In this document: one piece after another, positions 1 through 64,000 of the stretch
Layout of the letters: each line of letters starts with the position of its first letter
Numbering within the stretch: the first letter of the stretch is position 1
Assembly (NCBI GenBank): GCA_964342475.1
Contig: CAYFGE010000004.1
Span: forward strand, 14,796-78,795
Length of the DNA: 64,000 nucleotides
From: an uncultured Planctomycetales bacterium
Lineage (GTDB): Bacteria; Planctomycetota; UBA1135
Reading direction: 5' to 3'
The notes under the pieces: model-generated
What the model was told of the DNA's origin: nothing
Databases searched by the model: none
The model's input: the letters and a program-made list of their open reading frames with translations, nothing else
Translations under genes and position numbers: made by a program

Positions 1-1
1 C

Positions 2-640
2 GAGGTCCGGGCCCTGCCGCTGATCCGCACCCGCGAGCTGGAGCTGGACGAGGCCGGGGCCGCTGCCCTCGACGGCCTGCTGGCCTTCGGCTGGGTCTTC
101 TTCGCCAGCGCTCGCGGCGTCGAGCTGTTCGGCCGCCGCCTGGCCGAGCAGCGCGCGGGCCGCTCCTTCGCCTGGCCGCCCGCGCTGCGCGCCGCCGCCG
201 TCGGCCCGGTCACCGCCGCCGCGCTCACCGCGCTCGGTGCCGAGGCCGAGCTGGTCGGGGCGGGGGGCGGCGCCGAGCTGGCCGCGAGCTTCCTGGCCCT
301 CGACGTCGACCCCGACCTCCCGCTCCTGCTGGTCGCCGCGCGCGGCGGCCGCCCCGAGCTGCGGCGCGACCTCGAGGCCGCCGGCCACCCGGTCACGGTG
401 CTCGAGCTCTACGAGTCGGTCGCCGCCGACGGCCCGGCCCCGGAGGCCGGCGAGCCGGTGCTCCTGTTCAGCCCGTCCGGCGCGCGCTCGCTGGCCGAGC
501 GCGTCGACCGGCCCGCCGACCACCCGGTGTGGGCGGTCGGCCCGACCACCGCCGGGGAGGCGCGCGAGCGCGGCTTCCCCGTCGCCGCCACCCTGTCCCG
601 CCCCGACCCCGCGGCTCTTCGCGAGCTGCTCGCCCGATGA
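2..640 (+). CDS. hemD: uroporphyrinogen-III synthase, 3' part (5' end outside the window)
   Basis: The frame is open from the window edge to TGA 638-640. The translation (..FFASARGVELF..LFSPSGARSLAERV..VWAVGPTTAGEARERGFPV..) is HemD-like. It is the first gene of a hem operon, and its stop overlaps the hemB ATG (ATGA). Confidence 0.8.
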   Translation, partial: EVRALPLIRTRELELDEAGAAALDGLLAFGWVFFASARGVELFGRRLAEQRAGRSFAWPPALRAAAVGPVTAAALTALGAEAELVGAGGGAELAASFLALDVDPDLPLLLVAARGGRPELRRDLEAAGHPVTVLELYESVAADGPAPEAGEPVLLFSPSGARSLAERVDRPADHPVWAVGPTTAGEARERGFPVAATLSRPDPAALRELLAR

Positions 641-1626
641 CCGACCGCCTCGACCTCCCGCAACGCCCGCGGCGCCTGCGCCGCAACCCCGCCGTGCGCC
701 ACCTCGTCGCCGAGACGGAGCTGCGCCTGCGCCACCTCGTGCAGGGCCACTTCGTCCTGCCGGGGAAGGACCGCGTCGAGGACATCGCCACGATGCCCGG
801 CATCCAGCGCTTCTCGCCCGACCGGCTGGTCGAGCGGGTGGGCGAGGACCTCGCCCGCGGCGTCGGCGCCGTGATGCTGTTCGGCGTGCCGGACGCGAAG
901 GACGCCGCGGCCAGCGGCGCGGTGGACGCCCACGGCGAGGTGCCCGAGGCGGTGCGCGCGCTCAAGGCGGCCTACGGCGAGGCCCTGGTCGTCATGGTCG
1001 ACGTCTGCCTCTGCCCGTACACCGACCACGGCCACTGCGGCTTCGTCGAGGACGGCGAGGTGGTCAACGACGCCTCGGTCGCGCGGCTGGCCGAGATGGC
1101 CGTCGTGCTCGCCGAGGCCGGCGCCGACTTCGTCTGCCCGTCCGACATGATGGACGGCCGCATCGGCGTGATCCGCGCCGCGCTCGACGCCGCCGGGCAC
1201 GAGGGCACCGCGATCCTGGCCTACTCGGCCAAGTACGCCTCGGCCTTCTACGGCCCCTTCCGCGACGCCGCCGGCTCGGCGCCGGGCTTCGGCGACCGCA
1301 AGAGCTACCAGATGGACCCGCGCAACCGCCGCGAGGCGGCGCGCGAGCTGCGCCTCGACCTCGACGAGGGGGCCGACCTGGTCATGGTCAAGCCGGCCCT
1401 GGCCTACCTCGACGTGATCTCCGACGTCGCCGCCGACAGCGACGTCCCGGTCGTCGCCTACAACGTCTCGGGCGAGTTCGCCCTGGTCAAGACGGCCGCC
1501 CGCGAGGGCCTCGCCGACGAGAAGGCCATGACCCTCGAGGTGCTCGGCGCGATCCGCCGCGCCGGCGCCGACCTGATCATCACCTACCACGCCTCCCAGG
1601 CCGCCGCCGAAGGATGGATCGACTGA
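637..1626 (+). CDS. hemB: porphobilinogen synthase (delta-aminolevulinate dehydratase)
   Basis: Starts at internal ATG 637 of ORF 529..1626. Motifs: MTDRLDLPQRPRRLRRNP, metal-site region DVCLCPYTDHGHCG, SDMMDGR, LVMVKPA, AYNVSGE. Confidence 0.95.
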   Translation: MTDRLDLPQRPRRLRRNPAVRHLVAETELRLRHLVQGHFVLPGKDRVEDIATMPGIQRFSPDRLVERVGEDLARGVGAVMLFGVPDAKDAAASGAVDAHGEVPEAVRALKAAYGEALVVMVDVCLCPYTDHGHCGFVEDGEVVNDASVARLAEMAVVLAEAGADFVCPSDMMDGRIGVIRAALDAAGHEGTAILAYSAKYASAFYGPFRDAAGSAPGFGDRKSYQMDPRNRREAARELRLDLDEGADLVMVKPALAYLDVISDVAADSDVPVVAYNVSGEFALVKTAAREGLADEKAMTLEVLGAIRRAGADLIITYHASQAAAEGWID

Positions 1627-2936
1627 TGTCCGCCGCCACCACCACCACCCGTTCCGCCGAGCTCTACGAGCGCGCCTGCCGCGTCATGCCCGGCGGGGTC
1701 AGCTCCCCCGTGCGCGCCTACCGCTCCGTCGGCGGCGTCCCGCCCTTCCTGGCCGACGCGCGCGGCTGCCGCGTGACCGACGAGGACGGCAACGAGTACC
1801 TCGACTTCGTCAACTCGTGGGGCCCGCTGATCCTGGGCCACTCGAACCCCGCCGTGGTCGACGCGGTGCAGCGCGCCGCCGCGCGCGGCACGAGCTACGG
1901 CGCGCCCTGCCGCGCCGAGACCGAGCTGGCCGAGAAGGTCGTCGCGCTGTCGCCGGTCGCCGACCGCGTGCGCTTCGTCAACAGCGGCACCGAGGCGACG
2001 ATGAGCGCGCTGCGCCTGGCCCGCGCGGTCACCGGGCGCGACGGCTTCGTCAAGTTCGACGGCTGCTACCACGGCCACGGCGACGCCTTCCTGGTCCAGG
2101 CGGGCTCCGGCCTGGCCACCTTCGGCGAGTCCTCCAGCGCCGGCGTGCCGGCCGACTGGTCGAAGTGGACCGGCGTGCTGCCGCTCGACGACGAGGCCGC
2201 GCTCGAGGCCTGGTTCGCCGCACACGGTGCCGAGACCGCCGCGGTCTTCGTCGAGGGCATCCCGGCCAACTGCGGCTTCCTGCCGCAGCGCCGCGCCTGG
2301 ATGGACCGCCTGCGCGAGCTGACCCGCGAGCACGGCACCGTGCTCGTGGTGGACGAGGTGATCACCGGCTTCCGCCTCGGCCCCGGCGGCTACTGCGGCC
2401 GCGAGGGCTACGACGCCGACCTGGTCACCTACGGCAAGGTGATCGGCGGCGGCCTGCCGGTCGGCGCCTACGGCGGCCGCGCCGAGCTGATGGACCGCAT
2501 CAGCCCCGAGGGCGGCGTCTACCAGGCCGGTACGCTGAGCGGCAACCCGCTGTGCATGGCCGCCGGCCTCGCCGCGCTCGGCGTGCTCGAGCAGGAGGAC
2601 GGCTGGGGCCGCCTCGAGCGGCTCGGCGCCGCCTGGGAGGAGCGCCTGCGCCCGCTGGTCGAGCGCGAGAACGCCGCCGGCGCGCCGGTCACCCTGACCC
2701 GCGACGCCTCGATCTTCTGGCTGTGCTTCGACGCCACCGAGGCGCCGCGCAGCTACGGCGCGATCCCGGCCTCCGGCGCCGAGCGCTACCGCCGCTTCTT
2801 CCACGCCCTGCTCGAGCGCGGCGTGATGATCGCCCCCTCGGCCTACGAGGTGGGCTTCCTCAGCCTCGCCATGACCGAGGCCGACCTCGACCTCGCCGCC
2901 GCGCGCTTCGCCGAAGCCCTGGAGCTGGCCCGATGA
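1626..2936 (+). CDS. hemL: glutamate-1-semialdehyde 2,1-aminomutase
   Basis: Corresponds to the last 436 codons of ORF 237..2936. Motifs: PGGVSSPVRA, NSGTEATMSALRLARA, DEVITGFR, and the PLP-lysine context TYGKVIGGG. ATG 1626 shares one base with the hemB TGA. Confidence 0.95.
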   Translation: MSAATTTTRSAELYERACRVMPGGVSSPVRAYRSVGGVPPFLADARGCRVTDEDGNEYLDFVNSWGPLILGHSNPAVVDAVQRAAARGTSYGAPCRAETELAEKVVALSPVADRVRFVNSGTEATMSALRLARAVTGRDGFVKFDGCYHGHGDAFLVQAGSGLATFGESSSAGVPADWSKWTGVLPLDDEAALEAWFAAHGAETAAVFVEGIPANCGFLPQRRAWMDRLRELTREHGTVLVVDEVITGFRLGPGGYCGREGYDADLVTYGKVIGGGLPVGAYGGRAELMDRISPEGGVYQAGTLSGNPLCMAAGLAALGVLEQEDGWGRLERLGAAWEERLRPLVERENAAGAPVTLTRDASIFWLCFDATEAPRSYGAIPASGAERYRRFFHALLERGVMIAPSAYEVGFLSLAMTEADLDLAAARFAEALELAR

Positions 2937-3970
2937 CCGCCACCGAACCCACCAAGCCGATCCTCCGCGCCCTGCGCGGCCTGCCCAACGAGGTCACCCC
3001 GATGTGGCTCATGCGGCAGGCCGGGCGCGCGCTGCCCGAGTACCGCGCCCTCAAGGCCGAGCACGGCTTCGTCAAGATGGCCTCGACGCCCGAACTGGCG
3101 GCCGAGGTCACGCTGCAGCCGATCCGCCGCTTCGGCTTCGACGGCGCGATCCTCTTCGCCGACATCCTGACGCCGCTGATGCCGCTGGACTTCGGCATCG
3201 ACTTCGCGCCGGGGCCGGTGTTCGAGAAGCCGCTAGGCGGCGCCGAGGACCTCCACCGCGTCTGCGCGCCGCCGCCCGGCTCGCTCGACCACGTGGCCGA
3301 GGCGATCCGCCTGATCAAGCCGCAGCTGCCCGCGGGGACGGCGATGCTCGGCTTCGCCGGAGCGCCCTTCACCATGGCCAGCTACCTGCTCGACGGCGGC
3401 GGCTCGCGCGAGCACGACCGGCTGCGCGCCGCGGTCTACGGCGACCCGGCCTTCTTCGCCCAGCTGCTCGAGCGCCTGGCCGACCTGACCGTCGTCTACC
3501 TGCAGGAGCAGATCGACGCCGGCGCCGAGGCGGTCCAGCTGTTCGACACCTGGGCCGGCCTGCTGCCGCTCGACCTCTACCGCCGCACGGCGCTGCCGGC
3601 GGTGCAGCGCGTCATGCGCGGCCTCGAGGGGACGGTGCCGCGCCTCTACCTGATCAAGGACGGCGCCCACCTGCTTCCCGGCATGGCCGAGAGCGGGGCC
3701 GACGCCCTGTCGCTCGACTGGCGTCAGCCGCTCGACGAGGCGCGCGCCTTCCTCGGCGACGCCTTCCCGGTGCAGGGCAACCTGGACCCGGGCTGCCTGC
3801 TCGGCACGCCCGACTCGGTGCGCGCGGCCGCCCGCCGCGTGCTCGAGCAGAACGCCGGCCGCCCCGGCCACGTCTTCAACCTCGGGCACGGCCTGCTGCC
3901 GCAGACCCCGCTCGAGAACCTGCAAGCCCTGTGCGACGAGGTCCGCCACCATGACCCTGCAGCCGTCTGA
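2933..3970 (+). CDS. hemE: uroporphyrinogen decarboxylase
   Basis: ATG 2933 overlaps the hemL stop (ATGA). Motifs: PMWLMRQAGRALPEYR, LFADILTP, QLFDTWAG, VFNLGHG. Confidence 0.95.
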   Translation: MTATEPTKPILRALRGLPNEVTPMWLMRQAGRALPEYRALKAEHGFVKMASTPELAAEVTLQPIRRFGFDGAILFADILTPLMPLDFGIDFAPGPVFEKPLGGAEDLHRVCAPPPGSLDHVAEAIRLIKPQLPAGTAMLGFAGAPFTMASYLLDGGGSREHDRLRAAVYGDPAFFAQLLERLADLTVVYLQEQIDAGAEAVQLFDTWAGLLPLDLYRRTALPAVQRVMRGLEGTVPRLYLIKDGAHLLPGMAESGADALSLDWRQPLDEARAFLGDAFPVQGNLDPGCLLGTPDSVRAAARRVLEQNAGRPGHVFNLGHGLLPQTPLENLQALCDEVRHHDPAAV

Positions 3971-5339
3971 CGCCCCGGCCGAGCTGGTCGCCAAGTACGA
4001 CCGCTCCGGTCCCCGCTACACCAGCTACCCGACCGCCCCGGTCTGGACCGACGCCTTCGACGCCGAGGCCTGGGTCGGCGCGCTGCGCCAGGCCGACGAG
4101 CGGGCGGACGAGCCGATCGCGATCTACGTCCACCTGCCGTTCTGCCAGAAGCGCTGCCTGTTCTGCGCCTGCAACGTGGTGATCACCAAGCGCGAGGACG
4201 TGGTCGAGGAGTACCTCGCGCGGCTGTTCCGCGAGATCGACCGCACCGCCGCGGAGATGCCGCAGCGGCGCCGGCTCAGCGGCCTGCACTGGGGCGGGGG
4301 CACCCCGACCCACCTGAGCTGCGAGCAGCTCGAGCGCCTGTATCGCAAGATCGAGGAGCACTGGACCGTGCTGCCCGACGCCGAGCTGTCCATCGAGGTG
4401 CACCCGCCGGTGACCACCCGCGAGCAGCTCGAGACCCTGCGCCGGCTGGGCTTCAACCGCATCAGCTTCGGCGTGCAGGACATGGACGGAGAGGTGCAGG
4501 AGCTGATCGGCCGCGACCAGACCGTGCAGCAGACCGAGGACGTGCTGACCACCTGCCGCGAGCTCGGCTTCAGCAGCGTCAACTTCGACCTGGTCTACGG
4601 CCTGCCCGGCCAGACCGCCGAGACCTGGGACTACACCCTGGACCAGGTCCTGCGCCTGCAGCCCGACCGCCTGGCGATCTACAGCTACGCCCACGTGCCG
4701 TGGCTGCACAGCCACCAGAAGCGGATGCCGATGGACCGCCTGCCCGAGCCCGAGCTGAAGCTCGAGCTGCTGCGGACCGCCGCGCGCCGCCTGTGCGGCG
4801 AGGGCGACTACGCCGAGATCGGCTTCGACCACTTCGCGCTGAAGAAGGACGAGCTGGCCCGCGCGGTGGACGAGAAACGGCTCTACCGCAACTTCATGGG
4901 CTACACCGTGCGGCCGGCCTCGGACTACGTCGGCTTCGGGGTGACCGCCATCTCCGAGGTCGGCAACTGCTTCGCCCAGACCCACGGCAAGCTCAACCGC
5001 TGGAATGAGGCGCTCGACGACGAGGGCTTCGCCATCGCCCGCGGCCACCAGCTCAGCATGGACGACCGCGTCCGCAAGCTGATCATCGAGCGGATCATGT
5101 GCAACCAGTGGCTCGACCTGCGCGAGGTCGAGGCCCTGTCCGGGCAGCCCTTCCGCGAGCAGTTCGCCGCCCAGTGGGAGGCGCTGGCCGAGATGGAGGA
5201 GGACGGCCTGGTCGAGCGCGGCGAGGACCACCTCGGCATGACCGAGCTGGGCCGGCTGTTCCTGCGCAACGTCTGCATGCTGTTCGACGCCTACCTGCCG
5301 GAGCAGGAGAAGGAGGGCCGCTTCAGCCGGACGGTCTAG
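3951..5339 (+). CDS. hemN: oxygen-independent coproporphyrinogen III oxidase (radical SAM)
   Basis: ORF 3951..5339. Contains GPRYTSYPTA and the radical-SAM cysteine triad HLPFCQKRCLFCAC. The start overlaps hemE by 20 nt. Confidence 0.93.
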   Translation: MTLQPSDAPAELVAKYDRSGPRYTSYPTAPVWTDAFDAEAWVGALRQADERADEPIAIYVHLPFCQKRCLFCACNVVITKREDVVEEYLARLFREIDRTAAEMPQRRRLSGLHWGGGTPTHLSCEQLERLYRKIEEHWTVLPDAELSIEVHPPVTTREQLETLRRLGFNRISFGVQDMDGEVQELIGRDQTVQQTEDVLTTCRELGFSSVNFDLVYGLPGQTAETWDYTLDQVLRLQPDRLAIYSYAHVPWLHSHQKRMPMDRLPEPELKLELLRTAARRLCGEGDYAEIGFDHFALKKDELARAVDEKRLYRNFMGYTVRPASDYVGFGVTAISEVGNCFAQTHGKLNRWNEALDDEGFAIARGHQLSMDDRVRKLIIERIMCNQWLDLREVEALSGQPFREQFAAQWEALAEMEEDGLVERGEDHLGMTELGRLFLRNVCMLFDAYLPEQEKEGRFSRTV

Positions 5340-5350
5340 ACTGTCACGCG

Positions 5351-6331
5351 ATGAGCGACCGCACCGGCATCCTCCTGCTCCAGATGGGCGGCCCGCGCCG
5401 CCTCGAGGAGGTGGAGGGGTACATCCGCGACCTCTTCCTCGACCCGGACCTGGTCCGGCTGCCGCCGGTGGTCAACTGGTTCCGCGGGCCGCTGGCCGGG
5501 CTGGTGTCGCGCCGCCGCGCCCCCGAGGTGCGCGAGCAGTACGCGCGGATCGGCGGGGGTTCGCCGAACAACGCGACGACCATGGCGCAGGCCGCCTCGC
5601 TGCAGCGCGCCCTGGCCGGGGACGGTGACTTCCGCTGCTACGCGGCGATGACCTACACCCCGCCGCTGATCGACGAGGCCGTGCTGCACGCGCACGCCGA
5701 CGGCTGCCGCCGTGTGGTCGGGCTGTCGCTGTTCCCGCAGTACTCCACCGCCACCACGCGCAGCTCCTTCCGCCTGTTCGACGACAAGGCCCGCGAGCAC
5801 GGCTACTCGGCCTCGCGGGTGAAGCGGATCACGCGCTGGGGGGACCGCGCCGATTTCCTCGACGCGCTCGCCGCGCGCACCCGGGCCACCCTCGACGAGG
5901 CGCGCGCCGCGCACGCCGACCCGCCCCAGGTCGTGGTCAGCGCCCACGGCGTGCCGGTCAGCTACGTCCGCCGCGGCGACCCCTACGTCGACGAGGTGGA
6001 GGCCAGCGTCGCCGGGCTGCGCGCGCGCCTGCCCGGGGTCGAGGTGCACCTCGCCTTCCAGAGCCGCGCCACCCCGGTCAAGTGGGTCGAGCCGGCGACG
6101 GTCGACGAGCTGGCCCGCCTGGGGCGGGCGGGAGCGAAGAACCTCGTCGTCCTGCCGGTCAGCTTCGTCAACGACCACGTCGAGACGCTGTACGAGATCG
6201 ACGTCCAGCTGGCCGAGGTGGCGCGCGGGGCCGGGGTCGAGGCCTACCGGAGGGTCCCCGTCTTCAACGACGCGCCGGACCTGACGGCGATCCTGCGCGC
6301 GCTGGTCCTCGAGGAGCTCGCCGAGGGCTGA
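5351..6331 (+). CDS. hemH: ferrochelatase
   Basis: Starts at ATG 5351 inside ORF 5099..6331. Motifs: ILLLQMGGP, LSLFPQYSTATT, VSAHGVP, FVNDHVETLYEID. Confidence 0.93.
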   Translation: MSDRTGILLLQMGGPRRLEEVEGYIRDLFLDPDLVRLPPVVNWFRGPLAGLVSRRRAPEVREQYARIGGGSPNNATTMAQAASLQRALAGDGDFRCYAAMTYTPPLIDEAVLHAHADGCRRVVGLSLFPQYSTATTRSSFRLFDDKAREHGYSASRVKRITRWGDRADFLDALAARTRATLDEARAAHADPPQVVVSAHGVPVSYVRRGDPYVDEVEASVAGLRARLPGVEVHLAFQSRATPVKWVEPATVDELARLGRAGAKNLVVLPVSFVNDHVETLYEIDVQLAEVARGAGVEAYRRVPVFNDAPDLTAILRALVLEELAEG

Positions 6332-6333
6332 GC

Positions 6334-7698
6334 ATGGCCGCCCCGGACCGCTACGACGTCGCCGTGGTCGGCGGAGGCTACTCCGGCCTCGCCGTGGCCC
6401 ACTTCGCGCGCAAGCGCGGCCTGAGCGCGGTGGTGCTCGAACGGGAGGAGCAGCCCGGCGGCAAGGTGCTGACCGTGCGCGAGGAGGGCGAGGTCGTCGA
6501 GCTCGGCCCCCTCGGCTGGCTCGACAAGGAGCCGGCGGTGACCGAGATGGCCGCCGACCTGGGGCTCGTCCCGGTGGCTGCGGCGCCGGCGGAGAAGGTG
6601 CGCTACCTGTTGCACCGCGGGCGCATCACCGCGCTGCCGAGCGGCCCGGGCAGCTTCCTGACCACGCCCTTCCTGACCCTCGGCGGCAAGCTCCGCGTGC
6701 TGGCCGAGCCCTTCGTCCGCGCCAAGCGCGACGGCGGCGACGAGAGCGCGCGCGAGTTCGCCCGCCGGCGCCTCGGCCGCCAGATGGCCGACGCCTTCTT
6801 CGAGCCCTTCGTCAGCGGCATCTACGCCGGCGACCCGGGCCGGCTCTCGGCGCCCGGCGCCTTCCCGCTGCTGGCCGGCTGGGAGCGCGAGAGCGGCTCG
6901 CTGGTGCGCGGCGCCGTCCGCTTCATGCGCGACAAGCGGCGCCGGCGCGCCGCCGGTGAGCCGGTCGGCACCGGCAAGCTGTGCAGCTTCCCCCGCGGCC
7001 TGGCCGAGCTGGCCGAGGCCGGGGCGGCCGCGCTCGGCGACGACTGCCGCCTCGGCGTGGCGCCCGACCGCGCGCGCAAGGACGGCGAGGACTGGGTGCT
7101 CGAACGCGCCGGGGCGGAGGAGTGCCGCGCGCGCCGGCTGGTGATGGCCTGCCCGGCACCTGCGGCCTCCCGCATCCTGCGCGAGGAGGCGCCCGAGCTG
7201 GTCGAGGCCGCGGACGGCATCCGCGGCGACCCGCTGTGCGTGGTGGCGGCGACCTTCCGCCGCGAGCAGGTCCGCGAGCAGATCGACCAGGGCTTCGGCT
7301 TCCTGGCGGCGCGCAGCGAGGGCTTCCGACCGCTCGGCGTGCAGTTCGCCCACGCCATCTTCCCCGGCCAGACCTCGGCCGGTCTCGCCCAGATCCGCGT
7401 GCTGATCGGCGGCAGCTTCGACAAGGAGGCCCACGCGCTCGACGACGCCGGGCTGTTCGAGGCCTGCTACGGCCCGTTGGTCGAGCTGCTCGGCATCCGC
7501 GGCGAGCCGCTGCGCACCTGGACCCGCCGCGTGATGGGGGGGGTGCCCCAGTACGAGATCGGGCACCTCGACCGGGTGGCCCGCATCGAGGGCGCCGCCG
7601 CGCGCCTCGGCGGCCTCCACTTCGCCGGCGACAGCTTCAGCGGGGTCGGGGTGGTCAAGGCCTTCGCCCGCGCCAAACAGGTCGCGATGGCGCTCTGA
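6334..7698 (+). CDS. hemY: protoporphyrinogen oxidase (HemY/PPOX type, FAD-dependent)
   Basis: ATG 6334 lies 2 nt after the hemH stop, inside ORF 6082..7698. Has the dinucleotide fold DVAVVGGGYSGLAVAH and the C-terminal HFAGDSFSGVGV typical of amine-oxidase-fold PPOX. It is the last gene of the hem operon. Confidence 0.88.
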   Translation: MAAPDRYDVAVVGGGYSGLAVAHFARKRGLSAVVLEREEQPGGKVLTVREEGEVVELGPLGWLDKEPAVTEMAADLGLVPVAAAPAEKVRYLLHRGRITALPSGPGSFLTTPFLTLGGKLRVLAEPFVRAKRDGGDESAREFARRRLGRQMADAFFEPFVSGIYAGDPGRLSAPGAFPLLAGWERESGSLVRGAVRFMRDKRRRRAAGEPVGTGKLCSFPRGLAELAEAGAAALGDDCRLGVAPDRARKDGEDWVLERAGAEECRARRLVMACPAPAASRILREEAPELVEAADGIRGDPLCVVAATFRREQVREQIDQGFGFLAARSEGFRPLGVQFAHAIFPGQTSAGLAQIRVLIGGSFDKEAHALDDAGLFEACYGPLVELLGIRGEPLRTWTRRVMGGVPQYEIGHLDRVARIEGAAARLGGLHFAGDSFSGVGVVKAFARAKQVAMAL

Positions 7699-7744
7699 GC
7701 CGGTCCGCACCCGGCCGCGGGGATCGGGCGCAGCCGAGGAAAGG

Positions 7745-7763
7745 GAGCGGGCGCCGCCCGCTC
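7745..7763. terminator. weak GC hairpin between the convergent hemY and lectin-like genes
   Basis: GAGCGGGC-gcc-GCCCGCTC: an 8-bp stem with a 3-nt loop and no U-tract. Confidence 0.3.
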
Positions 7764-7798
7764 GCGCAGGCGGCGCCCGGTGGCTGGACCCCGATGGA

Positions 7799-8848
7799 TT
7801 AGCCGATGTTGGTGGCCACACCGTTGGTGAAGGTCAGCGAGGCCAGGTCGAGGGCGTGCAGCCAGACGGAGATGCCGGTGGTGCCGGGGGGCACCGGCGC
7901 CTGCAACTGGCCGCTGCCGGCCGCGCCGACGCTGATGGCCGGGAGTTCGGTGAAGGGCGGGCTGAGCAGCAGGTCGCCGAATGGGGTGACGGTCGGGCCG
8001 CCGCCGTAGAGCGAGTAGCCGTGGCGGACCAGGCCGCCCGGGGTGCAGTGGTCCACCGAGATGGTGACCACGCCACCGGCGACCAGACCGGAGACGCTCA
8101 GGGCCGGTCCGGGAGGGCCGCTGCAGCCGCCGTTGAAGCTCCAGTTGTCGAAGGTGCCGGCGGACCAGGTGCCGTGGGCGGCGCCGGTGCCGAGCAGGCC
8201 GGGCAGACCGCTCGCGATCAGGCCGGGGGCGTCGAGCTGGATCTCGTAGACGCCGTCGTAGTCCTCGTCGATGTCGAGGTTGACGTTGTCGCCGGCGCCG
8301 TCCACCGAGACGCGGACGTGGCCGCCGGTGATCTGGTAGGGCAGCGTGCCGAAGCCGCCCCAGCCGTTGTAGCCCGAGCCGTTGTTGGCGTGGTAGAAGC
8401 CGAAGTTCGAGTAGCCGGGCAGGCCGGACTGGTTCTGCACCTTGACGAAGATCGACTCGCCGTTGACGCTGTTGTAGCCGATCATCGCGGCGTTGTAGGC
8501 GTAGCCGCCGCCGAGGTTCGGGTTCAGGTCGAACTCGATCACCGAGGTGTCGTAGTTGTCGGTGGCGCTGTTGTGGACCATGTAGTCCAGGCCGCCGGAA
8601 GTGGTGCTGCACTCGTTGTTGAGCACCTGGTAGTCGCCGATGATCTCGGTCCAGTCCGCGCCCATGTTGGTGCTGTTGGCGCGGTTGAAGTCGTCGCAGG
8701 CCGCGGTGGCGCGGGCACCGCCCTGGCCGGCGTTCAGGTTCGCCTTGCCGGGCTGGAACTGCAGGCTGAGGTCGACGGGGGACTGGGCGAAGGCCGGGAC
8801 GGTCAGAAGGAGACCGACCGTGGTGGCCAGGAAGGGGTGGAATCTCAT
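7799..8848 (-). CDS. secreted hypothetical protein, N/G/Y-rich beta-type (lectin/jelly-roll-like) with a C-terminal beta module
   Basis: ATG 8848 is preceded by GAGGA with a 5-nt spacer. Signal peptide MRFHPFLATTVGLLLTVPAFAQ. The 16-codon upstream extension in the ORF track lies in a polypyrimidine leader. No family was recognised with certainty. Confidence 0.75.
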   Translation of the reverse strand: MRFHPFLATTVGLLLTVPAFAQSPVDLSLQFQPGKANLNAGQGGARATAACDDFNRANSTNMGADWTEIIGDYQVLNNECSTTSGGLDYMVHNSATDNYDTSVIEFDLNPNLGGGYAYNAAMIGYNSVNGESIFVKVQNQSGLPGYSNFGFYHANNGSGYNGWGGFGTLPYQITGGHVRVSVDGAGDNVNLDIDEDYDGVYEIQLDAPGLIASGLPGLLGTGAAHGTWSAGTFDNWSFNGGCSGPPGPALSVSGLVAGGVVTISVDHCTPGGLVRHGYSLYGGGPTVTPFGDLLLSPPFTELPAISVGAAGSGQLQAPVPPGTTGISVWLHALDLASLTFTNGVATNIG

Positions 8849-8864
8849 CGGAATCCTCGGAAAC

Positions 8865-8893
8865 GGGGAAGGGGAGGAAGAGGGGAAGGGGAG
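8865..8893 (+). repeat. 29-nt homopurine mirror repeat and G-quadruplex motif
   Basis: The sequence is GGGGAAGGGGA-GGAAG-AGGGGAAGGGG. It is also a direct repeat of GGGGAAGGGGAG x2, and it contains four GGGG runs with loops of 2/7/2 nt. Confidence 0.9.
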
Positions 8894-8987
8894 CACCGGG
8901 CGGACGGGCCCGGGTGGAACCCGATCAAGAATGCCACGGAACGGGAGCCGGAACGAGGGAAATCATCGGGCGGGCAGCCAGCAGGGC

Positions 8988-8993
8988 TAGATT
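8988..8993 (+). promoter_or_regulatory. -10 box TAGATT, 6 nt upstream of ATG 9000 (leaderless HD gene)
   Basis: The context GGGCTAGATTggggccATG shares the GGGCTAG core with the TAGAAT boxes found elsewhere in the window. Confidence 0.5.
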
Positions 8994-8999
8994 GGGGCC

Positions 9000-9584
9000 A
9001 TGGCCACGCGACTGACCCGGCAGGAGGCCTGGGACTTCCTCTGCTCCTGGACCCGCACCGACGCCCTGCGCCGCCACGCGCGCGCCGTCGAGATCGCCAT
9101 GCGGGCCGCCGCCCACCGCTACGGGTCGGGCGCCGCCGACGAGGAGGAGTGGGGCATCGCCGGGATGCTGCACGACGCGGACTACGAGCAGTGGCCCGAG
9201 GAGCACCCGAACCGCGTCGTCGCCTGGCTGCGCGAGCGCGGCGAGGAGTCGGTCGCTCACGCGATCTCCGCCCACTACACGAAGTGGGGGGTCAGCTACG
9301 ACAGCCTGCTCGACCGGGCGCTCCTGGCCTGCGACGAGATCACCGGCCTGATCATGGCCAGCTGCTACGTGCGCCCCGAGGGCATCGCCACGCAGAAGGC
9401 GAAGAGCGTGATGAAGAAGTTCAAGGACAAGAGCTTCGCCGCTGGCGTGGACCGCGACGAGTGCCGCGCCGGCGCCGAGATGCTCGGCGTCGAGCTGAAG
9501 GAGCACGTCGAGTTCCTGATCGAGGCCCTGCGGCCGCACGCCGAGGAGCTCGGCATCCAGGGCACGGCGGCGGCGCAGGGCTAG
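9000..9584 (+). CDS. HD-domain (HDIG-type) phosphohydrolase
   Basis: ORF 9000..9584 with the HD motif GMLHDADYE and downstream His residues (HAISAHY). Confidence 0.8.
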   Translation: MATRLTRQEAWDFLCSWTRTDALRRHARAVEIAMRAAAHRYGSGAADEEEWGIAGMLHDADYEQWPEEHPNRVVAWLRERGEESVAHAISAHYTKWGVSYDSLLDRALLACDEITGLIMASCYVRPEGIATQKAKSVMKKFKDKSFAAGVDRDECRAGAEMLGVELKEHVEFLIEALRPHAEELGIQGTAAAQG

Positions 9585-9587
9585 AAT
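9582..9587 (+). promoter_or_regulatory. -10 box TAGAAT for the thiolase gene
   Basis: GGGCTAGAATTCC lies 38 nt upstream of ATG 9626. The TAG is the stop codon of the HD gene. Confidence 0.5.
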
Positions 9588-9625
9588 TCCTCCCGGCCAC
9601 CGCCCGACCAGCCCAACGCAAGAAC

Positions 9626-10807
9626 ATGACCGACGTCTACCTCGTCTCCGCCTGCCGCACCGGCATCGGCCGCTTCCAGGGAACCCTGGCCGGCTTCACC
9701 GCCCCCCAGCTCGGCGCGCTGGCCGTGAAGGAGGCCCTCACCCGCGCGGGCGTCGGCGGCGAGGCCGTGGACGAGGTGATCCTCGGCAACGTGCTGCAGG
9801 CCGGCGTCGGCCAGAACCCGGCGCGCCAGGCCGCGCGCGCCGCCGGGGTGCCTGACACCGTCCCGCCCTTCACGGTGAACAAGGTCTGCGGCAGCGGCCT
9901 CAAGTCGGTCATGCTGGCCGCGCAGTCGATCCGGGCGGGCGACAACCAGCTCGTCGTCGCCGGCGGCATGGAGAGCATGACCCGCGCGCCCTACCTCGTG
10001 CCCGCCGCCCGCGACGGGGTGCGGCTGGGGAACGCCCAGCTGGTCGACGCGATGATCTGGGACGGCCTGTGGGACGTGTACAGCGACCAGCACATGGGCA
10101 TGACCGGCGAGCTGGTGGCCGACGAGTACGGCGTCACCCGCGAGATGCAGGACGAGTACGCCGCGCGCTCGCACCAGCGCGCCGCCGCCGCCTGGGAGGC
10201 GGGCCGCTTCGACGCCGAGACCTTCGCGGTCGAGGTGCCGCAGCGCAAGAAGGACCCGGTCTCCTTCCGCGCCGACGAGGGCGTCCGCCCCGGCACCGAC
10301 GCCGCCGGCATGGGCAAGCTGCGCCCGGCCTTCAAGAAGGACGGCTCCGTCACCGCCGGCAACGCCTCGCAGATCTCCGACGGCGCCGCCGCCCTGGTCG
10401 TCGCGTCGGCCGCCGCCTGCGAACAGCACGGCCTCACGCCGATGGCGCGGATCACCGGCTATGCCGCCGGCGGCATGGCGCCGGAGTGGGTGATGATGGC
10501 CCCCAAGGCCGCCGTGGAGAACCTCGAGGCCCGCACCGGACTCGACCGCCGCGCCTTCGACCTGGTCGAGATCAACGAGGCCTTCTCCTCGGGCTCCTGC
10601 GCCCTGGTGAAGACCCTCGAGCTCGACGCCGAGCGCGTCAACGTCAACGGCGGCGCGGTCGCCCTGGGCCACCCGATCGGCGCCAGCGGCGCGCGCATCC
10701 TGGTCACGCTCCTCCACGCGCTGAAGGATCGCGGCGGGAAGACCGGCCTCGCCACGCTGTGTCTCGGCGGCGGCAACGCCGTCGCCCTGTCGCTCGAGAT
10801 GGTCTGA
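9626..10807 (+). CDS. acetyl-CoA C-acetyltransferase (thiolase II)
   Basis: Starts at ATG 9626 in ORF 7856..10807. Motifs: active-site Cys VNKVCGSGLKS, NEAFS, GHPIGASGARI, CLGGGNAVA. Confidence 0.93.
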   Translation: MTDVYLVSACRTGIGRFQGTLAGFTAPQLGALAVKEALTRAGVGGEAVDEVILGNVLQAGVGQNPARQAARAAGVPDTVPPFTVNKVCGSGLKSVMLAAQSIRAGDNQLVVAGGMESMTRAPYLVPAARDGVRLGNAQLVDAMIWDGLWDVYSDQHMGMTGELVADEYGVTREMQDEYAARSHQRAAAAWEAGRFDAETFAVEVPQRKKDPVSFRADEGVRPGTDAAGMGKLRPAFKKDGSVTAGNASQISDGAAALVVASAAACEQHGLTPMARITGYAAGGMAPEWVMMAPKAAVENLEARTGLDRRAFDLVEINEAFSSGSCALVKTLELDAERVNVNGGAVALGHPIGASGARILVTLLHALKDRGGKTGLATLCLGGGNAVALSLEMV

Positions 10808-10901
10808 GCGGCCGCAGGGGCGGCTCCGTTCCCGCGCGGTAACCCCAGCAGCCGGCCCCGCCCGTCCTCGCCGCTGGCACGCGGTTTGTGACGGGCAGGG
10901 C

Positions 10902-10967
10902 ATGGCACACATCCTCCTCGCCTACCTCGCCCTCCCGCTGCTGCAGACGGTCGGCGGCGAATGGGGG
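10902..10967 (+). other. detached signal-peptide-like leader (MAHILLAYLALPLLQTVGGEWG) in frame 0, ending in a G7 tract
   Basis: ATG 10902. The hydrophobic h-region is followed by the G7 run at 10963-10969. After the run this frame decays into R/S/T/P-rich sequence, while the FG-GAP body continues in the -1 frame. Confidence 0.45.
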
Positions 10968-12508
10968 GGCACCACACGGTCCCGCCCCACGGTCAGTCGG
11001 GGCAGAACACCGGCCTCAGGCTCGCCGTCGCCGGCGACTTCGACGCCGACGGCGTGCCGGACTACTTCGCCAGCTGCTGGTCGGGCAGCGGTGACCGCGC
11101 CGTCCGCTGGATCTCCGGTGCCACGGGGGCGAGCCCTTTCGTGGTGACCGGCGCGGCGAACCACCACCTCTTCGGCGATGCGATCCTCGCCCACCCGGAC
11201 TGGGACGGGGACGGCGTCGCGGACCTCGTGGTGGGTGCGCCGCTCGACGACCGCCTCGTGTGGGACGGCGGCTCGGTCACGGTCTACTCCGGCGCCGACG
11301 CCGCCGAACTCACCCGAATCGAGATCGGGGTGGTCGACGCCCACTTCGGTTCGTCCCTCGCCCGGTTCGACGACGTGGACGGCGACGGCAGGGAGGACCT
11401 CCTCGTCGGCGCCGTGGAGGTCTCCGCCGCAGGGCCGAACGAGCACGGGGCGGTCTACCTGGTCGCCTCGTCGACCGGCCAGCCGCTGCGCCGCTTCGAC
11501 GGTGAGCTGCCCTACGAGCAGTGCGGCTCGAGCGTCCTCGCCACCGGCGACCTCGACCGCGACGGCTTCGGCGACCTGGTCGCAGGCGCGTGGTACTCGG
11601 CCAGCAGCGTCCGTCTCACCTACTTCTCGGGAGCCACGGGGGCGGTCCTGCGCCGCCATGCCGCCAGCTCCGTCACCTATTCCACCGCTCCGTGGGCCCT
11701 GGCGGACGCAGGGGACGTGGACGGGGACGGCGTGCGGGACCAGCTGGTCGGGCAGGCCTGCTCCGACGCTCTCGGAGCCCTCCAGATCGGCTCGGTCACG
11801 CTGCTGTCCGGTGCGACCGGCCGCGTGCTCTGGGAGCGCACCGGGCAGTACGCCCACGACGGCTTCGGCGCCCTGGTCGTCGTCCCCGGCGACCTGGACG
11901 GGGACGGAGCGGTCGAGGCGGTCGCCGGGACCGGACTACGGTTCGAGGTCCTCGATCCGGCCACGGGGGCCGTGGAGGGCAGGGAATTCACCCCAGCGGT
12001 CGCCTCCTTGGTGGCCGGTGGGGACCTCGACGGGGACGGCTACTCCGACTGGGTGGCGGGGCGGCCTTCCGCAGCTGCAGGGGCCGGGGAGATCGTCCTC
12101 GGCGGCTTCAAGGCCGGCCTGCACCTGGACGGGGCCGCCGTCTCCGCCACGGCCGGCGCCACTCTGGCGCTCGAGCTCGACTTCGCGGACGCCGACTCCG
12201 GTCGCATGTTCCTGCTGCTCGCCTCCGCGAGCGGGACCGGCCCGCTGGTCCTGGACGGGGTGGAGGTCCCGCTGGGGATGGACCGGCTCCTCCGTTACAC
12301 CGCGCGGCGGCCCCCCAACGGTCCCTTCTGGCCTCCCGTCGGCATCCTGGACGCCCACGGCGACGGGACCGCGGTCCTTCACGTGAGCCCCGGAGTGGCC
12401 TCGCCCTTCGTCGGGCGGACGCTCCACCTGGCGGTGGTGGTCCTCCACCTCCAACTCGGGACGGTGCAGGCGAGCTCGGTCGCGCGGCCGCTCCTGGTCC
12501 AGCCTTGA
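10961..12508 (+). CDS. FG-GAP (integrin-alpha-type) repeat protein, possibly frameshifted at its 5' end
   Basis: ORF 10961..12508. Repeated FG..GDxDxDGxxD units (AGDFDADGVPD, DWDGDGVADLVVGAP, DDVDGDGREDLLVGA, GDLDRDGFGDLVAGA, GDVDGDGVRD, GDLDGDGAVE, GDLDGDGYSD). The product as called has no signal peptide. Confidence 0.8.
   Translation: MGGHHTVPPHGQSGQNTGLRLAVAGDFDADGVPDYFASCWSGSGDRAVRWISGATGASPFVVTGAANHHLFGDAILAHPDWDGDGVADLVVGAPLDDRLVWDGGSVTVYSGADAAELTRIEIGVVDAHFGSSLARFDDVDGDGREDLLVGAVEVSAAGPNEHGAVYLVASSTGQPLRRFDGELPYEQCGSSVLATGDLDRDGFGDLVAGAWYSASSVRLTYFSGATGAVLRRHAASSVTYSTAPWALADAGDVDGDGVRDQLVGQACSDALGALQIGSVTLLSGATGRVLWERTGQYAHDGFGALVVVPGDLDGDGAVEAVAGTGLRFEVLDPATGAVEGREFTPAVASLVAGGDLDGDGYSDWVAGRPSAAAGAGEIVLGGFKAGLHLDGAAVSATAGATLALELDFADADSGRMFLLLASASGTGPLVLDGVEVPLGMDRLLRYTARRPPNGPFWPPVGILDAHGDGTAVLHVSPGVASPFVGRTLHLAVVVLHLQLGTVQASSVARPLLVQP
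10963..10969 (+). repeat. G7 homopolymer at the junction of leader and FG-GAP body
   Basis: The sequence reads aatGGGGGGGcacc. Confidence 0.95.
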
Positions 12509-12520
12509 TCGCAGCATGAC

Positions 12521-12552
12521 GCGCGGGCGGGTCGGTACGGACCCGCCCGCGC
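12521..12552 (+). terminator. GC hairpin after the FG-GAP gene (I-shaped, no U-tract)
   Basis: GCGCGGGCGGGTC-ggtacg-GACCCGCCCGCGC: a perfect 13-bp stem 13 nt after the TGA at 12506-12508, directly followed by the TAGAAT box. Confidence 0.5.
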
Positions 12553-12560
12553 CGCGCCGC

Positions 12561-12566
12561 TAGAAT
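12561..12566 (+). promoter_or_regulatory. -10 box TAGAAT for hbd
   Basis: TAGAATCCGCC lies 30 nt upstream of ATG 12597. The SD sequence GGGAGAAG is at 12588-12595. An identical 11-mer occurs at 48682. Confidence 0.55.
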
Positions 12567-12596
12567 CCGCCATCCCCCCGCCGCCGCGGGAGAAGA

Positions 12597-13454
<858 letters not shown>

Positions 13455-13467
13455 GGCGCGCGGGCCC

Positions 13468-14460
13468 GTGGCCGCCGATTCGAAGACCGCCGTCCTCGGA
13501 GCCGTCGTCGGGAATTCCGTCCTGACGGTGCTCAAGTTCGGCGCCTTCCTGATGTCGGGCTCGGGCGCCATGCTGTCCGAGGCGATCCACACCGCCGCCG
13601 ACGCCGCCAACCAGGCCCTGCTCTACGTCGGGCTCAAGCGCTCGCTGCGCCCGGAGGACCGGCGCCACAACTACGGCTACGGCGGCGAGCGCTTCCTCTT
13701 CGCCCTGCTGTCGGCCGTCGGCATCTTCGTCTTCGGCTGCGGCGTCACGGTCTACCACGGCATCCACACCTGGTTCCATCCGCCCGAGCTCCAGCTGAGC
13801 TGGCACGTCTTCGCCGTGCTCGCCCTGGGCCTGCTGCTCGACGGCGCCGTGCTCCTGCTCGCCGTGAAGGCGGTGTGGAAGCAGAAGGGCGAGCAGACCC
13901 TGTTCCAGTACCTGCGCACCGCCACCGACCCCTCGGCCATCGCCGTCCTGCTCGAGGACGCCGTCGCCTGCCTCGGCGTGCTCATCGCCTTCGCCTGCAT
14001 CGGCCTGGCCCACGCCACCGGCGACACGCGCTGGGACGCTGTCGGCTCGATCCTGATCGGCGCGATGATGGGCGGCATCGCGGTCTGGCTCGGCGTGAAG
14101 AACCGCACCCTGCTGCTCGGTCGGGCCGCCTCGCCCGAGCTGGTGGCCGAGGCCGTCGCCTTCCTGCGGGCCCAGCCCTCGGTGCTCAAGGTCTCGCGCG
14201 TGCGCTCGCGGGTCGTCTCGGCCGACCACGTGAAGCTGCAGGTCGACATCGACTTCAACGGCGCCTGGTTCGGGCGCGAGCTGGACGGCTGGGTGCGCGC
14301 GCACCTGCCGGCGCCGGGCGACCGCGCCGCCGCCGAGCGCTTCGCCGAGGACTTCGGCCGCGAGATGCTCGACCGGGTGGGGGAGGAGGTCGACCGCGTC
14401 GAGCGCGAGATGCTGGCCCGCTTCCCGCGGCTGCGCTTCATCGAACTCGAGGCGGACTGA
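13468..14460 (+). CDS. cation diffusion facilitator (CDF) family transporter
   Basis: GTG 13468. Has TM helices with SEAIHTAADAANQ and YGYGGERF, and a C-terminal cytoplasmic domain. Confidence 0.8.
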   Translation: MAADSKTAVLGAVVGNSVLTVLKFGAFLMSGSGAMLSEAIHTAADAANQALLYVGLKRSLRPEDRRHNYGYGGERFLFALLSAVGIFVFGCGVTVYHGIHTWFHPPELQLSWHVFAVLALGLLLDGAVLLLAVKAVWKQKGEQTLFQYLRTATDPSAIAVLLEDAVACLGVLIAFACIGLAHATGDTRWDAVGSILIGAMMGGIAVWLGVKNRTLLLGRAASPELVAEAVAFLRAQPSVLKVSRVRSRVVSADHVKLQVDIDFNGAWFGRELDGWVRAHLPAPGDRAAAERFAEDFGREMLDRVGEEVDRVEREMLARFPRLRFIELEAD

Positions 14461-14512
14461 GAGCCGTCGCGGAGGGGGCTGTTCCCTTTTCCCGTGCCGT
14501 CCTGGGAGGCTG

Positions 14513-14521
14513 TGCGATAAT
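14513..14521 (+). promoter_or_regulatory. extended -10 TGcGATAAT upstream of acyl-CoA dehydrogenase 1
   Basis: An AT-rich nonamer in a GC-rich spacer, 27 nt upstream of ATG 14549. Confidence 0.4.
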
Positions 14522-14548
14522 GGCACGCCCCATCACCGGGTGGAAACG

Positions 14549-15691
<1,143 letters not shown>

Positions 15692-15693
15692 CC

Positions 15694-16662
15694 TTGACCG
15701 CCGCCGCTCCCGCCCTCACCGAGCTGCTGGCGCGCTTCCGCGCCGGGCGCGTGGGGGCGTTGGCGCGCGCGATCTCCTGGGCGGAGGACGCCCACCCGCA
15801 GGCCGCCGCCCTGCTCGAGGCCGTCCACGCCGACACCGGCCGGGCCTGGCGCACCGGCCTGACCGGCCCGCCCGGCGCCGGCAAGTCCACCCTGGTGGAC
15901 GCCCTGGCGCGGCACTGGGCCGCGGCCGGCCGCCGCCTCGGCCTGCTCGCGGTCGACCCGTCCTCGCCTTTCACCGGCGGCGCGCTGCTCGGCGACCGCA
16001 TCCGCATGGACGCCAGCACCGGCGACCACGGCGTCTTCGTGCGCAGCATGGCGAGCCGCGGCAGCCTCGGCGGCCTCAGCCTGGCCACGGGCGCCGCCGC
16101 CGACCTGATGGACGCCTTCGGCTTCGAGGAGCTGCTGCTCGAGACGGTGGGGGTGGGGCAGGCGGAGATCGACGTCGCCGCCGCCGCCGACACCACCGTG
16201 GTCGTGCTGACCCCGGCCTCGGGCGACGGCGTGCAGGCGATGAAGGCCGGCCTGATGGAGGCCGCCGACGTCTTCGTCGTGAACAAGGCCGACACCCCCG
16301 GCGCCGACCGCCTGCGCAACGAGATCGAGCAGACGCTCGACCTGCGCGACCCGTCCTCACCGCGCCCGCAGGTGCTGCTGTGCAGCGCCAGCCGCGGCGA
16401 GGGGGTCGTCGAACTGGCCGCCGCCGTCGAGCGGCGCCGCGAGGAGGACCGCGCCGCGGGCCGCCTCGACGCCCGCCGCCGCGAGCGCGACCTCGCCCGC
16501 GTGCGGCGCGTCTTCACCGAGTCCCTCCGCGCCCGCCTGTGGGACGGCGACGGCCTGCGCGAGCGCGCCCGCGCCGCCCTCGCGGCCGGCGCGCGGCCGG
16601 ACTCCACCGCGCTGCAGCTGGCCGACGAGGTCCTGCGGCGCATCGAGGAAGCGAAAGCATGA
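15694..16662 (+). CDS. meaB: methylmalonyl-CoA mutase-associated G-protein (MeaB/ArgK family)
   Basis: TTG 15694. P-loop GPPGAGKST, plus [25 protein letters not shown] and NKAD. Confidence 0.88.
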
Positions 16663-17063
16663 GTACCCGCAAGATCCGCGTGCTGGTCGGCAAGCCCGGC
16701 CTCGACGGCCACGACCGCGGCGCCAAGGTGGTCGCCGCCGCCCTCCGCGACCGCGGCATGGAGGTGATCTACACCGGCCTCCACCGCACGCCGGAGCAGA
16801 TCGTCGACGCCGCTGAGCAGGAGGACGTCGACGTCGTCGGCCTGTCCATCCTGTCCGGCTCCCACATGGAGCTGCTTCCCGAGGTGCTGCGCCAGCTGCG
16901 CGCCCGCGGGCTCGACCGCGTGCTGGTGGTCGGCGGCGGCATCATCCCCGATGCGGACGCCGCCGCCCTGCAGGCCGACGGCTACGCCCGCATCTTCGGA
17001 CCCGGCACCTCGACCGCCGACATCGCCGACTACATCGAACAGAACGTCCCCGAGCAACGATGA
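16659..17063 (+). CDS. cobalamin-binding domain protein (methylmalonyl/isobutyryl-CoA mutase small subunit type)
   Basis: ATG 16659 overlaps the meaB stop (ATGA). [22 protein letters not shown] contains the DxHxxG B12 motif, followed by GLSILSGSH and VVGGGIIP. Confidence 0.88.
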
Positions 17064-18253
17064 GCACCCCCGAGACGATGGACACCCCCGTGACCAACTT
17101 CGACCTGACCGAGGAGCAGCTGATGATCCGCGAGACGGTGCAGCGCTTCGCCAACGAGGTGGTCGCCCCGGTCGCGCGCGAGGCGGACGAGACCTGCACC
17201 TTCCAGCTCCCGGTGTGGGAGCAGATCTGCGAGCTCGGCCTGCCCGGCCTGCCCTTCTCCGAGCGGTGGGGCGGCGCCGGCCTGGACAACCTGAGCTACA
17301 TCATCGCGGTGGAGGAGCTCGGCCGCGTCTGCGGCAGCACCGGCCTGGCCTACGCGGCGCACGTCTCGCTCGGCACCTGGCCGATCTACGCCTTCGGCAG
17401 CAACGCGCTCAAGGAGCGCTACCTGCCCGGCCTGTGCAGCGGCGAGTCCATGGGCGCCTACGGCCTGACCGAGCCGAACGCCGGCTCCGACTCGGGCGGC
17501 ACGCAGACCACCGCGGTGCTCGACGGCGACCACTACGTGGTCAACGGCGCCAAGTGCTTCATCACCAACGGCAGCCACGCCAAGCCCTTCGTCATCACTG
17601 CGCAGACCGACAAGTCGCTCGGCTCCAGGGGCATCGTGGCGCTGGTCGTGGACCGCGACACCGAGGGCTTCAGCGTCGAGAAGGGCGAGACCAAGCTCGG
17701 CATGCGCGGCTCGGACTGGACGAACCTGGTGTTCCAGGACTGCCGCGTGCCGGCGGAGAACCTGCTCGGCGAGCCCGAGACCGGCTTCGCCACCTTCATG
17801 AAGACCCTCGAGGGCGGCCGCATCTCGATCGGCGCGCTGTCGCTGGGCATCGCCCAGGGCGCGCTCGACCAGGCCGGCCGCTACGCGCTCGAGCGCGAGC
17901 AGTTCGGCAAGCCGCTGGCCAAGCACCAGGCGGTGGCCTTCAAGCTGGCCGACATGCGCACCGAGGTCACCGCGGCGCGCCACCTCGTGTACCACGCCGC
18001 GCGCCTCAAGGACGCCGGCCGCGACTACGGCGTCGCCGCCGCGATGGCCAAGTACTTCGCCTCGGAGGTCAGCGTGCGCGCCAGCTACGAGGCGATCCAG
18101 ATCTTCGGCGGCAACGGCTACTCGCGCGAGTACCCGGTCGAGCGCATGTACCGCGACTCGAAGCTGAACACGATCGGCGAGGGGACCAGCGAGGTGCAGA
18201 AGCTGATCATCTCGCGCGACCTGATCCGGCAGCTCGCCGGCCGGATGGGGTGA
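17060..18253 (+). CDS. acyl-CoA dehydrogenase
   Basis: ATG 17060 overlaps the preceding stop (ATGA). Motifs: [52 protein letters not shown]. Confidence 0.92.
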
Positions 18254-19092
18254 GCGAGGGCCGCACGCAGGTGCAGGTCGGGCGGTGGCGGGTGACCGCC
18301 CTGCGCGACGCCGAGTTCGCCCTCGACGGCGGCGCCATGTTCGGCGTCGTGCCGCGGACCCTGTGGGAGCGCCTGACCCCGGTCCACGAGGACCACACCG
18401 TCCCGCTGGCCGCCAACCCCTTCCTGCTGCGGGACGGCGAGCACACCGTGGTCGTCGAGCCGGGGCTCGGCCAGCGCTGGGACGACAAGCAGCGCGCGAT
18501 GTTCCACATCACGCACGCCAGCGGCGGCCTGGTCGCCTCGCTCGCCGCGGCCGGCGTCGCCCCCGAGGAGGTGACCCACTGCCTGATGTCGCACGGCCAC
18601 TGGGACCACATCGGCGCGCTGTGCGGCGCCGACGGCCGGCCCGTCTTCCCCCGCGCGGCGCACTGGATGCCCGAGTCCGAGAAGCGCGCGGCGCTGGACC
18701 CCGACCACCTGCGCCGGGCCAGCTACCGGCAGGCGGACCTCCTGCCGGTGGTCGAGGCCGGCCTGCTGCAGACCTTCGTCGGCGAGCAGGAGGTCCTGCC
18801 CGGCCTGCGCATGGTCGAGCTCGGCGGCCACTCCGACGGCGTCTCGCTCGTGCTGCTCGAGGACGGCGGCGAGACCGCCTGCTTCTGGGCCGACGTGGTG
18901 CCGACGCGCCACCACGTCCACCTGCCGTTCATCATGGCCTACGACATGAACGCCGAGAAGTCGTGGCGCGTGCGCAGCGAGTGGATCCCGCGCGCCGCCG
19001 CGGGCGGCTGGTGGAACCTGCTCTACCACGACCTCGAGCGGCCGATCGTGCGCTTCGAGCACGACGGGCGGCGCTACCGCGCGGCCGACTGA
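18250..19092 (+). CDS. MBL-fold metallo-hydrolase
   Basis: GTG 18250 overlaps the preceding stop (GTGA); GTG 18271 is an alternative start. HxHxDH motif MSHGHWDHIG. Confidence 0.8.
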   Translation: MSEGRTQVQVGRWRVTALRDAEFALDGGAMFGVVPRTLWERLTPVHEDHTVPLAANPFLLRDGEHTVVVEPGLGQRWDDKQRAMFHITHASGGLVASLAAAGVAPEEVTHCLMSHGHWDHIGALCGADGRPVFPRAAHWMPESEKRAALDPDHLRRASYRQADLLPVVEAGLLQTFVGEQEVLPGLRMVELGGHSDGVSLVLLEDGGETACFWADVVPTRHHVHLPFIMAYDMNAEKSWRVRSEWIPRAAAGGWWNLLYHDLERPIVRFEHDGRRYRAAD

Positions 19093-19097
19093 GGCGC

Positions 19098-19880
19098 TCA
19101 GGCGGGTTCGGCGGCGTCCTCGGCCAGCAGCTGCACGACCAGCACCAGCCCGGCCATCGCGGCGGTGGCCGCGGCCAGCGGCCACCACAGGCCGTTGCCG
19201 AGGTCGACCTGCGCGCGCGCGATCATCCGGCCCCAGCTCGGTTCGCTCTGCAGGCCGACGCCGAGGAAGCTGACCAGGACCTCGGCCTTCACCGCGTAGA
19301 CGAAGCGCAGCGAGAACTGCACCGCGAGCAGTCGGCGCAGGTTGGGCAGCAGGTGGCGCAGGAGGACGGCGCCCGCGCCGGCCCCGGCGGCGCGCGCCGC
19401 GGCGACGAACTCGAGCTCCTTGAGGCGCAGGACCTCGCCGCGCACCAGGCGGAAGACGCCGACCCAGGTGGCGAGGGCGATGGCCAGGCACACCGAGGCC
19501 AGGCCGCGGTCGAGCGCGTAGCCGACGACGAGGATGAGGAGGATGCCGGGGACGGCCGCGACCACCCCGGAGCACCACAGCAGCAGCTCGTCGAGCCAGC
19601 CGCGGAACCAGCCGGCGAGGAGGCCGAGGAGGGTGCCGGCCGCCACCGCCAGGCCGGCGGCCACCCCGCCGACGAGCAGCGCGACCCAGGTGCCCTGCAG
19701 CACGCGGGCGAGCACGTCGCGGCCGAGGTGGTCGGTGCCGAGCAGCGCGCCGCCGCCCGGCGGAAGGGCCTCGGCGCCGTCGCGCATCACGGCCCAGTCG
19801 GCACCGATCCAGCCCGCCGCGGCGGCCAGGCCGACGGCCAGGTAGAGGAGCAGCCCGAGGCGCAGCAGGCGGCGGCTCAC
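19098..19880 (-). CDS. ABC transporter permease (DppC/OppC type)
   Basis: GTG 19880 overlaps the upstream stop (GTGA). Contains HLGRDVL and an EAA-like loop (AARAAGAGAGAVLLRHLLPN). The long N-terminal extension in the ORF track is an R/P-rich artefact. Confidence 0.85.
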   Translation of the reverse strand: MSRRLLRLGLLLYLAVGLAAAAGWIGADWAVMRDGAEALPPGGGALLGTDHLGRDVLARVLQGTWVALLVGGVAAGLAVAAGTLLGLLAGWFRGWLDELLLWCSGVVAAVPGILLILVVGYALDRGLASVCLAIALATWVGVFRLVRGEVLRLKELEFVAAARAAGAGAGAVLLRHLLPNLRRLLAVQFSLRFVYAVKAEVLVSFLGVGLQSEPSWGRMIARAQVDLGNGLWWPLAAATAAMAGLVLVVQLLAEDAAEPA

Positions 19881-21136
19881 GCGGACCTCCGCCGGCGGGG
19901 GTCGGCCCAGGCGTGGGCCAGGTCGGTCAGCCACTGCGCGCCGAGGTAGAGCAGGGCGAACAGGAAGGTGGTCGCGCGCAGCACCTGCTCGTCGTGGTCG
20001 AGCACCGCGGCGACCGTCCAGTCGCCGAGGCCGGGGATGCCGAAGAAGCGCTCGAGCAGCAGCGAGCCGAGCAGCAGGAAGGGCAGGGCGACGACGACCT
20101 GCGTGAGGACCGGGGGCAGCAGGTTGGGCAGCAGGTGGCGCCAGGCGGCGCGGCCGGGGCTGCAGCCCTTCGCGCGCGCCGTGCGCCAGTAGGCCGCGCG
20201 CTGCTCCTCGAGGGCCAGGGCGCGGTAGAGGCGCAGCTCGGGACCGAAGCCCACCACGACCCAGACGATCACCGGCAGCGCCAGCGAGGCTGCGTAGGGC
20301 GGCTCCCAGCCCTGGATGCGGAACCAACCGAGCTCGGCCGCGAGGCCGCGCTGCAGGACCAGAATCCAGACCAGGGAGCTGACCGACATCAGGCCGACGC
20401 TGAGCCAGCCGAGGCTGCGGTCCAGCCAGCCGCGCCGCACGACCGCGCCGAGGGCGGCGGCGAGGGCCAGCAGGGTCGTGGTGAGGAAGGCCGGCAGGGC
20501 CAGGGCGAGCGAGCGCGCGCCGCGCTCGCGCAGCTCCTCGGCCACCGGGCGGCCCTGCCGGGTGCGGCCGAAGTCCAGGCGCAGCAGCGCGCCGGTCTGG
20601 CGCAGGAAGTGCTCGCCCCGCGGGACGGCTTCGGCCCATCCGAGGGCGAGCGGCGCGCGCGTGTCGAGCACCGCGCGGCCGCGCCCGAGCGCCACGAGCA
20701 GGCCGTCCGCGCGCAGGGCGGGGTCGGGGGCCTCGACCTCCAGCGTGGAGCCCGCCGGCAGCGGCAGCGCCGCGAGCAGGGCGCCCACGCCGAGGCCGCT
20801 CGCCTCCACCGCCCCGAGTTCGGCGCCTTCGAAGCTGCGCAGCACGAGGCGGCCGTCCTCGGCGCTCAGCGCGAAGGAGGCCGGCTCCCCGCGCAGCCGG
20901 AGGACCGCCGCAGCCGGCCGGTAGTCGCGGATGCGCCCGAGGCGCTCGGCGGCGCGCGCCACCGCCTCGGCGTCGGCGTGCTTGCCGGCCGCGCGCAGTG
21001 CCGGGTCGCCGAGCAGGCCGCTGTCGAAGACCAGGAACAGCAGCAGGCTCACGCCGACCGCCAGCGAGAGCGCGCTCAGCAGCCGCCCGAGGGCCAGGCG
21101 GATCAGTCCGCCGGAGCGAGGACGAAGCGCTTGCAC
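19877..21136 (-). CDS. ABC transporter permease (DppB/OppB type) with an enlarged periplasmic loop
   Basis: GTG 21136; the alternative is CTG 21106, which forms a CTGA overlap with the SBP stop. Contains IRLALGRLLSALSL, LRLDFGRT and TARAKGCSPGRAAWRHLLPN. Confidence 0.82.
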   Translation of the reverse strand: MQALRPRSGGLIRLALGRLLSALSLAVGVSLLLFLVFDSGLLGDPALRAAGKHADAEAVARAAERLGRIRDYRPAAAVLRLRGEPASFALSAEDGRLVLRSFEGAELGAVEASGLGVGALLAALPLPAGSTLEVEAPDPALRADGLLVALGRGRAVLDTRAPLALGWAEAVPRGEHFLRQTGALLRLDFGRTRQGRPVAEELRERGARSLALALPAFLTTTLLALAAALGAVVRRGWLDRSLGWLSVGLMSVSSLVWILVLQRGLAAELGWFRIQGWEPPYAASLALPVIVWVVVGFGPELRLYRALALEEQRAAYWRTARAKGCSPGRAAWRHLLPNLLPPVLTQVVVALPFLLLGSLLLERFFGIPGLGDWTVAAVLDHDEQVLRATTFLFALLYLGAQWLTDLAHAWADPRRRRSA

Positions 21137-22845
21137 GGGAAGAGGTCGAAGGGGTTGACCTCGACGTTCTGCAGCCAGGGCTGCAGCAGCAGGTAGCCGC
21201 GGCGGTGGTCCACCGGGACCACCGGGAGCTCCGCGTCGAGCAGTCCGACGACCTGCGCGGCGAGGGCGTCGCGCTCGGCCGAGGGGGCCAGCGCGGCGAA
21301 GCGGTCGAGCAGGGCGTCGAGTTCGGCCGAGCGCAGGTTGGCGCGGTTCACCCCGCCGCCGGCGTTGGCGCCGTGGAAGATCTGCAGCAGGTTGGCCGCG
21401 TCCGGCCAGTCGAGCGCCCACGACCAGACGTGGAGCTGCAGCTGGCCCTGCTGCGCCCGCTGCGAGTACTCGGCGGCGGACCAGGCCTGCACGCGGCAGG
21501 GGAGGCCGGCCTCCGCCAGGCCCGCAGCGAGCAGGTCGGCGAGGTCGGCGACGGCCTGGTTGCCGGCGACGACGGACAGCTCGAGCTCGGGCAGCGGCTG
21601 CTCCACGCCCCAACCGGCCTCGGCCAGCAGGCGGCGCGCCTCGGCCGGGTCGGCGCGGCGCCAGGCCGACTCGGGCAGGCCGGCGGTCTCGCGCAGGCCC
21701 GGCGGCAGCCAGCGGCGCGCCGGCTCGGCCCACACGCCGTTGCGGATCACGCGGTGCCAGCGCTCGTAGGGGAAGCTGAGCGCGATCGCGCGCCGCAGGG
21801 CCAGGCGGCGCGCGTTGCCGGCCTCGTCGCCCGGCCGCACGCCGAGCACCGGGTCGTCGAGGTTGAGCACGAGCATGCTCAGGTCCGGCGTGTCGGTGAC
21901 CAGCAGGCGGACCCCGCGCGCGCGCAGGGCGGGCGAGGGCGCGTCGTCGACGACCAGGTTGGCGAAGCTGTCCTGGCCCGGGGACAGGCGGTCGATCTCG
22001 CCGTTCTCGAACAGCAGCGTGCGCGTCGCGCCCTCGGGCACCGACTCGAAGACCAGTTCGCGGACGTGCGGCTGGGGCCCGAACTCGTCGACGTCGCCGC
22101 GCCAGCCGGGCGTGGCGGTGAAGCGCGCGCGGGTCGGCGGCTTCCACTCGGCCAGCACGTAGGGCCCGCTGCCGACCGGGTGGTCGGTCAGGCCGCGCTC
22201 GGGATGCCGGAAGGCCTCGGGCGGAGTGACCACCAGGTAGGCCGAGGCGAGCCGCGCGAGCAGGTCGGGCGCGGGGCGCGCGAGGCGCAGGACGACGACC
22301 GCGTCGCCCTCGGCGCGCAGGCCGGGCAGGCCGCCGGCCCGGGCTTCCTCCCAGGCGGCGTCGGCCTCTTCCGCGCTCCCGCCGCAGCGGAGGCGGAAGC
22401 CGTCCAGCCCGGCGAGCAGGCCTTCGAGCACGAAGGCGTTGCCGCCGTCGGTGCGCGGGTCCGCCAGGCGCAGGAAGGAGTCGACCACGTCCGCCGCCGT
22501 CACCGGTCGCGTGCCGCCGGGCCACAGCGGCTCGGGGTGGGGGTCGTGGAAGCGGGCGTCGGGGCGCAGACGGAAGCGCCACTCGAGGCCGTCGTCCGAG
22601 ACCTCCCAGTCGGACGCCAGCAGGCCCTGGAAGGCCTCGCGCGAGCCGGGCCGGTACTCGACCAGCCCCTCGTAGACCTGACGCTGCAGCACCTGGCTGG
22701 CCGTGCTCCAGGCCTCGCGAGGGTCGAAGTCGCCGAGGGCCTGGCCGAGGGCGAAGCGCAGGCGGTCGGTGGGCGGGGCGGGGCCGGCTTCGCGGCCGCA
22801 GGCGGCCAGCAGGAGGGCCGCGGCCAGGACCGCCCGCGTCCTCAT
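21103..22845 (-). CDS. ABC transporter substrate-binding lipoprotein, family 5 (peptide/nickel type)
   Basis: ATG 22845. Lipobox MRTRAVLAAALLLAAC|G. Contains VYEGLVEY and GSGPYVLAEW. Confidence 0.85.
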   Translation of the reverse strand: MRTRAVLAAALLLAACGREAGPAPPTDRLRFALGQALGDFDPREAWSTASQVLQRQVYEGLVEYRPGSREAFQGLLASDWEVSDDGLEWRFRLRPDARFHDPHPEPLWPGGTRPVTAADVVDSFLRLADPRTDGGNAFVLEGLLAGLDGFRLRCGGSAEEADAAWEEARAGGLPGLRAEGDAVVVLRLARPAPDLLARLASAYLVVTPPEAFRHPERGLTDHPVGSGPYVLAEWKPPTRARFTATPGWRGDVDEFGPQPHVRELVFESVPEGATRTLLFENGEIDRLSPGQDSFANLVVDDAPSPALRARGVRLLVTDTPDLSMLVLNLDDPVLGVRPGDEAGNARRLALRRAIALSFPYERWHRVIRNGVWAEPARRWLPPGLRETAGLPESAWRRADPAEARRLLAEAGWGVEQPLPELELSVVAGNQAVADLADLLAAGLAEAGLPCRVQAWSAAEYSQRAQQGQLQLHVWSWALDWPDAANLLQIFHGANAGGGVNRANLRSAELDALLDRFAALAPSAERDALAAQVVGLLDAELPVVPVDHRRGYLLLQPWLQNVEVNPFDLFPCKRFVLAPAD

Positions 22846-24038
22846 GCGAACTCGACCGGCTCGGCGAGGACGCCGAGGTGCCGGTCGCCGATGCGGGCGG
22901 CGAGCAGGGTGAGGTGGCGGTCGCCGAGCCGCTTGGGCAGCAGGCGCTGCTCGAGGGTCTGCGGCCGCTCGGCGATCCCGCGCTTGCGGATCTGCAGGCT
23001 GCCGACCTCGTGCTCGCGCAGCACCTTGCGCATCTTGCGCGGGTCGAGGGTCTCGACCGCGAGCACGCGGAAGGCGTCGAGGAAGGGCGTCTCGACCGCC
23101 TCCTCGCCGCTCAGGTAGGCGATCTCGGGGTCGAGCACGTGCAGGCCGTGCTCGGCGGCGAAGGCGCCCAGCAGTCCGGCGTGGACCAGCGCAGGATCGG
23201 GGTCGAAGACGAAGGCGCCGATCTCGCCGGCCGCGGCCTGGGCCTGCGCGGCGCCGGCGTAGCTCTCGTCGGCGGGCAGGGCGGTGGCGCGCCGCTCGAC
23301 CCCGCTGGCGAGGCAGCCGTACCAGAACACCGTCTCCTTGGCCTCGCCCTTGAGCGAGATCACCTCGATCTCGTCCGGCTGCGGGTAGATCTCGCACAGC
23401 TTGTCGAGGTCGACCGCCGGCGAGAGCTTCACCCCGGCGCCGGGGCGGCCCTCGAGCAGCCGCGCGACCATGGCCGGGGCGGGGGACCAGTCCTCGGGGC
23501 TCATGATCCGGCGGCTGCCGCGGCGGCGCGAGGGGTCGAGGAAGAGCGTGCCGGGGCCGATCTCCTCCGGCGCCTCGGCGCAGTCCAGCTCGCGGAAGTC
23601 GGCGCCCTCGACGCCGTACACCGCGGCGTTCTCGGCGGCGAAGTGGGCGGCGCTGGGGTCCTTGTCCGAGGCGTGGACGCGGATGCCGCGCGAGGCGAGC
23701 GCGATCGTGTCGGAGCCGATGCCGCAGCAGGGGTCCCACACCTCTTCCACCCCGGCGCGCACGAAGCGCTCGGCCCGGTGGGCGGCCACCGCCTCGGAGG
23801 AGCTCTGCTGGAGCTGCTCCTTGGTGAAGAACATGTCCAGCCCGTGGCGGAACTTGGTGGTCGCGCGGCGGCGCAGGGCGCGCAGCTCGGCCAGCGCCTC
23901 GGCGATCTTCTTCGGGAACAGGCCGCGGAAGGACTCGGAGATCGCCAGCGGATCGTCGCCCAGGTTGCGGAAGAGCAGCAGCGTGTCCTTCGCTTCGTCC
24001 GAGGTCAGGGCCTGGGCGGTCTTCAGGTCGATCTTCAT
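22842..24038 (-). CDS. class I SAM-dependent methyltransferase with a THUMP-like C-terminal region
   Basis: ATG 24038 (MKIDLKTAQ). SAM motif VWDPCCGIGSDTIALA. The stop overlaps the SBP ATG (ATGA). Confidence 0.75.
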   Translation of the reverse strand: MKIDLKTAQALTSDEAKDTLLLFRNLGDDPLAISESFRGLFPKKIAEALAELRALRRRATTKFRHGLDMFFTKEQLQQSSSEAVAAHRAERFVRAGVEEVWDPCCGIGSDTIALASRGIRVHASDKDPSAAHFAAENAAVYGVEGADFRELDCAEAPEEIGPGTLFLDPSRRRGSRRIMSPEDWSPAPAMVARLLEGRPGAGVKLSPAVDLDKLCEIYPQPDEIEVISLKGEAKETVFWYGCLASGVERRATALPADESYAGAAQAQAAAGEIGAFVFDPDPALVHAGLLGAFAAEHGLHVLDPEIAYLSGEEAVETPFLDAFRVLAVETLDPRKMRKVLREHEVGSLQIRKRGIAERPQTLEQRLLPKRLGDRHLTLLAARIGDRHLGVLAEPVEFA

Positions 24039-24066
24039 GGGGGGGAGAGAACCCGGCGGGGATCCC

Positions 24067-24073
24067 AGGATAG
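24067..24073. promoter_or_regulatory. AGGATAG element in the divergent MTase/pepP spacer (TATCCT on the minus strand, GATAGT on the plus strand)
   Basis: This is the only AT-containing hexamer with T-A...T geometry in the spacer. The same AGGATAG core occurs at 46797. Confidence 0.3.
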
Positions 24074-24142
24074 TCGCGCGTGAGGGCCTCGTATCGCCTT
24101 CCGGCACGAGGGCGCGTTGACCGCGCCCTCCGCGCTCCGAGA

Positions 24143-25522
24143 ATGGGGAATCCGCGGCCCGTCCGCAACCCCACCGCCATGCACGCGCAGCACCGCCGAG
24201 CCTTCCTCGACCGCATGGATCCCGGCGACGTCGCCCTGTTCCCCGGAGCCGGACACGTCACCCGCAACCACGACGTCGAGTACCCCTTCCGCCAGCAGTC
24301 GGACTACCTCTACCTCACCGGCCACCGCGAGGCCGAGGGCCTGCTGCTGCTGGCCAAGGAGGTCGAGGGCCTGCCGCCGGCGACGCTGTTCTGCCTGCCC
24401 CGCGACCCCGAGCGCGAGACGTGGACCGGCGTGCGCCTCGGCCCCGAGGGCGTGGTCGCCGAGCTGGGCCTCGACGCCGCGCACCCGGTCGAGGAGCTCG
24501 ACGAGCGGGTGACCGGCGCGATCCACGCCGCCGCGCGCCTCTGGTACCGCGTCGGCGAGCACGCCGCCACCGACGGCCTGGTCGGGCGCGTGCTTCGCGC
24601 CGCGCGCAACAAGTCGCGCCTGGGCATCCACCCGCCGGCGGCGCTGGTGGACCCGACGCCGGTGATCCACGACCTGCGCCTGCACAAGAGCGAGGCCGAG
24701 CTCGAGTGGATGCGGCGCTCCGCTGCCGTGACCGCCGAGGCCCACCTGCTGGCGATGGCCCAGGCCGCTCCGGGCATGGGCGAGTGGGAGCTCGAGGCCC
24801 TGGTCGACTACACCTTCCGGCGCCACGGCGGCGACGGCTGGGCCTACCCCTCGATCGTGGCCGGCGGGGCGCACGCCTGCATCCTGCACTACACCACGAA
24901 CGACGACCGGCTGCGCGACGGCGACCTGGTCCTGATCGACGCCGGCGCCGAGTTCTCCGGCTACGCCGCCGACATCACCCGCACCTTCCCGGTCAACGGC
25001 CACTTCAGCCCGGCGCAGCGGCGGGTCTACGAGGTGGTGCTCGCCGCGGAGAAGGCGGCGATCGGGAAATGTGCGCCGGACCAGCCGTGGGAAGGCGTAC
25101 ACCAGGAGGCCGTGCGCGTGCTCTCCGAGGGCCTGCGCGAGCTCGGCGTGCTCGACCAGCCGGTCGAGCAGATCATCGCCGAGGAGCTCTACAAGCCCTG
25201 GTACATGCACAACACCTCCCACTGGCTCGGCCTCGACGTCCACGACGCCGGCGCCTACACCCTCGGCAAGGGCCCGCGGCCGCTGGCGGCCGGCATGTGC
25301 CTGACCGTCGAGCCCGGCCTCTACTTCCCGGCCGGCGACGAGCGGGTTCCCGAGGAGCTGCGCGGCATCGGCATCCGCATCGAGGACGACGTGCTGATCA
25401 CCCCCGGCGGCCACGAGGTGCTCACCTCGGCCACGCCGAAGGAGGTCGAGGACGTCGAGGCCGCCTGCGCGGCCGCACGCGTCATGCCGCCGACCCTGGA
25501 CACGGAGATGGTGGGATCGTGA
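24143..25522 (+). CDS. pepP: Xaa-Pro aminopeptidase (M24B)
   Basis: Motifs: EYPFRQQSDYLYLTG, LIDAGAEFSGYAADITRTF, HNTSHWLGLDVHD, GIRIEDD. The start is ATG 24143 or ATG 24179. Confidence 0.9.
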   Translation: MGNPRPVRNPTAMHAQHRRAFLDRMDPGDVALFPGAGHVTRNHDVEYPFRQQSDYLYLTGHREAEGLLLLAKEVEGLPPATLFCLPRDPERETWTGVRLGPEGVVAELGLDAAHPVEELDERVTGAIHAAARLWYRVGEHAATDGLVGRVLRAARNKSRLGIHPPAALVDPTPVIHDLRLHKSEAELEWMRRSAAVTAEAHLLAMAQAAPGMGEWELEALVDYTFRRHGGDGWAYPSIVAGGAHACILHYTTNDDRLRDGDLVLIDAGAEFSGYAADITRTFPVNGHFSPAQRRVYEVVLAAEKAAIGKCAPDQPWEGVHQEAVRVLSEGLRELGVLDQPVEQIIAEELYKPWYMHNTSHWLGLDVHDAGAYTLGKGPRPLAAGMCLTVEPGLYFPAGDERVPEELRGIGIRIEDDVLITPGGHEVLTSATPKEVEDVEAACAAARVMPPTLDTEMVGS

Positions 25523-26454
25523 GCGAGATCGCCCTGGAACTGGAACACGTCACGAAGCGCTACGGCGACTTCACCGCGGTCGACGACGTCAGCCTGAGCG
25601 TGCCGAAGGGCTCGATCTACGGCTTCCTCGGCCCCAACGGCGCCGGCAAGACGACGACCATCCGCATGGTCCTCGACATCATCCGGCCGACCAGCGGCCG
25701 GCTGGCCATCCTCGGCCGGCCCAGCGCCCTCGAGGTGCGCGACCGCATCGGCTACCTGCCGGAGGAGAAGGGCCTCTACAAGAAGATGAAGGCCGTGGCC
25801 ACGGTGGCCTACTTCGCCTCCCTCAAGGGCGTGCCGCGCAAGCAGGCCAAGGCCCGCGCCTACGAGCTGCTCGAGCGCTACGGCCTGAAGGACTTCGCCG
25901 AGGCGCGCACCGAGGCCCTTTCGAAGGGCATGCAGCAGAAGGTGCAGGTGCTGGCCTCGATCGCCCACGACCCCGACTTCGTGGTGCTGGACGAGCCCTT
26001 CAGCGGGCTCGACCCGGTCAACCAGGAAGTCATGGAGGACGTCATCCGCGACATGAGCGCGGCCGGCGCCACCATCGTCTTCTCGACCCACGTGATGTCG
26101 CACGCCGAGCGCATCTGCGACCGCATCCTGCTGATCGCCAAGGGCAGCAAGATCTTCGACGGCACGATCGCCGAGGCCAAGGCGGTGATGCCGCGGCGGG
26201 TGCTGGTCGAGGGACCGTCCGAGCTGGCCCGCCTGGGCGAGCTGCCGGCCGTCTCCGCGGCGCGGCAGCCGGACCCGGAGCAGCCCGAGCTGTGGGAGTT
26301 CCAGCTGCGCGAGGGCGCCGACCCGCAGCAGCTGCTCGAGGCCTGCTTCGAGGGCGGGCTGCGGTTGCGCCGCTTCGACCGGCGCGACCCCGACCTCCAC
26401 GAGGTCTTCGTCCACCTCGTCGGCCCCGAGGCCAAGGAGGCCGCCCTGCGATGA
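25519..26454 (+). CDS. ABC transporter ATP-binding protein (ABC-2/NatA-like)
   Basis: GTG 25519 overlaps the pepP stop (GTGA). Walker A GPNGAGKTT, signature LSKGMQQK, Walker B FVVLDEP. Confidence 0.92.
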   Translation: MSEIALELEHVTKRYGDFTAVDDVSLSVPKGSIYGFLGPNGAGKTTTIRMVLDIIRPTSGRLAILGRPSALEVRDRIGYLPEEKGLYKKMKAVATVAYFASLKGVPRKQAKARAYELLERYGLKDFAEARTEALSKGMQQKVQVLASIAHDPDFVVLDEPFSGLDPVNQEVMEDVIRDMSAAGATIVFSTHVMSHAERICDRILLIAKGSKIFDGTIAEAKAVMPRRVLVEGPSELARLGELPAVSAARQPDPEQPELWEFQLREGADPQQLLEACFEGGLRLRRFDRRDPDLHEVFVHLVGPEAKEAALR

Positions 26455-28046
26455 GATACGCCTTCCTGATCGCGCTGCGCGAGTACGCCGAGAACGTCAA
26501 GACCAAGGGCTTCTGGGTCGGCATCCTGCTGTTCCCGGTGATCCTGATGGCGATGCTCTACGTGCCGCGCTTCCTCGAGGAGCACGCCACCCCGACGCGC
26601 TACTTCGTCCTCGTCGACCAGTCGGGCGAGGCCGAGGCGGTGATCGACGAGGCCATCGAGCGGAGCTACCAGCGCCGGGTCTACGACGCCTGCCTGGTCT
26701 ACCTCGAGAAGAACCGCAGCGCGGAGATCGAGCAGATGGCCGCCGCTGCCGCCGGGGACGGCGCCGCCGAAGCCCTGGTGGGGGAGCTGGGCAAGGACCC
26801 GGCCGAGATCCAGCGCAAGATCGAGGAGCTCAAGGAGCTCGGCTTCCAGGCCTTCCAGGCCGCCGGCGGCCACGAGGTCTTCCTCGGCCAGGCCCAGATG
26901 GCCGGCGCCCTGAAGCCCGACCGCGAGCCCTTCGAGCTGCCGACGCGCAAGTTCATGCGCATCCCGGTGGCCGGCCAGGTCGACGCGGCGGCGCCCTTCG
27001 CCGAGCTCTCGGCGGAGATGAAGGCGCGCATGCTGCAGGAGGGCGGCGGCTTCCAGTTCGACGGCCGGCCGCAGGAGGTGTTCGCCGCGGTGCTCGTTCC
27101 GCCGGCGGTGTTCACCGACGAGGAGGCCAAGGTCGAGTTCTGGGCCAAGAACCTGGCCGACGACGACCTGCGCAACCTGGTCGAGCGCTCGCTCGGCGCC
27201 GAGCTGCGCGAGCGCGGCTTCGCCGGCGCCGGCGTCAGCCAGGAGGAGATCCTGCGCATCCAGGGCCTCTCGGTCGAGGTCCAGACCAAGGACCCGACCA
27301 AGCGCGAGGGCGAGGAGGAGGCCGGCACCAGCGACATCGTGCGCCAGTGGGCCCCGGCCGGCTTCGTCTACCTGCTGTGGATCGCGCTGATGTCGGTGGT
27401 GCAGATGCTGCTCAACAACACGGTCGAGGAGAAGTCGAACCGCATCGTCGAGGTGCTGCTCAGCTCGGTCACGCCGGGCGAGCTCATGGCCGGCAAGCTG
27501 TTCGGCATCGCCGCGGTCGGCACGACCATGCTGCTCGCCTGGGTGGGCACCCTGATCGCGGTGCTGACCTGGAAGGCCGGGCCGGAGATGGAGATCGCCC
27601 GCTACCTGCTCGAGGTCATCCAGGAGAGCGGCCTGATCTACCCCTTCCTGGGCTACTTCCTGGCCGCCTACCTGCTCTACGCCGGCATCTTCCTGGCCAT
27701 CGGCAGCGTGTGCAACACGATCAAGGAGGCGCAGAACTTCATGGGCCCGGTGATGATGATCATGATGGTGCCGCTGCTCACCATGATGTTCATCCCGAAG
27801 GAGCCGAACGGCACCCTGGCCACGGTGCTGTCCTGGATCCCGCTCTACACGCCCTTCGTGATGATGAACCGCTTCGCTTCGCCCGACCTGCCGACCTTCG
27901 ACCTGGTCGGGACCAGCGTCGTGCTGGCGGTCTCGGTGGTCGTCATGATCTGGCTGACGGGCAAGATCTTCCGCATCGCCATCCTGCGCACCGGCCAGCC
28001 GCCGAAGCTGTTCGAGATGGTGCGCTGGCTGCGCGCCAAGGACTGA
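26451..28046 (+). CDS. ABC-2 family permease with a large extracytoplasmic loop (NatB-like)
   Basis: ATG 26451 overlaps the preceding stop (ATGA). TM1 is followed by a ~300-aa soluble loop and then 5 TM helices (EEKSNRIVEVLLSSV). Confidence 0.85.
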   Translation: MRYAFLIALREYAENVKTKGFWVGILLFPVILMAMLYVPRFLEEHATPTRYFVLVDQSGEAEAVIDEAIERSYQRRVYDACLVYLEKNRSAEIEQMAAAAAGDGAAEALVGELGKDPAEIQRKIEELKELGFQAFQAAGGHEVFLGQAQMAGALKPDREPFELPTRKFMRIPVAGQVDAAAPFAELSAEMKARMLQEGGGFQFDGRPQEVFAAVLVPPAVFTDEEAKVEFWAKNLADDDLRNLVERSLGAELRERGFAGAGVSQEEILRIQGLSVEVQTKDPTKREGEEEAGTSDIVRQWAPAGFVYLLWIALMSVVQMLLNNTVEEKSNRIVEVLLSSVTPGELMAGKLFGIAAVGTTMLLAWVGTLIAVLTWKAGPEMEIARYLLEVIQESGLIYPFLGYFLAAYLLYAGIFLAIGSVCNTIKEAQNFMGPVMMIMMVPLLTMMFIPKEPNGTLATVLSWIPLYTPFVMMNRFASPDLPTFDLVGTSVVLAVSVVVMIWLTGKIFRIAILRTGQPPKLFEMVRWLRAKD

Positions 28047-28067
28047 CGCGGCGCGGTCGAAAGCACA

Positions 28068-28099
28068 GCGGCGGCCTCCCCGGTGGGGGAGGCCGCCGC
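28068..28099. terminator. bidirectional intrinsic terminator hairpin
   Basis: GCGGCGGCCTCCCC-ggtg-GGGGAGGCCGCCGC: a perfect 14-bp stem between the convergent stops at 28046 and 28117. Confidence 0.7.
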
Positions 28100-28116
28100 T
28101 CTCGTCTGCGGCCGGA

Positions 28117-28695
28117 TCAGAAGCTGATGCCGAGGCCGAGCCAGGCCGACCAGCCGTCGATCTCGAACTCGGTGGTGGAGCCGCCGCTCGAGAACTCGGG
28201 GTGCATCAGGGTCTTGTCATAGCGCAGGCCGGCCTCGACCAGCGCGCTCTGGGCGAGGAAGTAGGTCGCGCCGCCGCCCACGGCCAGGCCGGCGTAGCCG
28301 TCGCTGTCGCTGGTCCCCTTCAGGCTGAGGCCGTCGCCGTAGAAGAAGCCGCCCTGCAGGAAGGGCTGCAGCGGCTGGTCGGGCATCAGGTAGTACCGCC
28401 CGCCGAGGTGCAGCTCGTTGCCGTCCGCCTTGCCCGCCTGGCCCTTCACGTCGTACTCGCGGAAGTGCAGGCCGGCGTAGAACGAGGACTCGGGGCCGGT
28501 GAAGGTCTCGACACGCAGGCCGATGTCGCTGAGTTCGGTGTCGGCGTCGACGCCGGAGACCGAGGTGGTCGTGTCGTCGAACACCGCGCCGGTGATGGCC
28601 AGGGCGTAGCCGCCGCGCACGGCGGTGTCGTGGGTCGCGCAGGAGAGGCCGAGCAGGCCGAGGCCGAGGGCGGCCGGGAGGAGGAGAGTCTTCAT
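28117..28695 (-). CDS. small outer-membrane beta-barrel protein
   Basis: Signal peptide MKTLLLPAALGLGLLGLSCA, alternating beta-strand pattern, and a terminal ..GLGISF. It starts 5 nt after the DUF309 stop. Confidence 0.75.
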   Translation of the reverse strand: MKTLLLPAALGLGLLGLSCATHDTAVRGGYALAITGAVFDDTTTSVSGVDADTELSDIGLRVETFTGPESSFYAGLHFREYDVKGQAGKADGNELHLGGRYYLMPDQPLQPFLQGGFFYGDGLSLKGTSDSDGYAGLAVGGGATYFLAQSALVEAGLRYDKTLMHPEFSSGGSTTEFEIDGWSAWLGLGISF

Positions 28696-28700
28696 GGCAT

Positions 28701-29078
28701 TCAGGAAGCGGGGTTCAGCCGGGGCCGACCGGCGGCCGGCATCTGTGGAGACGGCAGCCTACGCTCGAAGGCCGCGTGCAAGGGAGCGAAAAAGGCGTCC
28801 AGGGCGGTGACGAACGACGCCAGGTCGAGGCCCGCGTGACGGGGCTGGAAGGGCTGCAGCAACTCGACGCCCTTGCGGTGGAGCTTGCGCGCGCCGTGCG
28901 CGTTGCCGTGCTCCCAGTGGTGCAGCGCGACGGCGACCTGGATCAGGCCCTTGTAGAGGGCGGCGCCGCGCCCGCCGTGGGCGGCCCAGTGCTCCTCCCA
29001 GACCTCGTGGGCCTCGAGGAAGGCGCCGCGGTCGAACAGGGCGGCGCCGCGCAGGAGCGCCGCCGGGGGCTCAGGCAC
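28701..29078 (-). CDS. DUF309 domain protein
   Basis: GTG 29078. LFDRGAFLEAHEVWEEHW..YKGLIQVAVALHH matches the DUF309 pattern. Confidence 0.75.
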   Translation of the reverse strand: MPEPPAALLRGAALFDRGAFLEAHEVWEEHWAAHGGRGAALYKGLIQVAVALHHWEHGNAHGARKLHRKGVELLQPFQPRHAGLDLASFVTALDAFFAPLHAAFERRLPSPQMPAAGRPRLNPAS

Positions 29079-29931
29079 CGCCGCCTTCGGCCCCGCCGTC
29101 GCCCTCGTCGGAGTCCTCGTCCTCGTCGGACTCCTCGCCGCGCTCGCGGCGCTCCTCGCGCTCCTTGCGGGCGGCCTCCTTCTCCTCGGGGGTGGCCCAC
29201 AGCAGGCGCCACTGGCGCTGCTGCCGGGCGTTGGGCAGCGGCCACTCCTCGGGCGAGATCTTCAGCTTGGCCTTGTTGTCGTTCCACCAGCCGATCCACT
29301 CGAGGGTGTTCGTGCCGTGGTCCTCGCCGGTGAGCACGACCAGCGCGGCGCGGACGTCCTGCATGTAACGCGGGCCGCCGCGGGCGCCGCGGCTCGACAC
29401 CATGTAGCCCATCAGCTCGTCGACCGACTCCTTGTCGCGGATGTGGCCGAGCGAGGCGATCCGCGCGCGGGCCACCTGGTCGCCCTTGGCGCCGGTGAAG
29501 AGGTCGTCGACCAGCACCGGGATGGCCTTGGCGCTGCCCGACTGGCCCAGCGCGTAGTAGTACTCGACCGCCAGCTCGGGGTCCTCGACGATGGCCTTGT
29601 CCTTCTTGCGCTTGAGCAGCTCGGCGAGGGCGTTCGGCTCGGGGTTGTAGCGCAGGGCCCGGATCGCGGCCGTGAGGACCAGCTTGTCCTTCGACTTCAG
29701 GCCGGCGGCCACGGCCTTGACGACGCCCTTGTCCTCGATCGAGCCGAGCTCCTCCAGGGCGGCGGCCTGCGCGAGGTAGTCCTTGCCCTTGAGCAGCTCC
29801 TTGATGTGGGCGGCGGCCTCCTTCGGCGAGACCTCCTCCTGCACCTCGGCCTCGGGAGCGGGCTCCTCGGCGGGCGGATCCTGGAGCAGCGGCGGGAAGA
29901 GCAGGAGGGCGATCAGGGTGGACAGCATCAT
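29071..29931 (-). CDS. secreted HEAT-repeat protein with an acidic tail
   Basis: ATG 29931 (MMLSTLIALLLFPPLL). HEAT-like repeats (AAALEELGSIEDKGVVKAVAAGL, LTAAIRALRY). C-terminus EESDEDEDSDEGDGG. This is the 3' part of composite ORF 29071..32412. Confidence 0.75.
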   Translation of the reverse strand: MMLSTLIALLLFPPLLQDPPAEEPAPEAEVQEEVSPKEAAAHIKELLKGKDYLAQAAALEELGSIEDKGVVKAVAAGLKSKDKLVLTAAIRALRYNPEPNALAELLKRKKDKAIVEDPELAVEYYYALGQSGSAKAIPVLVDDLFTGAKGDQVARARIASLGHIRDKESVDELMGYMVSSRGARGGPRYMQDVRAALVVLTGEDHGTNTLEWIGWWNDNKAKLKISPEEWPLPNARQQRQWRLLWATPEEKEAARKEREERRERGEESDEDEDSDEGDGGAEGGGA

Positions 29932-29987
29932 GACGGGCCTCGCCCCAGTGTGCCGGGGGAGCGGTCGGAAGGCAAAACCCGCGCCGC

Positions 29988-29993
29988 TACCAT
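29988..29993 (+). promoter_or_regulatory. -10-like TACCAT, 7 nt upstream of GTG 30001
   Basis: The sequence is GCTACCATccgttccGTG. Confidence 0.25.
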
Positions 29994-30000
29994 CCGTTCC

Positions 30001-31224
30001 GTGAAGCTTCCTCCGCCGGGACCGGACTCCCACTGGCTCAGGACCGCGCCCCCGCTCGGGTTGCCGGCCTGCGCCGGTGAGGTCGACTGCGACGTGCTGG
30101 TGCTCGGCGGCGGGCACGCCGGGGTCTCCACGGCCTGGTTCCTGCTCGAGGGCGGGCTCGACCCCGACCGCCTCGTCCTGCTCGAGGCGCGGGAGATCGC
30201 CGGCCGCGCCTCCGGCCGCAACGCCGGCTTCCTGCTCGCCGACCTGGCCGAGCCCTACCACCGCCTGCGCGAGGCCCTCGGCGAGAAGGCCGCGCGCCTG
30301 CGCCGGCTGAGCCTGCGCAACCAGGAGCTGCAGCGGGAACTGGGCGAGCGGCTGGGCTTCGACTGGCAGTTCCAGGCCGACGGCGTGCTCGTCGCCGCCG
30401 CCAGCGAGCACGAGGACCGCGAGTGCCGCGAGAGCGCGGACGCCCTGCGCGCCGACGGCTTCGCGGTGGACTACCTCGACGCGGCGGAGACCTCGCGACG
30501 CCTCGGCGCGGCCAATGCCTTCGGTTCGTTGTGGGATCCGGCCGGAGGCGGCAGCCAGCCGGCGGCCTACGTGCGCGGCGTGGCCGCGGCCTGCGCCCAG
30601 CGCGGCGCCCGCCTCCACGAGCACAGCCCGGCCACCTCGCTGCGCGGCGGCGAGGACGGCGGGGTCCTGGTCGAGACGCCGCACGCGCGGGTGCGCGCCG
30701 CCTGCGTGGTGCTGGCGCTGAACGCCTACGCGCCCCTGCTCGACCCCTCCCTGTCCGCCCTCGTCGCCCCCTTCCGCGGCCAGATGCTGAGCTTCCCGCC
30801 CGTGCTGCCGCGCGTCCTCGAGCCCGTGGTCTACCGCAACCACGGCTTCGAGTACTTCCGCCAGGACCGCGCCGGCCGCTTCCTCTTCGGCGGCTTCCGC
30901 CAGACCGCGATCCAGGACGAGACCGGCTACGAGGAGGCGGTCAACCCCGACGTGCAGCAGCGCCTCGAGGAGTTCGCCCGCGGCCTCTACCCGCAGCTCG
31001 AGGGGATCGAGCCCGACGCCCGCTGGGCCGGGACGATGGGCTTCTCCAGCGACGGCCTGCCCTTCGTCGGCCCGCACCCGAGCCTGTCGGGGGCGGTCCT
31101 GTGCCTCGGCTTCACCGGCCACGGCTTCGGCCTGGCGGCGGAGGCCGGGCGCATGGCGGCCTCCCTGGTCCTCGAGGGGCGCGCCGAGGACGCCGACCTG
31201 TTCAGCCCGCGCCGCGTGCTCTGA
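30001..31224 (+). CDS. FAD-dependent oxidoreductase (DAO family)
   Basis: GTG 30001 in ORF 29317..31224. Has the FAD fold DVLVLGGGHAGVSTA, plus ASGRNAGF and GFTGHGFG. Confidence 0.82.
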   Translation: MKLPPPGPDSHWLRTAPPLGLPACAGEVDCDVLVLGGGHAGVSTAWFLLEGGLDPDRLVLLEAREIAGRASGRNAGFLLADLAEPYHRLREALGEKAARLRRLSLRNQELQRELGERLGFDWQFQADGVLVAAASEHEDRECRESADALRADGFAVDYLDAAETSRRLGAANAFGSLWDPAGGGSQPAAYVRGVAAACAQRGARLHEHSPATSLRGGEDGGVLVETPHARVRAACVVLALNAYAPLLDPSLSALVAPFRGQMLSFPPVLPRVLEPVVYRNHGFEYFRQDRAGRFLFGGFRQTAIQDETGYEEAVNPDVQQRLEEFARGLYPQLEGIEPDARWAGTMGFSSDGLPFVGPHPSLSGAVLCLGFTGHGFGLAAEAGRMAASLVLEGRAEDADLFSPRRVL

Positions 31225-31247
31225 GGCCGCGGCGCCGCGGCGACCGC

Positions 31248-32402
31248 TCAGCGCGCGCCGGCCGCGGCCTCCTCGATCACGCCGCGGAAGCGGCGGAAGA
31301 GGTGGGCGGCGTCGTGCGGCCCGGGCGCGGCCTCGGGGTGGTACTGAACGGAGAACACCGGCAGCTCGGCGTGGCGCATGCCCTCGACGCTCTGGTCGTT
31401 GCCGTTGCGGTGGGTGACGACCAGGCCGGTCCCCTCGAGCGAGGCCGGATCGACCGCGTAGCTGTGGTTCTGGCTGGTGATGTCGATGCGCCCGGTGTCG
31501 AGCTCGATGACCGGGTGGTTCGCGCCGTGGTGGCCGAACTTCATCTTCTCGGTGCGCCCGCCGAAGACGTGAGCCAGGATCTGGTGGCCGAGGCAGATGC
31601 CGAGCATCGGCAGCCCGGTCTCGGCGACGGCGCGCAGGTTGCTGTGCGCGTACCCGACGGCGGCCGGGTCGCCCGGGCCGTTGGACAGGAACACGCCGGC
31701 GGGGGAGTGCGACAGGATCTCCTCGGCGGTGGCCGCGGCCGGCAGTACGCGCGGGGCGAAGCCGGCGCTGACCAGGCAGCGCAGGATGTTCCGCTTCACG
31801 CCGAAGTCGAGCACCACGAGCGGCAGCGCCGGGGCGGGCGTGTCCTCGAGGCCGGGGGAGAGGAACTCGGCGGGCAGCGCCTCGTCCCAGTCGTAGGCGG
31901 CCGCGCAACTGACCTCGCGCGCGAGGTCGCGGCCCTCGGTCGAGGGGTGGGCGCGCACCTTCTCGAGCAGCGCGGCGACGTCGTCGCGCTCGGTGCTGAT
32001 CACCGCGCGCAGCGCGCCCTGCTCGCGCAGGCGCAGCGTGATGTCGCGCGTGTCCACGCCCTCGATGGCGGGGACGCCGTGCTGCCGCAGGTAGTCGGGC
32101 AGCGCCATCGTGCTGCGCCAGTTCGACGGGCGCAGCGACATCTCGCGCACGATCAGCGCCTCGGCCCAGCAGCGCCCGGACTCGTCGTCCTCCGGCACGG
32201 TGCCCGAGTTGCCGATCTGCGGGTAGGTCATGACCACGCCCTGTCCGCGGTAGCTCGGGTCGGTCAGGATCTCCTGGTACCCGGACATCGCGGTGTTGAA
32301 GACCAGCTCGCAGCAGCGCTCGCCGGGAGCGCCGGTCGAGCGGCCGGGATGGACGGAGCCGTCTTCCAGGACGAGGATGGCGGGGGTGTCCGTGGCGGTC
32401 AT
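31248..32402 (-). CDS. carA: carbamoyl-phosphate synthase small (glutaminase) subunit
   Basis: Motifs: GELVFNTAMSGYQEILTDPSY-type N-terminus, GICLGHQ (catalytic Cys), QYHPEA. Confidence 0.95.
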   Translation of the reverse strand: MTATDTPAILVLEDGSVHPGRSTGAPGERCCELVFNTAMSGYQEILTDPSYRGQGVVMTYPQIGNSGTVPEDDESGRCWAEALIVREMSLRPSNWRSTMALPDYLRQHGVPAIEGVDTRDITLRLREQGALRAVISTERDDVAALLEKVRAHPSTEGRDLAREVSCAAAYDWDEALPAEFLSPGLEDTPAPALPLVVLDFGVKRNILRCLVSAGFAPRVLPAAATAEEILSHSPAGVFLSNGPGDPAAVGYAHSNLRAVAETGLPMLGICLGHQILAHVFGGRTEKMKFGHHGANHPVIELDTGRIDITSQNHSYAVDPASLEGTGLVVTHRNGNDQSVEGMRHAELPVFSVQYHPEAAPGPHDAAHLFRRFRGVIEEAAAGAR

Positions 32403-32410
32403 CGGCGGCC

Positions 32411-32416
32411 ATTCTC
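32411..32416 (-). promoter_or_regulatory. -10-like GAGAAT, 8 nt upstream of the carA ATG
   Basis: On the minus strand the sequence is GAGAATggccgccgATG. Confidence 0.3.
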
Positions 32417-32445
32417 GGCCCGCCGCGGCCCCGCGGCCAGCGGAA

Positions 32446-33534
32446 TCAGCCCGACGCCGCCTCGCGTGCCTCGTACCAGCGCAGCCAGTCCGCCTCGGCC
32501 GGTCCGGGATCCGCGCCGGTGAGGCGCTGCAGCGCGCTCATCGCGCTGCGGCTGACGAAGGTGGACACCAGCCGGACTTCGAGCACCACCCCCTCGGTGA
32601 GCACGCTGGTGCGCGGGTCGGCGATGGCGGCGCGCCCGGCGACCTCGACGTCGAAGTCGGTGACCAGGCTGATCTGGCGGCCGAAGAAGGCGTAGCGGCC
32701 GGGAGCGCGCTGCGAGGAGGCGACCGCCAGCATGAGCGCGTCCACCGCCTCGGGCCGGCCGGAGCGCCCCAGGTTCTCGGCCGCCCGCGCGCGCTCCTCA
32801 CGCGCCGAACCGCGCAGCAGGGCCAGGGTCCAGCTGCCGACCGCGCCCTCGGGGTCGAGCTCGACCATCGCCGCGCAGGCGGCGGCGAGGGCCGGCGCGT
32901 CGGCCTCGACCAGGCTGCGCTCGCTCAGGGGGCGGAACAGGTCCGGCTCGTACTGATGGGCCCCCACGCGCGCGGCCGCGCGGCGCAGGGCGGCGTCGCG
33001 GCCGCGCAGGGCGCGCCGCAGGTCGACCAGGCCGACGCGGCGGTCGGACGGGGCGTTCCCGGCCGGGATCTCGGCGAGCAGGCGGCCGGTGCGCAGCGCG
33101 GCCTCGGCGGGGGCGGCCCCGGCCAGCGAGTCCCACAGCCACTCCACCCGGTCCTCGGCGCGGGCCCGCGGCGGCACCGGGTCGAGGCGGCGGCCCCAGT
33201 CCTCGAGGGCGCCGAGGAGCAGCGCGCGGTCGTCCGCCGGCAGCTCCGGGTCGGCCCCCGCGGCGACCAGGGCGCCGACCAGGCCCCGCGCGGAGGCCCG
33301 CTCCACCCAGGCGCCGAAGTCCGCCTCGCGCACCATGGCCAGGCGCGCGGCCTCGGCGGCGGGGTCGACCACCTCGACCACCGGGTCGGCGGTGACGGCC
33401 AGGCGGCCCCAGGGGGTGTCCACCAGGAAGTCGCCGGGCGCCGTGCGCTCGACGCAGGGCGCGCGGTCGCCGGACCGCAGCACCGCCACCGGGTGCTGGG
33501 GGGCGAGGAGCAGCGGAAGGAGCAGGAGGACCAT
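32446..33534 (-). CDS. secreted hypothetical protein with a HEAT-like segment
   Basis: Signal-like MVLLLLPLLLAPQ. Contains AAENLGRSGRPEAVDALMLAV (HEAT/PBS-lyase-like). Starts 45 nt downstream of the 914-aa paralogue. Confidence 0.65.
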   Translation of the reverse strand: MVLLLLPLLLAPQHPVAVLRSGDRAPCVERTAPGDFLVDTPWGRLAVTADPVVEVVDPAAEAARLAMVREADFGAWVERASARGLVGALVAAGADPELPADDRALLLGALEDWGRRLDPVPPRARAEDRVEWLWDSLAGAAPAEAALRTGRLLAEIPAGNAPSDRRVGLVDLRRALRGRDAALRRAAARVGAHQYEPDLFRPLSERSLVEADAPALAAACAAMVELDPEGAVGSWTLALLRGSAREERARAAENLGRSGRPEAVDALMLAVASSQRAPGRYAFFGRQISLVTDFDVEVAGRAAIADPRTSVLTEGVVLEVRLVSTFVSRSAMSALQRLTGADPGPAEADWLRWYEAREAASG

Positions 33535-33579
33535 GCCCGGACTAGGGTAGCCCGGGAGCCCGGTTCCGGCATTTTCCGC

Positions 33580-36324
33580 CTAGGGTCCCGGCGGCGTCAG
33601 CGCACGCATGAGCGGCAGCGCCCGGCCCGCCCCGCGGTAGAGCATGGCGAAGGCCTTGGCGTAGGAGCTCTGCGCGGGCATGTTCTCCCAGGCGTCCAGC
33701 AGGGTGTCGTGCAGCACGGCGTCGTGCTCCAGGCTCTCGCTGTAGGCCAGGCCGAGGACGAGCAGGCCGGTCATGCCGCGGAAGGCCTCCGTCGTCCCGT
33801 AGGCCTTGTAGCGGAAGGCGTGGGCGTCCCAGTCGTACTGGGTGGCCGCCCAGGTGCGGGCGAGGTCGTGGAGGTAGGCGCGCGGCGCGGCGGCGGCGGT
33901 GCGGCGGTCCCACAGGGTCAGCCCCTCGAGGACCACGCCGGCGTGGATGCTCGACACGTAACGGTCGATCGCGGTGCCGGTGATCGTGTCGACGCAGTCC
34001 TGGGCCGCGTTCAGCGCGGCGGCGGTCACCGCCTCCTCGCCGGCCATGTGCTCGGTCAGGTCGATCACCGTCATCAGGTTGACCAGCGGCCAGCCGACGG
34101 TGCGCATGTAGAGCAGCTCGGAACTGCCGTCGCGCAGCAGCACGATGCTGTCGACCGACTCGGGCACGACCTCCTCGGCATGGTGCCGGCCGAAGCTCAG
34201 CACGGTCTCCCGCAGGCGCGGGTCGCCGCTCAGGCAGTGGGCGAGGGCGACGCCCTGGATCAGCGAGTGCCCGCCCTCGTGGCGCATCGTCGAGATCGGG
34301 GAGTCGTCGACGTGGAAGGAGGGGAACTCGGCCCAGCTGCCGCCGTGCAGGGCGAAGAAGTCGGCGAAGTCGGCGTCCACGTCGGTGAAGCCGTAGGCCT
34401 GCAGCTCGGGCACCGTGGCGAAGAAGGCGGCGAAGTCGCGCAGGGTGTCCGTCGGCCAGCTGGCCGGCATGGTGTCGCCGAAGCGGTTCACCTCGTTGAT
34501 GCCGAGCACCTCGAACATCAGCTCGATCTCGGCCGGCTCGGACATGCCGCGCCGCTGCTCCGGCGCCATCCACTCCTGCACCTTGTTGACGAAGCCGGGC
34601 AGGTAGAGGGTGGCCAGCCAGTCGAAGGCGTTGTCGAGCGTGCCGTCGTACTGCGGCCAGGCCTCCCACTCGCCGCGGAAGTGCGCGGCCACGATGCGCG
34701 CGATGTGGGTGGTGACGCGGTGCTGGGTGGCGCGGTGCTGGGAGCAGCCGCCGTACCAGCTGATGTCCACGTCGGCGTAGTGCCACGCCGTCTCGAGCCC
34801 CGGCTGCAGGTAGTCGACGTCCCCGGTGCGCAGGAACTGCTGCAGGAGCACCCAGGCCGGGTCGTACTCCTGGTTCTGCGCGCCCCAGTAGGCCACGCCG
34901 TTCTCGCGGTCGAAGAAGTCGCCGAAGTGCTGCAGGCCGAAGTTCCACTGCGGCGCCAGCTCGTTGCGCGCGAGCAGCAGGTCGGTGGACTGCGCCAGCT
35001 TCTCCTCGAGGTAGGCGTGGTCGCCCGGCAGCGACTCGCCGAGCGGGCCGAAGGCCTCGGCGGCGCAGTACCAGGCGGCGTCGGCGTGCGGCAGCAGGGG
35101 CGCGGCGAGCGCGGCGGCCTCGGCGGCCGGGTCGGTCTCGTCGGCCTCGTGGCCGACGCGGATCCACAACTCCTGGGTGCGGCCGAAGCCCGGGTCGAGC
35201 GGCTGGCCGCGGCCGTCCACCTCGGGGCAGAAGTCGAACACCAGGGTGTCGGCCGCCCGCGCCAGGGTCGAGGGGAACAGCTGCCAGAAGTGCTTCGAGG
35301 CGACCAGGGTTCCGTCCACCCGGGCGGCGCCGGGGTAGCGGCCGGCCTCGTCGACGCCGTCGCGGCGCAGGGTGTCGTGGCCGACCTGGCTGCGGTCGAA
35401 GGCGCCGGCCACCGTCTCGACGCTGCCGTCGGGGTCGACCAGTTCGGTGGTCGTTCCCGGGGTGGCGACCGGCAGCTGCAGGCGCCAGCTGGTGATCTCG
35501 TGGCGGCCGCGCTGCAGGTCGAGGCTCTGCGACACGTGCACCGCCGAGTGTCCCCGCCACACCGAGACGCGGGTGGTCAGGCGGGCGGCGGTGGTGCCGC
35601 CGGCGTCGGCCAGGTCGTCGTGGCGGACGAGGTGGACGGCAAGCTCGGTCTGCTCCTCGACGAAGAGCTCCCCGCCGGGGAGCGGGGTCAGCGGGCCGGC
35701 TGCGGTGTCGACCACGAAGACCGCCGGAGCGTCGAGGCCGCCGCCGGTCAGCCCCTCGAGCTCGAACAGCTCGCCGGGCCGCGAGCTGGAGCGCAGCTCG
35801 AGGTGGTCGGTGCGCACCGTGAGCGGTGTCGAGGCGCCGGCCGGGATCGTGTCCAGGCCGCCGGCCAGGCTGAGGCCGCCGCCGCGCGGGCGCAGCACGC
35901 CGCTGACGCTGCCGCCGGCGGCGATGGCAGGGGCCAGGGCCTCGACCGAGAGCCAGCGCACGCTGCCGTCCTTGTGGCGCGACAGCACCCGGCTGGTGGC
36001 CGGGAGGCGCTCTCCGCCGTCCAGGCTCCACTCCAGGTCGAGCGCGCTCTCCAGCTCGCCGCTGGCGAAGGGGATGCCGAAGCGGACCGGCGCGGAGGCC
36101 TGGTCGTGGCCGCTGCGCTCCTCGGCCGCGAGCGGCACCTCGAAGTCGACGCCGCCGCCCTGCTGCTGGCCGGAGCCGCCGCCGCCCTCGTCGGCGCTGC
36201 CTCCGCCGCCGCAGGCGGTCAGGAGGATCAGGAGGATCCAGCCGGCGCGCGCGGCGCGGGTGAACCGGTCGCGGCCTCCGGGGACCGCGGCGGGATGGAA
36301 TCGGGTCGGGATGGGGTCCTGCAC
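33580..36324 (-). CDS. 914-aa lipoprotein, paralogue 1 of a tandem pair (beta-rich N-terminal half, helical C-terminal half; function unknown)
   Basis: GTG 36324 with GGGAGG 9 nt upstream. Lipobox ILLILLTAC|GGG. The composition is balanced, unlike the R/G/A-rich antisense ORF. Collinear with 36407..39058. Confidence 0.8.
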   Translation of the reverse strand: MQDPIPTRFHPAAVPGGRDRFTRAARAGWILLILLTACGGGGSADEGGGGSGQQQGGGVDFEVPLAAEERSGHDQASAPVRFGIPFASGELESALDLEWSLDGGERLPATSRVLSRHKDGSVRWLSVEALAPAIAAGGSVSGVLRPRGGGLSLAGGLDTIPAGASTPLTVRTDHLELRSSSRPGELFELEGLTGGGLDAPAVFVVDTAAGPLTPLPGGELFVEEQTELAVHLVRHDDLADAGGTTAARLTTRVSVWRGHSAVHVSQSLDLQRGRHEITSWRLQLPVATPGTTTELVDPDGSVETVAGAFDRSQVGHDTLRRDGVDEAGRYPGAARVDGTLVASKHFWQLFPSTLARAADTLVFDFCPEVDGRGQPLDPGFGRTQELWIRVGHEADETDPAAEAAALAAPLLPHADAAWYCAAEAFGPLGESLPGDHAYLEEKLAQSTDLLLARNELAPQWNFGLQHFGDFFDRENGVAYWGAQNQEYDPAWVLLQQFLRTGDVDYLQPGLETAWHYADVDISWYGGCSQHRATQHRVTTHIARIVAAHFRGEWEAWPQYDGTLDNAFDWLATLYLPGFVNKVQEWMAPEQRRGMSEPAEIELMFEVLGINEVNRFGDTMPASWPTDTLRDFAAFFATVPELQAYGFTDVDADFADFFALHGGSWAEFPSFHVDDSPISTMRHEGGHSLIQGVALAHCLSGDPRLRETVLSFGRHHAEEVVPESVDSIVLLRDGSSELLYMRTVGWPLVNLMTVIDLTEHMAGEEAVTAAALNAAQDCVDTITGTAIDRYVSSIHAGVVLEGLTLWDRRTAAAAPRAYLHDLARTWAATQYDWDAHAFRYKAYGTTEAFRGMTGLLVLGLAYSESLEHDAVLHDTLLDAWENMPAQSSYAKAFAMLYRGAGRALPLMRALTPPGP

Positions 36325-36351
36325 CTCGGTCGCCTCCCTCTCTTATCGGCC

Positions 36352-36389
36352 GGCGGCCGGGGATCCTGAGGTCAGGATCCCCGGCCGCC
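36352..36389 (-). terminator. perfect palindrome/hairpin between the two paralogues (18-nt arms, 2-nt centre)
   Basis: GGCGGCCGGGGATCCTGA-gg-TCAGGATCCCCGGCCGCC. There is no U-tract, so it could be a terminator, a processing site or a stabiliser. Confidence 0.4.
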
Positions 36390-36406
36390 TCGGAAGCGTC
36401 AGCGGC

Positions 36407-39058
36407 TCAGGGCCGGACCGCGCGCAGCTCGCGCATCAGGGCGAGGGTGCGCGGGGCGCCGCGGTAGAGCATGCCGAATGCCTTGGCGTAGCCGGTCTTC
36501 TGCGGCAGGTGCGCCCAGGCGTCCTGGATCACGGCCCACAGGTCGGCGTCGTGCTCGAGGCTCTCGGCGTAGGCCAGGCCGTAGAGGACCAGGCCCGACA
36601 TGCCGGCGTAGGCCTCGGTGGCGCCGTGCGCGCGGTAGCGGAAGGCGTGCTCGTTCCAGTCGTACTGCTGGGTGGCCCACTGGCGCGCGAGGTCGCGCAG
36701 GTGGAGCTGGACGTCCCCGCGGCCGGTGCGCTGGTGGTAGCGCGCGAGGCCCTCGAGTTGCAGGCCGGCGTGGATCGAGGAGCGGATGCGGTCGACCGGC
36801 GTGGCCAGCAGCACGTCGGCGCACTGGTCCATCGCGGCGAGCATGTCGGCGCGCAGGGCCTGCTCGGCGGGCATGCCGCAGCTCAGGTCGGCCAGGGTGT
36901 CGAGGTTGACCAGCGGCCAGCCCAGGTTGCGGGTGTAGAGGGGCTCGTCGGTGCGGTCGCGCTGCTCCTCGATGGTGCGCAGGGCGAGCGGGACCACCTC
37001 GTCGACCTGGTGGCGGCCGAAGGCCAGGGCGCGCTCGCGCAGCCGCGCCTCGCCGGTCAGCAGGTGGGCCAGGGCCACGCTCTGGACCACGGAGTGGCCG
37101 GCCTGGTGGCGCTGGTCCGGGATCGGCGCGGTGTCGACGTGGAAGGAAGGCATGGCCTGCCACGAGCCGCCGTAGCGGGCGAAGAAGCCGGCGAAGTCGG
37201 CGTCGGCGTCGTCGAAGCCGCGGCTGCTGGCTTCGGGCAGGCTGGCGATCTGCCGCGCGTAGGCCTCGAGCGTGTCGGCGCTCTGGCCGCTCGCGGCGAG
37301 GTCCAGGCCGATGCGCTCGACCAGGTGGAAGCCGATCATGTCGAACATCCGGCCGAGCAGGTCCTGCTCGGGCAGGCCGCGGCGCCGCTCGGCGTCCAGC
37401 CAGCCCTCGAGGGTGGCGGAGGCGCCGCGGCCGTACTGCCCGGCGACCCAGTCCAGCGCGTTGGCCAGGCTGCCGTCGTGGTTCGGCGAGGCCGCCCACT
37501 CGGCGCGGAAGTCTGCGCCGAGGATGCCGCCGATCCAGGCGTCCACGTGGTGCTTGGTGGAGCGGTGCTGGAAGACGCCGCCTTGGGGCGTGCTGTCCAC
37601 GTCGGCGAGGTGCCAGACCTGGTCCAGCGCCGGGTCGAGGTAGTCGACGTCGCCGGTGCGCAGGAACTGCTGCAGGAGCACCACCGCGGGGTCGTACTCG
37701 AGCTGCAGGGCGCCGGAGTAGGCCAGGCTGTGCTCGCCGTCGAAGAAGTCGCCGAAGTGCTGGATGCCGTGGTGCAAGCTGCTCGAGCGGCTGCGGCGGC
37801 CGAGCACCTCGTCGGTGGACTGGGCCAGCATCTCCTCGAGGTCGGCGTGGTCGCCCGCCTCGGCCAGGCCGAGCTGCCCGAAGGCGCCGGCGGCGACGTA
37901 CCACTGCGGCGTGCAGTGGGGGCGCGCCGGCTGCTCGAGGCGCGCGGCGAGGGCGTGGAGGGCGGCGGCGCGCGGCGGCGCGGCGTCGATCCACAGCTTG
38001 ACCGTGCGGCCGAAGCCGTCCTCGACCACCTCGGCGGCGTCCACCGTGCCGGGGCAGAAGTCGAGCACGAGGGAGTCGCCCTGCCGCGCGGCGCGGGTGG
38101 GCATCAGCTCGGCGAAGTGGCGCAGGCCCACGGTCAGGTTGGCGGTGGCGATCACGCCGGGGAAGTCCCCGGCCTGCTCGCGCCCCTGGAAATCGAAGAC
38201 GCCCACCGCGGTCTGCCAGATCGCGGCGTCGCCGCGGCGGCGCGCGATGCGGCCGTCGGGCAGCGGGGCGTGCGTGCGCAGGCCGGGGCGTTCGACCGGC
38301 AGCTCGAGGCGCCACGAGCGCAGGGAGTGGACGCCGCGGGTGACGTCCAGGCTCTGCTGCAGGCGGATCCGGCCGGAGCCGCGGTGCAGGGTCACGCGGG
38401 TGGTGAGGGTGGCGCAGGGGACCCCGTCCCCGGCCGCCAGGGTCTCCTCCCGGCGCAGGGTGACGGCGAGCTCCGACTGCTGCTCGACCTCCATCCAGGC
38501 TGCTCCGACCGGCTGCAGCACGCCGTCGGCGGTCTCGACCACGGCGCGCGCGGGCGCCGACAGCAGGCCGGCGTCGCCGCTGATCAGCTCGAAGAGCTCG
38601 TGGGCGCCGGTGGCCTCGGTCAGGGCGAGGAAGCCGGTGTCCACGCGGGCGGCGGTCATCGGCGCGTGGGCGACGTCGAGGATCCCCTCGGCCGTCTCCC
38701 CGCGGTCGCGGGCGACCAGGGCGGCCTCGAAGCGCTCTCCGGCGGCCAGGGCCGGCGCGGTGAACCCGACGCGCAACCAGCGCACCGAGCCGTCCTCCCA
38801 CCGCGACAGGACCTGGCCGTCGGCGAGCAGCGTCCCGGTCGGCGTGTCGAGCGCCAGCTCCGGGACGGAGGCCAGCATCCCCTCCGGGAAGGGGACGCCG
38901 AGGACCACCGGCCAGGCCGGCTGGTCCAGGCCCGTGCGCTCCTCCAGGACGACCGGCACCTCGAAGGGCGGCGGTTCCTGGGCGGCGGCGGGGGAGGCGG
39001 CCGCCGCGAGGGCGAGGGCCGCGAGGGAGGGGAGCAGAGGGGTGGTGGGCATCGACAT
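36407..39058 (-). CDS. ~884-aa secreted protein, paralogue 2 of the tandem pair
   Basis: ATG 39058 (or 39052). Signal peptide MSMPTTPLLPSLAALALAAAASPAAAQ. Shares blocks with paralogue 1: DGSVRWL, QHFGDFFD, LLQQFLRTGDVDYL, PSFHVD, GWPLVNL, YAKAFGMLYRGA. Confidence 0.8.
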   Translation of the reverse strand: MSMPTTPLLPSLAALALAAAASPAAAQEPPPFEVPVVLEERTGLDQPAWPVVLGVPFPEGMLASVPELALDTPTGTLLADGQVLSRWEDGSVRWLRVGFTAPALAAGERFEAALVARDRGETAEGILDVAHAPMTAARVDTGFLALTEATGAHELFELISGDAGLLSAPARAVVETADGVLQPVGAAWMEVEQQSELAVTLRREETLAAGDGVPCATLTTRVTLHRGSGRIRLQQSLDVTRGVHSLRSWRLELPVERPGLRTHAPLPDGRIARRRGDAAIWQTAVGVFDFQGREQAGDFPGVIATANLTVGLRHFAELMPTRAARQGDSLVLDFCPGTVDAAEVVEDGFGRTVKLWIDAAPPRAAALHALAARLEQPARPHCTPQWYVAAGAFGQLGLAEAGDHADLEEMLAQSTDEVLGRRSRSSSLHHGIQHFGDFFDGEHSLAYSGALQLEYDPAVVLLQQFLRTGDVDYLDPALDQVWHLADVDSTPQGGVFQHRSTKHHVDAWIGGILGADFRAEWAASPNHDGSLANALDWVAGQYGRGASATLEGWLDAERRRGLPEQDLLGRMFDMIGFHLVERIGLDLAASGQSADTLEAYARQIASLPEASSRGFDDADADFAGFFARYGGSWQAMPSFHVDTAPIPDQRHQAGHSVVQSVALAHLLTGEARLRERALAFGRHQVDEVVPLALRTIEEQRDRTDEPLYTRNLGWPLVNLDTLADLSCGMPAEQALRADMLAAMDQCADVLLATPVDRIRSSIHAGLQLEGLARYHQRTGRGDVQLHLRDLARQWATQQYDWNEHAFRYRAHGATEAYAGMSGLVLYGLAYAESLEHDADLWAVIQDAWAHLPQKTGYAKAFGMLYRGAPRTLALMRELRAVRP

Positions 39059-39138
39059 GAGGGGTGACGAGCCCTGTGCGGCTGCTCCGGCGCGCACTTG
39101 AGGAGTTTTTCGGCTGCGCGGAGTCGCCGGGCGTCCGG

Positions 39139-39176
39139 AAAAAGGCGCGAGCCCGGCCGTCGGGGCCGGGCTCGCG
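39139..39176 (-). terminator. intrinsic terminator of the FG-GAP gene
   Basis: A 13-bp perfect stem (CGCGAGCCCGGCC/GGCCGGGCTCGCG) with a 5-nt loop, followed on the minus-strand RNA by CC-UUUUU. Confidence 0.8.
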
Positions 39177-39196
39177 GAAGGGAAGTCCAGGGAGGA

Positions 39197-41155
39197 CTAG
39201 GGCTGGATGGTCGTCGGACCGTAGTAGCCCAGGCGTTGGTCGCCGCCGAACCAGGAGACGGTGGACAGCAGGACCGTGCGGTTGGCCAGCGGGGCGCCGT
39301 TGATCGAGGCCGGCACCAGCCAGGTGTAGGAGGCGGAGCCGAAGGCGTCCGGGTTGCTGAAGCCGATCGCGTGGTAGGGAGCGCTCAGGCCGGTGTTCAC
39401 GCTGCCGAGGTACATCGCGTTGCCCTGGCTGAGGCCCATGAAGTAGTAGACCACGGCGGAGGTGCTGCGGTGACCGTAGGTGGTCTGCAGGGTGCTGGAC
39501 CAGTTGACGCGCAGCGCCGAGGAGAGCTCGAGCTCGATCGGGCGGTCCTGGATCACGCCGCCGTCGATGGAGCTGACGCGCTCGAAGGGACCGCGCGCCT
39601 CGACGGCCTGGAAGTAGACCCGGTCGCCGGCGGCGAGGGTGATCGGCAGGTCGAAGTCGGAGCTGTGCGAGCCGCCGGTGAGGCCGTTGACGAGCTCGAA
39701 GTAGTCGTTGCCGCCGATGCCGCCGATCAGGCCGCTGATGCCGATGGTGTAGCCCTCGGCGGTGGTCGTGCTGCCCAGCGAGGTGCCGACGTAGAGGTAG
39801 ACGTCCGCGTTCTCCTTGACGTTGGTCACGTCGAAGGTGACGAGGCTGTCGAGCACCGGGGTGTTGGTCAGGTTCAGCTCGAGCGGGCCGATGTTGCTGT
39901 CCGGCGGGGTCCAGACCTGGTAGTGGCCCTGGCGGCGGCCGAGGCCGGCGTCGGCGTCGGGAGCGCCGAAGGCCAGGTCGCTGATCGTGGTCTGGTTGAC
40001 GTCACCGGTCTCGGTGATCGTCGCGCCCATGCGGCTGCCGGCGGTGCCGTCCACCGAGAGCAGCACCTGCGGCGCGGCGCCCTCGAGGAAGTCGATGACG
40101 TAGCCGCGGCCGGCGCCGTTCTCGCGCGGCGCGCCGACGGCGATCTCGACCAGGTTGTCGTAGTCGCGGTCCGGAAGCAGCTGGATCTCGTAGCCGAACT
40201 GGCTGGCGACCGAGGCGCCGTTGAGCGTCTTGACCAGCGCGCCGGAGGCGCCGTTCCAGATGTAGGCCGAGCCGTTGGTCGTGCCGGGCGCGCCGGCGGC
40301 GATGTAGCCGCCGCCCGGGGCGAGGATGGCGCTGACCGAGAAGCCGGCCTTGGCGCCGGCCACCGACGGGTAGAGGTGGCGCAGCGTGGCGAGGTCGCTG
40401 AGCGCGGTGACCGAGCCGGACTCGGTGCCGCCGTCGTTGGCGAAGGGCGCGCCGACGACGATCTCGTCGCCCGCCGACCCGGCCAGGTTGCCGAGGTTCT
40501 CGGAGGAGAAGCCGAACCACTCGCGCGAGCCGGGGGTGCCGGCGATGGGCGAGCCGGCCAGCTCGACCAGGGCGCCGGAGTTCCACTCGTAGACGTGCAG
40601 CGCGCCGTCCGCGCCGTTCTCACCGACGGCGCCCACGGCCAGCTCGACCGCGCCGTCCCCGTCCACGTCGGTCGCGGCCACCGAGGCCCCGAAGAGGATG
40701 CCGTTGCCCTGCCCGTCGATGAAGTCGAGCACGCTGCCGTCGGAGCCGCTGATCACGTAGGCCCGGCCGGCGAAGAAGCCGTTCAGGTCCGAGTAGAAGG
40801 GGGCCGAGGCGGCGAAGTCCGGGATGCCGTCGCCGTTCAGGTCGCCCAGGGAGGCGACGGAGGCGCCGAAGAGGCTGCCGGCCTTGTCGCCCGGGACGGT
40901 GCGGATCAGGCTGCCGTCGTGGCCGTTCAGGATGTGGACCGCGCCCGAGTTGAGGCCGTTGGCGTCCTCGGCGAGGGCGCCCACGAGGAGGTCGGGGAGG
41001 CCGTCACCGTTCACATCGCCCAGCTGGGCCATGGAGTAACCGAAGGAGGAGCCGCGCTCGGCGCCGTCCTGCTCGTAGAGAGACAGCCACTGGGCCTGGA
41101 GCGGCGACGTCAGGGCGACCGCAAGACCAGCAAGGGTAAGGAGGTACGTACGCAT
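39197..41155 (-). CDS. FG-GAP (integrin-alpha-type) repeat protein with two C-terminal beta modules
   Basis: ATG 41155 gives the signal peptide MRTYLLTLAGLAVALTSPLQAQ; GTG 41176 is the alternative start. Repeats: GDVNGDGLPDLLVGA, GDLNGDGIPDF, TDVDGDGAVELAVGA. Confidence 0.85.
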   Translation of the reverse strand: MRTYLLTLAGLAVALTSPLQAQWLSLYEQDGAERGSSFGYSMAQLGDVNGDGLPDLLVGALAEDANGLNSGAVHILNGHDGSLIRTVPGDKAGSLFGASVASLGDLNGDGIPDFAASAPFYSDLNGFFAGRAYVISGSDGSVLDFIDGQGNGILFGASVAATDVDGDGAVELAVGAVGENGADGALHVYEWNSGALVELAGSPIAGTPGSREWFGFSSENLGNLAGSAGDEIVVGAPFANDGGTESGSVTALSDLATLRHLYPSVAGAKAGFSVSAILAPGGGYIAAGAPGTTNGSAYIWNGASGALVKTLNGASVASQFGYEIQLLPDRDYDNLVEIAVGAPRENGAGRGYVIDFLEGAAPQVLLSVDGTAGSRMGATITETGDVNQTTISDLAFGAPDADAGLGRRQGHYQVWTPPDSNIGPLELNLTNTPVLDSLVTFDVTNVKENADVYLYVGTSLGSTTTAEGYTIGISGLIGGIGGNDYFELVNGLTGGSHSSDFDLPITLAAGDRVYFQAVEARGPFERVSSIDGGVIQDRPIELELSSALRVNWSSTLQTTYGHRSTSAVVYYFMGLSQGNAMYLGSVNTGLSAPYHAIGFSNPDAFGSASYTWLVPASINGAPLANRTVLLSTVSWFGGDQRLGYYGPTTIQP

Positions 41156-41200
41156 TTCTGGGTGGTGCTTCGGCACGGAGGGGACGGGAGTGCCACCAGA

Positions 41201-41206
41201 ATCCTA
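41201..41206 (-). promoter_or_regulatory. -10 box TAGGAT for the FG-GAP gene
   Basis: On the minus strand, GGGTAGGAT lies 45 nt upstream of ATG 41155. Confidence 0.4.
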
Positions 41207-41233
41207 CCCGATGATCCTCGCGGCAGGATGCCG

Positions 41234-41239
41234 TAATCT
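41234..41239 (+). promoter_or_regulatory. -10-like TAATCT, 9 nt upstream of ATG 41249
   Basis: The sequence is CCGTAATCTtggggaccgATG. Confidence 0.35.
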
Positions 41240-41248
41240 TGGGGACCG

Positions 41249-42847
41249 ATGAGCGGCTCCATCCGACGCGTTCTCGCCCTCCTCGCCCTGTCCTGGGGCC
41301 TTTCCGCGGCATCCTGCGGCGGCGCCGAGGAGCCTCCCGCCCCGGCTCCGCAGCCCGCTCCGGCCGAGGCCGCCGACCCCTCCGCGGAGGGGGCCGGCGC
41401 TCCCCAGGATCCGGGCCCGGTGCTCGGCCCGCGCGAGGCCGACATGTCCGAGCTGCGCGTCACCTGCTTGAGGGACGAGGACGGCCAGCCGGTGGCCGGG
41501 CTGCGGGTCCGGCTGCTGTGGAAGTCGGGCGAGCAGGACACCGACGTCGGCCGCGCCTACCAGATGACGGGCCTCGACGGCGTGGCCCGCTTCCAGGTGC
41601 TCGGTGGGACGATCATCCAGTCCGTGGCGGCCGAGCCGAGCGCGCTCACCGCGCCCGAGGCCCTGGTGATCAAGAAGCCGATCCTCCCGGCCACCGAGGT
41701 CGAGCTCGAGCTGCGCGTGAAGCCCGCCGGCACCCTGGCCGGAGTGGTGTTGAACGCCGCCGGCGAGCCGGTGGTCGGCGCCGAGGTGGTGGTCTGGTTC
41801 GACGAGCGCTGGAACGTCGAGGGGCCGGAGGAGAAGGTCTTCGACGTGAAGAGCGCCAGTTACGAGCTCGGCTCCTTCACGGTCGGCGGCCTGCCGCAGG
41901 GCGCCTTCACCGTCGAGGCGCGCAAGGAGGGGATGATCGCCACCCGCCGCGCCACGGGGCGCATCCGCACCGGCCAGGTCCTCGACGGCTTCGAGCTGGT
42001 GCTCGAGGAGGCCCAGCCCTACTACGGCCGCGTCGTCGACGAGGACGGCGAGCCGATCGCCGGCGCGGGGCTGGTCGTCGGCATGGTCGGCCGCCACGCG
42101 AGGTTCGAGGAGAGCTTCACCGACCAGGCCATCTACGTGCCGGCCGCCCAGGTCCACCTGGTGAGCGACGCCGACGGCGTCTTCGAGGTCGCGGCGCGCC
42201 CGCCCAGCCAGATGTGGGTGGCCGAGGCCAAGCGCCAGGGCTACCAGGACACGCGCAAGCGCATCCTGCCCGGCGAGGGCGCCGGCGACGTGGTGATGCC
42301 CTCGGGCTTCACCCTGTTCGGCCAGGTGCTCGACCCGGACCGCCGGCCGGTCGGCCGCGCCCTGCTGCGCCTGCGCGGCGAGCAGCAGAAGCAGTTCCGC
42401 ACCGGCGAGGGTGGCGGCTACCGCGCCGAGGGGCTGCGCGAGGACCTCGAGGCCGCCCTGCTGGTCTACAAGCCGGGCTTCGCGCCGACCCTGGTCTGGC
42501 CGGTCGAGGTCGGTCCGGACGCCGAGGCGCTGCCGGTGCTGCTGCGTCCCGGGATGATGGTCAGCGGCCGCGTGATCGGCCCGGACGGCGAGGGCCTCCC
42601 CGGCGCGCGCGTCCAGATCGTCGAGGAGCTGCCGAGCTCCGAGTTCGCCAGCCTGCCCTTCCCCGGCGGCCCGCTGCGCGCCGAGTTCGGCATCGACCAG
42701 GCCCTGACGGCCAGCGACGGCCGCTTCGTGCTGACCGACCTCCCGCCCGGTGAGCTGCGCCTGCGCGTGTTCGGGCCGGACGGCGCCGAGCGGCCCGAGG
42801 TGCTCACAGAGCCCGGCACCGACGAGCTCGAGATCCGCATCGACTGA
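41249..42847 (+). CDS. lipoprotein with carboxypeptidase-regulatory-like (CarboxypepD_reg) repeats
   Basis: Lipobox LSWGLSAASC|GG. Repeated G.V.d..G.P..GA.V units (LAGVVLNAAGEPVVGAEV, YGRVVDEDGEPIAGAGL, VSGRVIGPDGEGLPGARV). Confidence 0.75.
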   Translation: MSGSIRRVLALLALSWGLSAASCGGAEEPPAPAPQPAPAEAADPSAEGAGAPQDPGPVLGPREADMSELRVTCLRDEDGQPVAGLRVRLLWKSGEQDTDVGRAYQMTGLDGVARFQVLGGTIIQSVAAEPSALTAPEALVIKKPILPATEVELELRVKPAGTLAGVVLNAAGEPVVGAEVVVWFDERWNVEGPEEKVFDVKSASYELGSFTVGGLPQGAFTVEARKEGMIATRRATGRIRTGQVLDGFELVLEEAQPYYGRVVDEDGEPIAGAGLVVGMVGRHARFEESFTDQAIYVPAAQVHLVSDADGVFEVAARPPSQMWVAEAKRQGYQDTRKRILPGEGAGDVVMPSGFTLFGQVLDPDRRPVGRALLRLRGEQQKQFRTGEGGGYRAEGLREDLEAALLVYKPGFAPTLVWPVEVGPDAEALPVLLRPGMMVSGRVIGPDGEGLPGARVQIVEELPSSEFASLPFPGGPLRAEFGIDQALTASDGRFVLTDLPPGELRLRVFGPDGAERPEVLTEPGTDELEIRID

Positions 42848-42861
42848 GCGGCGGCCTCGGC

Positions 42862-43566
42862 TCAGGCGTCCGGCGCGTCGAACAGCCCCTCCGGGGGGGC
42901 GGGCTTGACGCACTGCGGTCCCTGGGTCGAGGCGCGGTTCACCGCGCGGCTGACGCGCCAGCGCTGCAGCAGCGCGGCCGGCGCCGGTCGCAGGAGCGCT
43001 TCGAGGGCGCTCCGTCCTGCCCCCGGGTCCATCCACTGCTCGCGGGCCTCGGCGTCCAACAGCACCGGCATGCGGTGGTGGACCGGCGCCATGAGGGCGT
43101 TGGCCTCGGTGGTGAGCAGCGCCAGGCCGTCGCGCACCGCGCCGTCCTCGCCCGTGCGGCGCTCCCAGATCGCGGCGGCGACGAGCAGGCCGGCGCCGTC
43201 GGCGGGGGAGAAGTACCACGGCACCCGCTCGCGGCCGTCGCGCTTCCACTCGTAGAAGCCGCTCATCGGCACCAGGCAGCGGCGCGCGCGGAAGGCGGCG
43301 CGGAAGGAGGGCTTGCTCGCCACGGTCTCGGCGCGGGCGTTGATCAGCGGGGCGGGCGAGGCCTCGCGTGACCAGGCCGGGACCAGGCCCCAGGCGAGGC
43401 GGCGCAGCGCGCGCGGAGCGTCCTCCTCGGCGGCGGCGGCGAGGACCTCCTGGCTGGGCGCGATGTTCCAGCGCGGCTCGAGCTCGCCGGCGTCCTCCGG
43501 CAGCTCGGCGGCCAGGGCGCGCGCGACGTCGGCGCGCGGCGCCGCCAGGGTGAAGCGTCCGCACAT
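42862..43566 (-). CDS. SOS response-associated peptidase (SRAP/YedK family)
   Basis: The N-terminal MCGRF has the catalytic Cys2. Also contains RWNIAPSQ, LINARAET, FYEW and MPVLL. Confidence 0.9.
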   Translation of the reverse strand: MCGRFTLAAPRADVARALAAELPEDAGELEPRWNIAPSQEVLAAAAEEDAPRALRRLAWGLVPAWSREASPAPLINARAETVASKPSFRAAFRARRCLVPMSGFYEWKRDGRERVPWYFSPADGAGLLVAAAIWERRTGEDGAVRDGLALLTTEANALMAPVHHRMPVLLDAEAREQWMDPGAGRSALEALLRPAPAALLQRWRVSRAVNRASTQGPQCVKPAPPEGLFDAPDA

Positions 43567-43572
43567 GCCGCC

Positions 43573-43578
43573 AGCCTA
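43573..43578 (-). promoter_or_regulatory. -10 box TAGGCT, 6 nt upstream of the SRAP ATG (leaderless)
   Basis: On the minus strand the sequence is CGCTAGGCTggcggcATG. The same TAGGCT-N6-ATG arrangement occurs at xthA. Confidence 0.45.
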
Positions 43579-43591
43579 GCGGGCGCGCGGC

Positions 43592-44014
43592 TCAGCCGTG
43601 GGTCCGCGGGCGCAGCTGGTGGCCGGCGTAGGCCAGCAGCCACAGCGCCGAGCTGGCCAGGTGGACCACGAGCCAGACCTGCCGCCAGCTCTCGTCCACC
43701 GCGGTCTGCAGGAAGTAACCGGACAGGACCATCGGCCACAGCGTGGCCAGCAGGCCGATGCCGCTGCCGCGGCGGGCGCTGTCGGGGTTCTGCATCCGGC
43801 GCCAGCCGTGGTGCTTCCACAGCATGCCCGCGCTGAAGGCGAGCAGGGGGGCGGTCCACAGGTGCAAGTGGTGCAGGTGGGGCTGCAGCGGGTGGTTGAC
43901 CAGGGCGAACTCGTCCTGCGGGGTGCAGAAGTAGAGCGTCCAGGCGTAGGCCAGGCCCGCCCCGCCGACCAGGAGGTTGGCGAGGTGGTGGAACCAGGCC
44001 TCGAAGCGGCTCAT
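43592..44014 (-). CDS. 140-aa His-rich four-TM membrane protein (cytochrome-b-like/DUF4405-like candidate)
   Basis: ATG 44014 overlaps the FMN_bind stop (ATGA). Four hydrophobic helices carry FHHLANL, HLHHLHLW, WKHHGW, VVHLAS and AGHQL. Confidence 0.7.
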   Translation of the reverse strand: MSRFEAWFHHLANLLVGGAGLAYAWTLYFCTPQDEFALVNHPLQPHLHHLHLWTAPLLAFSAGMLWKHHGWRRMQNPDSARRGSGIGLLATLWPMVLSGYFLQTAVDESWRQVWLVVHLASSALWLLAYAGHQLRPRTHG

Positions 44015-44577
44015 CGGCCGCCGCCCTCCTCGTCGTCCTCCGGCGCCGGAGCGCCGAGGACCAGGTCCACCGCGAGGCTGCGGCGCACGGCGCCGAGCGT
44101 GGCGCGCGCGGTCAGCGTGGCGCCGGCGGCGTTGTGGATCTTCTTCTTGATCTGCAGCTCGTCGTCGAGCTCGCGGCCGAGGAACTGGGCGTACCAGTTC
44201 CCCTTCGGCAGGTAGTCGAGCGGCTCGGAGAAGGCGAGGACCTCGAGGCGCTTCACCTTGCCGTCGGGGCCGACCACGACCATGAGCACCTCGGGGAGGG
44301 TGCGCACCTTGTGGCGGTCGAAGTAGGCGTGGCCGAGGAGCCGGCCCTTCGCGTCGCGGGCCGTGTAACGGCGCACGACGGCCGAGTCGAGGTCGCTGCC
44401 GGCCAGCTCCTCGGCCTCCGCGCGCTGCTCCTCGGTGAGGTAGACGGTCTCCTTCTCGACCTCGGCCTTCGGGAAGGCCAGCTCGAGGGCCTCCTCCTGG
44501 GTCAGGAAGACCTTGCCGCTGCCCCCCGCTTGCGCGGGGAGCAGGGCGGTCGCGGTGAGGAACAGCGCGAGGAGCAT
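44011..44577 (-). CDS. periplasmic FMN-binding (FMN_bind) domain protein
   Basis: Signal peptide MLLALFLTATALLPAQA. NosR-type N-terminus FLTQEEALELAFPKAE. Flavinylation-type motif AAGATLTA. Confidence 0.82.
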   Translation of the reverse strand: MLLALFLTATALLPAQAGGSGKVFLTQEEALELAFPKAEVEKETVYLTEEQRAEAEELAGSDLDSAVVRRYTARDAKGRLLGHAYFDRHKVRTLPEVLMVVVGPDGKVKRLEVLAFSEPLDYLPKGNWYAQFLGRELDDELQIKKKIHNAAGATLTARATLGAVRRSLAVDLVLGAPAPEDDEEGGGR

Positions 44578-44581
44578 CGGA

Positions 44582-45754
44582 TCAGAAGATGTAGCCGGCC
44601 GAGAACTCGAGCACCTTGGCGTCGCTGGCGGAACCGGGGAGGTCCTGGTCCTGCAGGTCGGCCTTGAACACGAGCTGGGGCAGGGGCTGGTAGGCCACGC
44701 CCACGGTGATCACGGTCGCCGCGGTGTCGGCGGCCGCGTCGGCGGCGAGGTCGTACTCGCTGTAGCGCAGGAAGGGGGTCAGGGCCCTCCCGGTCCCGGC
44801 GAAGACGTCGTAGCCGGCCTCGAGGTACCAGCCCTCCACCTCGTCGCCGAGGTTGCCGAGGGTGGTCGCGTCCTCCATCTCGCCGGAGGCCCACAGACCG
44901 CGCAGGCGCAGGGCCTCCCAGTCGTACTGGCCGTGGAACTCGAGGATGGTGGTGTCGAAGTCCGGGCCGCTGCTCGGCGCGGACTGGTCGGCCTTGCCGA
45001 GGTAGGCGGAGCCGCCGACGAGCAGGCCGTCGACGCCGCGCCAGTCGAGGCGGCCGACCCAGGCCAGGTTCTCGGCAGCCGCCTTGCTGCCCTTCTGGCG
45101 CGCGCTGCGGAAGCCCTGGTCGTCCAGGCTGCTGCCGAGCTTCGAGGCGTCGAAGCCGGTCAGGACGTAGGTGCGGTAGCTGAAGTCGCCGAAGTCGCCG
45201 AAGGCGCCGACCGCGTTCTCGTGCCAGGTGCTCGGCAGGACGTAGCGCTCGACCACCGGGCGGTTGGCCGACCAGAAGGTCGTCGGCTCGTGCATCTCGT
45301 TGATCCAGCCCATCGGCACGAGGACGTGGCCGACGCGCAGGTTGAAGCCCTCGGACACGAGGTGGTCGAGGTAGGCCATCTCGAGCGCCACCTCGTCGAC
45401 GTGCTCGATCTCGATCTCGGAGTTGAAGACCCAGCGGTCGTCGAACTTGTAGCCGATGTAGACGATGGCGCGGTAGAAGTCCCACTTCGCCGCGGTCGAG
45501 GTGTCGGAGCTCTTCTGGTAGAGCATCTCGCCGTAGCCGCCGATCGAGATGCCGTCGGTGGAGGCGTAGACCTTGGAGGCCGCCGGGCTGAGGCCGTAGA
45601 GGCTGCCCACCGCGACCGGGTCCTGGCCGACACGCAGGGTCTCGAGCTCCTCGGAGAGCAGCTCGATGCGGCGCGCGAGTTCGGCGTTGCTCGGGGCGTC
45701 CTGCGCGGCCAGCGGGGCGGCGAGCGCGAGGGCGAGGATGGGGGAGAGGCGCAT
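44582..45754 (-). CDS. outer-membrane porin-like beta-barrel with an N-terminal coiled coil
   Basis: ATG 45754 lies 2 nt after the apbE stop. Signal peptide MRLSPILALALAAPLAAQ, coiled coil AELARRIELLSEELETLR, amphipathic strands, and terminal SAGYIF. Confidence 0.75.
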   Translation of the reverse strand: MRLSPILALALAAPLAAQDAPSNAELARRIELLSEELETLRVGQDPVAVGSLYGLSPAASKVYASTDGISIGGYGEMLYQKSSDTSTAAKWDFYRAIVYIGYKFDDRWVFNSEIEIEHVDEVALEMAYLDHLVSEGFNLRVGHVLVPMGWINEMHEPTTFWSANRPVVERYVLPSTWHENAVGAFGDFGDFSYRTYVLTGFDASKLGSSLDDQGFRSARQKGSKAAAENLAWVGRLDWRGVDGLLVGGSAYLGKADQSAPSSGPDFDTTILEFHGQYDWEALRLRGLWASGEMEDATTLGNLGDEVEGWYLEAGYDVFAGTGRALTPFLRYSEYDLAADAAADTAATVITVGVAYQPLPQLVFKADLQDQDLPGSASDAKVLEFSAGYIF

Positions 45755-45756
45755 GG

Positions 45757-46764
45757 TCAGCGGGTGTTCGGGGTGGGAAGGATGCGGTCGGCGAGGCCGG
45801 AGCTGGCGCGCACGCGCAGCTCCCCGTCGGCGCCGACCTGGAGGAGGAGGACCTCGATGCCGTCGTGCTCCTCCGCCCACTCGAGGGCGGCGTCGGGGCC
45901 GAGGACGGCGAGTCCGGTGGAGAGGCAGTCGGCGGCGGTGGCGTCCGGTGCCCAGACGCCGAGGCTGCCGAAGTCGGGCGCGGGGCGCCCGGTGCGCGGG
46001 TCGATCAGGTGGCCGAGGCGTTCGCCGTCGACCTCGATGCCGCGCTCGGAGTTGCCCGAGGTGGCGAAGGAGCCGCCGTCGAGCCGGAGTTCGAGGACGG
46101 CGCGGCCGCGCTCGACCGGATGGGCGACCGGCAGGGCCGCGGCCGGCGCGCCGAGCCAGGCGAGCTGGCCGCCGAGGTCGATGCGGGCGCGGGTGGCGCC
46201 CGCGTCGCGAGCGGCCTCCAGGGCGAGGTCGAGGGCGCGCCCCTTGCCGAAACCGCCTTCCTCGACGCCGGCCCCCGGGTGGCGGCGCACGAAGCCCTCG
46301 GAGGTGAGCGCCAGGGCTCCGGGCGCGGCGGCGGCGAGCGCCTCGGCGAGGAGCTCCGGCGAGGGCCGCCGGCCGCCCTCGCGCAGGCCCCAGGCCTGGA
46401 CCAGCGGCATCATGCCGGGGTGGAAGGCGCCCCCCGTGGCCTCCCTCCAGGACCACGCCGCGGCCAGGTCGGCGCGCAGGGCCGGGCCGAGCGGCTGGGG
46501 GACGCCGACCGGCGCGCGCGAGAGCCGGGAGAGCTCGCTGTCCGCGCGCCAGGTGCTGAGCCGCGCCTCGGTGGCCTCGATCGCCCGCACGGCCGCCTCC
46601 GAGGCGGCCAGGGCGGTGGCGCGGTCGGTCGCCGCCACCTCGAGCTCGAGCCAGGTGCCCATCGCGGCGAGCCGCCGCTCGACCACCGCCTCGGCCTGGA
46701 GATCCTGCGCCGCGGCCGCCGGAACGGCGGTCAGCAGGCTCAGGAGGAGGGCGGCGGCAGGCAT
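45757..46764 (-). CDS. apbE: FAD:protein FMN transferase (ApbE family)
   Basis: ATG 46764. Signal peptide MPAAALLLSLLTAVPAAAAQ. Motifs: GGFGKGRALD, TSGNSERG, GHLIDPRTGRP. Confidence 0.88.
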   Translation of the reverse strand: MPAAALLLSLLTAVPAAAAQDLQAEAVVERRLAAMGTWLELEVAATDRATALAASEAAVRAIEATEARLSTWRADSELSRLSRAPVGVPQPLGPALRADLAAAWSWREATGGAFHPGMMPLVQAWGLREGGRRPSPELLAEALAAAAPGALALTSEGFVRRHPGAGVEEGGFGKGRALDLALEAARDAGATRARIDLGGQLAWLGAPAAALPVAHPVERGRAVLELRLDGGSFATSGNSERGIEVDGERLGHLIDPRTGRPAPDFGSLGVWAPDATAADCLSTGLAVLGPDAALEWAEEHDGIEVLLLQVGADGELRVRASSGLADRILPTPNTR

Positions 46765-46795
46765 CTTGTTGAGACTGGTTCTCAAAAGCGTGGGG

Positions 46796-46802
46796 TAGGA
46801 TA
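46796..46802. promoter_or_regulatory. TAGGATA element in the divergent apbE/deoA spacer (TAGGAT on the plus strand, TATCCT on the minus strand)
   Basis: The context is GGGGTAGGATAGGCC. It lies 8 nt upstream of GTG 46810 on the plus strand and about 32 nt upstream of the apbE ATG on the minus strand. Confidence 0.35.
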
Positions 46803-46863
46803 GGCCCCGGTGGCGGCCGCGCAAGGGCTTTTTCCTCCCCCGGCGCCGCGGCATGATGCGGCG

Positions 46864-48063
46864 GTGATCGACCGCTGGCTGGAGGAGCGCCGCGAGGGGC
46901 GCGAGCAGGACGAGGCGGCTATCCGCGGCTTCGTGGAGGGGGTGGTGGACGGCAGCGTCACCCGCGCCCAGGCCGCCGCCTGGCTGGCCTTCGTCTACCT
47001 GAAGGGGATGAGCCCGGCCGAGACCGTCGCCCTCACCCGCGCGATGACCGAGTCGGGCGACGCGCTGCGCTGGGAGGGCCTCGACGGCCCCTTCGTCGAC
47101 AAGCACTCCACCGGAGGGGTGGGGGACAAGGTCTCGCTGGTGCTGGCGCCGCTCTGGGCGGCGCTCGGCAAGCGGGTGCCGATGCTGTCCGGGCGCGGCC
47201 TCGGCATCACCGGGGGCACCCTCGACAAGCTCGAGGCCATCCCCGGCTACCGCACCGACCTGGCCGAGCCGGAGCTCCGCGCGGCGCTGGCGGAGGTGGG
47301 CTGCTTCATCAACGGGCAGACCGAGCGGGTCGCGCCGGCGGACCGGATCCTCTACGCCCTGCGCGACGAGACGCAGACCGTGCCCTCGATCCCGCTGATC
47401 ACCGCCTCGATCCTGTCGAAGAAGCTGGTCGAGGGGCTCGACGAGCTCGTCCTCGACGTGAAGTGCGGAAGCGGGGCCTTCATGGCCACCGAGGAGGCCG
47501 CGCGCGAGCTGGCCGACTCGCTGGCCGGGATCGGCAACCGCGCCGGGGTGCGCACCACCGCCCACCTCACCGACATGTCGCAACCCCTCGGCTGCGCGGT
47601 CGGCAACGCGCTCGAGGTGCGCGAGGCCGTGGCCTGCCTCGAGGGGGGCGGACCGGCCGACCTGCGCGAGCTGGTCCTGCGGCTGTGCGGCGATCCCGCG
47701 GGCGCCGCCGCCCTCGACGACGGCCGCGCGCTGGCGCGCTGGCAGGCGATGGTGCGGGCCCACGGCGGCGATCCCGAGGCGCCGCTGCACGGCGCCGGCT
47801 GCGCGACCGTGGAAATCCCCGCGCCGCACGCCGGTGAGCTGCGGCGGTGTGACGCCGGTCTGCTCGGCCGCGCCGCCTTCCGGCTCGGCGCCGGCCGCAC
47901 CCGCGCCGGCGAGCCGGTCCACTTCGGCGTCGGCCTCGAGGTGCTCGCCAAGCGCGGCACGACGGTCGCGGCGGGGGAGCCCCTCGTCCGCCTGTGGCAT
48001 GCCGACGGCCGCGGCCTCGAGGAGGCCCGCGCCGCCGCCGCCGCTGCCTTCGAGGTGGCCTGA
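46864..48063 (+). CDS. deoA: thymidine/pyrimidine-nucleoside phosphorylase
   Basis: Motifs: DKHSTGGVGDK, SGRGLGITGGTLDKLE, and the C-terminal PYNP domain. GTG 46864 fits the family N-terminus; the longer alternative is GTG 46810. Confidence 0.9.
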   Translation: MIDRWLEERREGREQDEAAIRGFVEGVVDGSVTRAQAAAWLAFVYLKGMSPAETVALTRAMTESGDALRWEGLDGPFVDKHSTGGVGDKVSLVLAPLWAALGKRVPMLSGRGLGITGGTLDKLEAIPGYRTDLAEPELRAALAEVGCFINGQTERVAPADRILYALRDETQTVPSIPLITASILSKKLVEGLDELVLDVKCGSGAFMATEEAARELADSLAGIGNRAGVRTTAHLTDMSQPLGCAVGNALEVREAVACLEGGGPADLRELVLRLCGDPAGAAALDDGRALARWQAMVRAHGGDPEAPLHGAGCATVEIPAPHAGELRRCDAGLLGRAAFRLGAGRTRAGEPVHFGVGLEVLAKRGTTVAAGEPLVRLWHADGRGLEEARAAAAAAFEVA

Positions 48064-48066
48064 GGC

Positions 48067-48684
48067 ATGGCGCCCGGCGAGCCGCTGCTGGTGATCGACT
48101 TCCTCGGTGGCCGCGTCGGCTGGCGCTGGCGCCACGGCGGAGGCCGTGGCCAGGCCATCGCCCGCGCCGTCGGCCTCCGCTCGGGGCGTCCGCTGCCCTC
48201 GGTCGTGGACGCCACCGCCGGCCTCGGACGCGACGCCTTCCTGCTGGCCGTGCTCGGCTGCGCCGTGACCGGGCTCGAGCGCCAGGCCGAGGTCCACGCC
48301 GCGCTGGCCGCGGCGCTGGCCGCCGCCGAGGCGGATCCCGAGGCCGCCGCCGCGCTGGGGGGCCGGCTGCGCTTCCTCCACGCCGACGCCCGCTCCTGGC
48401 TCGCGGCGCTCCCCGCCGCCGCGCGGCCGCAGGTGGTGCTGGTCGACCCGATGCACCCTCCGCGCGGCAAGAGCGCGCTGGTCAAGCAGGAGATGCGCCG
48501 GCTCCGCGAGCTCGTGGGCGCGGACGAGGACGCTGCGGAGCTGCTCGCCGTCGCGCGCGACACCGCCGCCGACCGCGTGGTCGTCAAGCGACCGGCGCAG
48601 GCCGCCCCGCTGGCCACGGACGTCAGCCACGTCGTCCCCGGTCGCTCCACGCGCTTCGACGTCTACCTCGGCGTCCGCGGGTAG
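48067..48684 (+). CDS. rsmJ: 16S rRNA (guanine1516-N2)-methyltransferase RsmJ-like
   Basis: VVDATAGLGRDAFLLAVLGCAVTGLER is nearly identical to the YhiQ/RsmJ SAM motif. Also contains VVLVDPMHP. Confidence 0.85.
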   Translation: MAPGEPLLVIDFLGGRVGWRWRHGGGRGQAIARAVGLRSGRPLPSVVDATAGLGRDAFLLAVLGCAVTGLERQAEVHAALAAALAAAEADPEAAAALGGRLRFLHADARSWLAALPAAARPQVVLVDPMHPPRGKSALVKQEMRRLRELVGADEDAAELLAVARDTAADRVVVKRPAQAAPLATDVSHVVPGRSTRFDVYLGVRG

Positions 48685-48687
48685 AAT
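48682..48687 (+). promoter_or_regulatory. -10 box TAGAAT for nadA
   Basis: GGGTAGAATCCGCC lies 34 nt upstream of ATG 48722. The TAG is the rsmJ stop codon. Confidence 0.55.
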
Positions 48688-48721
48688 CCGCCTTCCCGCG
48701 GTCCGCGGACCCCCCCTGAAC

Positions 48722-49681
48722 ATGACGGCCACCGACCCCCATCTGCTCGAGGTCCCCGAAGCCGCGGAGATCCGCGACTGGGCGACCGAGCGCGGCATCC
48801 TCGTCCTGGCGCACAGCTACCAGGAAGGTTTCCTCCAGGAGGCTGCCCACTTCGTCGGCGACAGCCTCGAGCTGGCCCGCAAGGCCGCCGAGGAGCAGCC
48901 CGACGCGATCTGCTTCTGCGGCGTCCACTTCATGGCCGAGACGGCCAAGATCCTGTGCCCGCAGGCCGAGGTCTTCGTGCCCGACCTCGAGGCCGGCTGC
49001 TCCCTCGCCGAGTCCTGCCGCGCCGAGGACCTGGTGCGTTACCAGGAGCACCTGACCACCAAGCTGGGGCGGCGGCCGACCACGGTCGCCTACGTCAACT
49101 GCACCGCCGCGGTGAAGGCGCAGTGCGACATCATCTGCACCAGCGGCAACGCCCGCGCGGTGGTCGACTCGGTGCCCGAGGACGAGCCGATCCTGTTCGT
49201 GCCCGACCGCCACCTCGGCGGCTGGCTGAACGAGGTGACCGGGCGCGAGATGATCCTGTGGGACGGCGCCTGCCAGGTCCACGAGCTGTTCAGCGTGGAC
49301 ACCCTGCGCGATCTCCAGGCCGCGAACCCCGGCGCGATCACGATCAGCCACCCCGAGTGCCCGAAGGCCGTGCGCGACGCCAGCGACCACGTGCTCGGCA
49401 CGGCCGGGATGCTGAAGCTCGTGAAGCAGGCCGAGGGGCAGACCTTCATCGTGGGCACCGAGGGCAACATGCTCTACCGCTTCCGCAAGGAGGCGCCGCA
49501 GAACACCTACCTCGCCGCCCCGGGCGCGAGCTGCGCCTGCAACCTGTGCCCCTTCATGCAGCTCAACACCCCGGAGAAGCTCTGGGAGTGCCTGCAGCGG
49601 CGCGGCCCGCAGGTCGAGGTGCCGGCCGAGCACGTCGCCGCCGCCAGGCGCGCGCTGGAGCGGATGCTGGCTGTGGTCTGA
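48722..49681 (+). CDS. nadA: quinolinate synthase
   Basis: Motifs: LAHSYQ, FCGVHFMAETAKIL, YVNCTAAVKA, ISHPECP, and CACNLCPFM (the Fe-S cysteines). Confidence 0.95.
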   Translation: MTATDPHLLEVPEAAEIRDWATERGILVLAHSYQEGFLQEAAHFVGDSLELARKAAEEQPDAICFCGVHFMAETAKILCPQAEVFVPDLEAGCSLAESCRAEDLVRYQEHLTTKLGRRPTTVAYVNCTAAVKAQCDIICTSGNARAVVDSVPEDEPILFVPDRHLGGWLNEVTGREMILWDGACQVHELFSVDTLRDLQAANPGAITISHPECPKAVRDASDHVLGTAGMLKLVKQAEGQTFIVGTEGNMLYRFRKEAPQNTYLAAPGASCACNLCPFMQLNTPEKLWECLQRRGPQVEVPAEHVAAARRALERMLAVV

Positions 49682-49717
49682 GTCGGCATCCGACCGGATC
49701 TGTCCCGGAACGGAACG

Positions 49718-49753
49718 AAAAGCCCGGTGCGCCTCGCGGCGCGCCGGGCTTTT
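49718..49753 (+). terminator. intrinsic terminator of nadA
   Basis: AAAAGCCCGGTGCGCC-tcgc-GGCGCGCCGGGCTTTT: a 12-bp GC stem (one G-U pair) flanked by A4/T4. Confidence 0.85.
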
Positions 49754-49774
49754 CCGGTCATTTCCTGTCCCAGG

Positions 49775-49784
49775 GAATCGATTC
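49775..49784. promoter_or_regulatory. perfect 10-bp palindrome GAATCGATTC (operator-like)
   Basis: An AT-rich palindrome with a central CG, located in the nadA-fbaB spacer. Confidence 0.35.
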
Positions 49785-49852
49785 GACGCATTGATCTGTT
49801 GACCGGGTGGTTCCGAAGGCCCGGTCGCTCTTTGAATGCTCCTTGCCGATCG

Positions 49853-49929
49853 CGGCTTCGGTGCACCTCCGGCCCCGGGGTATTGATGGGGATCATTTCC
49901 TGGTTCTCGGGGTGCACCGAATCCGTTTT
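49853..49929 (+). other. long hairpin (15-bp arms, 14 paired) followed by TTTT; possible 3' end of an sRNA or a leader structure
   Basis: CGGCTTCGGTGCACC (49853-49867) pairs with GGTGCACCGAATCCG (49911-49925), followed by TTTT at 49926-49929. The loop is 43 nt. Confidence 0.3.
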
Positions 49930-50064
49930 CCTGCGGAGGGTCCGCGCCGAGAGTCCCTCCAGCCCTTCTGGGGTGTCATCCCGGGCCACGGCGCCGCTCT
50001 CCGGAGCGGGGACGGCCAAGGTTATTCCATTTCCTGAACGGCTCCGGTCGCCCGGGGGGCGGGC

Positions 50065-50070
50065 TAGAAT
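50065..50070 (+). promoter_or_regulatory. -10 box TAGAAT for fbaB
   Basis: GGGCTAGAATGC lies 50 nt upstream of ATG 50121. Confidence 0.55.
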
Positions 50071-50120
50071 GCGTGCCCTTTTCCCCGGGTCCCCCGGCCC
50101 CCTGAATTCCTCCTGAACGG

Positions 50121-51188
<1,068 letters not shown>

Positions 51189-51230
51189 TCCCTCCGGCGA
51201 CCGGCGAAAGCCGTCCAGCTTTTTTCGAGG

Positions 51231-51254
51231 ACTCCAGCCCTGGTGGGCTGGAGT
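51231..51254 (+). terminator. hairpin downstream of fbaB
   Basis: ACTCCAGCCC-tggt-GGGCTGGAGT: a perfect 10-bp stem. A T6 run (51220-51225) precedes the stem rather than following it, so its function is uncertain. Confidence 0.4.
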
Positions 51255-51332
51255 TCTCCGGTTTAGGGATGACCGGTTCCGGCCGATGGCTGGGGAGATG
51301 TCGATTTCCCCCTCCTGAGCCGGAGCCCGGAC

Positions 51333-51338
51333 TAGAAT
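51333..51338 (+). promoter_or_regulatory. -10 box TAGAAT for the beta-hydroxylase gene
   Basis: GGACTAGAATCGAT lies 53 nt upstream of ATG 51392. Confidence 0.55.
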
Positions 51339-51391
51339 CGATACGAAATCGGTTCTTTTCCGGTTCCCCGTCCCTTCGGACCTCCCCGCCG

Positions 51392-52027
51392 ATGACCGCC
51401 CACCCCGAGTTCTTCGACAACGCCGACTTCGCCTGGACCCAGGTCCTGGAGGAGCGCTTCCCCGCCATCCGAGCCGAGCTCGACGCCCTCACCGACAGCA
51501 ACTTCGGGGAGTGGCCGCGGGGGCACATGTTCGACAACAAGTGGAACCTCTTCCCCTTCCTGACCCCGGGGAGGGAGTTCGAGGACAACCAGAAGGTCTG
51601 CCCGGAGACCACGGAGGCGCTCAAGCAGATCCCCGGCCTGACCATGGGTGTCTTCTCCTGGTTGCGGGCGGGTTCGGCGATCAAGCCGCACGTCGGCTTC
51701 ACCGACGTGGTCCTGCGCTCGCACCTCGCGGTGAAGGTCCCGCAGTCCGGGGAGGACTTCGGCTTCCGCGTCGGGGAGACGACGCGGCAGTGGGAGGAGG
51801 GCCGGGTCATGGTCTTCGACGACATGCACAACCACGAGGCGTGGAACCGGACCGAGGAGGACCGCGTTGTCCTCATGATCGACTTCCTGCGGCCGTGGAA
51901 GTGGCGCACCTCCTCGCTCGGCTACCTGCGCCACCGCGTGGCGCTGCCGAACTTCTACAAGCACAGCTACGACCGCGTGTACTGGGAGGCCTCGAAGGAG
52001 GTCGAGGACGAGGACCCGCGGGCCTGA
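51392..52027 (+). CDS. aspartyl/asparaginyl beta-hydroxylase family (2OG-Fe(II)) protein
   Basis: Starts at ATG 51392 in ORF 50192..52027. Motifs: CPETTEAL, IKPHVG, LRSHL, RVGETTRQWEEGRVMVFDDMHNHEAWN. Confidence 0.85.
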   Translation: MTAHPEFFDNADFAWTQVLEERFPAIRAELDALTDSNFGEWPRGHMFDNKWNLFPFLTPGREFEDNQKVCPETTEALKQIPGLTMGVFSWLRAGSAIKPHVGFTDVVLRSHLAVKVPQSGEDFGFRVGETTRQWEEGRVMVFDDMHNHEAWNRTEEDRVVLMIDFLRPWKWRTSSLGYLRHRVALPNFYKHSYDRVYWEASKEVEDEDPRA

Positions 52028-52055
52028 GCGGTTCGAAACGGCGCGCGCCGCGGCG

Positions 52056-52061
52056 TAGGAT
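52056..52061 (+). promoter_or_regulatory. -10 box TAGGAT, 6 nt upstream of ATG 52068 (leaderless)
   Basis: The sequence is GGCGTAGGATcgccgcATG. Confidence 0.5.
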
Positions 52062-52067
52062 CGCCGC

Positions 52068-52811
52068 ATGAGGCGCTGCTCCTACTGCGCGGGTCCGCTG
52101 GCGGACTCGGCGCGCTTCTGCCCGGTCTGCGGGCAGGAGACCGCGGCGTACGTCGAGCTGTTCCGCGACCGGCGGCGCCCGCGGCCGATCAGCTTCCTGG
52201 GGCGCGTCCCGATCCAGGGCGGCCCGGCGCTGCGGACGGTCCTGGCGATCCTCGCCTCGCTGTTCCTGTCGGGCGGCTTCCTGCTCGTCTTCCCCGACTT
52301 CGGCAGCTGGCTGGTCTTCGCCGACCTCCTCATGGCCGCGGTGATCGTGGGCAGCGCCTGGCCCGAGCGCGCCCAGCTGCGCCCGCTGTGGCGGCCGCCG
52401 GCCCTGCGCTGGCTGCTCCTGGCCGTGGCCGGCGCCCTGGCCCTGCCGGGGCTGGCCGAGCTCTACCTCTCGCTGATGCCGGAGGGGCTGCAGCAGGCCG
52501 AGAACCCCTTCGAGGAGCTCTCGCCCGGCCTGAAGTTCTTCAGCGTCTGCCTCATGCCCGGGGTGTTCGAGGAGATCGCCTTCCGGGGCGTGGTTCTCCT
52601 CACCCTGATGCACATGCTGAGGCCGCGCGGGGCGCACCTGCTGACCGCCGTGCTCTTCGCCGGCATCCACTTCAACCCGCTGATCTTCCCGTACCACGTG
52701 GTGGTCGGGCTCTTCCTCGGCTGGCTGCGCCACCGCTCGGGCGGGCTGTGGGCGCCGATCGCCGCGCACACGGCGCACAACGCGGCGGTAGTCTTCCTCT
52801 TCACGCCATGA
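52068..52811 (+). CDS. CPBP family intramembrane glutamic endopeptidase with an N-terminal zinc ribbon
   Basis: Zinc ribbon CSYCAGPL..FCPVCG. CPBP motifs: FEEIAFRG, FAGIHF, AAHTAHNA. Confidence 0.85.
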   Translation: MRRCSYCAGPLADSARFCPVCGQETAAYVELFRDRRRPRPISFLGRVPIQGGPALRTVLAILASLFLSGGFLLVFPDFGSWLVFADLLMAAVIVGSAWPERAQLRPLWRPPALRWLLLAVAGALALPGLAELYLSLMPEGLQQAENPFEELSPGLKFFSVCLMPGVFEEIAFRGVVLLTLMHMLRPRGAHLLTAVLFAGIHFNPLIFPYHVVVGLFLGWLRHRSGGLWAPIAAHTAHNAAVVFLFTP

Positions 52812-53191
52812 CCGCCACGCTCCGCCGCCCTGCGCTCCCCGCCCGGCTCGGACCGGTGGCCGGGGTCGTGCTCGCGGCAGGGGTCCTGGCGCAGCTCTTC
52901 GTGCCGGGGAGCGAGGGCGTGAGCCTCCTGGGGAAGCTCCTGCCCGAGCTCTGCCCGTGGGCCGCCGCCGGCGGCGCCTGCCCGGGCTGCGGCACCACCC
53001 GCTCCGCTTTGCACCTCCTGCGAGGGGAGTGGGGGGCGGCCTGGCGGATGCAGCCGGCGGTCTACCTCTTCGCGGCTGCTCTGCTCGCGCCGCTCGCCCC
53101 GCTCACGCCCGAGCGTGGCCGGCGCCTGCGTCTCCTCCTCGGCTCGGCGGGCCTCGTGCTCGCCCTGGCCCGTTTCCTCCTCTCCGACTGA
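52808..53191 (+). CDS. DUF2752 domain membrane protein
   Basis: ATG 52808 overlaps the preceding stop (ATGA). LCPWAAAGGACPGCGTTRSALHLLRG matches the DUF2752 CP..CPGCG.TR signature. Confidence 0.78.
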   Translation: MTATLRRPALPARLGPVAGVVLAAGVLAQLFVPGSEGVSLLGKLLPELCPWAAAGGACPGCGTTRSALHLLRGEWGAAWRMQPAVYLFAAALLAPLAPLTPERGRRLRLLLGSAGLVLALARFLLSD

Positions 53192-53197
53192 TCGCCC

Positions 53198-53749
53198 GTG
53201 GAAATCCTCGTCATCCAACTCGTCTTCTGGCTGCTCTTCGGTGGCATCACCGCCGCGATCGCCAACTCGCGAGGCCGCAACCCCTTGGGTTGGTTCTTCA
53301 TCGGGTTGATCGGGGGCTGCTTCGGCATCGTCCTGGTCCTCGTCCTGCCGGACCTGAACGTCGAGAAGGCCAAGGAGGCCGAGAGCGAGCGCGAGAAGCG
53401 TCGCCTGCGTGAGCAGCTGCAGCAGGAGCGGATGAAGAACCAGGCCTTCCGCGGCCACGCCACGAACCGGCTCGACCAGCACGACGAGGCCCTGGGGCTG
53501 GACACCCGCGCGCAGGTGCCGCACCCCGAGCTGGCGCCGCCCGTCCCGCCGCCCGCCCTCGACCAGGGGCTGCCGGCGATGAACTGGTTCGTCGCCGAGG
53601 CCGGACAGGCGGCGGAGGGGCCGCTGACCCTGGTCGAGCTGCGTCAACGCGTGCTCGAGGGGCGCCTGTCGCCCCAGTCCCTGGTCTGGCACGCCGACCA
53701 CGGGGACTGGACCCAGCTGAAGGACTCGGTGCTGGCCGGTCTGCTGTGA
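53198..53749 (+). CDS. membrane protein with a C-terminal GYF_2-like domain
   Basis: GTG 53198. Two N-terminal TM helices, a charged coiled coil (KAKEAESEREKRRLREQLQQERMK), and C-terminal WFV...GP.TL.EL......L.P..LVW..G..DW. Confidence 0.72.
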   Translation: MEILVIQLVFWLLFGGITAAIANSRGRNPLGWFFIGLIGGCFGIVLVLVLPDLNVEKAKEAESEREKRRLREQLQQERMKNQAFRGHATNRLDQHDEALGLDTRAQVPHPELAPPVPPPALDQGLPAMNWFVAEAGQAAEGPLTLVELRQRVLEGRLSPQSLVWHADHGDWTQLKDSVLAGLL

Positions 53750-54648
53750 GCCGACCGCAACCGGGCCAGGTCCGTCTCGAGGGGCTCTACGAGGGGCCGG
53801 TCGGGCGTTGGTGCCCGGCGGAGGACCGGGTGGCGGACGCCTTGCGCCGCGCGGGCCTTCCCGACGGTTGCCTGCGCGCGGTGGTGGAGGGGGGCCACGC
53901 CTCGCTCGAGCCGGCCGGCGGCCTCTATCCCCGCGGTCAGTTCGCCGCCGACCCGGGGGAGGCCCTCGCGCTGGCCCTGCGGCTGCTGCTCGACGAAGAA
54001 CTCGGCGGCCGCCCGGGCGAGTGGCTGAGCACCCTCCGGGTCACCGAGTGGCGCGAGGACGAGGTCCGCGAGTCGCTGGTCCAGGTCGGGGACGACGGCG
54101 TCCGGGTGGTCGCCCGCGAGTCGCCCTGGCAGGCACCGCCGCGGCCCACCGCGGCCGCCTTCCTGCGCCGCCACTTCAAGCTGGGCCTCCTGCTGCTGGT
54201 CGCCGCTCTGGCCTACGGCGCCAAGGAGCGTGAGGCGCTGTTCCAGAAGTGGGACCAGCTGCGCGTCGCCCTGTTCGGCGCCGAAGCGCTCGTGGTGCCG
54301 ACTGGCTTCGCCGCCGACCCCGGCGCCTTCGCCCCCTGGTTGGACGCCGCCGCGGTGGAGGTCACGGCCGGAGAGCTGGTGGTGCGCTTCGAGGCGGGGG
54401 AGGCCTTCCCCGCCGACGCCGCTGCGCTGGACGCCCTGCGCGCCGCCGCCGGCATCGAGGAGCGCGCCGCGCTCGGCGCGCTCGAGGCCGGTCGCGCGCG
54501 CCTGGCCGTCGAGGTCGCCGAAGGGCTGCCCCTGCCGCTGGTCGAGGTGGACCTCTTCCCCCTGTGGCGGGGCGAGTCCGCCGTGGCGCGGGTGGCGGTC
54601 GCCGGCCTCGGCGGCGCGCACCTCGTGCGGGCCGAGCTGCGGCCCTGA
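53746..54648 (+). CDS. hypothetical single-pass membrane protein
   Basis: GTG 53746 overlaps the preceding stop (GTGA). Has a central TM helix (FKLGLLLLVAALAYGA). No family was recognised. Confidence 0.6.
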   Translation: MSRPQPGQVRLEGLYEGPVGRWCPAEDRVADALRRAGLPDGCLRAVVEGGHASLEPAGGLYPRGQFAADPGEALALALRLLLDEELGGRPGEWLSTLRVTEWREDEVRESLVQVGDDGVRVVARESPWQAPPRPTAAAFLRRHFKLGLLLLVAALAYGAKEREALFQKWDQLRVALFGAEALVVPTGFAADPGAFAPWLDAAAVEVTAGELVVRFEAGEAFPADAAALDALRAAAGIEERAALGALEAGRARLAVEVAEGLPLPLVEVDLFPLWRGESAVARVAVAGLGGAHLVRAELRP

Positions 54649-54654
54649 GCCGGC

Positions 54655-55881
54655 TCAGCTCTTCGGCGCGAGCTGGGCCACGTAGTCCTCCCACTCCTCC
54701 TCGAGGCCGTCGAGCTTGCGCAGCCCGAGCGCCTTCTTGAAGTGGGACATGGAGCCCTGGCCGCGGAAGGCGAGGAGGAGCACCTGGTGGAAGCCCTCGA
54801 CGTACTCGCCGCCCTTGCCGTGGAGCAGGAAGTGGACGAGCGTGTAGGACTCGGCGTACTTCGTGGCTTGCCCGGTCGAGGCGCCGAAGTCGCTCGACTG
54901 GTAGTTCAGCACGCGGGTCAGGCTGTCCTTCTTCTCGGCCTCGTGGTGGTCGCGGAAGGAGGCCTCGTCGACCCGCCCGAGGTCGAGCTGCAGCGCGCCG
55001 GCCGGGCCGTAGAGGCTGGCGTCGAGGTAGGTGGCCAGGCCCTCCTCGAGCCAGCCGGGGAACTTGGGCTCCTTCTTCTCCCATTCCCGCACGGTGTAGT
55101 AGGCCACCGCGTGGACGGCCTCGTGCTGCAGGCGGCTGGCGCGCCCGTCGCTGAAGTAGCTGTTCAGGCTGCGCGTCTCGCGGTGGAAGTAGGCGTCGAG
55201 GTTGTTCGACTGCGAGGGGAACTCCCCGTGGCTGGGGTGGAGGAAGGCGGGGATCGGCTCCTGGATCTCGTGGAAGCCGAGCGGGCCCTGGAAGACCTCG
55301 AACCAGGCCAGGTAGACCTGCTCCAGCTCGGCCACCGCGGAGACGATGTCGCCGAGCTCGCCGGCGGCCTGGACCTTCCAGTGGAAGCTGTCGATCTCCC
55401 AGGCGTCCTTCATGTCGCGGCCGCGCTCGAGCCGCTTCTCCCAGGTGGTGCGCCCGCCGTTGCCGACCTTCATGGACCAGCCGTCGCCGCGGGCGTCGTG
55501 GCCGAGGGCGAGGTGGGCCGCCTCGTGGGCGGGGTCGAGGCTGAGGGCCCGGAGGTACAGCCAGTCCGTGTCGCGGTTGAGTCCGTTCTCGCCGCACCAG
55601 GTGGCGAGGGCCACGGCCTGGTCGGCGGTGGCGTCGGGGTCGGCGAAGTGCTCCCGCAGGCGCCGGACGTACTCGGGGTACAGGACGCGCGGCCCCTCGA
55701 TCGACTGGACCTTGTCCGCGGCGTAGCTCTTCGTGCGCGAACCCTGCGCCAGGACGACTTCGTCGACGGTCACCTTCAGGATCGTGCCGCTGACCGTCTT
55801 GCCGTTGGTCAGGTGCAGGGTGTCCGGCTCGGGATCGCCGCCGAGGAGGAGGGCGGCGCAGGCGAGAAGCGCGTTGAACAT
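54655..55881 (-). CDS. DUF1570-like putative zinc metallopeptidase (HExxH)
   Basis: Signal-like MFNALLACAALLLGG. Contains the RLQHEAVHAVAYY HExxH motif and a C-terminal ESYTLVHFLL segment. Confidence 0.7.
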   Translation of the reverse strand: MFNALLACAALLLGGDPEPDTLHLTNGKTVSGTILKVTVDEVVLAQGSRTKSYAADKVQSIEGPRVLYPEYVRRLREHFADPDATADQAVALATWCGENGLNRDTDWLYLRALSLDPAHEAAHLALGHDARGDGWSMKVGNGGRTTWEKRLERGRDMKDAWEIDSFHWKVQAAGELGDIVSAVAELEQVYLAWFEVFQGPLGFHEIQEPIPAFLHPSHGEFPSQSNNLDAYFHRETRSLNSYFSDGRASRLQHEAVHAVAYYTVREWEKKEPKFPGWLEEGLATYLDASLYGPAGALQLDLGRVDEASFRDHHEAEKKDSLTRVLNYQSSDFGASTGQATKYAESYTLVHFLLHGKGGEYVEGFHQVLLLAFRGQGSMSHFKKALGLRKLDGLEEEWEDYVAQLAPKS

Positions 55882-55939
55882 GATCGGTCCCCGCCGGACG
55901 CTGACGCCCGCGGGGACCGCGCGCCGGCCGGCTGGCCGG

Positions 55940-55945
55940 ATCCTA
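55940..55945 (-). promoter_or_regulatory. -10 box TAGGAT for the DUF1570 gene, using the pseudopilin stop TAG
   Basis: On the minus strand TAGGATCCGG lies 58 nt upstream of ATG 55881. Confidence 0.4.
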
Positions 55946-56425
55946 CCAGTAATAGCCGCCGGGCGAACTGACCTGCCAGTTGTCGTTCGGCGCCTGCGGG
56001 TCCCGGAAGGGGTTGGTCGGGCCGTAGGACTCGGGCGTGCCCCGCGCGATGCACTTGTAGTCGACGCCGTCGGACCGGTACGCGTAGCCGAAGGCCGCGT
56101 TCGGGTACTGCGGGTCGGGGTCGCGGGGGAGCGACTGCAGGTAGTCCGGCACCAGGCCCGGGATGTACCCGTTGGCGTCGTAGCTCAGGCCGCCGTCGGC
56201 CGTGCTGTCGCCCTGCCAGTTGCCGTTGGTGTCCGGGTAGGCGCCGTGGTCCTGGAAGTAGTCGGCCAGCGCGGCCTGGATGGCGCGCAGGTCGTGGGCG
56301 CGGCGCGCGTCCCGGGCGGTCGAGGTGCCGTCGGCCAGGACGGGGATCAGGATGCCGGCGAGCATCGCGATCACCGTGACCACGATGAGCATCTCGATGA
56401 TGGTGAAGCCTGCGTTTCTCTTCAT
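55943..56425 (-). CDS. prepilin-type N-terminal cleavage/methylation domain protein (GspG/pseudopilin-like), copy A
   Basis: MKRNAGFTIIEMLIVVTVIAMLAGILIPVL has the G|FTxxE prepilin motif. 160 aa. Paralogous to 56739..57221. Confidence 0.85.
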   Translation of the reverse strand: MKRNAGFTIIEMLIVVTVIAMLAGILIPVLADGTSTARDARRAHDLRAIQAALADYFQDHGAYPDTNGNWQGDSTADGGLSYDANGYIPGLVPDYLQSLPRDPDPQYPNAAFGYAYRSDGVDYKCIARGTPESYGPTNPFRDPQAPNDNWQVSSPGGYYW

Positions 56426-56457
56426 GGCGAGGGTGGGAGGGGGAAAGGTCACCCCCT

Positions 56458-56616
56458 TCATCGGCCGGATCCGCCGTCGGCCTGAGGAATTGGGCCGGCC
56501 TCGGTGTGCCGGTGCGGGGCCTGGTCGAGCCCGGGCAGGAGGACGCCCATCAGGATGATGATCACGGCGATGACGAGGACCAGGCTGTTCAGCGGGAAGG
56601 TGGACTTCTTCTTCAT
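56458..56616 (-). CDS. 52-codon micro-ORF: single-TM peptide with a degenerate pilin-like N-terminus
   Basis: It is below the size cut-off of the ORF track. Translation: MKKKSTFPLNSLVLVIAVIIILMGVLLPGLDQAPHRHTEAGPIPQADGGSGR. G/C at the third codon position in nearly all of the first ~40 codons. It shares its leader sequence with copy A. Confidence 0.45.
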   Translation of the reverse strand: MKKKSTFPLNSLVLVIAVIIILMGVLLPGLDQAPHRHTEAGPIPQADGGSGR

Positions 56617-56679
56617 GGAGGCGGGGGAGGGGCACCCTCCTCATCGGCCGGATCCGGTCGTTTCCGGAGCCCGGGCACG

Positions 56680-56714
56680 AAAAGGAGCGAGCGCCGCACG
56701 GGTGCGGCGCTCGC
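56680..56714 (-). terminator. intrinsic terminator of pseudopilin copy C
   Basis: GCGAGCGCCGCAC-cc-GTGCGGCGCTCGC: 13-nt arms, followed on the minus-strand RNA by UCCUUUUC. Confidence 0.8.
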
Positions 56715-56738
56715 GGGCGGATCGGAGATCCGTCAGGT

Positions 56739-57221
56739 CTACCAGTTGTAGCCGCCGGGCGAGCTGACCTGCCAGTTGGCGTTGCCGGCCTGCGGGTCGT
56801 AGAACGGGTTGCCGGCCGGGAAGCTCTCGGGCGTGCCCTTGACGACGAACTTGTAGTCGACGCCGTCGGAGCGGTAGGCGTAGCCGTTGGTCGCGTCCGG
56901 GTAGCGGCTGTCGGGATCCTTCGGCAGGGTCGGGGCGAAGGTCGGGACGAGGCCCGGGATGTAACCGTTGGCGTCGTAGCCCATGCCGCCGTCGGCGGTG
57001 CTGTCGCCCTGCCAGTTGCCGTTGGTGGTCGGGTAGACCCCGTTGGCACGCTTGTAGGCTTCGAGGGCGGACTGGACCGACTTGAGGTCGGTGGCGCGGC
57101 GGGAATCGCGCGCACTCTTGGCGGCATCGCCGAGGACCGGGATCAGGATACCGGCGAGCATCGCCAGAATGGTGACCACGATCAGCATCTCGATGATCGT
57201 AAAGCCTGCTTGTCGCTTCAT
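56739..57221 (-). CDS. prepilin-type N-terminal cleavage/methylation domain protein (GspG/pseudopilin-like), copy C
   Basis: N-terminus MKRQAGFTIIEMLIVVTILAMLAGILIPVL. 160 aa, ending ..NWQVSSPGGYNW (copy A ends ..NWQVSSPGGYYW). Confidence 0.85.
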   Translation of the reverse strand: MKRQAGFTIIEMLIVVTILAMLAGILIPVLGDAAKSARDSRRATDLKSVQSALEAYKRANGVYPTTNGNWQGDSTADGGMGYDANGYIPGLVPTFAPTLPKDPDSRYPDATNGYAYRSDGVDYKFVVKGTPESFPAGNPFYDPQAGNANWQVSSPGGYNW

Positions 57222-57347
57222 TTTTGTCAGTGGGTCTGAGGTTTGGGGGTGGATCAGCAGGCCCTGCTTCCGGGTCCTGTCTCCTGGCCTATATCGATCC
57301 ACCCGGGAGGCCTCTTGAGCGCTTTTGCCCCGATTGTGCCTCAGGAC

Positions 57348-57353
57348 TAGGCT
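57348..57353 (+). promoter_or_regulatory. -10 box TAGGCT, 9 nt upstream of ATG 57363
   Basis: The sequence is GGACTAGGCTctctcccggATG. Confidence 0.4.
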
Positions 57354-57362
57354 CTCTCCCGG

Positions 57363-58790
57363 ATGGACGGGACCGCCGCCCTGCTCGCCACCCTGTTGGC
57401 CTACAAGCTGCTCCTCCTCGGGGTGGGTGCCTGGGCATCGAGGCGCAACCGCGACCAGGCCGACTTCTTCGTCGGCGGCCGCACCCTGGGCCCCTGGGTG
57501 GCCTCCGTGAGCGCCGCCGCCTCCTCCTCTTCGGCCTGGACCCTGCTCGGGGTGAGCGGCGCGGCCTACCTCTGGGGGATGGGGGCGCTCTGGTTCCTGC
57601 CGGCCTGCCTGGGCGGCTTCGCCCTGAACTGGTTCGGCGTCGCCGAGCGCCTGCGGCGGGGCAGCGCCGAGTCCGGCGCCGTCACCCTGACCGAATTCCT
57701 CGCCGGTGACGCGTCCGGCCGGATCCGGCGCTGGTTCGTCCTCGTCGCCTCCTGGATCGTCCTGCTGTCGCTCGGGGTCTACGTCGCCTCGCAGTTCAAG
57801 GCCGCCGGCACCACCTTCGCCGAGGCGCTCGACATGGAGGCCACCACCGCGGTGCTCGTCGGCGCCGGCATCGTCCTGGTCTACACCATGACCGGCGGCT
57901 TCTGGGCGGTCTCGGTGACCGACCTGATCCAGGGCCTGGTCATGGCCGTCGCCGCGGTCGTCGTGCCCGCCGTCGCCCTGGCCGAGGTCGGCGGCCCCGC
58001 CGCGCTGCTCGACGGGCTGGAGGCGCTCGACCCCGCGCTGCTCCACCCCCTGCGCGGGCTGGCCGGGTCCGCAGCGCTCGGCTTCGTGGTCGGCGTGCTC
58101 GGCATCGGCCTGGGGTATCCCGGCCAGCCGCACGTGGTCAACCGCTTCATGGCGCTGCGCGGGGCCCGCGAGGTGCGGCAGGGCACGGCGATCTCCCTGG
58201 GCTGGGCGGGGGTCATCTACAGCGGGATGCTGCTCGCGGGCTGGTGCGGCCGCGTCCTGTTCCCGGGCCTGGAGGACCGCGAGGCGGTGCTCCTGCGACT
58301 GACCTCCGAGCTCTTCCCGCCGGCCGCCGCCGGCGTGCTGGTGGCGGCGGTGCTGTCGGCGATCATGTCCACGGCGGACAGCCAGCTGCTCGTCTGCGGC
58401 TCGGCGGCCGCCTACGACCTGCCTGCAGGCGGGCGCAGCTCGCGCCTGCGCCGGAGCCGCCTCACCGTGCTGACCATCGGCGCGCTCGCCGTGCTGGCCG
58501 CGCTGACCGTCGACGAGACGATCTTCTCCTCGGTGCTCTTCGCCTGGAGCGCGCTCGGGGCGGCCTTCGGCCCGCTGCTGCTCGTCCGCCTGTGGCTCGG
58601 TCCGGTCCGGCCCGGCTTCGCCCTCGCGGCGGTGCTGACCGGCTTCGGGGTCACCGTGGTCTGGTACTCGACGCCGGCGCTGAAGTCGCGCCTCTACGAG
58701 CTGGTGCCGGCCTTCGCCGCCGCCGCCCTCGTCGCCCTGGCCGGCCTGCGGCGCGACCGCGGCGCGGCGTTCAGAGCGCGAGGCTCGTGA
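57363..58790 (+). CDS. sodium:solute symporter family protein (PutP-like)
   Basis: About 12-13 TM helices. Contains FFVGGRTLGPW, YTMTGGFWAV and VLSAIMSTADSQLL. Confidence 0.85.
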   Translation: MDGTAALLATLLAYKLLLLGVGAWASRRNRDQADFFVGGRTLGPWVASVSAAASSSSAWTLLGVSGAAYLWGMGALWFLPACLGGFALNWFGVAERLRRGSAESGAVTLTEFLAGDASGRIRRWFVLVASWIVLLSLGVYVASQFKAAGTTFAEALDMEATTAVLVGAGIVLVYTMTGGFWAVSVTDLIQGLVMAVAAVVVPAVALAEVGGPAALLDGLEALDPALLHPLRGLAGSAALGFVVGVLGIGLGYPGQPHVVNRFMALRGAREVRQGTAISLGWAGVIYSGMLLAGWCGRVLFPGLEDREAVLLRLTSELFPPAAAGVLVAAVLSAIMSTADSQLLVCGSAAAYDLPAGGRSSRLRRSRLTVLTIGALAVLAALTVDETIFSSVLFAWSALGAAFGPLLLVRLWLGPVRPGFALAAVLTGFGVTVVWYSTPALKSRLYELVPAFAAAALVALAGLRRDRGAAFRARGS

Positions 58791-59553
58791 TCACCGGGGC
58801 GTGGTCGGACGGCTTGCCCTCGCCGCTCGACTCCTTGCGCTCCTCGCGGTCGACCTCCACCCCGGTGCAGGCCGCCGCCACCGGGGCGGTGCCCAGGGCC
58901 AGGTCGATGCGCAGGCCCCAGCCGCGCGCGAAGGCGCCGGCGCGGTAGTCCCACCAGGTGAAGGGCCCCTCGCCGTCGTGGTGGAGGCGCTGCAGGTCCT
59001 GCAGGCCCCAGCCGAGCAGGCGTTGCAGCCGCTCGCGCTCGGGGGCGCTGCACAGCACCGAGTCGCGCCACCGCTCGACGTCGTGGACGTCGCGCTCGTC
59101 CGGCGCGATGTTGAAGTCGCCGGTGACGAGCAGCGGCTGCGCCGGGTCGTGCTCGTCCTCGATCCAGGCGGCGAAGGCATCGAGCCAGCGCAGCTTGAGC
59201 TCGTACTTCTCGTCGCCGACGGCCTTGCCGTTGACCACGTAGGCGTCGACCACGCGCAGCGGGCCGACCTGCGCCGAGATCACCCGCGCCTGCTCCGGGC
59301 AGGGGTCGCCGGGGAAGCCGTGACGCACCTCGCGCGGCTCCTCCTTGGAGAGGATGGCCACCCCGTTGTAGGTCTTCTGCCCGAATGCCGCGACCTCCCA
59401 GCCGGCCGGTTCGATCAGGTCGTAGGGGAACTGCTCGTCGACCACCTTGGTCTCCTGCAGGCAGACGACGTCCGGGTCGTGGCGCTCCAGCAGCCCCATC
59501 AGGCGCGCCTCGCGCGTGCGCACCGAATTGACGTTCCAGGTGACGACCTTCAT
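58771..59553 (-). CDS. xthA: exodeoxyribonuclease III
   Basis: Motifs: MKVVTWNVNS, DVVCLQETK, TGDFNIAP, SDHAPV. Confidence 0.95.
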   Translation of the reverse strand: MKVVTWNVNSVRTREARLMGLLERHDPDVVCLQETKVVDEQFPYDLIEPAGWEVAAFGQKTYNGVAILSKEEPREVRHGFPGDPCPEQARVISAQVGPLRVVDAYVVNGKAVGDEKYELKLRWLDAFAAWIEDEHDPAQPLLVTGDFNIAPDERDVHDVERWRDSVLCSAPERERLQRLLGWGLQDLQRLHHDGEGPFTWWDYRAGAFARGWGLRIDLALGTAPVAAACTGVEVDREERKESSGEGKPSDHAPVITSLAL

Positions 59554-59559
59554 CCCGAC

Positions 59560-59565
59560 AGCCTA
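59560..59565 (-). promoter_or_regulatory. -10 box TAGGCT, 6 nt upstream of the xthA ATG (leaderless), using the GT39 stop TAG
   Basis: On the minus strand the sequence is CGCTAGGCTgtcgggATG. Confidence 0.45.
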
Positions 59566-60924
59566 GCGGGGCGCGGCGGCGGGCCCCACGCGGTCGAGGC
59601 GGAAGCCCGGCGCGAGGACCTCGGCGCCCGCGCCGTCGTCCTCCGGGCCGCGCCAGGCGAAGCGCAGGCTGCCGGGCGGGGCGCCGCCCTCCGGCTCGGC
59701 GAAGGCCCAGACGCCGAGGTGGTGGCGCAGGAACTGCTTGGCGCGGTCGTCGTGGGCGGAGAAGGGGCCGTACACCGTGGGCGGGCCGTCCTCGGCCCAG
59801 CCGGCGGCGGCGCGGGCGCGGAGCTCGCGCGCGGCGAGCGTCCAGTCGTCGGCCGGCGTGAGCAGTCCCTTGCCGATCGTCAGCGCCGGGAGCAGCATCA
59901 TCGCCGCCGCGGCCCAGCGCCGGCGCTCGGCCGGATCACGCCGCAACCAGGCGTTGGTGCCGACCGCGCCGACCATCAGCGCCACGCCGGGCCAGGCGGC
60001 GAACAGGTAGCGCGAGGCCTGGCGCTGCGCGACCACCGCGCCCGCCAGCACCAGCCCGACCCAGCACAGGCCGAGGAGGAAGTCCGGGCGCAGGCGCTTC
60101 CAGCGCGTCAGGCCGGCGAGCAGCGCGAAGGGCAGCCAGGGCGCGCCGTAGAGCAGCAGACGGCCGCCGTAGTACTGCCAGGTCGGCTGCGTGTTCGCGT
60201 GCGGCGCCGTCCCCGCAAGCGAGGGGCCGAGCTGCTCGCTCCAGAAGGCCGACCAGAAGCCGTGGCCGGTGGCGCGGCGGTGGGCGAGGTCGAACAGGAC
60301 GGCGAGGCTCAGGCCGAGGACGCCTGCGGCGAGCGCGCGGCGGATCGGGCGGCGCAGACCGATGCGCGCGTCCACCAGCCACAGCGCGGGTACGAGCAGG
60401 GCGAAGGGGCCGCGGGCGAGGATCGCGCCGCCGAAGAACAGCCCGGCCCACACCAGGCTGCTCGCGCGGCGGCCGCGCATCCAGGCCACCGCGGCCACCG
60501 CGCAGGCGGTGAAGGGCAGCTCGAGCGAGGCGCGCACGGCGTACTTCGCCACCGGGTAGTGGAGCAGGAGGACGCCGAGCACCACGGCGCCGGCGCCGCG
60601 GCCGCCGCCGCCCAGCCGCCAGGCCGCCGCGGCGAGCAGCAGCAGCCAGATCGCGTTGGCCACCACCGGCGCGCGGGCGGTGTCGAGGCCGAGCCCCTCG
60701 AGCGCGCCGATCGCCCAGACCGCGAGAGGCGGGTTCTCGTGGAAGTCGGTGATCCTGCCGCCGTGGGCCCACTGCGGCGCGGCCCAGCCGCCGCCGGTCG
60801 CGAGGTCGTGCCCCATGGCGGCATAGAGGCAGCTGTCGCCGTCGGTCAGGAGCGGCGGCGCGAACAGCAGCCAGCCGAGGGTGAGCAGGACGGCGATCGC
60901 GGCGGCGAGGCGCGGGGTGGCCAC
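59563..60924 (-). CDS. GT39/ArnT-PMT-like membrane glycosyltransferase
   Basis: GTG 60924. About 10 or more TM helices, with an N-terminal loop DGDSCLYAAMGHDLATGGGW typical of the PMT_2/ArnT families. Confidence 0.65.
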   Translation of the reverse strand: MATPRLAAAIAVLLTLGWLLFAPPLLTDGDSCLYAAMGHDLATGGGWAAPQWAHGGRITDFHENPPLAVWAIGALEGLGLDTARAPVVANAIWLLLLAAAAWRLGGGGRGAGAVVLGVLLLHYPVAKYAVRASLELPFTACAVAAVAWMRGRRASSLVWAGLFFGGAILARGPFALLVPALWLVDARIGLRRPIRRALAAGVLGLSLAVLFDLAHRRATGHGFWSAFWSEQLGPSLAGTAPHANTQPTWQYYGGRLLLYGAPWLPFALLAGLTRWKRLRPDFLLGLCWVGLVLAGAVVAQRQASRYLFAAWPGVALMVGAVGTNAWLRRDPAERRRWAAAAMMLLPALTIGKGLLTPADDWTLAARELRARAAAGWAEDGPPTVYGPFSAHDDRAKQFLRHHLGVWAFAEPEGGAPPGSLRFAWRGPEDDGAGAEVLAPGFRLDRVGPAAAPR

Positions 60925-61005
60925 GGGAGCATCCTGCGCGGCGCGGGCGCGGGGTTCAAGCCGGGCCTCCGAAGCGGTCCGGAGGCTCCGTTGCCGTCAC
61001 TCGGC

Positions 61006-61011
61006 TAGCAT
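61006..61011 (+). promoter_or_regulatory. -10 box TAGCAT, 8 nt upstream of ATG 61020
   Basis: The sequence is GGCTAGCATcccgcaccATG. Confidence 0.4.
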
Positions 61012-61019
61012 CCCGCACC

Positions 61020-63434
61020 ATGCTCCCGGCCTTCCTGCTCGCCCTCCTGCCCCAGGTACCTGCTGCTGAGCCCGCGCCCGCCGAGATCCTGCCGCAGGAC
61101 TGGCTGGTCCTCGCCGCGGTCGACGAGCGCGGGCGCCGTCCCTTCCGGCCCGACGCGGTCTTCCGCGCCCACCTCCTCGAGCGCGGCGCGCCGCCGCCGA
61201 CCGCCGGGCAGGCGGCCAGCGGATCGCTGGGCGGCGCGGAGTGGGAGGCGCGCTCGGTCGAGGACGGCTGGGTGAACCGCGTGGCCTGGGCCCACACCAC
61301 GGTCGAGCTCCCCGCCGCGCGCGTGATGATGGCCGAACTGCAGGGTGCCTCGACCCTGTTCGTCAACGGCGACGGTTTCGTCGGCGACCCCTACCGCTTC
61401 GGCCACGGCGGCGTGCCGGTGGCGCTGCGCGAGGGGCGCAACGAGATCTTCGTCACCGGGGTACGCGGCGGCTTCCGCCTGCGACTGTGGACGCCGGAGG
61501 GGCGCGTGCAGGTCGGCGGCTGGTCCGTGCGGCGGCCCGACCTCGTGGTGGGGCAGCCGGTGTCCGGCGAGGCCTCGGTGGCGGTGATGAACGCGAGCAC
61601 CGTGCCGCTCGACGGCGTCCGCGTCGAGGTCGGCGGCGCGGGGCCCTTCGGCGCCGCCTCCGTGGGGCTGGCGGGGCCGCTGCCGCCGCTCCACGCGACG
61701 CGCGCCGTGCTGCCGCTCCGGGCGCGCGCGGGGCACCCCCTGCCGCCCGACCCCGCGGCCCAGGAGCTGCCCTTCCGCGTCGGCGTGGCGGGGGAGGAGG
61801 CCCGCCCGCACGGCCTCTCCCTCGACATGCGGCTGCCCGAGCAGGCCCGGCGGCGCACCTACCGCTCGCGCGTGGACGGGGCGGTGACCGAGTTCAGCCT
61901 GCTGCCGCCGGCCGGCGGCGGCCCGGCCGACGGGCTGGTCCTCAGCCTGCACGGCGCCGGCGTGGCGTCCTGGAACCAGGCCGCGAGTTACGCGCCCAAG
62001 GAGGGCTTCTGGCTGGCCGCGCCGACCAACCGCGCGCCCTTCGGCTTCGACTGGCAGGACTGGGGCCGCATCGACGCCCTCGAGGTGCTCGACCTCGTCC
62101 TGCGCGAGCGGCAGCTCGACCCGCAGCGGGTGATGATCACCGGCCACTCGATGGGCGGCCACGGCACCTGGTCGCTGTCGGTCAACGATCCCGACCGCTT
62201 CGCCGCGGTCGCCCCGAGCGCCGGCTGGTGCAGCTTCGACAGCTACGTCGGCCGCCCCGAGGGCGCGCTGCGCGAGCTGTGGCACGCCGCGGACGGCAGC
62301 TCGGACACGCTGGCCCGCCTCGACAACCTGCGCGGCAAGCCGGTCTACATCCTCCACGGGGACGCCGACGACAACGTGCCGGCCAGCGAGGGCGAGGCCA
62401 TGGCCCGCGAGCTCGAGGCGCGCGGCATCGCCCACTCGATCCACCTCGAGCCGGGCGCCGGCCACTGGTGGACGGACGACCGCTACCCGGGCGCCGAGTG
62501 CATGGACTGGCCGCCGATCTTCGCGATGTTCGAGGGCGCGCGGCTCCCCGCATCCCCGACGGAGCTCGACTGGCGCAGCGTGGGCCCCGAGGTGGACGCC
62601 GAGCACTTCTGGCTGCGCGCCGAACAGCCCGAGCGCTACGGCGAGCCCATGCGCGTGCAGGCGCGCCACGAGGCCGACCCGGGGGCCGTGGTGGTGGAGA
62701 CGGAGAACGTCCGCACTCTGTGGATCGGGGTGCCGCACACAATGGCGCGGATCGACCGCCAGGACTTCCTGGCCGACCCGGAGGCCGGCGGCGCCTGGTA
62801 CCGCCGCGTGGACGGCCGCTGGCAGCAGGCCGGAACCGGCGCGCCGGCGGGGGAGAAGCGGCCCGAGCGCAGCGGCCCCTTCCGCCGCGCCTTCGACCGC
62901 CGCTTCGTGCTCATCTTCGCCACCGGCGGCACCGCGGAGGAGAACGCCGAGTCGCTGGCCCGCGCCCGCTTCGACGCCCAGCGCTGGGCCTACCGCGCCT
63001 TCGGCGACGCCGAGCTGGTGCCCGACGAAGCCCTGCTCGACCCGGCGCAGGCGGCGCGCTTCGCGGGCCGCAACCTGGTGCTCTACGGCAACGCGACGAC
63101 CAACCGCGCCTGGGAGGAGGTCCTGCCGGCCGACTGTCCGCTGCGCGCGGAGCGGGGCCGGCTGCGCCTCGGCGAGCAGGAGTGGCGCGGCGGGGACCTC
63201 GGCGCCCTGTTCTGCTTCCCCCGAGCCGGCGAAGCCGACACCCTGGTCGCCGCCTTCGCCGACACCGGCCCCGCCGGCGCCCGCCTGGGCTACACCCTCC
63301 AGCCCTTCCTGTCCGGCGTCGGCATGACCGACTACGCGGTGTTCGACGCCGCCGTCCTCGAGGAGGGCGACGGCGGCGTCCGCGCCGCGGGTTGGTGGAG
63401 CCACGACTGGAGCCTGCCCGCAGGAGCGGACTAG
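61020..63434 (+). CDS. secreted multidomain alpha/beta hydrolase (S9 prolyl-oligopeptidase/esterase type)
   Basis: Signal-like MLPAFLLALLPQVPAA. Nucleophile elbow GHSMGG, acid HGDADDNVP, His GAGHWW. There are ~300-aa flanking domains on each side. Confidence 0.8.
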   Translation: MLPAFLLALLPQVPAAEPAPAEILPQDWLVLAAVDERGRRPFRPDAVFRAHLLERGAPPPTAGQAASGSLGGAEWEARSVEDGWVNRVAWAHTTVELPAARVMMAELQGASTLFVNGDGFVGDPYRFGHGGVPVALREGRNEIFVTGVRGGFRLRLWTPEGRVQVGGWSVRRPDLVVGQPVSGEASVAVMNASTVPLDGVRVEVGGAGPFGAASVGLAGPLPPLHATRAVLPLRARAGHPLPPDPAAQELPFRVGVAGEEARPHGLSLDMRLPEQARRRTYRSRVDGAVTEFSLLPPAGGGPADGLVLSLHGAGVASWNQAASYAPKEGFWLAAPTNRAPFGFDWQDWGRIDALEVLDLVLRERQLDPQRVMITGHSMGGHGTWSLSVNDPDRFAAVAPSAGWCSFDSYVGRPEGALRELWHAADGSSDTLARLDNLRGKPVYILHGDADDNVPASEGEAMARELEARGIAHSIHLEPGAGHWWTDDRYPGAECMDWPPIFAMFEGARLPASPTELDWRSVGPEVDAEHFWLRAEQPERYGEPMRVQARHEADPGAVVVETENVRTLWIGVPHTMARIDRQDFLADPEAGGAWYRRVDGRWQQAGTGAPAGEKRPERSGPFRRAFDRRFVLIFATGGTAEENAESLARARFDAQRWAYRAFGDAELVPDEALLDPAQAARFAGRNLVLYGNATTNRAWEEVLPADCPLRAERGRLRLGEQEWRGGDLGALFCFPRAGEADTLVAAFADTGPAGARLGYTLQPFLSGVGMTDYAVFDAAVLEEGDGGVRAAGWWSHDWSLPAGAD

Positions 63435-63460
63435 GGAGGTGCCGCCCGGCCCGGCCCGGA

Positions 63461-63466
63461 TACAAT
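63461..63466 (+). promoter_or_regulatory. -10 box TACAAT, 10 nt upstream of ATG 63477
   Basis: The sequence is GGATACAATccccggtccgATG. Confidence 0.4.
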
Positions 63467-63476
63467 CCCCGGTCCG

Positions 63477-64000
63477 ATGAGCACCTCGACCCCTTCCATC
63501 GACCTGTCCTTCCTCTCCGAGCTCGGCCTCGACGGCGTCCAGTCCGGCGCCTACTGCGGCGAGTGGCTGGCCTGCAGCGGCACCGAGCTGGTCGTCACCA
63601 GCCCGGCCACCGGGGAGCAGATCGGCACCGTCCAGCAGGCCTCGCCCGAGGACTACGAGAAGGTGGCCGCCGCGGCCCACCAGGCCTTCCTGAAGTGGCG
63701 CGAGCTGCCCGCCCCGGTGCGCGGCGAGTACGTCCGCCGCATCGGCGAGGAGTTCCGCAAGCACAAGGACGCGCTCGGCCGCCTGGTCAGCTGGGAGATG
63801 GGCAAGATCCTCCAGGAGGGGCTCGGCGAGGTGCAGGAGGCGATCGACATCGCCGACTTCGCCGTCGGCCAGTCGCGCATGCTCTACGGCCTGTCGATGC
63901 ACTCCGAGCGCCCGCAGCACGCCATGCGCGAGCAGTGGCACCCGCTCGGCGTGGTCGGCGTGGTCAGCGCCTTCAACTTCCCCGCCGCCGTGTGGGCCTG
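63477..64000 (+). CDS. aldehyde dehydrogenase, ALDH7 (alpha-aminoadipic semialdehyde/piperideine-6-carboxylate) type, 5' part
   Basis: ATG 63477, open to the window end. PAPVRGEYVRRIGEEFRKHKDALGRLVSWEMGKILQEGLGEVQE.IDI.DFAVG.SR is collinear with antiquitin-type ALDH. Confidence 0.85.
   Translation, partial: MSTSTPSIDLSFLSELGLDGVQSGAYCGEWLACSGTELVVTSPATGEQIGTVQQASPEDYEKVAAAAHQAFLKWRELPAPVRGEYVRRIGEEFRKHKDALGRLVSWEMGKILQEGLGEVQEAIDIADFAVGQSRMLYGLSMHSERPQHAMREQWHPLGVVGVVSAFNFPAAVWA

Follow-up and report, generated by a model that had tools for sequence, protein, structure and literature searches.

The two genes and their coding signal

Two long genes lie side by side in an uncultured Planctomycetales bacterium and encode exported proteins that resemble each other, which raises the question of what these proteins do. 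The window analyzed here is the whole stretch of 64,000 nucleotides that contains them (contig CAYFGE010000004.1). A preliminary description of this DNA had reported two adjacent minus-strand genes, and both open reading frames were confirmed. These genes, called A and B below, and the nearby features are:

33580..36324, minus strand: gene A, predicted lipoprotein paralogue, 914 residues (open reading frame, GC3 0.98, SD)
36407..39058, minus strand: gene B, predicted exported soluble paralogue, 883 residues (open reading frame, GC3 0.98, 47% identity to A)
32446..33534, minus strand: gene for a 362-residue exported HEAT-like protein, downstream of A
36352..36389, minus strand: perfect 18-bp inverted repeat in the B-A spacer, a GC hairpin with no U tract
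39146..39176, minus strand: hairpin and T run resembling an intrinsic terminator, between an FG-GAP gene and B

The GC content at codon positions 1, 2 and 3 is 0.73, 0.50 and 0.98 for A and 0.77, 0.50 and 0.98 for B, the usual pattern of this 74% GC genome. The antisense frames at 32293..36369 and 35372..39067, which had been named as possible competitors, and other-frame open reading frames have position-1 values of 0.87-0.98; the coding signal is thus on the side of A and B, and we rejected the antisense frames as high-GC shadows. Gene A starts at a GTG (36324) with an SD sequence, GGGAGG (36333-36338), 8 nt upstream. Translation of B from the ATG at 39058 gives 883 residues, correcting an earlier length of about 884, and the same start is called in near-identical MAGs (P0007); an alternative GTG at 39097 would give 896 residues with one extra Arg in the n-region. 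The B orthologues are P0007, P0008, L002_B, L005_B and L008_B. A sigma-70 promoter scan found no promoter.

An old duplication under purifying selection

BLASTP aligned A and B over 863 residues with 47% identity, 60% positives and 700 bits. The alignment is collinear, as had been described from the translations, and every shared block listed at that time is visible in it. The RIFT domains are 51% identical and the beta-sandwiches 41%; within the toroid, the figures are 56% for the first part, 41% for residues 561-660 and 54% for the final part. One short segment is nearly identical at the DNA level:

34809..34852, minus strand: 44-nt stretch encoding VLLQQFLRTGDVDYL (counterpart at 37639-37682)

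The two copies indeed differ by a single base, and the encoded peptide is identical in A and B. Identical residues of the two proteins use the same codon in 73.6% of cases, against 70.4% expected for independent codon choice, and a window as good as this stretch arises in 5.6% of simulations. Gene conversion is therefore not needed and was rejected as its origin, since peptide conservation and codon bias suffice. The dN/dS ratio is 0.066 for A (against a MAG copy that is 98% identical) and 0.115 for B, and both genes are under purifying selection. The corresponding value for A versus B, 1.06, carries no information, since third positions vary only between G and C and have reached saturation. 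The tandem duplication is old.

A predicted lipid-anchored and a predicted soluble protein

The export signals read from the sequence are:

36211..36324, minus strand: signal peptide of A, ending in the lipobox L-T-A-C (Cys38)
36148-36210, minus strand: Gly/Ser-rich tether of A, residues 39-59
38981..39058, minus strand: signal peptide of B, MSMPTTPLLPSLAALALAAAASPAAA followed by Q, SPase I type, without Cys

The signal peptide of A, RFTRAARAGWILLILL-TAC followed by GGGG, agrees with the lipobox pattern [LVI][ASTVI][GAS]C. In line with the original lipoprotein call (LLTAC followed by GGG), all six A-clade orthologues have a lipobox Cys with a Gly/Ser linker behind it, and none of the six B-clade proteins does. 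All six B-clade proteins instead keep an SPase I site of the form A-x-A/Q (the slash marks the cut). The SPase I type first proposed for B therefore stands, but the cut is more likely AAA/QEPP than AAAQ/EPP because A-x-A/Q recurs in all B orthologues. We thus predict that A is a bacterial lipoprotein and B a soluble exported protein; lipoproteins are also common among other members of the family. The split between anchored and soluble proteins is kept in every orthologue pair examined and fits the sub-functionalization that had been suggested, of which such a conserved pair would be a clean example by localization.

Fold and invariant residues

The AlphaFold (AF2) model, in A numbering, is confident (pLDDT 92.4), with beta structure at residues 63-390 and helices at 392-909. 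The layout that had been guessed, a beta-rich N-terminal half followed by a helical toroid, is what the model contains:

35920..36147, minus strand: A residues 60-135, RIFT beta-barrel with the G.PF..G....DGSVRW motif (Pfam, model, PcRGLX alignment)
35155..35919, minus strand: A residues 136-390, central beta-sandwich with the GFGRT.E strand at its end (all-beta model)
35188..35232, minus strand: A residues 365-379 (FCPEVDGRGQPLDPG), short loop (hhalign gap, HMMER alignment)
33583..35154, minus strand: A residues 391-914, alpha/alpha toroid (helices 392-909 in the model, invariant columns)

Model strands of the RIFT barrel span residues 63-131, and the domain aligns to PcRGLX 21-128. The beta-sandwich has pLDDT values above 90, and the sandwiches of GH38, LacZ and mutarotase match this part in Foldseek. 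The toroid carries the invariant motifs FGDFFD (467-472), QEYDP (485-489), QHR (529-531), YGGSW..FPSFHVD (660-673), RH.GGHS (681-687), GWPL.NL (744-750), SIHAG (791-796) and YAK..AMLYR (888-897). Across 37 family sequences that are 24-63% identical to A, 17 columns are invariant, mostly His, Arg, Lys, Glu, Tyr and Trp. In the model these residues sit in loops between toroid helices and probably cluster around one pocket, judging from loop positions rather than from measurement. Cys777 is the sole Cys invariant among close relatives and is not conserved more widely.

A distant relationship to PcRGLX

A resemblance to PcRGLX/YetA-like proteins had been suggested. PcRGLX is the exo-rhamnogalacturonan lyase of Penicillium chrysogenum (CAZy PL26; PDB 5XQ3, 5XQG, 5XQJ and 5XQO). 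To our knowledge PL26 contains one characterized enzyme, and we know of none in the larger PcRGLX-like superfamily outside PL26. Four independent tests support the resemblance. The Pfam model PF19501 (PcRGLX_1st) scores 27.3 bits in A (residues 75-126; cut-off 22.1) and 20.4 bits, slightly under the cut-off, in B, and it matches 36 of 37 family members with a best E-value of 1.3e-10. When the family profile was searched against the PDB with hmmsearch, PcRGLX was matched at E=1.2e-16 over its residues 21-393 and 431-605. Comparison with a PL26 alignment in hhalign gave a probability of 97.6% (E=2.7e-12) over A 282-540, including residues 391-540 of the toroid. With the pLDDT-92 model as Foldseek query, PcRGLX (5XQO/5XQ3) was the sole whole-length match (E=2.4e-21, TM 0.44-0.53). 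The sequence of PcRGLX residues 21-903 was assembled from HMMER alignments; a search of the protein collection for full-length PcRGLX gave fragments only. By its PF19501 score above the gathering score and its homology into the sandwich and the toroid, A belongs to the PcRGLX-like superfamily.

The relationship is detected by profiles and not pairwise. In the structural alignment A and PcRGLX are 13-15% identical, and a phmmer search with A against all PDB sequences did not return PcRGLX at E<=10. The PcRGLX-like proteins P0053 and P0157, used as single queries, likewise gave no PDB match. Neither PcRGLX_2nd (PF21345) nor PcRGLX_3rd (PF21346) matches A or B at E<=1, and PcRGLX_3rd weakly touches seven of 37 family members. 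For A 541-914, neither the profile search of the PDB nor hhalign detected a sequence match to PcRGLX.

We compared the PDB sequences 5XQO and 5XQ3; the substrate complex 5XQO departs from the wild-type entries at a single residue, the Tyr of the ITYED motif, which is Phe in 5XQO. YED is kept in all seven PL26 fragments that could be read across the motif (P0161, P0162, P0164, P0167, P0170, P0177 and P0180), and from these sequences the Tyr is probably catalytic in PL26. In hhalign the whole PL26 segment of about 31 residues that holds this Tyr falls in a gap of the A/B family; HMMER places Phe365 of A opposite the Tyr, and the Y-to-F mutant (5XQO) outscores wild-type PcRGLX against the family profile. 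The chemistry of PcRGLX cannot be transferred to A and B because its one inferable catalytic residue is missing. PL26 itself is tight: its members still make up a single network at E=1e-179, and E-values are 0 at identities as low as 32% (PMC10461819). A and B are not members of PL26, since the Tyr loop is deleted, pairwise similarity is absent and there is no pectin context, and the resemblance is at the level of superfamily and fold only. It follows that 'lyase' is a hypothesis for A and B and that pectin is an unlikely substrate.

Distribution and gene context of the family

The family was mapped by a full HMMER scan (a word-indexed protein search gave eight close relatives, 12 with an alignment as query). 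It comprises about 50 sequence clusters in addition to A and B, is rare and unnamed, and has no NCBIfam model. Each MAG carries 2-4 paralogues. A sister clade has C-terminal motifs in common with A and B, matches the family profile at E=1e-113 to 1e-93 and is 24-29% identical to A. In five of eight distinct contexts its genes lie inside polysaccharide-biosynthesis clusters, and a sixth context is a sugar transport locus:

L091 and L098: deacetylase, Bac_transf, Wzx, DegT, AsnB and two GT4 genes, one of which overlaps the gene start
L092: CapK-like ligase, AsnB, GT1, NusG paralogue and Bac_transf
L094: WecG, epimerase and GT4
L095: two TMEM260-like GT-C genes, GH26 and AsnB
L103: Wzz, Wzx and GT4
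L096 (sixth): sugar ABC transporter locus

An exosortase/PEP-CTERM identity of these clusters was rejected, as all specific NCBIfam models scored below their cut-offs. Sister-clade genes were seen in such clusters, but A, B and the remaining Planctomycetota paralogues were not; in the window and around all of those paralogues the neighbors are housekeeping genes, and no glycan genes share the operon. The sister-clade context may not transfer to A and B because it comes from eight loci only and from proteins 24-29% identical to A. The gene for the 362-residue HEAT-like protein lies downstream of the family gene in all syntenic relatives. Since carA follows that gene everywhere, however, its linkage to A is inseparable from lineage synteny, and we did not retain functional coupling of A with it or with the upstream FG-GAP gene; FG-GAP neighbors elsewhere have generic repeats alone in common.

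Proposed function and alternatives

The best explanation, to which we assign a probability of about 0.45, is that A and B arose by an old tandem duplication of an exported RIFT/beta-sandwich/toroid protein from a rare sister family of PL26 PcRGLX and act as glycan depolymerases (lyases or hydrolases) on an acidic, most likely self-made, extracellular or envelope polysaccharide. The analysis establishes the genes, their export signals, fold and homology, the missing Tyr loop, the invariant residues, purifying selection and the place of sister-clade genes in polysaccharide-biosynthesis clusters. Enzymatic activity, substrate class, residue roles and a self rather than a foreign target are what we infer. 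Weak Pfam matches of family members to the toroids of GH127, GH88 and PcRGLX_3rd also speak for this explanation. The lipid anchor would hold A at a membrane, and B would occur free in the periplasm or the medium. The polymer may bind in a cleft formed by the beta-sandwich and the toroid face, where residues shared with PcRGLX, namely Arg382 (GFGRT), Asp469 (FGDF), Tyr479, Glu486 and His530, could form a common sugar-binding core. Catalysis might then be carried out by family-specific toroid loops (Tyr487, Arg531, His671, His682, His686, Arg741, His794, Glu800 and Lys890), which would stand in for the tyrosine loop of the PL26 beta-sandwich.

The same fold and homology evidence would serve depolymerases for foreign polysaccharides, for example acidic glycans from algae or elsewhere in the environment; like other Planctomycetota that degrade polysaccharides, the cell would then display A on its surface and release B. 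In one sister-clade locus the gene comes after those for a sugar ABC transporter, an oxidoreductase and an isomerase, GH3 and GH10-CBM4_9 genes are near two paralogues, and both the 2-4 paralogues per MAG and the thousands of PcRGLX-like proteins in Planctomycetota and Verrucomicrobiota fit such a nutritional role. However, neither a PUL-like context nor sulfatases, transporters or regulators are found next to A, B and their orthologues, the place of A and B between housekeeping genes is conserved, and most of the informative contexts are biosynthetic rather than catabolic, so we regard this role as unlikely, although it is the best placed of the alternatives.

An invariant set rich in His, Tyr, Arg and Lys could also alter the polymer without cleaving it, for instance by uronate C5-epimerization or another proton abstraction. 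Lyases and C5-epimerases have their first catalytic step in common, a few relatives weakly match the C-terminal toroid of D-glucuronyl C5-epimerase, and the biosynthesis clusters also carry AsnB-type amidotransferases and epimerases. The epimerase matches are marginal, though (one of 37 members, E=0.009), and the only characterized homologue is a lyase, which makes modification improbable. We give an equally low probability to envelope glycan-binding or scaffold proteins that have lost the ancestral active site. Deletion of the PL26 tyrosine loop and neighboring genes for exported repeat proteins (FG-GAP, HEAT-like and CarboxypepD_reg types) would suit that role, but 17 invariant, mostly ionizable residues kept across very divergent members and both paralogues, together with strong purifying selection, exceed what binding proteins usually keep. 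Finally, genuine exo-rhamnogalacturonan lyases (EC 4.2.2.24) for pectin degradation are scarcely credible: PcRGLX is the best structural and profile match, but its pairwise similarity, its second and third Pfam domains and its Tyr loop are all absent, PL26 is tight (PMC10461819), and no pectin-utilization genes are nearby.

Extending the preferred reading of A and B as depolymerases of a self-made polymer, we propose, more tentatively, that A, B and the approximately 50 clusters found a new family of carbohydrate-active enzymes (lyases, hydrolases or polymer-modifying enzymes) that has lost the Tyr loop, formed a new active site out of His-rich toroid loops and processes the cell's own exopolysaccharide, with a split into a tethered and a free enzyme in this Planctomycetota lineage. 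If so, the PcRGLX scaffold would have been re-used with a different catalytic apparatus, for which His530, Tyr487, Glu486, His682, His686, Arg741 and Lys890 offer a testable residue set. The association of the sister clade with Wzx/Wzy-type clusters suggests where to seek the substrate and may point to a missing processing step for uncharacterized bacterial exopolysaccharides. If A and B prove to be ordinary glycanases, little more than a new CAZy family would be gained.

Comparison with known systems

PcRGLX has the domain order of A and B (RIFT barrel, beta-sandwich, alpha/alpha toroid) and is collinear with A over residues 75-540, with the common motifs G.P...G....DGS.+W, G[IF][AG]RT.E, [YF]GDF, Y..G....E..P and FLRTG and a conserved His (His530 in A). 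In contrast to PcRGLX, A has its own His-rich motifs in the dissimilar region 541-914 and a toroid part about 80 residues longer, and the family lacks the ITYED segment. Unlike the fungal enzyme, A and B are bacterial, with lipoprotein or SPase I export signals and no pectin context. The bacterial PcRGLX/YetA-like proteins (PF19501, PF21345 and PF21346), abundant in Planctomycetota, Verrucomicrobiota and others, resemble A and B in the N-terminal half (profile positions about 35-500, E-values to 1e-44), including a '[GE][IL]CP' strand. They differ from A and B by matching PcRGLX_2nd and PcRGLX_3rd, by retaining a long, Tyr-rich loop ahead of G.SRT (RLYYYL...GVSRTHEL is an example) and by lacking the C-terminal motif set of the family.

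The toroid repeats of GH127, GH88 and D-glucuronyl C5-epimerase give weak, sub-threshold Pfam matches in some family members. These proteins differ in domain order, and their catalytic residues, including the Cys-rich Zn site of GH127, have no equivalent in the A/B family. AlgL (PL5), BcsZ (GH8) and PslG (GH39) are glycanases encoded within exopolysaccharide biosynthesis operons. They are single-domain proteins with no sequence relationship to A and B, which lie outside such clusters. The analogy is functional: these exported enzymes, some of them with an alpha/alpha toroid, are encoded among GT, Wzx and Wzz genes, a position that the sister clade of the family also occupies.

Genes A and B are real, collinear paralogues with different export signals

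The two paralogous genes and the two inverted repeats that may bear on their transcription are:

33580-36324, minus strand: ORF A, 914 aa
36407-39097, minus strand: ORF B, adjacent to A, 883 aa from the ATG at 39058
36352-36389: perfect 18-bp inverted repeat, GGCGGCCGGGGATCCTGA / TCAGGATCCCCGGCCGCC, in the B-A spacer, without a U tract
39146-39176, minus strand: hairpin with a 13-bp GC stem, then the T run CCTTTTTCC, separating an FG-GAP gene from B

The codon-position GC content of A (0.73/0.50/0.98) and B (0.77/0.50/0.98) is what marks real genes in a genome of such high G+C (~74% in the window). Among the long ORFs that run antisense or in other frames, GC1 is 0.87-0.98, and these are shadows. 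The proteins align end to end with 47% identity over 863 residues, and the alignment contains every shared block listed in the preliminary description, which had given B about 884 residues rather than 883. The reported 44-nt stretch with a single mismatch is also real. It codes for a 15-residue peptide identical in A and B, and extreme codon bias accounts for the near-identity: identical residues share codons in 73.6% of cases (70.4% expected), and 5.6% of simulations reached such a match. Gene conversion was thus not invoked.

As first proposed, A is a predicted lipoprotein: its signal peptide closes with the lipobox L-T-A-C, and a Gly/Ser tether comes next. The signal peptidase I site of B is likewise present, but the cut originally placed at AAAQ|EPP is best read as AAA|QEPP. 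The lipobox Cys and G/S linker are kept in all six A-clade proteins; all six B-clade proteins lack the Cys and keep A-x-A|Q. The hairpin at 39146-39176, the sole terminator-like site within 31000-41600, would terminate the upstream FG-GAP gene, so that B begins a new transcript. The B-A spacer is 82 nt long, with the Shine-Dalgarno sequence GGGAGG 8 nt ahead of the GTG of A. Its palindrome has a folding energy of about -52 kcal/mol and may set the B:A expression ratio. The same spacer holds GC-rich hairpins of unrelated sequence in two relatives (L002 and L005) and a weak hairpin in a third (L001).

An old duplication maintained by selection

Full-length members occur in a handful of Planctomycetota MAGs, at two to four copies per genome. 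A neighbour-joining tree resolved separate A and B clades and one further clade, the third, with the single-copy orthologues (L013, L017 and P0014) outside; these occupy the same syntenic place, in the order family gene, 362-aa gene, carA. Tree and shared position together imply that the A/B duplication occurred before at least four MAG species diverged. Since the single-copy orthologues are lipoproteins, B probably lost its anchor. Against a 98%-identical MAG, dN/dS was 0.066 for A; B, of which only part was available, gave 0.115. Selection maintains both genes. Genes for an S41 peptidase, TsaD and an AIRC-domain protein lie immediately upstream of a family gene both in the single-copy genome L017 (4774-7863) and in L084 (6624-9753), where the third-clade gene P0009 is followed by another paralogue. 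This shared flank suggests that an array existed in the ancestor and was broken up afterwards.

The fold is that of PcRGLX

The preliminary description had pointed to a likeness to PcRGLX, the exo-rhamnogalacturonan lyase of Penicillium chrysogenum, and as far as fold and superfamily are concerned this proved right. The sole Pfam match was the PcRGLX N-terminal RIFT barrel (A, 27.3 bits with a cut-off of 22.1; B, 20.4). NCBIfam gave no match, and a single-sequence PDB search returned nothing relevant. A profile of 10 relatives detected PcRGLX in the PDB at E=3e-7, and one of 37 sequences at E=1.2e-16, spanning PcRGLX residues 21-393 and 431-605. Alignment with hhalign to an assembled PL26 alignment gave a probability of 97.6% (E=2.7e-12) over A residues 282-540. 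AlphaFold produced a mediocre model from the 10-sequence alignment (pLDDT 72) and a much better one from 37 sequences (pLDDT 92.4, pTM 0.91), in which the anticipated division into a beta N-terminal half (63-390) and a helical C-terminal half (392-909) is seen. In Foldseek searches of the PDB the 13 best matches were all PcRGLX chains over the whole length (E=2.4e-21 to 6e-19, TM 0.44-0.53, identity 13-15%), followed only by beta-sandwich matches (GH38, LacZ, mutarotase) at E>=1.5e-5; the first model gave the same outcome.

A word-indexed search of 5.8 billion proteins returned only 8. When 1.84 billion cluster representatives were scanned exhaustively with the profile, 3767 matched at E<=1e-3, of which 101 also passed E<=1e-30. 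The matches form three groups: about 20 full-length relatives; a sister clade of about 25-30 sharing the C-terminal half; and a large remainder matching in the N-terminal half only, which are ordinary PcRGLX_1st/2nd/3rd proteins. Some family members have weak Pfam matches to GH127, GH88 and PcRGLX_3rd toroids. An alignment of 37 family members, whose identity to A is 24-63%, has 17 invariant columns (G463, G468, Y479, G481, E486, Y487, G525, H530, R531, G661, G662, P668, H682, H686, R741, W745 and K890); D488, Q529, H671, H794, E800, W825, R897 and R901 are almost so. All are present in A and B alike and fall in loops between toroid helices in the AlphaFold model.

The family lacks the tyrosine loop of PL26

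CAZy PL26 is a close-knit family in which a single enzyme has been characterised (PMC10461819); A and B lie well beyond its limits. We reconstructed PcRGLX residues 21-903 from HMMER alignments. Only one position, a Tyr to Phe change in DALEITYEDWEPGF, distinguishes the substrate-complex entry 5XQO from the wild-type entries, and this YED tyrosine is retained in seven PL26 fragments read across the motif; we infer from these sequences that it is probably needed for catalysis. In the hhalign alignment, the 31-residue segment carrying it is entirely a gap in the A/B family. An alternative HMMER alignment places Phe365 opposite the tyrosine, and the family profile scores the Y-to-F mutant at 63.2 bits versus 62.1 for wild type. 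Other bacterial PcRGLX-like proteins retain a long Tyr-rich loop here, so the deletion is specific to the A/B family. PL26 and the A/B family share GFGRT.E (Arg382), FGDF (Asp469), Tyr479, Glu486, FLRTG and His530; for A residues 541-914 no counterpart could be detected by sequence.

Genomic neighbourhoods

Besides A and B, the window contains housekeeping genes (hemB, hemN, acyl-CoA dehydrogenases, MeaB, carA, nadA, deoC-like, peptidases) and genes for exported proteins with FG-GAP, CarboxypepD_reg or HEAT-like repeats; no glycan genes were found within it. Relatives keep the order ApbE, porin, SRAP, CarboxypepD_reg, FG-GAP, B, A, HEAT-like, carA. It is lineage synteny with little bearing on function.

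FG-GAP proteins adjoin family members in three unrelated contexts (window 39197-41176, L094:73-2487 and L102:5912-9307), and pairwise comparison of these neighbours gave generic repeat similarity only; a second FG-GAP gene lies at 10961-12508. In the single-copy relatives the downstream 362-aa exported HEAT-like protein (32446-33534) shows higher conservation than the enzyme gene (46-48% versus 31-38%). An extra 374-aa paralogue, absent from the window, lies between A and the 362-aa gene in L002 (12802-13926) and L003 (13941-15029). Within 18300-22800 no ORF passed the GC3 filter (AT skew +0.16 to +0.22); the minus-strand ORF 19877-22582, whose C-terminal part resembles an oligopeptide-type ABC permease, is probably a real but over-extended gene.

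Five of eight sister-clade contexts are polysaccharide-biosynthesis clusters.

Contexts of sister-clade genes
P0023 (L091): flanked by two GT4 genes and FemAB-like acyltransferases; cluster with deacetylase, epimerase, Bac_transf, Wzx, DegT, AsnB
L098: locus similar to that of P0023, forming one context with it
P0028 (L092): adjoins CapK-like ligase, AsnB, GT1, NusG paralogue, Bac_transf
P0024 (L094): after WecG, epimerase, GT4
P0025 (L095): flanked by two TMEM260-like GT-C genes; GH26 and AsnB present
L103: Wzz, acyltransferase, Wzx, GT4
P0027 (L096): after sugar ABC transporter
L102: FG-GAP/ASPIC protein, GH43-like protein, GDSL esterase
P0022: uninformative

AsnB-type glutamine amidotransferases occur in three of these clusters (L091, L092, L095) and FemAB-like acyltransferases (PF13480) in L091 and L103, a hint that uronic acids of the polymers may be amidated or aminoacylated. 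On the sister-clade clusters, NCBIfam models specific to PEP-CTERM systems scored below cut-off.

Interpretation

We read A and B as putative glycan-processing enzymes of a new PcRGLX-like family, because their predicted fold is used almost only by glycan-active enzymes, because they are exported with a large set of invariant ionisable residues, and because related genes are embedded in polysaccharide-biosynthesis operons. The main rival is that they act as a nutritional depolymerase for foreign glycans. The other Planctomycetota paralogues also have housekeeping neighbours, with a GH3 and a GH10-CBM gene close by in two cases. It is very unlikely that A and B are true PL26 pectin lyases.

For the glycan-processing reading, the many basic, His and Tyr residues, together with the AsnB-type amidotransferases of the clusters, hint at uronic acids and at lyase-like or epimerase-like chemistry. 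Concrete leads are the loss of the tyrosine loop, the set of invariant residues in the toroid and the sister-clade link to biosynthesis clusters. AlgL, BcsZ and PslG are encoded in biosynthesis operons, and by analogy with them the most likely role of A and B would be in trimming, releasing or remodelling an acidic extracellular polysaccharide.

Follow-up and report, generated by a model that had tools for sequence, protein, structure and literature searches.

Four tightly packed genes on the minus strand of the window, the 64-kb stretch of DNA analyzed here, form a conserved module whose most likely role is electron transfer out of the inner membrane to the periplasm, where iron would be reduced for uptake. 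In its full form, which we hold with moderate confidence, our reading is that the module is a Fur-controlled reductase passing electrons from quinol to haem b, to a covalently bound FMN, and on to Fe(III), with a dedicated entry channel in the outer membrane. The reading is built upon gene order and its conservation, protein families, conserved residues, predicted folds, a conserved operator and iron-transporter neighbors. Of the interpretation offered in an earlier note on this DNA, the single unit, the membrane-to-periplasm relay and the novelty of the porin stand; the electron conduit and the DUF4405-type assignment are not supported.

The genes follow one another in the order ApbE, porin, FMN_bind, 4-TM. 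The ApbE gene (45757..46764, minus strand; 335 aa, Pfam ApbE match) ends in a TGA at 45759-45757 and is separated by a 2-nt gap from the porin gene (44582..45754, minus strand; ATG at 45754, stop at 44584-44582), the product of which is 390 aa long and not 391 aa as previously given. A 4-nt gap precedes the FMN_bind gene (44011..44577, minus strand; ATG at 44577; 188 aa), which shares an ATGA overlap at 44014-44011 with the 4-TM gene (43592..44014, minus strand; 140 aa), a gene to which no Pfam or NCBIfam model corresponds. The coordinates confirm the packing that the earlier note had described, and the motifs listed there were also recovered: GGFGKG and GHLIDPRTGRP in ApbE, the C-terminal AGYIF of the porin, and AAGATLTA in the FMN_bind protein. 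A divergent thymidine phosphorylase gene shares a 45-bp intergenic region with ApbE.

Among 80 species genomes collected via the FMN_bind protein, the porin, FMN_bind and 4-TM genes are adjacent and on one strand in 76, and all four genes occur together in 61, with ApbE upstream of the porin in 61/80 genome loci. Such a recurrence in independent species genomes is far more than chance would produce, and the co-occurrence test proposed by the earlier note has a positive outcome. Six metagenome loci found from the 4-TM or FMN_bind protein and three further loci found from the porin display the same arrangement. The carriers belong to the Planctomycetota, Acidobacteriota and Myxococcota, all those found being uncultured MAGs, and the genes flanking the module vary from lineage to lineage. 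Because synteny holds across phyla, the module is supported as real and widespread, and its four genes as one functional unit.

The predicted electron relay

ApbE is identified by its profile matches (Pfam ApbE, 4.6e-51, 174 bits; NCBIfam ApbE, 1.5e-25) as an FAD:protein FMN transferase, with a predicted N-terminal signal peptide. Its expected substrate, the 188-aa protein, also bears a signal peptide and is, by sequence, a periplasmic FMN_bind protein of the RnfG/NqrC-like type. Many of its homologues (716 clusters) carry PF04205, and the family profile aligns with RnfG (9eri_G, E 7.7e-4) such that the flavinylation motif is placed over the TGST site of RnfG. Conservation and this alignment point to Thr154 in A-G-A-T154-L-T (codon at 44116..44118, minus strand) as the predicted flavinylation target of ApbE: neither G152 nor A153 varies, Thr occupies position 154 in 28/29 sequences with Ser in the remaining one, and the family consensus reads V-[T/S/A]-G-A-T-L-T-A-R-A-T. 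Three observations weigh against our reading: the window protein scores 19.6 bits against the Pfam model, under the cut-off of 22; it possesses AGAT where the canonical motif is [S/T]GA[S/T]; and the Asp usually found six residues ahead of the target Thr is absent from the family.

The AlphaFold2 (AF2) model of the 140-aa protein consists of four helices, residues 3-29, 44-75, 82-104 and 108-134 (pLDDT 93). The protein contains 12 histidines, and the earlier note had regarded its helices as studded with them. Four of them stand out as fully or almost fully conserved: across 149 representatives, H51 and H69 are 100% conserved, and H118 and H132 97%. H41 is conserved at 96%. Conservation is lacking for the histidines of FHHLANL, for most of those in HLHHLHLW and for the first of WKHHGW. 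Placement of the histidines was the further question, and here the answer is positive; the four conserved residues are positioned pairwise, 18 residues apart on TM2 and 14 apart on TM4. The conserved glycines (G20 and G85, 99%; G99, 94% of the same representatives) lie on TM1 (G20) and, 14 residues apart, on TM3 (G85/G99). In cytochrome b, helices B and D bear His pairs and helices A and C bear Gly pairs, a pattern that the 4-TM sequence resembles. The closest structural likeness of the model is to cytochrome b6 (7qrm_A, TM 0.64) and hydrogenase cytochrome b (4gd3_A, 0.58), and the protein is predicted to be an inner-membrane di-haem b-type cytochrome. Against this, none of the Foldseek E-values for the model is significant, and no sequence relative with a solved structure was found.

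The family numbers 1340 representatives at E<=1e-3 and is matched by no Pfam or NCBIfam family. DUF4405, whose haem-b nature is established and which is connected with ApbE (Huang 2024, PMC11334425), was the type to which the earlier note assigned it; this assignment is not supported, as the protein has four TM helices rather than six, its Pfam score is sub-threshold, and only 8/26 relatives are weakly matched (best E 5.6e-4). These weak matches do add to the case for a cytochrome-b-like protein. In at least nine representatives from other genomes, the 4-TM protein and ApbE are naturally fused, with a fifth TM helix between the two parts. That helix places ApbE on the opposite side of the membrane from the 4-TM C-terminus, which implies an N-in/C-in topology for the 4-TM protein.

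Taken together, a model for the relay emerges, in which the exported, periplasmic ApbE would link FMN covalently to the secreted FMN_bind protein at Thr154. As a minimal four-helix, bis-His di-haem b-type cytochrome of the inner membrane, the 140-aa protein would hold one haem on the periplasmic side by H51/H118 and the other on the cytoplasmic side by H69/H132. Electrons that the cytochrome draws from the quinol pool may cross the membrane through it and reach the flavoprotein. In combining ApbE with a flavinylatable FMN_bind protein and a membrane protein resembling cytochrome b, the relay is like that of the systems of Meheust 2021 and Huang 2024, in agreement with the relay proposed earlier.

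The outer-membrane porin

AF2 models the third component as a barrel of 16 strands (pLDDT 85); a signal peptide is followed by an N-terminal helix at residues 23-39 and by the barrel, which starts at residue 68. Foldseek places the model closest to OmpT, OmpU, OmpK36 and OprP (E 1e-13 to 1e-12; TM up to 0.62 for OprP), so that the beta-barrel proposed by the earlier note is corroborated. Pfam Porin_O_P is matched at 21.9 bits over a cut-off of 20.9, in the C-terminal part only, and a sequence relation to any solved porin was not detectable. The homologues fall into more than 1762 clusters, and their invariant residues include E113, E115, E117, H118, H155, R165, E169, E179 and H274. Acidic, basic and His side chains all occur among the conserved positions, so selectivity is not readable from them.

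The most conserved stretch of the protein is an L3-like loop, residues 146-177 (PMGWINEMHEPTTFWSANRPVVERYVLPSTWH; 45224..45319, minus strand), which DSSP of the model places between strands 5 and 6 as a non-strand segment with a short helix. Within it P147, G149, N152, H155, P157, R165, P166, E169, P174, T176 and W177 are invariant; by analogy with general porins, we infer that the loop forms the pore constriction. As modelled, the porin looks like a diffusion channel, general or specific, that would admit a small substrate. The oxidized substrate would enter the periplasm via a dedicated 16-strand porin, with the conserved internal loop as a probable selectivity filter.

The envelope-spanning electron conduit of the earlier note finds no support in this model, which resembles a classical 16-strand porin with a constriction loop more than a sheath able to enclose a redox protein. 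Its closest formulation, an Mtr-like conduit in which the flavoprotein is inserted in the barrel and electrons cross the outer membrane via protein-bound cofactors, is very improbable. Porin and redox-protein genes do stand side by side here as they do in mtrAB and pioAB, and the periplasmic N-terminal helix, which is ~100 aa longer in the Acidobacteriota homologues (proteins of 450-500 aa), could dock periplasmic partners. However, 16 strands with an internal loop are as in OmpF/OprP-type diffusion porins, whereas MtrB-type sheaths have 26 strands; the ~160-residue globular FMN_bind domain is too big for the barrel, and a single redox center would have to serve a span of >40 Å.

The operator and the iron connection

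Within the 45-bp region between ApbE and the thymidine phosphorylase gene, a Fur-box-type palindromic operator, TTGAGAACCAGTCTCAA on the gene strand (46769..46785), is positioned 5-21 nt ahead of the ApbE start codon. Such a 19-bp palindrome is found upstream of ApbE here and in 31/86 related loci. Scored against a position weight matrix built from related loci, the operator reaches 29.9 bits, and the window has no other strong site, the next best scoring 2.1; from the window alone, significance was not reached. The consensus ATTGAGAcTnAgTCTCAAT occurs <=400 bp upstream of ApbE in those 31/86 loci, with only 55 matches in 1.02 Mb. Only 1-2 positions per half-site separate one Fur-family box from another, and the owner of this one could be a Zur, PerR or Mur-type regulator. 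The operator core agrees exactly with published Fur sites: it is shared by the Enterococcus faecalis sites TGAGAATGATTCTCA, which show 12-18 fold derepression in a fur mutant (PMC6056675), and the Xanthomonas Fur box AATGAgAATcATTctCATT (PMC1790865) is matched by the consensus. The iron connection, that is, the Fur-box-type operator together with FTR1/ABC neighbors elsewhere, was absent from the earlier account.

An FTR1 and FtrD-like gene is located upstream on the same strand in about 27 loci, and FtsX/MacB permease genes precede the module in 20. In locus L059, an FTR1 gene and a CCP_MauG-like gene follow the same operator. In the Gram-positive Bifidobacterium breve, a related gene set, BfeU (FTR1), SifBC (FtsX permeases), SifD (ATPase) and SifE (FMN-binding), is required together with apbE for growth under iron limitation (PMC5449479). 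We consider Fe(III) or Fe(III) chelates the most probable small oxidized substrate of the flavoprotein. The resulting Fe(II) would be handed to an inner-membrane iron importer, which in many Acidobacteriota would be the FTR1-FtrD permease and MacB/FtsX-type ABC system of the same operon and in the genome of the window would be encoded elsewhere. A Fur-family repressor, presumably Fur, would sit on the palindrome over the ApbE promoter, and the operon would be switched on under iron limitation. Several findings count against the iron reading: the operator turned up ahead of ApbE in 31/86 loci and not in all, FTR1/ABC neighbors are limited to about a third of loci, the 64-kb window contains no iron transporter, and the module's neighbors there are housekeeping genes.

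The same elements could be read with the current reversed, periplasmic Fe(II) oxidation feeding FTR1 while electrons drain via the flavin and cytochrome b to the quinone pool. FTR1-FtrD genes head many of these operons, and in the characterized systems Fe(II) oxidation is coupled to the FTR1-type permease, by Fet3 for yeast Ftr1 and by FtrB in FtrABCD. This direction is nonetheless quite improbable; covalent FMN in RnfG/NqrC-type domains is low-potential and thus a poor Fe(II) oxidant, the module often occurs without FTR1, and Meheust 2021 (PMC8238504), in which FMN_bind genes were linked with P19/FTR1 clusters, reads them as reductive.

We regard as unlikely that the substrate is something other than iron, be it Cu(II), Mn(III/IV), chromate, peroxide, superoxide or oxidized protein residues, with PerR, Zur or Mur as regulator. 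The closeness of Fur-family boxes to one another leaves room for such a regulator, four-helix cytochrome b561-type proteins can function in oxidant detoxification, and genes for CCP_MauG-like di-haem peroxidases adjoin the module in loci L004 and L059. Yet the recurrent partners, FTR1-FtrD and an ABC system like B. breve Sif, are both tied to iron, the operator core is an exact match to Fur sites, and the 40 commonest flanking clusters include no recurrent copper, manganese or Msr genes.

Equally unlikely is extracellular electron transfer or respiration by a soluble shuttle, in which a mediator (free flavin, quinone or humic analogue) would cycle through the porin and reduce insoluble acceptors. 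A dedicated porin suits two-way traffic of a small shuttle, in the window, as in many Planctomycetota loci, no iron importer accompanies the module, and Listeria uses an ApbE/FMN_bind system for extracellular electron transfer (Meheust 2021, PMC8238504). The Fur-type box and FTR1/ABC importers of the same operons, however, argue for assimilation and not respiration; the loci examined hold no NADH dehydrogenase or quinone-biosynthesis partner of the Listeria-locus kind, and nothing about one flavin and two haems, in an operon of low-copy layout, suggests respiration at high flux.

Comparison with known systems

As a channel, the porin has its counterparts in OprP/OprO and the general trimeric porins (PDB 2o4v, 4rjx, 6ehb, 1osm), with which it shares 16 strands, an internal loop and a C-terminal aromatic residue, at Foldseek E-values of 1e-13 to 1e-10. 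It differs in its own invariant Glu, His and Arg set and in an N-terminal periplasmic helix of variable length, and it is obligately linked genetically to a redox pair where OprP/OprO are linked to phosphate genes. MtrCAB, PioAB and Pcc likewise combine adjoining genes for a porin and a periplasmic redox protein with electron transfer beyond the inner membrane. Their barrels have 20-26 strands and act as electron sheaths for a multihaem wire, whereas the module has a 16-strand predicted substrate channel and a globular domain with a single FMN.

The 4-TM protein is comparable to the four-helix di-haem cytochromes b of respiratory enzymes (the cytochrome b/b6 core, HyaC/FdnI-type proteins and Escherichia coli cytochrome b561) in its four-helix bundle, its presumed quinol/quinone coupling, two His ~14 apart on one helix and Gly on alternate helices. 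Unlike the respiratory cytochromes, it draws its conserved His solely from TM2, where they are 18 residues apart, and TM4, where they are 14 apart, is far smaller at 140 aa, would partner a flavoprotein and not a dehydrogenase, and shows no significant sequence or Foldseek E-value to them.

The nearest flavinylation systems are the MsrQ-like, PepSY-like/FoxB and DUF4405 systems (PMC8238504, PMC11334425), in which ApbE likewise adjoins a secreted FMN_bind protein and a small membrane protein, of the haem-b type predicted for the module, whose axial His are four in number and conserved, and for which, as here, a link to iron assimilation is proposed. DUF4405 leaves a weak sequence signal in the 4-TM family. 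The 4-TM protein has four helices where MsrQ and DUF4405 have six, lacks PepSY domains, reaches no Pfam threshold, and makes up a separate family with at least 1340 representatives. The surveyed systems belong to Actinobacteria, Firmicutes and Proteobacteria, the module to Planctomycetota, Acidobacteriota and Myxococcota. The porin, core to the module in 76/80 loci, has no mention in the surveys of Meheust 2021 and Huang 2024; a literature search agrees, and the earlier view that it lies outside the described architectures is sustained. Neither the pore nor the small membrane protein has previously been reported from flavinylation systems of this sort.

Finally, the bfeUO-sifABCDE and apbE genes of B. 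breve (PMC5449479) share the parts list BfeU, SifBCD and SifE with about 27 module loci, in which FTR1, two or three FtsX/MacB permeases and an ABC ATPase are followed by ApbE and FMN_bind. P19 itself (PF10634) had no Pfam match in the proteins examined, and the window, unlike the P19/FTR1 clusters, is without FTR1 and ABC genes. Those clusters are mostly Gram-positive, without a porin and without an identified membrane electron entry point; in the module, the 4-TM cytochrome-like protein would provide the electron entry and the porin the passage across the outer membrane.

Organization and conservation of the four-gene module

The window, whose G+C content is ~73%, holds the module as four head-to-tail open reading frames (ORFs) on the minus strand. 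The ApbE gene stands at the head (46764–45757), followed by genes for a 390-aa porin (45754–44582), a 188-aa FMN_bind protein (44577–44011), and a 140-aa protein with four transmembrane helices, henceforth the 4-TM protein (44014–43592). Gaps of 2 nt and 4 nt and then an ATGA overlap join them, in full agreement with the earlier note; every motif quoted there was also found in the module proteins, and the length claimed for the porin, 391 aa, is corrected to 390 aa.

Assignment of ApbE to the FAD:protein FMN transferase family is unambiguous at the sequence level, with a match to Pfam PF02424 at 4.6e-51 (174.3 bits, cut-off 25.6) spanning profile positions 1–265 of 266; transferase activity is predicted. 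The N-terminus, MPAAALLLSLLTAVPAAAAQ, resembles a signal peptide as judged from sequence, and a transmembrane helix precedes the ApbE domain in natural 4-TM–ApbE fusion proteins. Most members of the 90% ApbE cluster are recorded as 355 aa, versus 335 aa in the window. The 355-aa form (45757–46824, minus strand) would begin 60 nt further upstream, covering a Fur-box-type operator and the start of the neighboring gene. As the apparent signal peptide follows it directly, the 335-aa start at 46764 looks correct.

Locus contexts were gathered via homologues of the 4-TM protein (33–53% identity), the FMN_bind protein, and the porin, and HMMs of all four proteins were run on six-frame ORFs of these loci. 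The FMN_bind-based scan, with one genome per species, found ~520 loci, of which the best 80 were kept. Among these best 80, the trio of porin, FMN_bind, and 4-TM genes is adjacent on one strand in 76 of 80 species genomes and is joined by ApbE in 61, bearing out the co-occurrence expected in the earlier note; contig ends truncate most of the remaining loci. The trio also stands together in all three loci reached from porin homologues. Ten loci (Candidatus Multivorans, Holophagales) hold the trio with ApbE elsewhere and Lon, PPK2, and amine oxidase genes as neighbors. One locus, L013, is without the porin; in another, L074, ApbE and FMN_bind have no porin gene between them, and the contig breaks off shortly after. 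Because flanking genes vary by lineage, the trio and ApbE constitute a selected unit, with the porin at its core rather than as a passenger. All carriers found are MAGs, from uncultured Planctomycetota, Acidobacteriota (Thermoanaerobaculia, Holophagales, Sulfomarinibacteraceae), and Myxococcota.

Around the module, the window encodes SRAP (SOS-response associated peptidase), thymidine phosphorylase, an RsmJ-like methyltransferase, NadA, a DeoC-family aldolase, and FG-GAP and CarboxypepD_reg proteins. The SRAP gene (42862–43566, minus strand) begins 25 nt past the 4-TM stop codon, and the thymidine phosphorylase gene (46810–48063, plus strand) is divergent from ApbE. Both were considered as members of the unit and rejected: they are kept in the closest Planctomycetota loci only, together in L003 and L004 and as thymidine phosphorylase alone in L089, and are absent elsewhere. 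Since neither recurs in other lineages, their adjacency is probably lineage synteny, outside the system. A sigma-70 promoter and terminator scan of 42700–47000 found none on the gene strand; as no terminator was found there, SRAP may be co-transcribed with the module. Beyond SRAP, positions 36407–42847 encode a series of large secreted proteins, in which an 896-aa secreted protein without a Pfam family at E ≤ 1e-4 (36407–39097, minus strand) adjoins a 659-aa FG-GAP repeat protein (39197–41176, minus strand) and a CarboxypepD_reg protein (41249–42847, plus strand). Many Thermoanaerobaculia loci possess a divergent second ApbE paralogue, convergent and just downstream of the 4-TM gene (L005 7143–8240, minus strand; also L020, L033, L039, L040, L046, L048, L051, L053, L058, and L073), often followed by a TetR-family regulator gene (cluster c21).

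The FMN_bind and 4-TM proteins

Against PF04205, the FMN_bind protein scores 19.6 bits, under the cut-off of 22. Its homologue family comprises 716 clusters, and many homologues at 53–66% identity carry PF04205. The family profile matches RnfG from a solved Rnf complex (9eri_G, E 7.7e-4) over residues 52–172 with the flavinylation motif, given in the literature as [S/T]-G-A-[S/T] (Meheust 2021, PMC8238504), in register. In an alignment of 29 relatives, G152 and A153 are invariant, and T154 is present in all but one, which has Ser there. The consensus reads V-T-G-A-T-L-T, the first motif position being T, S, or A among homologues; the window protein has A-G-A-T154, and several other homologues also have Ala at the first position. 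The Asp often located six residues upstream of the motif is replaced by R, H, or K in this family. Beyond the predicted flavinylation site, the family alignment (A2) possesses invariant residues that RnfG and NqrC lack, namely E29-A-L-x-L-x-F35, D87-x-H89-x-V-R92, and E118-P-x-x-Y-x-P124 together with W128; these may be sites for binding a metal or a partner.

The 140-aa protein matched no Pfam or NCBIfam family, and its family, with 1340 representatives at E ≤ 1e-3 in an exhaustive profile search, is annotated as 'hypothetical' in public records. The AlphaFold2 model (pLDDT 93) contains four long helices, at residues 3–29, 44–75, 82–104, and 108–134. The earlier note had described these helices as studded with histidines. 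All 12 His are present, and among 149 representatives H51 and H69 are conserved at 100%, H118 and H132 at 97%, and H41 at 96%; the remaining seven, and thus most of the His, are variable. The same representatives conserve P56 (100%), G20 and G85 (99%), Q103 (97%), and G99 (94%).

The conserved His are arranged in pairs, with H51 and H69 on TM2 separated by 18 residues (five helical turns) and H118 and H132 on TM4 by 14; conserved Gly residues lie on TM1 and TM3, with G85 and G99 likewise 14 apart. A bis-His di-haem four-helix bundle is recognized in cytochrome b by paired His on helices B and D combined with paired Gly on helices A and C. With axial-type His pairs at matching depth, as read from helix boundaries and the topology given by fusion proteins, the modeled 4-TM protein fits the di-haem four-helix cytochrome b class and is predicted to bind haem. 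A Foldseek search of the model against the PDB returned E-values that were all non-significant, with the best TM-scores for cytochrome b6 (0.64), hydrogenase-1 cytochrome b (0.58), and mitochondrial cytochrome b (0.56), and a family profile search against solved structures returned noise only (rhomboid, E about 0.3–1).

The fusions occur in at least nine representatives (P0298, P0341, P0365, P0372, P0382, P0395, P0408, P0432, and P0439; 474–545 aa), in each of which one extra transmembrane helix connects the 4-TM domain to a complete ApbE domain. They demonstrate close functional coupling to ApbE and fix the topology of the 4-TM domain: because ApbE works outside the cytoplasm and the extra helix separates the fused parts, the C-terminus of the 4-TM domain is cytoplasmic. 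This places H51 and H118 on the periplasmic side, H69 and H132 on the cytoplasmic side, and the conserved N-H41-P-L-Q-P loop on the periplasmic, flavoprotein-containing side.

The label 'DUF4405-type' had to be abandoned. The window protein gave no match to DUF4405 (PF14358); sub-threshold matches occur in 8 of 26 relatives (best E 5.6e-4), and one 4-TM–ApbE fusion protein reaches 17.2 bits against a threshold of 26.7. DUF4405 is a six-TM, four-His protein located in ApbE clusters, for which haem b binding has been shown (Huang 2024, PMC11334425). The window protein, by comparison, has four transmembrane helices in its model; both possess four conserved or central His. By analogy, the 4-TM protein would work like DUF4405 without being a member of that family.

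The outer-membrane porin

The porin matches Porin_O_P (PF07396) at 21.9 bits (cut-off 20.9) in an alignment that covers residues 306–366 only, in the C-terminal third, and has no match in NCBIfam; PF07396 is carried by some of its homologues. An AlphaFold2 model built on 35 homologues (pLDDT 85) revealed a signal peptide, an N-terminal helix (residues 23–39), and 16 β-strands, of which strands 5 and 6 are connected by a segment of 32 residues. Querying this model with Foldseek retrieved OmpT, OmpU, OmpK36, and OprP at E 1e-13 to 1e-12 with probability 1.00. On the strength of the model and these matches, the 390-aa protein is predicted to be a classical 16-strand porin with an inward-folded loop, in keeping with the outer-membrane β-barrel anticipated from its sequence. 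The same 16-strand barrel and internal loop argue against the 'envelope-spanning conduit' under which the earlier note had titled the operon, and make it most improbable that the module, electron relay included, is an Mtr-like conduit.

The most conserved stretch of the porin comprises the internal loop and the strand before it. Invariant residues are E113, E115, E117, H118, P147, G149, N152, H155, and P157, and further R165, P166, E169, T176, W177, and E179; they mix Glu, His, and Arg, and phosphate genes are absent nearby. A porin-profile search against solved structures gave zero matches. A cation-selective 'glutamate ladder' formed by E113, E115, and E117 was considered and not adopted, as invariant Arg residues are also present. 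Assignment as a DUF3570-type flavinylated outer-membrane protein (Meheust 2021) was likewise rejected, there being no Pfam match to that family and no [S/T]GA[S/T] motif.

Many Acidobacteriota porin homologues (P0216–P0295) are 440–510 aa long versus 390 aa (for instance L005 4491–5987 and L006 4494–5975) because their N-terminal coiled-coil-like segment is much longer, and some sources label them 'FtsB' or 'MtrG'. This long segment could span the periplasm.

Iron context, proposed mechanism, and known systems

Upstream of ApbE lies a 17-bp perfect palindrome, TTGAGAACCAGTCTCAA (about 46766–46788, 5–21 nt upstream of the start codon), which is AT-rich in 73% G+C surroundings and falls within the 45 bp that separate ApbE from the divergent thymidine phosphorylase gene. 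In the window alone, one match versus 0.74 expected is not statistically significant; the operator is credible solely because it is conserved across loci. Of 86 loci, 31 have the element no more than 400 bp upstream of ApbE; it matches at just 55 places in 1.02 Mb and also precedes FTR1 genes. The family consensus, ATTGAGAcTnAgTCTCAAT, is shared between phyla and includes conserved positions left free by the search pattern, and the window operator scores 29.9 bits, the next best site 2.1. In Enterococcus faecalis, an iron ABC operon that is derepressed 12–18 fold in a fur mutant (PMC6056675) has a Fur site identical to the core at locus L019, TGAGAATGATTCTCA, and the consensus is closely similar to the Xanthomonas Fur box AATGAgAATcATTctCATT (PMC1790865). 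With cores identical or near-identical to published Fur sites, the element is a predicted 19-bp-type palindromic Fur box in the ApbE promoter, and may serve as a marker for predicting iron regulons in poorly studied phyla such as Planctomycetota and Acidobacteriota (Thermoanaerobaculia, Holophagales).

ORFs flanking the module in the 86 loci were grouped into clusters, and representatives were annotated. In 27 loci the same strand encodes, upstream, a fusion of an FTR1 permease with an FtrD-like domain, and in 20 loci FtsX/MacB-type ABC permeases; L005 additionally has an ATPase with an Fe_dep_repr_C domain, and L059 has both an FTR1 gene and a CCP_MauG-like gene ahead of ApbE. None of the recurrent neighbors, FTR1 and FtsX included, was found in a search of the 64-kb window, nor was any iron transporter, and the iron link thus rests on other genomes and the operator. 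These neighboring genes and the operator point to an iron role for the module. The regulator could be a Fur-family member other than Fur, and the module might then reduce a non-iron substrate; given the iron-related neighbors, we find such a substrate unlikely. Genes for CCP_MauG-like di-haem cytochrome c peroxidases adjoin the module in L059 (~2700–4423, plus strand), between the operator and ApbE, and in L004 (253–1842, minus strand); their products may be alternative periplasmic redox partners or have an iron-related function.

In the mechanism that we propose, iron limitation would lift Fur repression of the operon, and ApbE would flavinylate the periplasmic FMN_bind protein at Thr154. With two haems b bound, the 4-TM protein would pass quinol electrons to the flavin, which would reduce Fe(III) species admitted by the dedicated porin; the resulting Fe(II) would be imported through FTR1/ABC or another importer. 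The electron relay proposed in the earlier note is supported. The relay and porin could also be read as shuttle-based extracellular electron transfer, a use that appears doubtful beside the operator and neighbors pointing to iron. The recurrence of FTR1 could also accommodate a module that oxidizes Fe(II) in support of this permease, which we judge decidedly improbable.

An extension of reductive uptake, which we put forward tentatively and consider of low probability, is that porin, flavoprotein, and mini cytochrome b form a physically coupled, TonB-independent route for reductive iron import across both diderm membranes. The porin N-terminal coiled coil, short here and ~100 residues longer in Acidobacteriota, would tether the channel to the flavoprotein/cytochrome pair, and Fe(III) would be reduced on leaving the pore and handed directly to an inner-membrane importer. 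Such a route, if true, would add a new class to outer-membrane metal uptake, represented in hundreds of uncultured species from soil and aquatic habitats.

The combination of ApbE, a flavinylated periplasmic protein, and a small haem-b membrane protein, often iron-linked, is of a known kind (Meheust 2021, Huang 2024). Catalogues of extracytosolic flavinylation systems have so far drawn mainly on cultured Firmicutes, Actinobacteria, and Proteobacteria. What is new is the 4-TM family without a Pfam model, the obligate porin partner, the Fur-type operator, and the phyletic range. The 4-TM family would be the fourth, previously unnamed family of flavinylation-linked transmembrane cytochromes, and its small size (140 aa, four transmembrane helices) recommends it as a tractable system in which to study minimal transmembrane electron transfer. 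The earlier note had placed a porin outside the described architectures; Meheust 2021 and Huang 2024 contain no mention of one, and a literature search found no relevant paper. The porin would be the first outer-membrane porin known as an obligate genetic partner of a flavinylation relay, and suggests an iron route to a periplasmic reductase in diderms without obvious TonB-siderophore dependence. The flanking FTR1 and ABC genes together with FMN_bind match the parts list of bfeUO-sifABCDE in Bifidobacterium breve (FTR1, FtsX permeases, ATPase, and the FMN-binding SifE), a system that with apbE is required under iron limitation (PMC5449479), and the module loci with FTR1 also match the 'P19-associated' FMN_bind clusters of Meheust 2021 (PMC8238504). 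To such FTR1/P19-type systems with an FMN-binding protein, the module would give their missing membrane electron-entry point.
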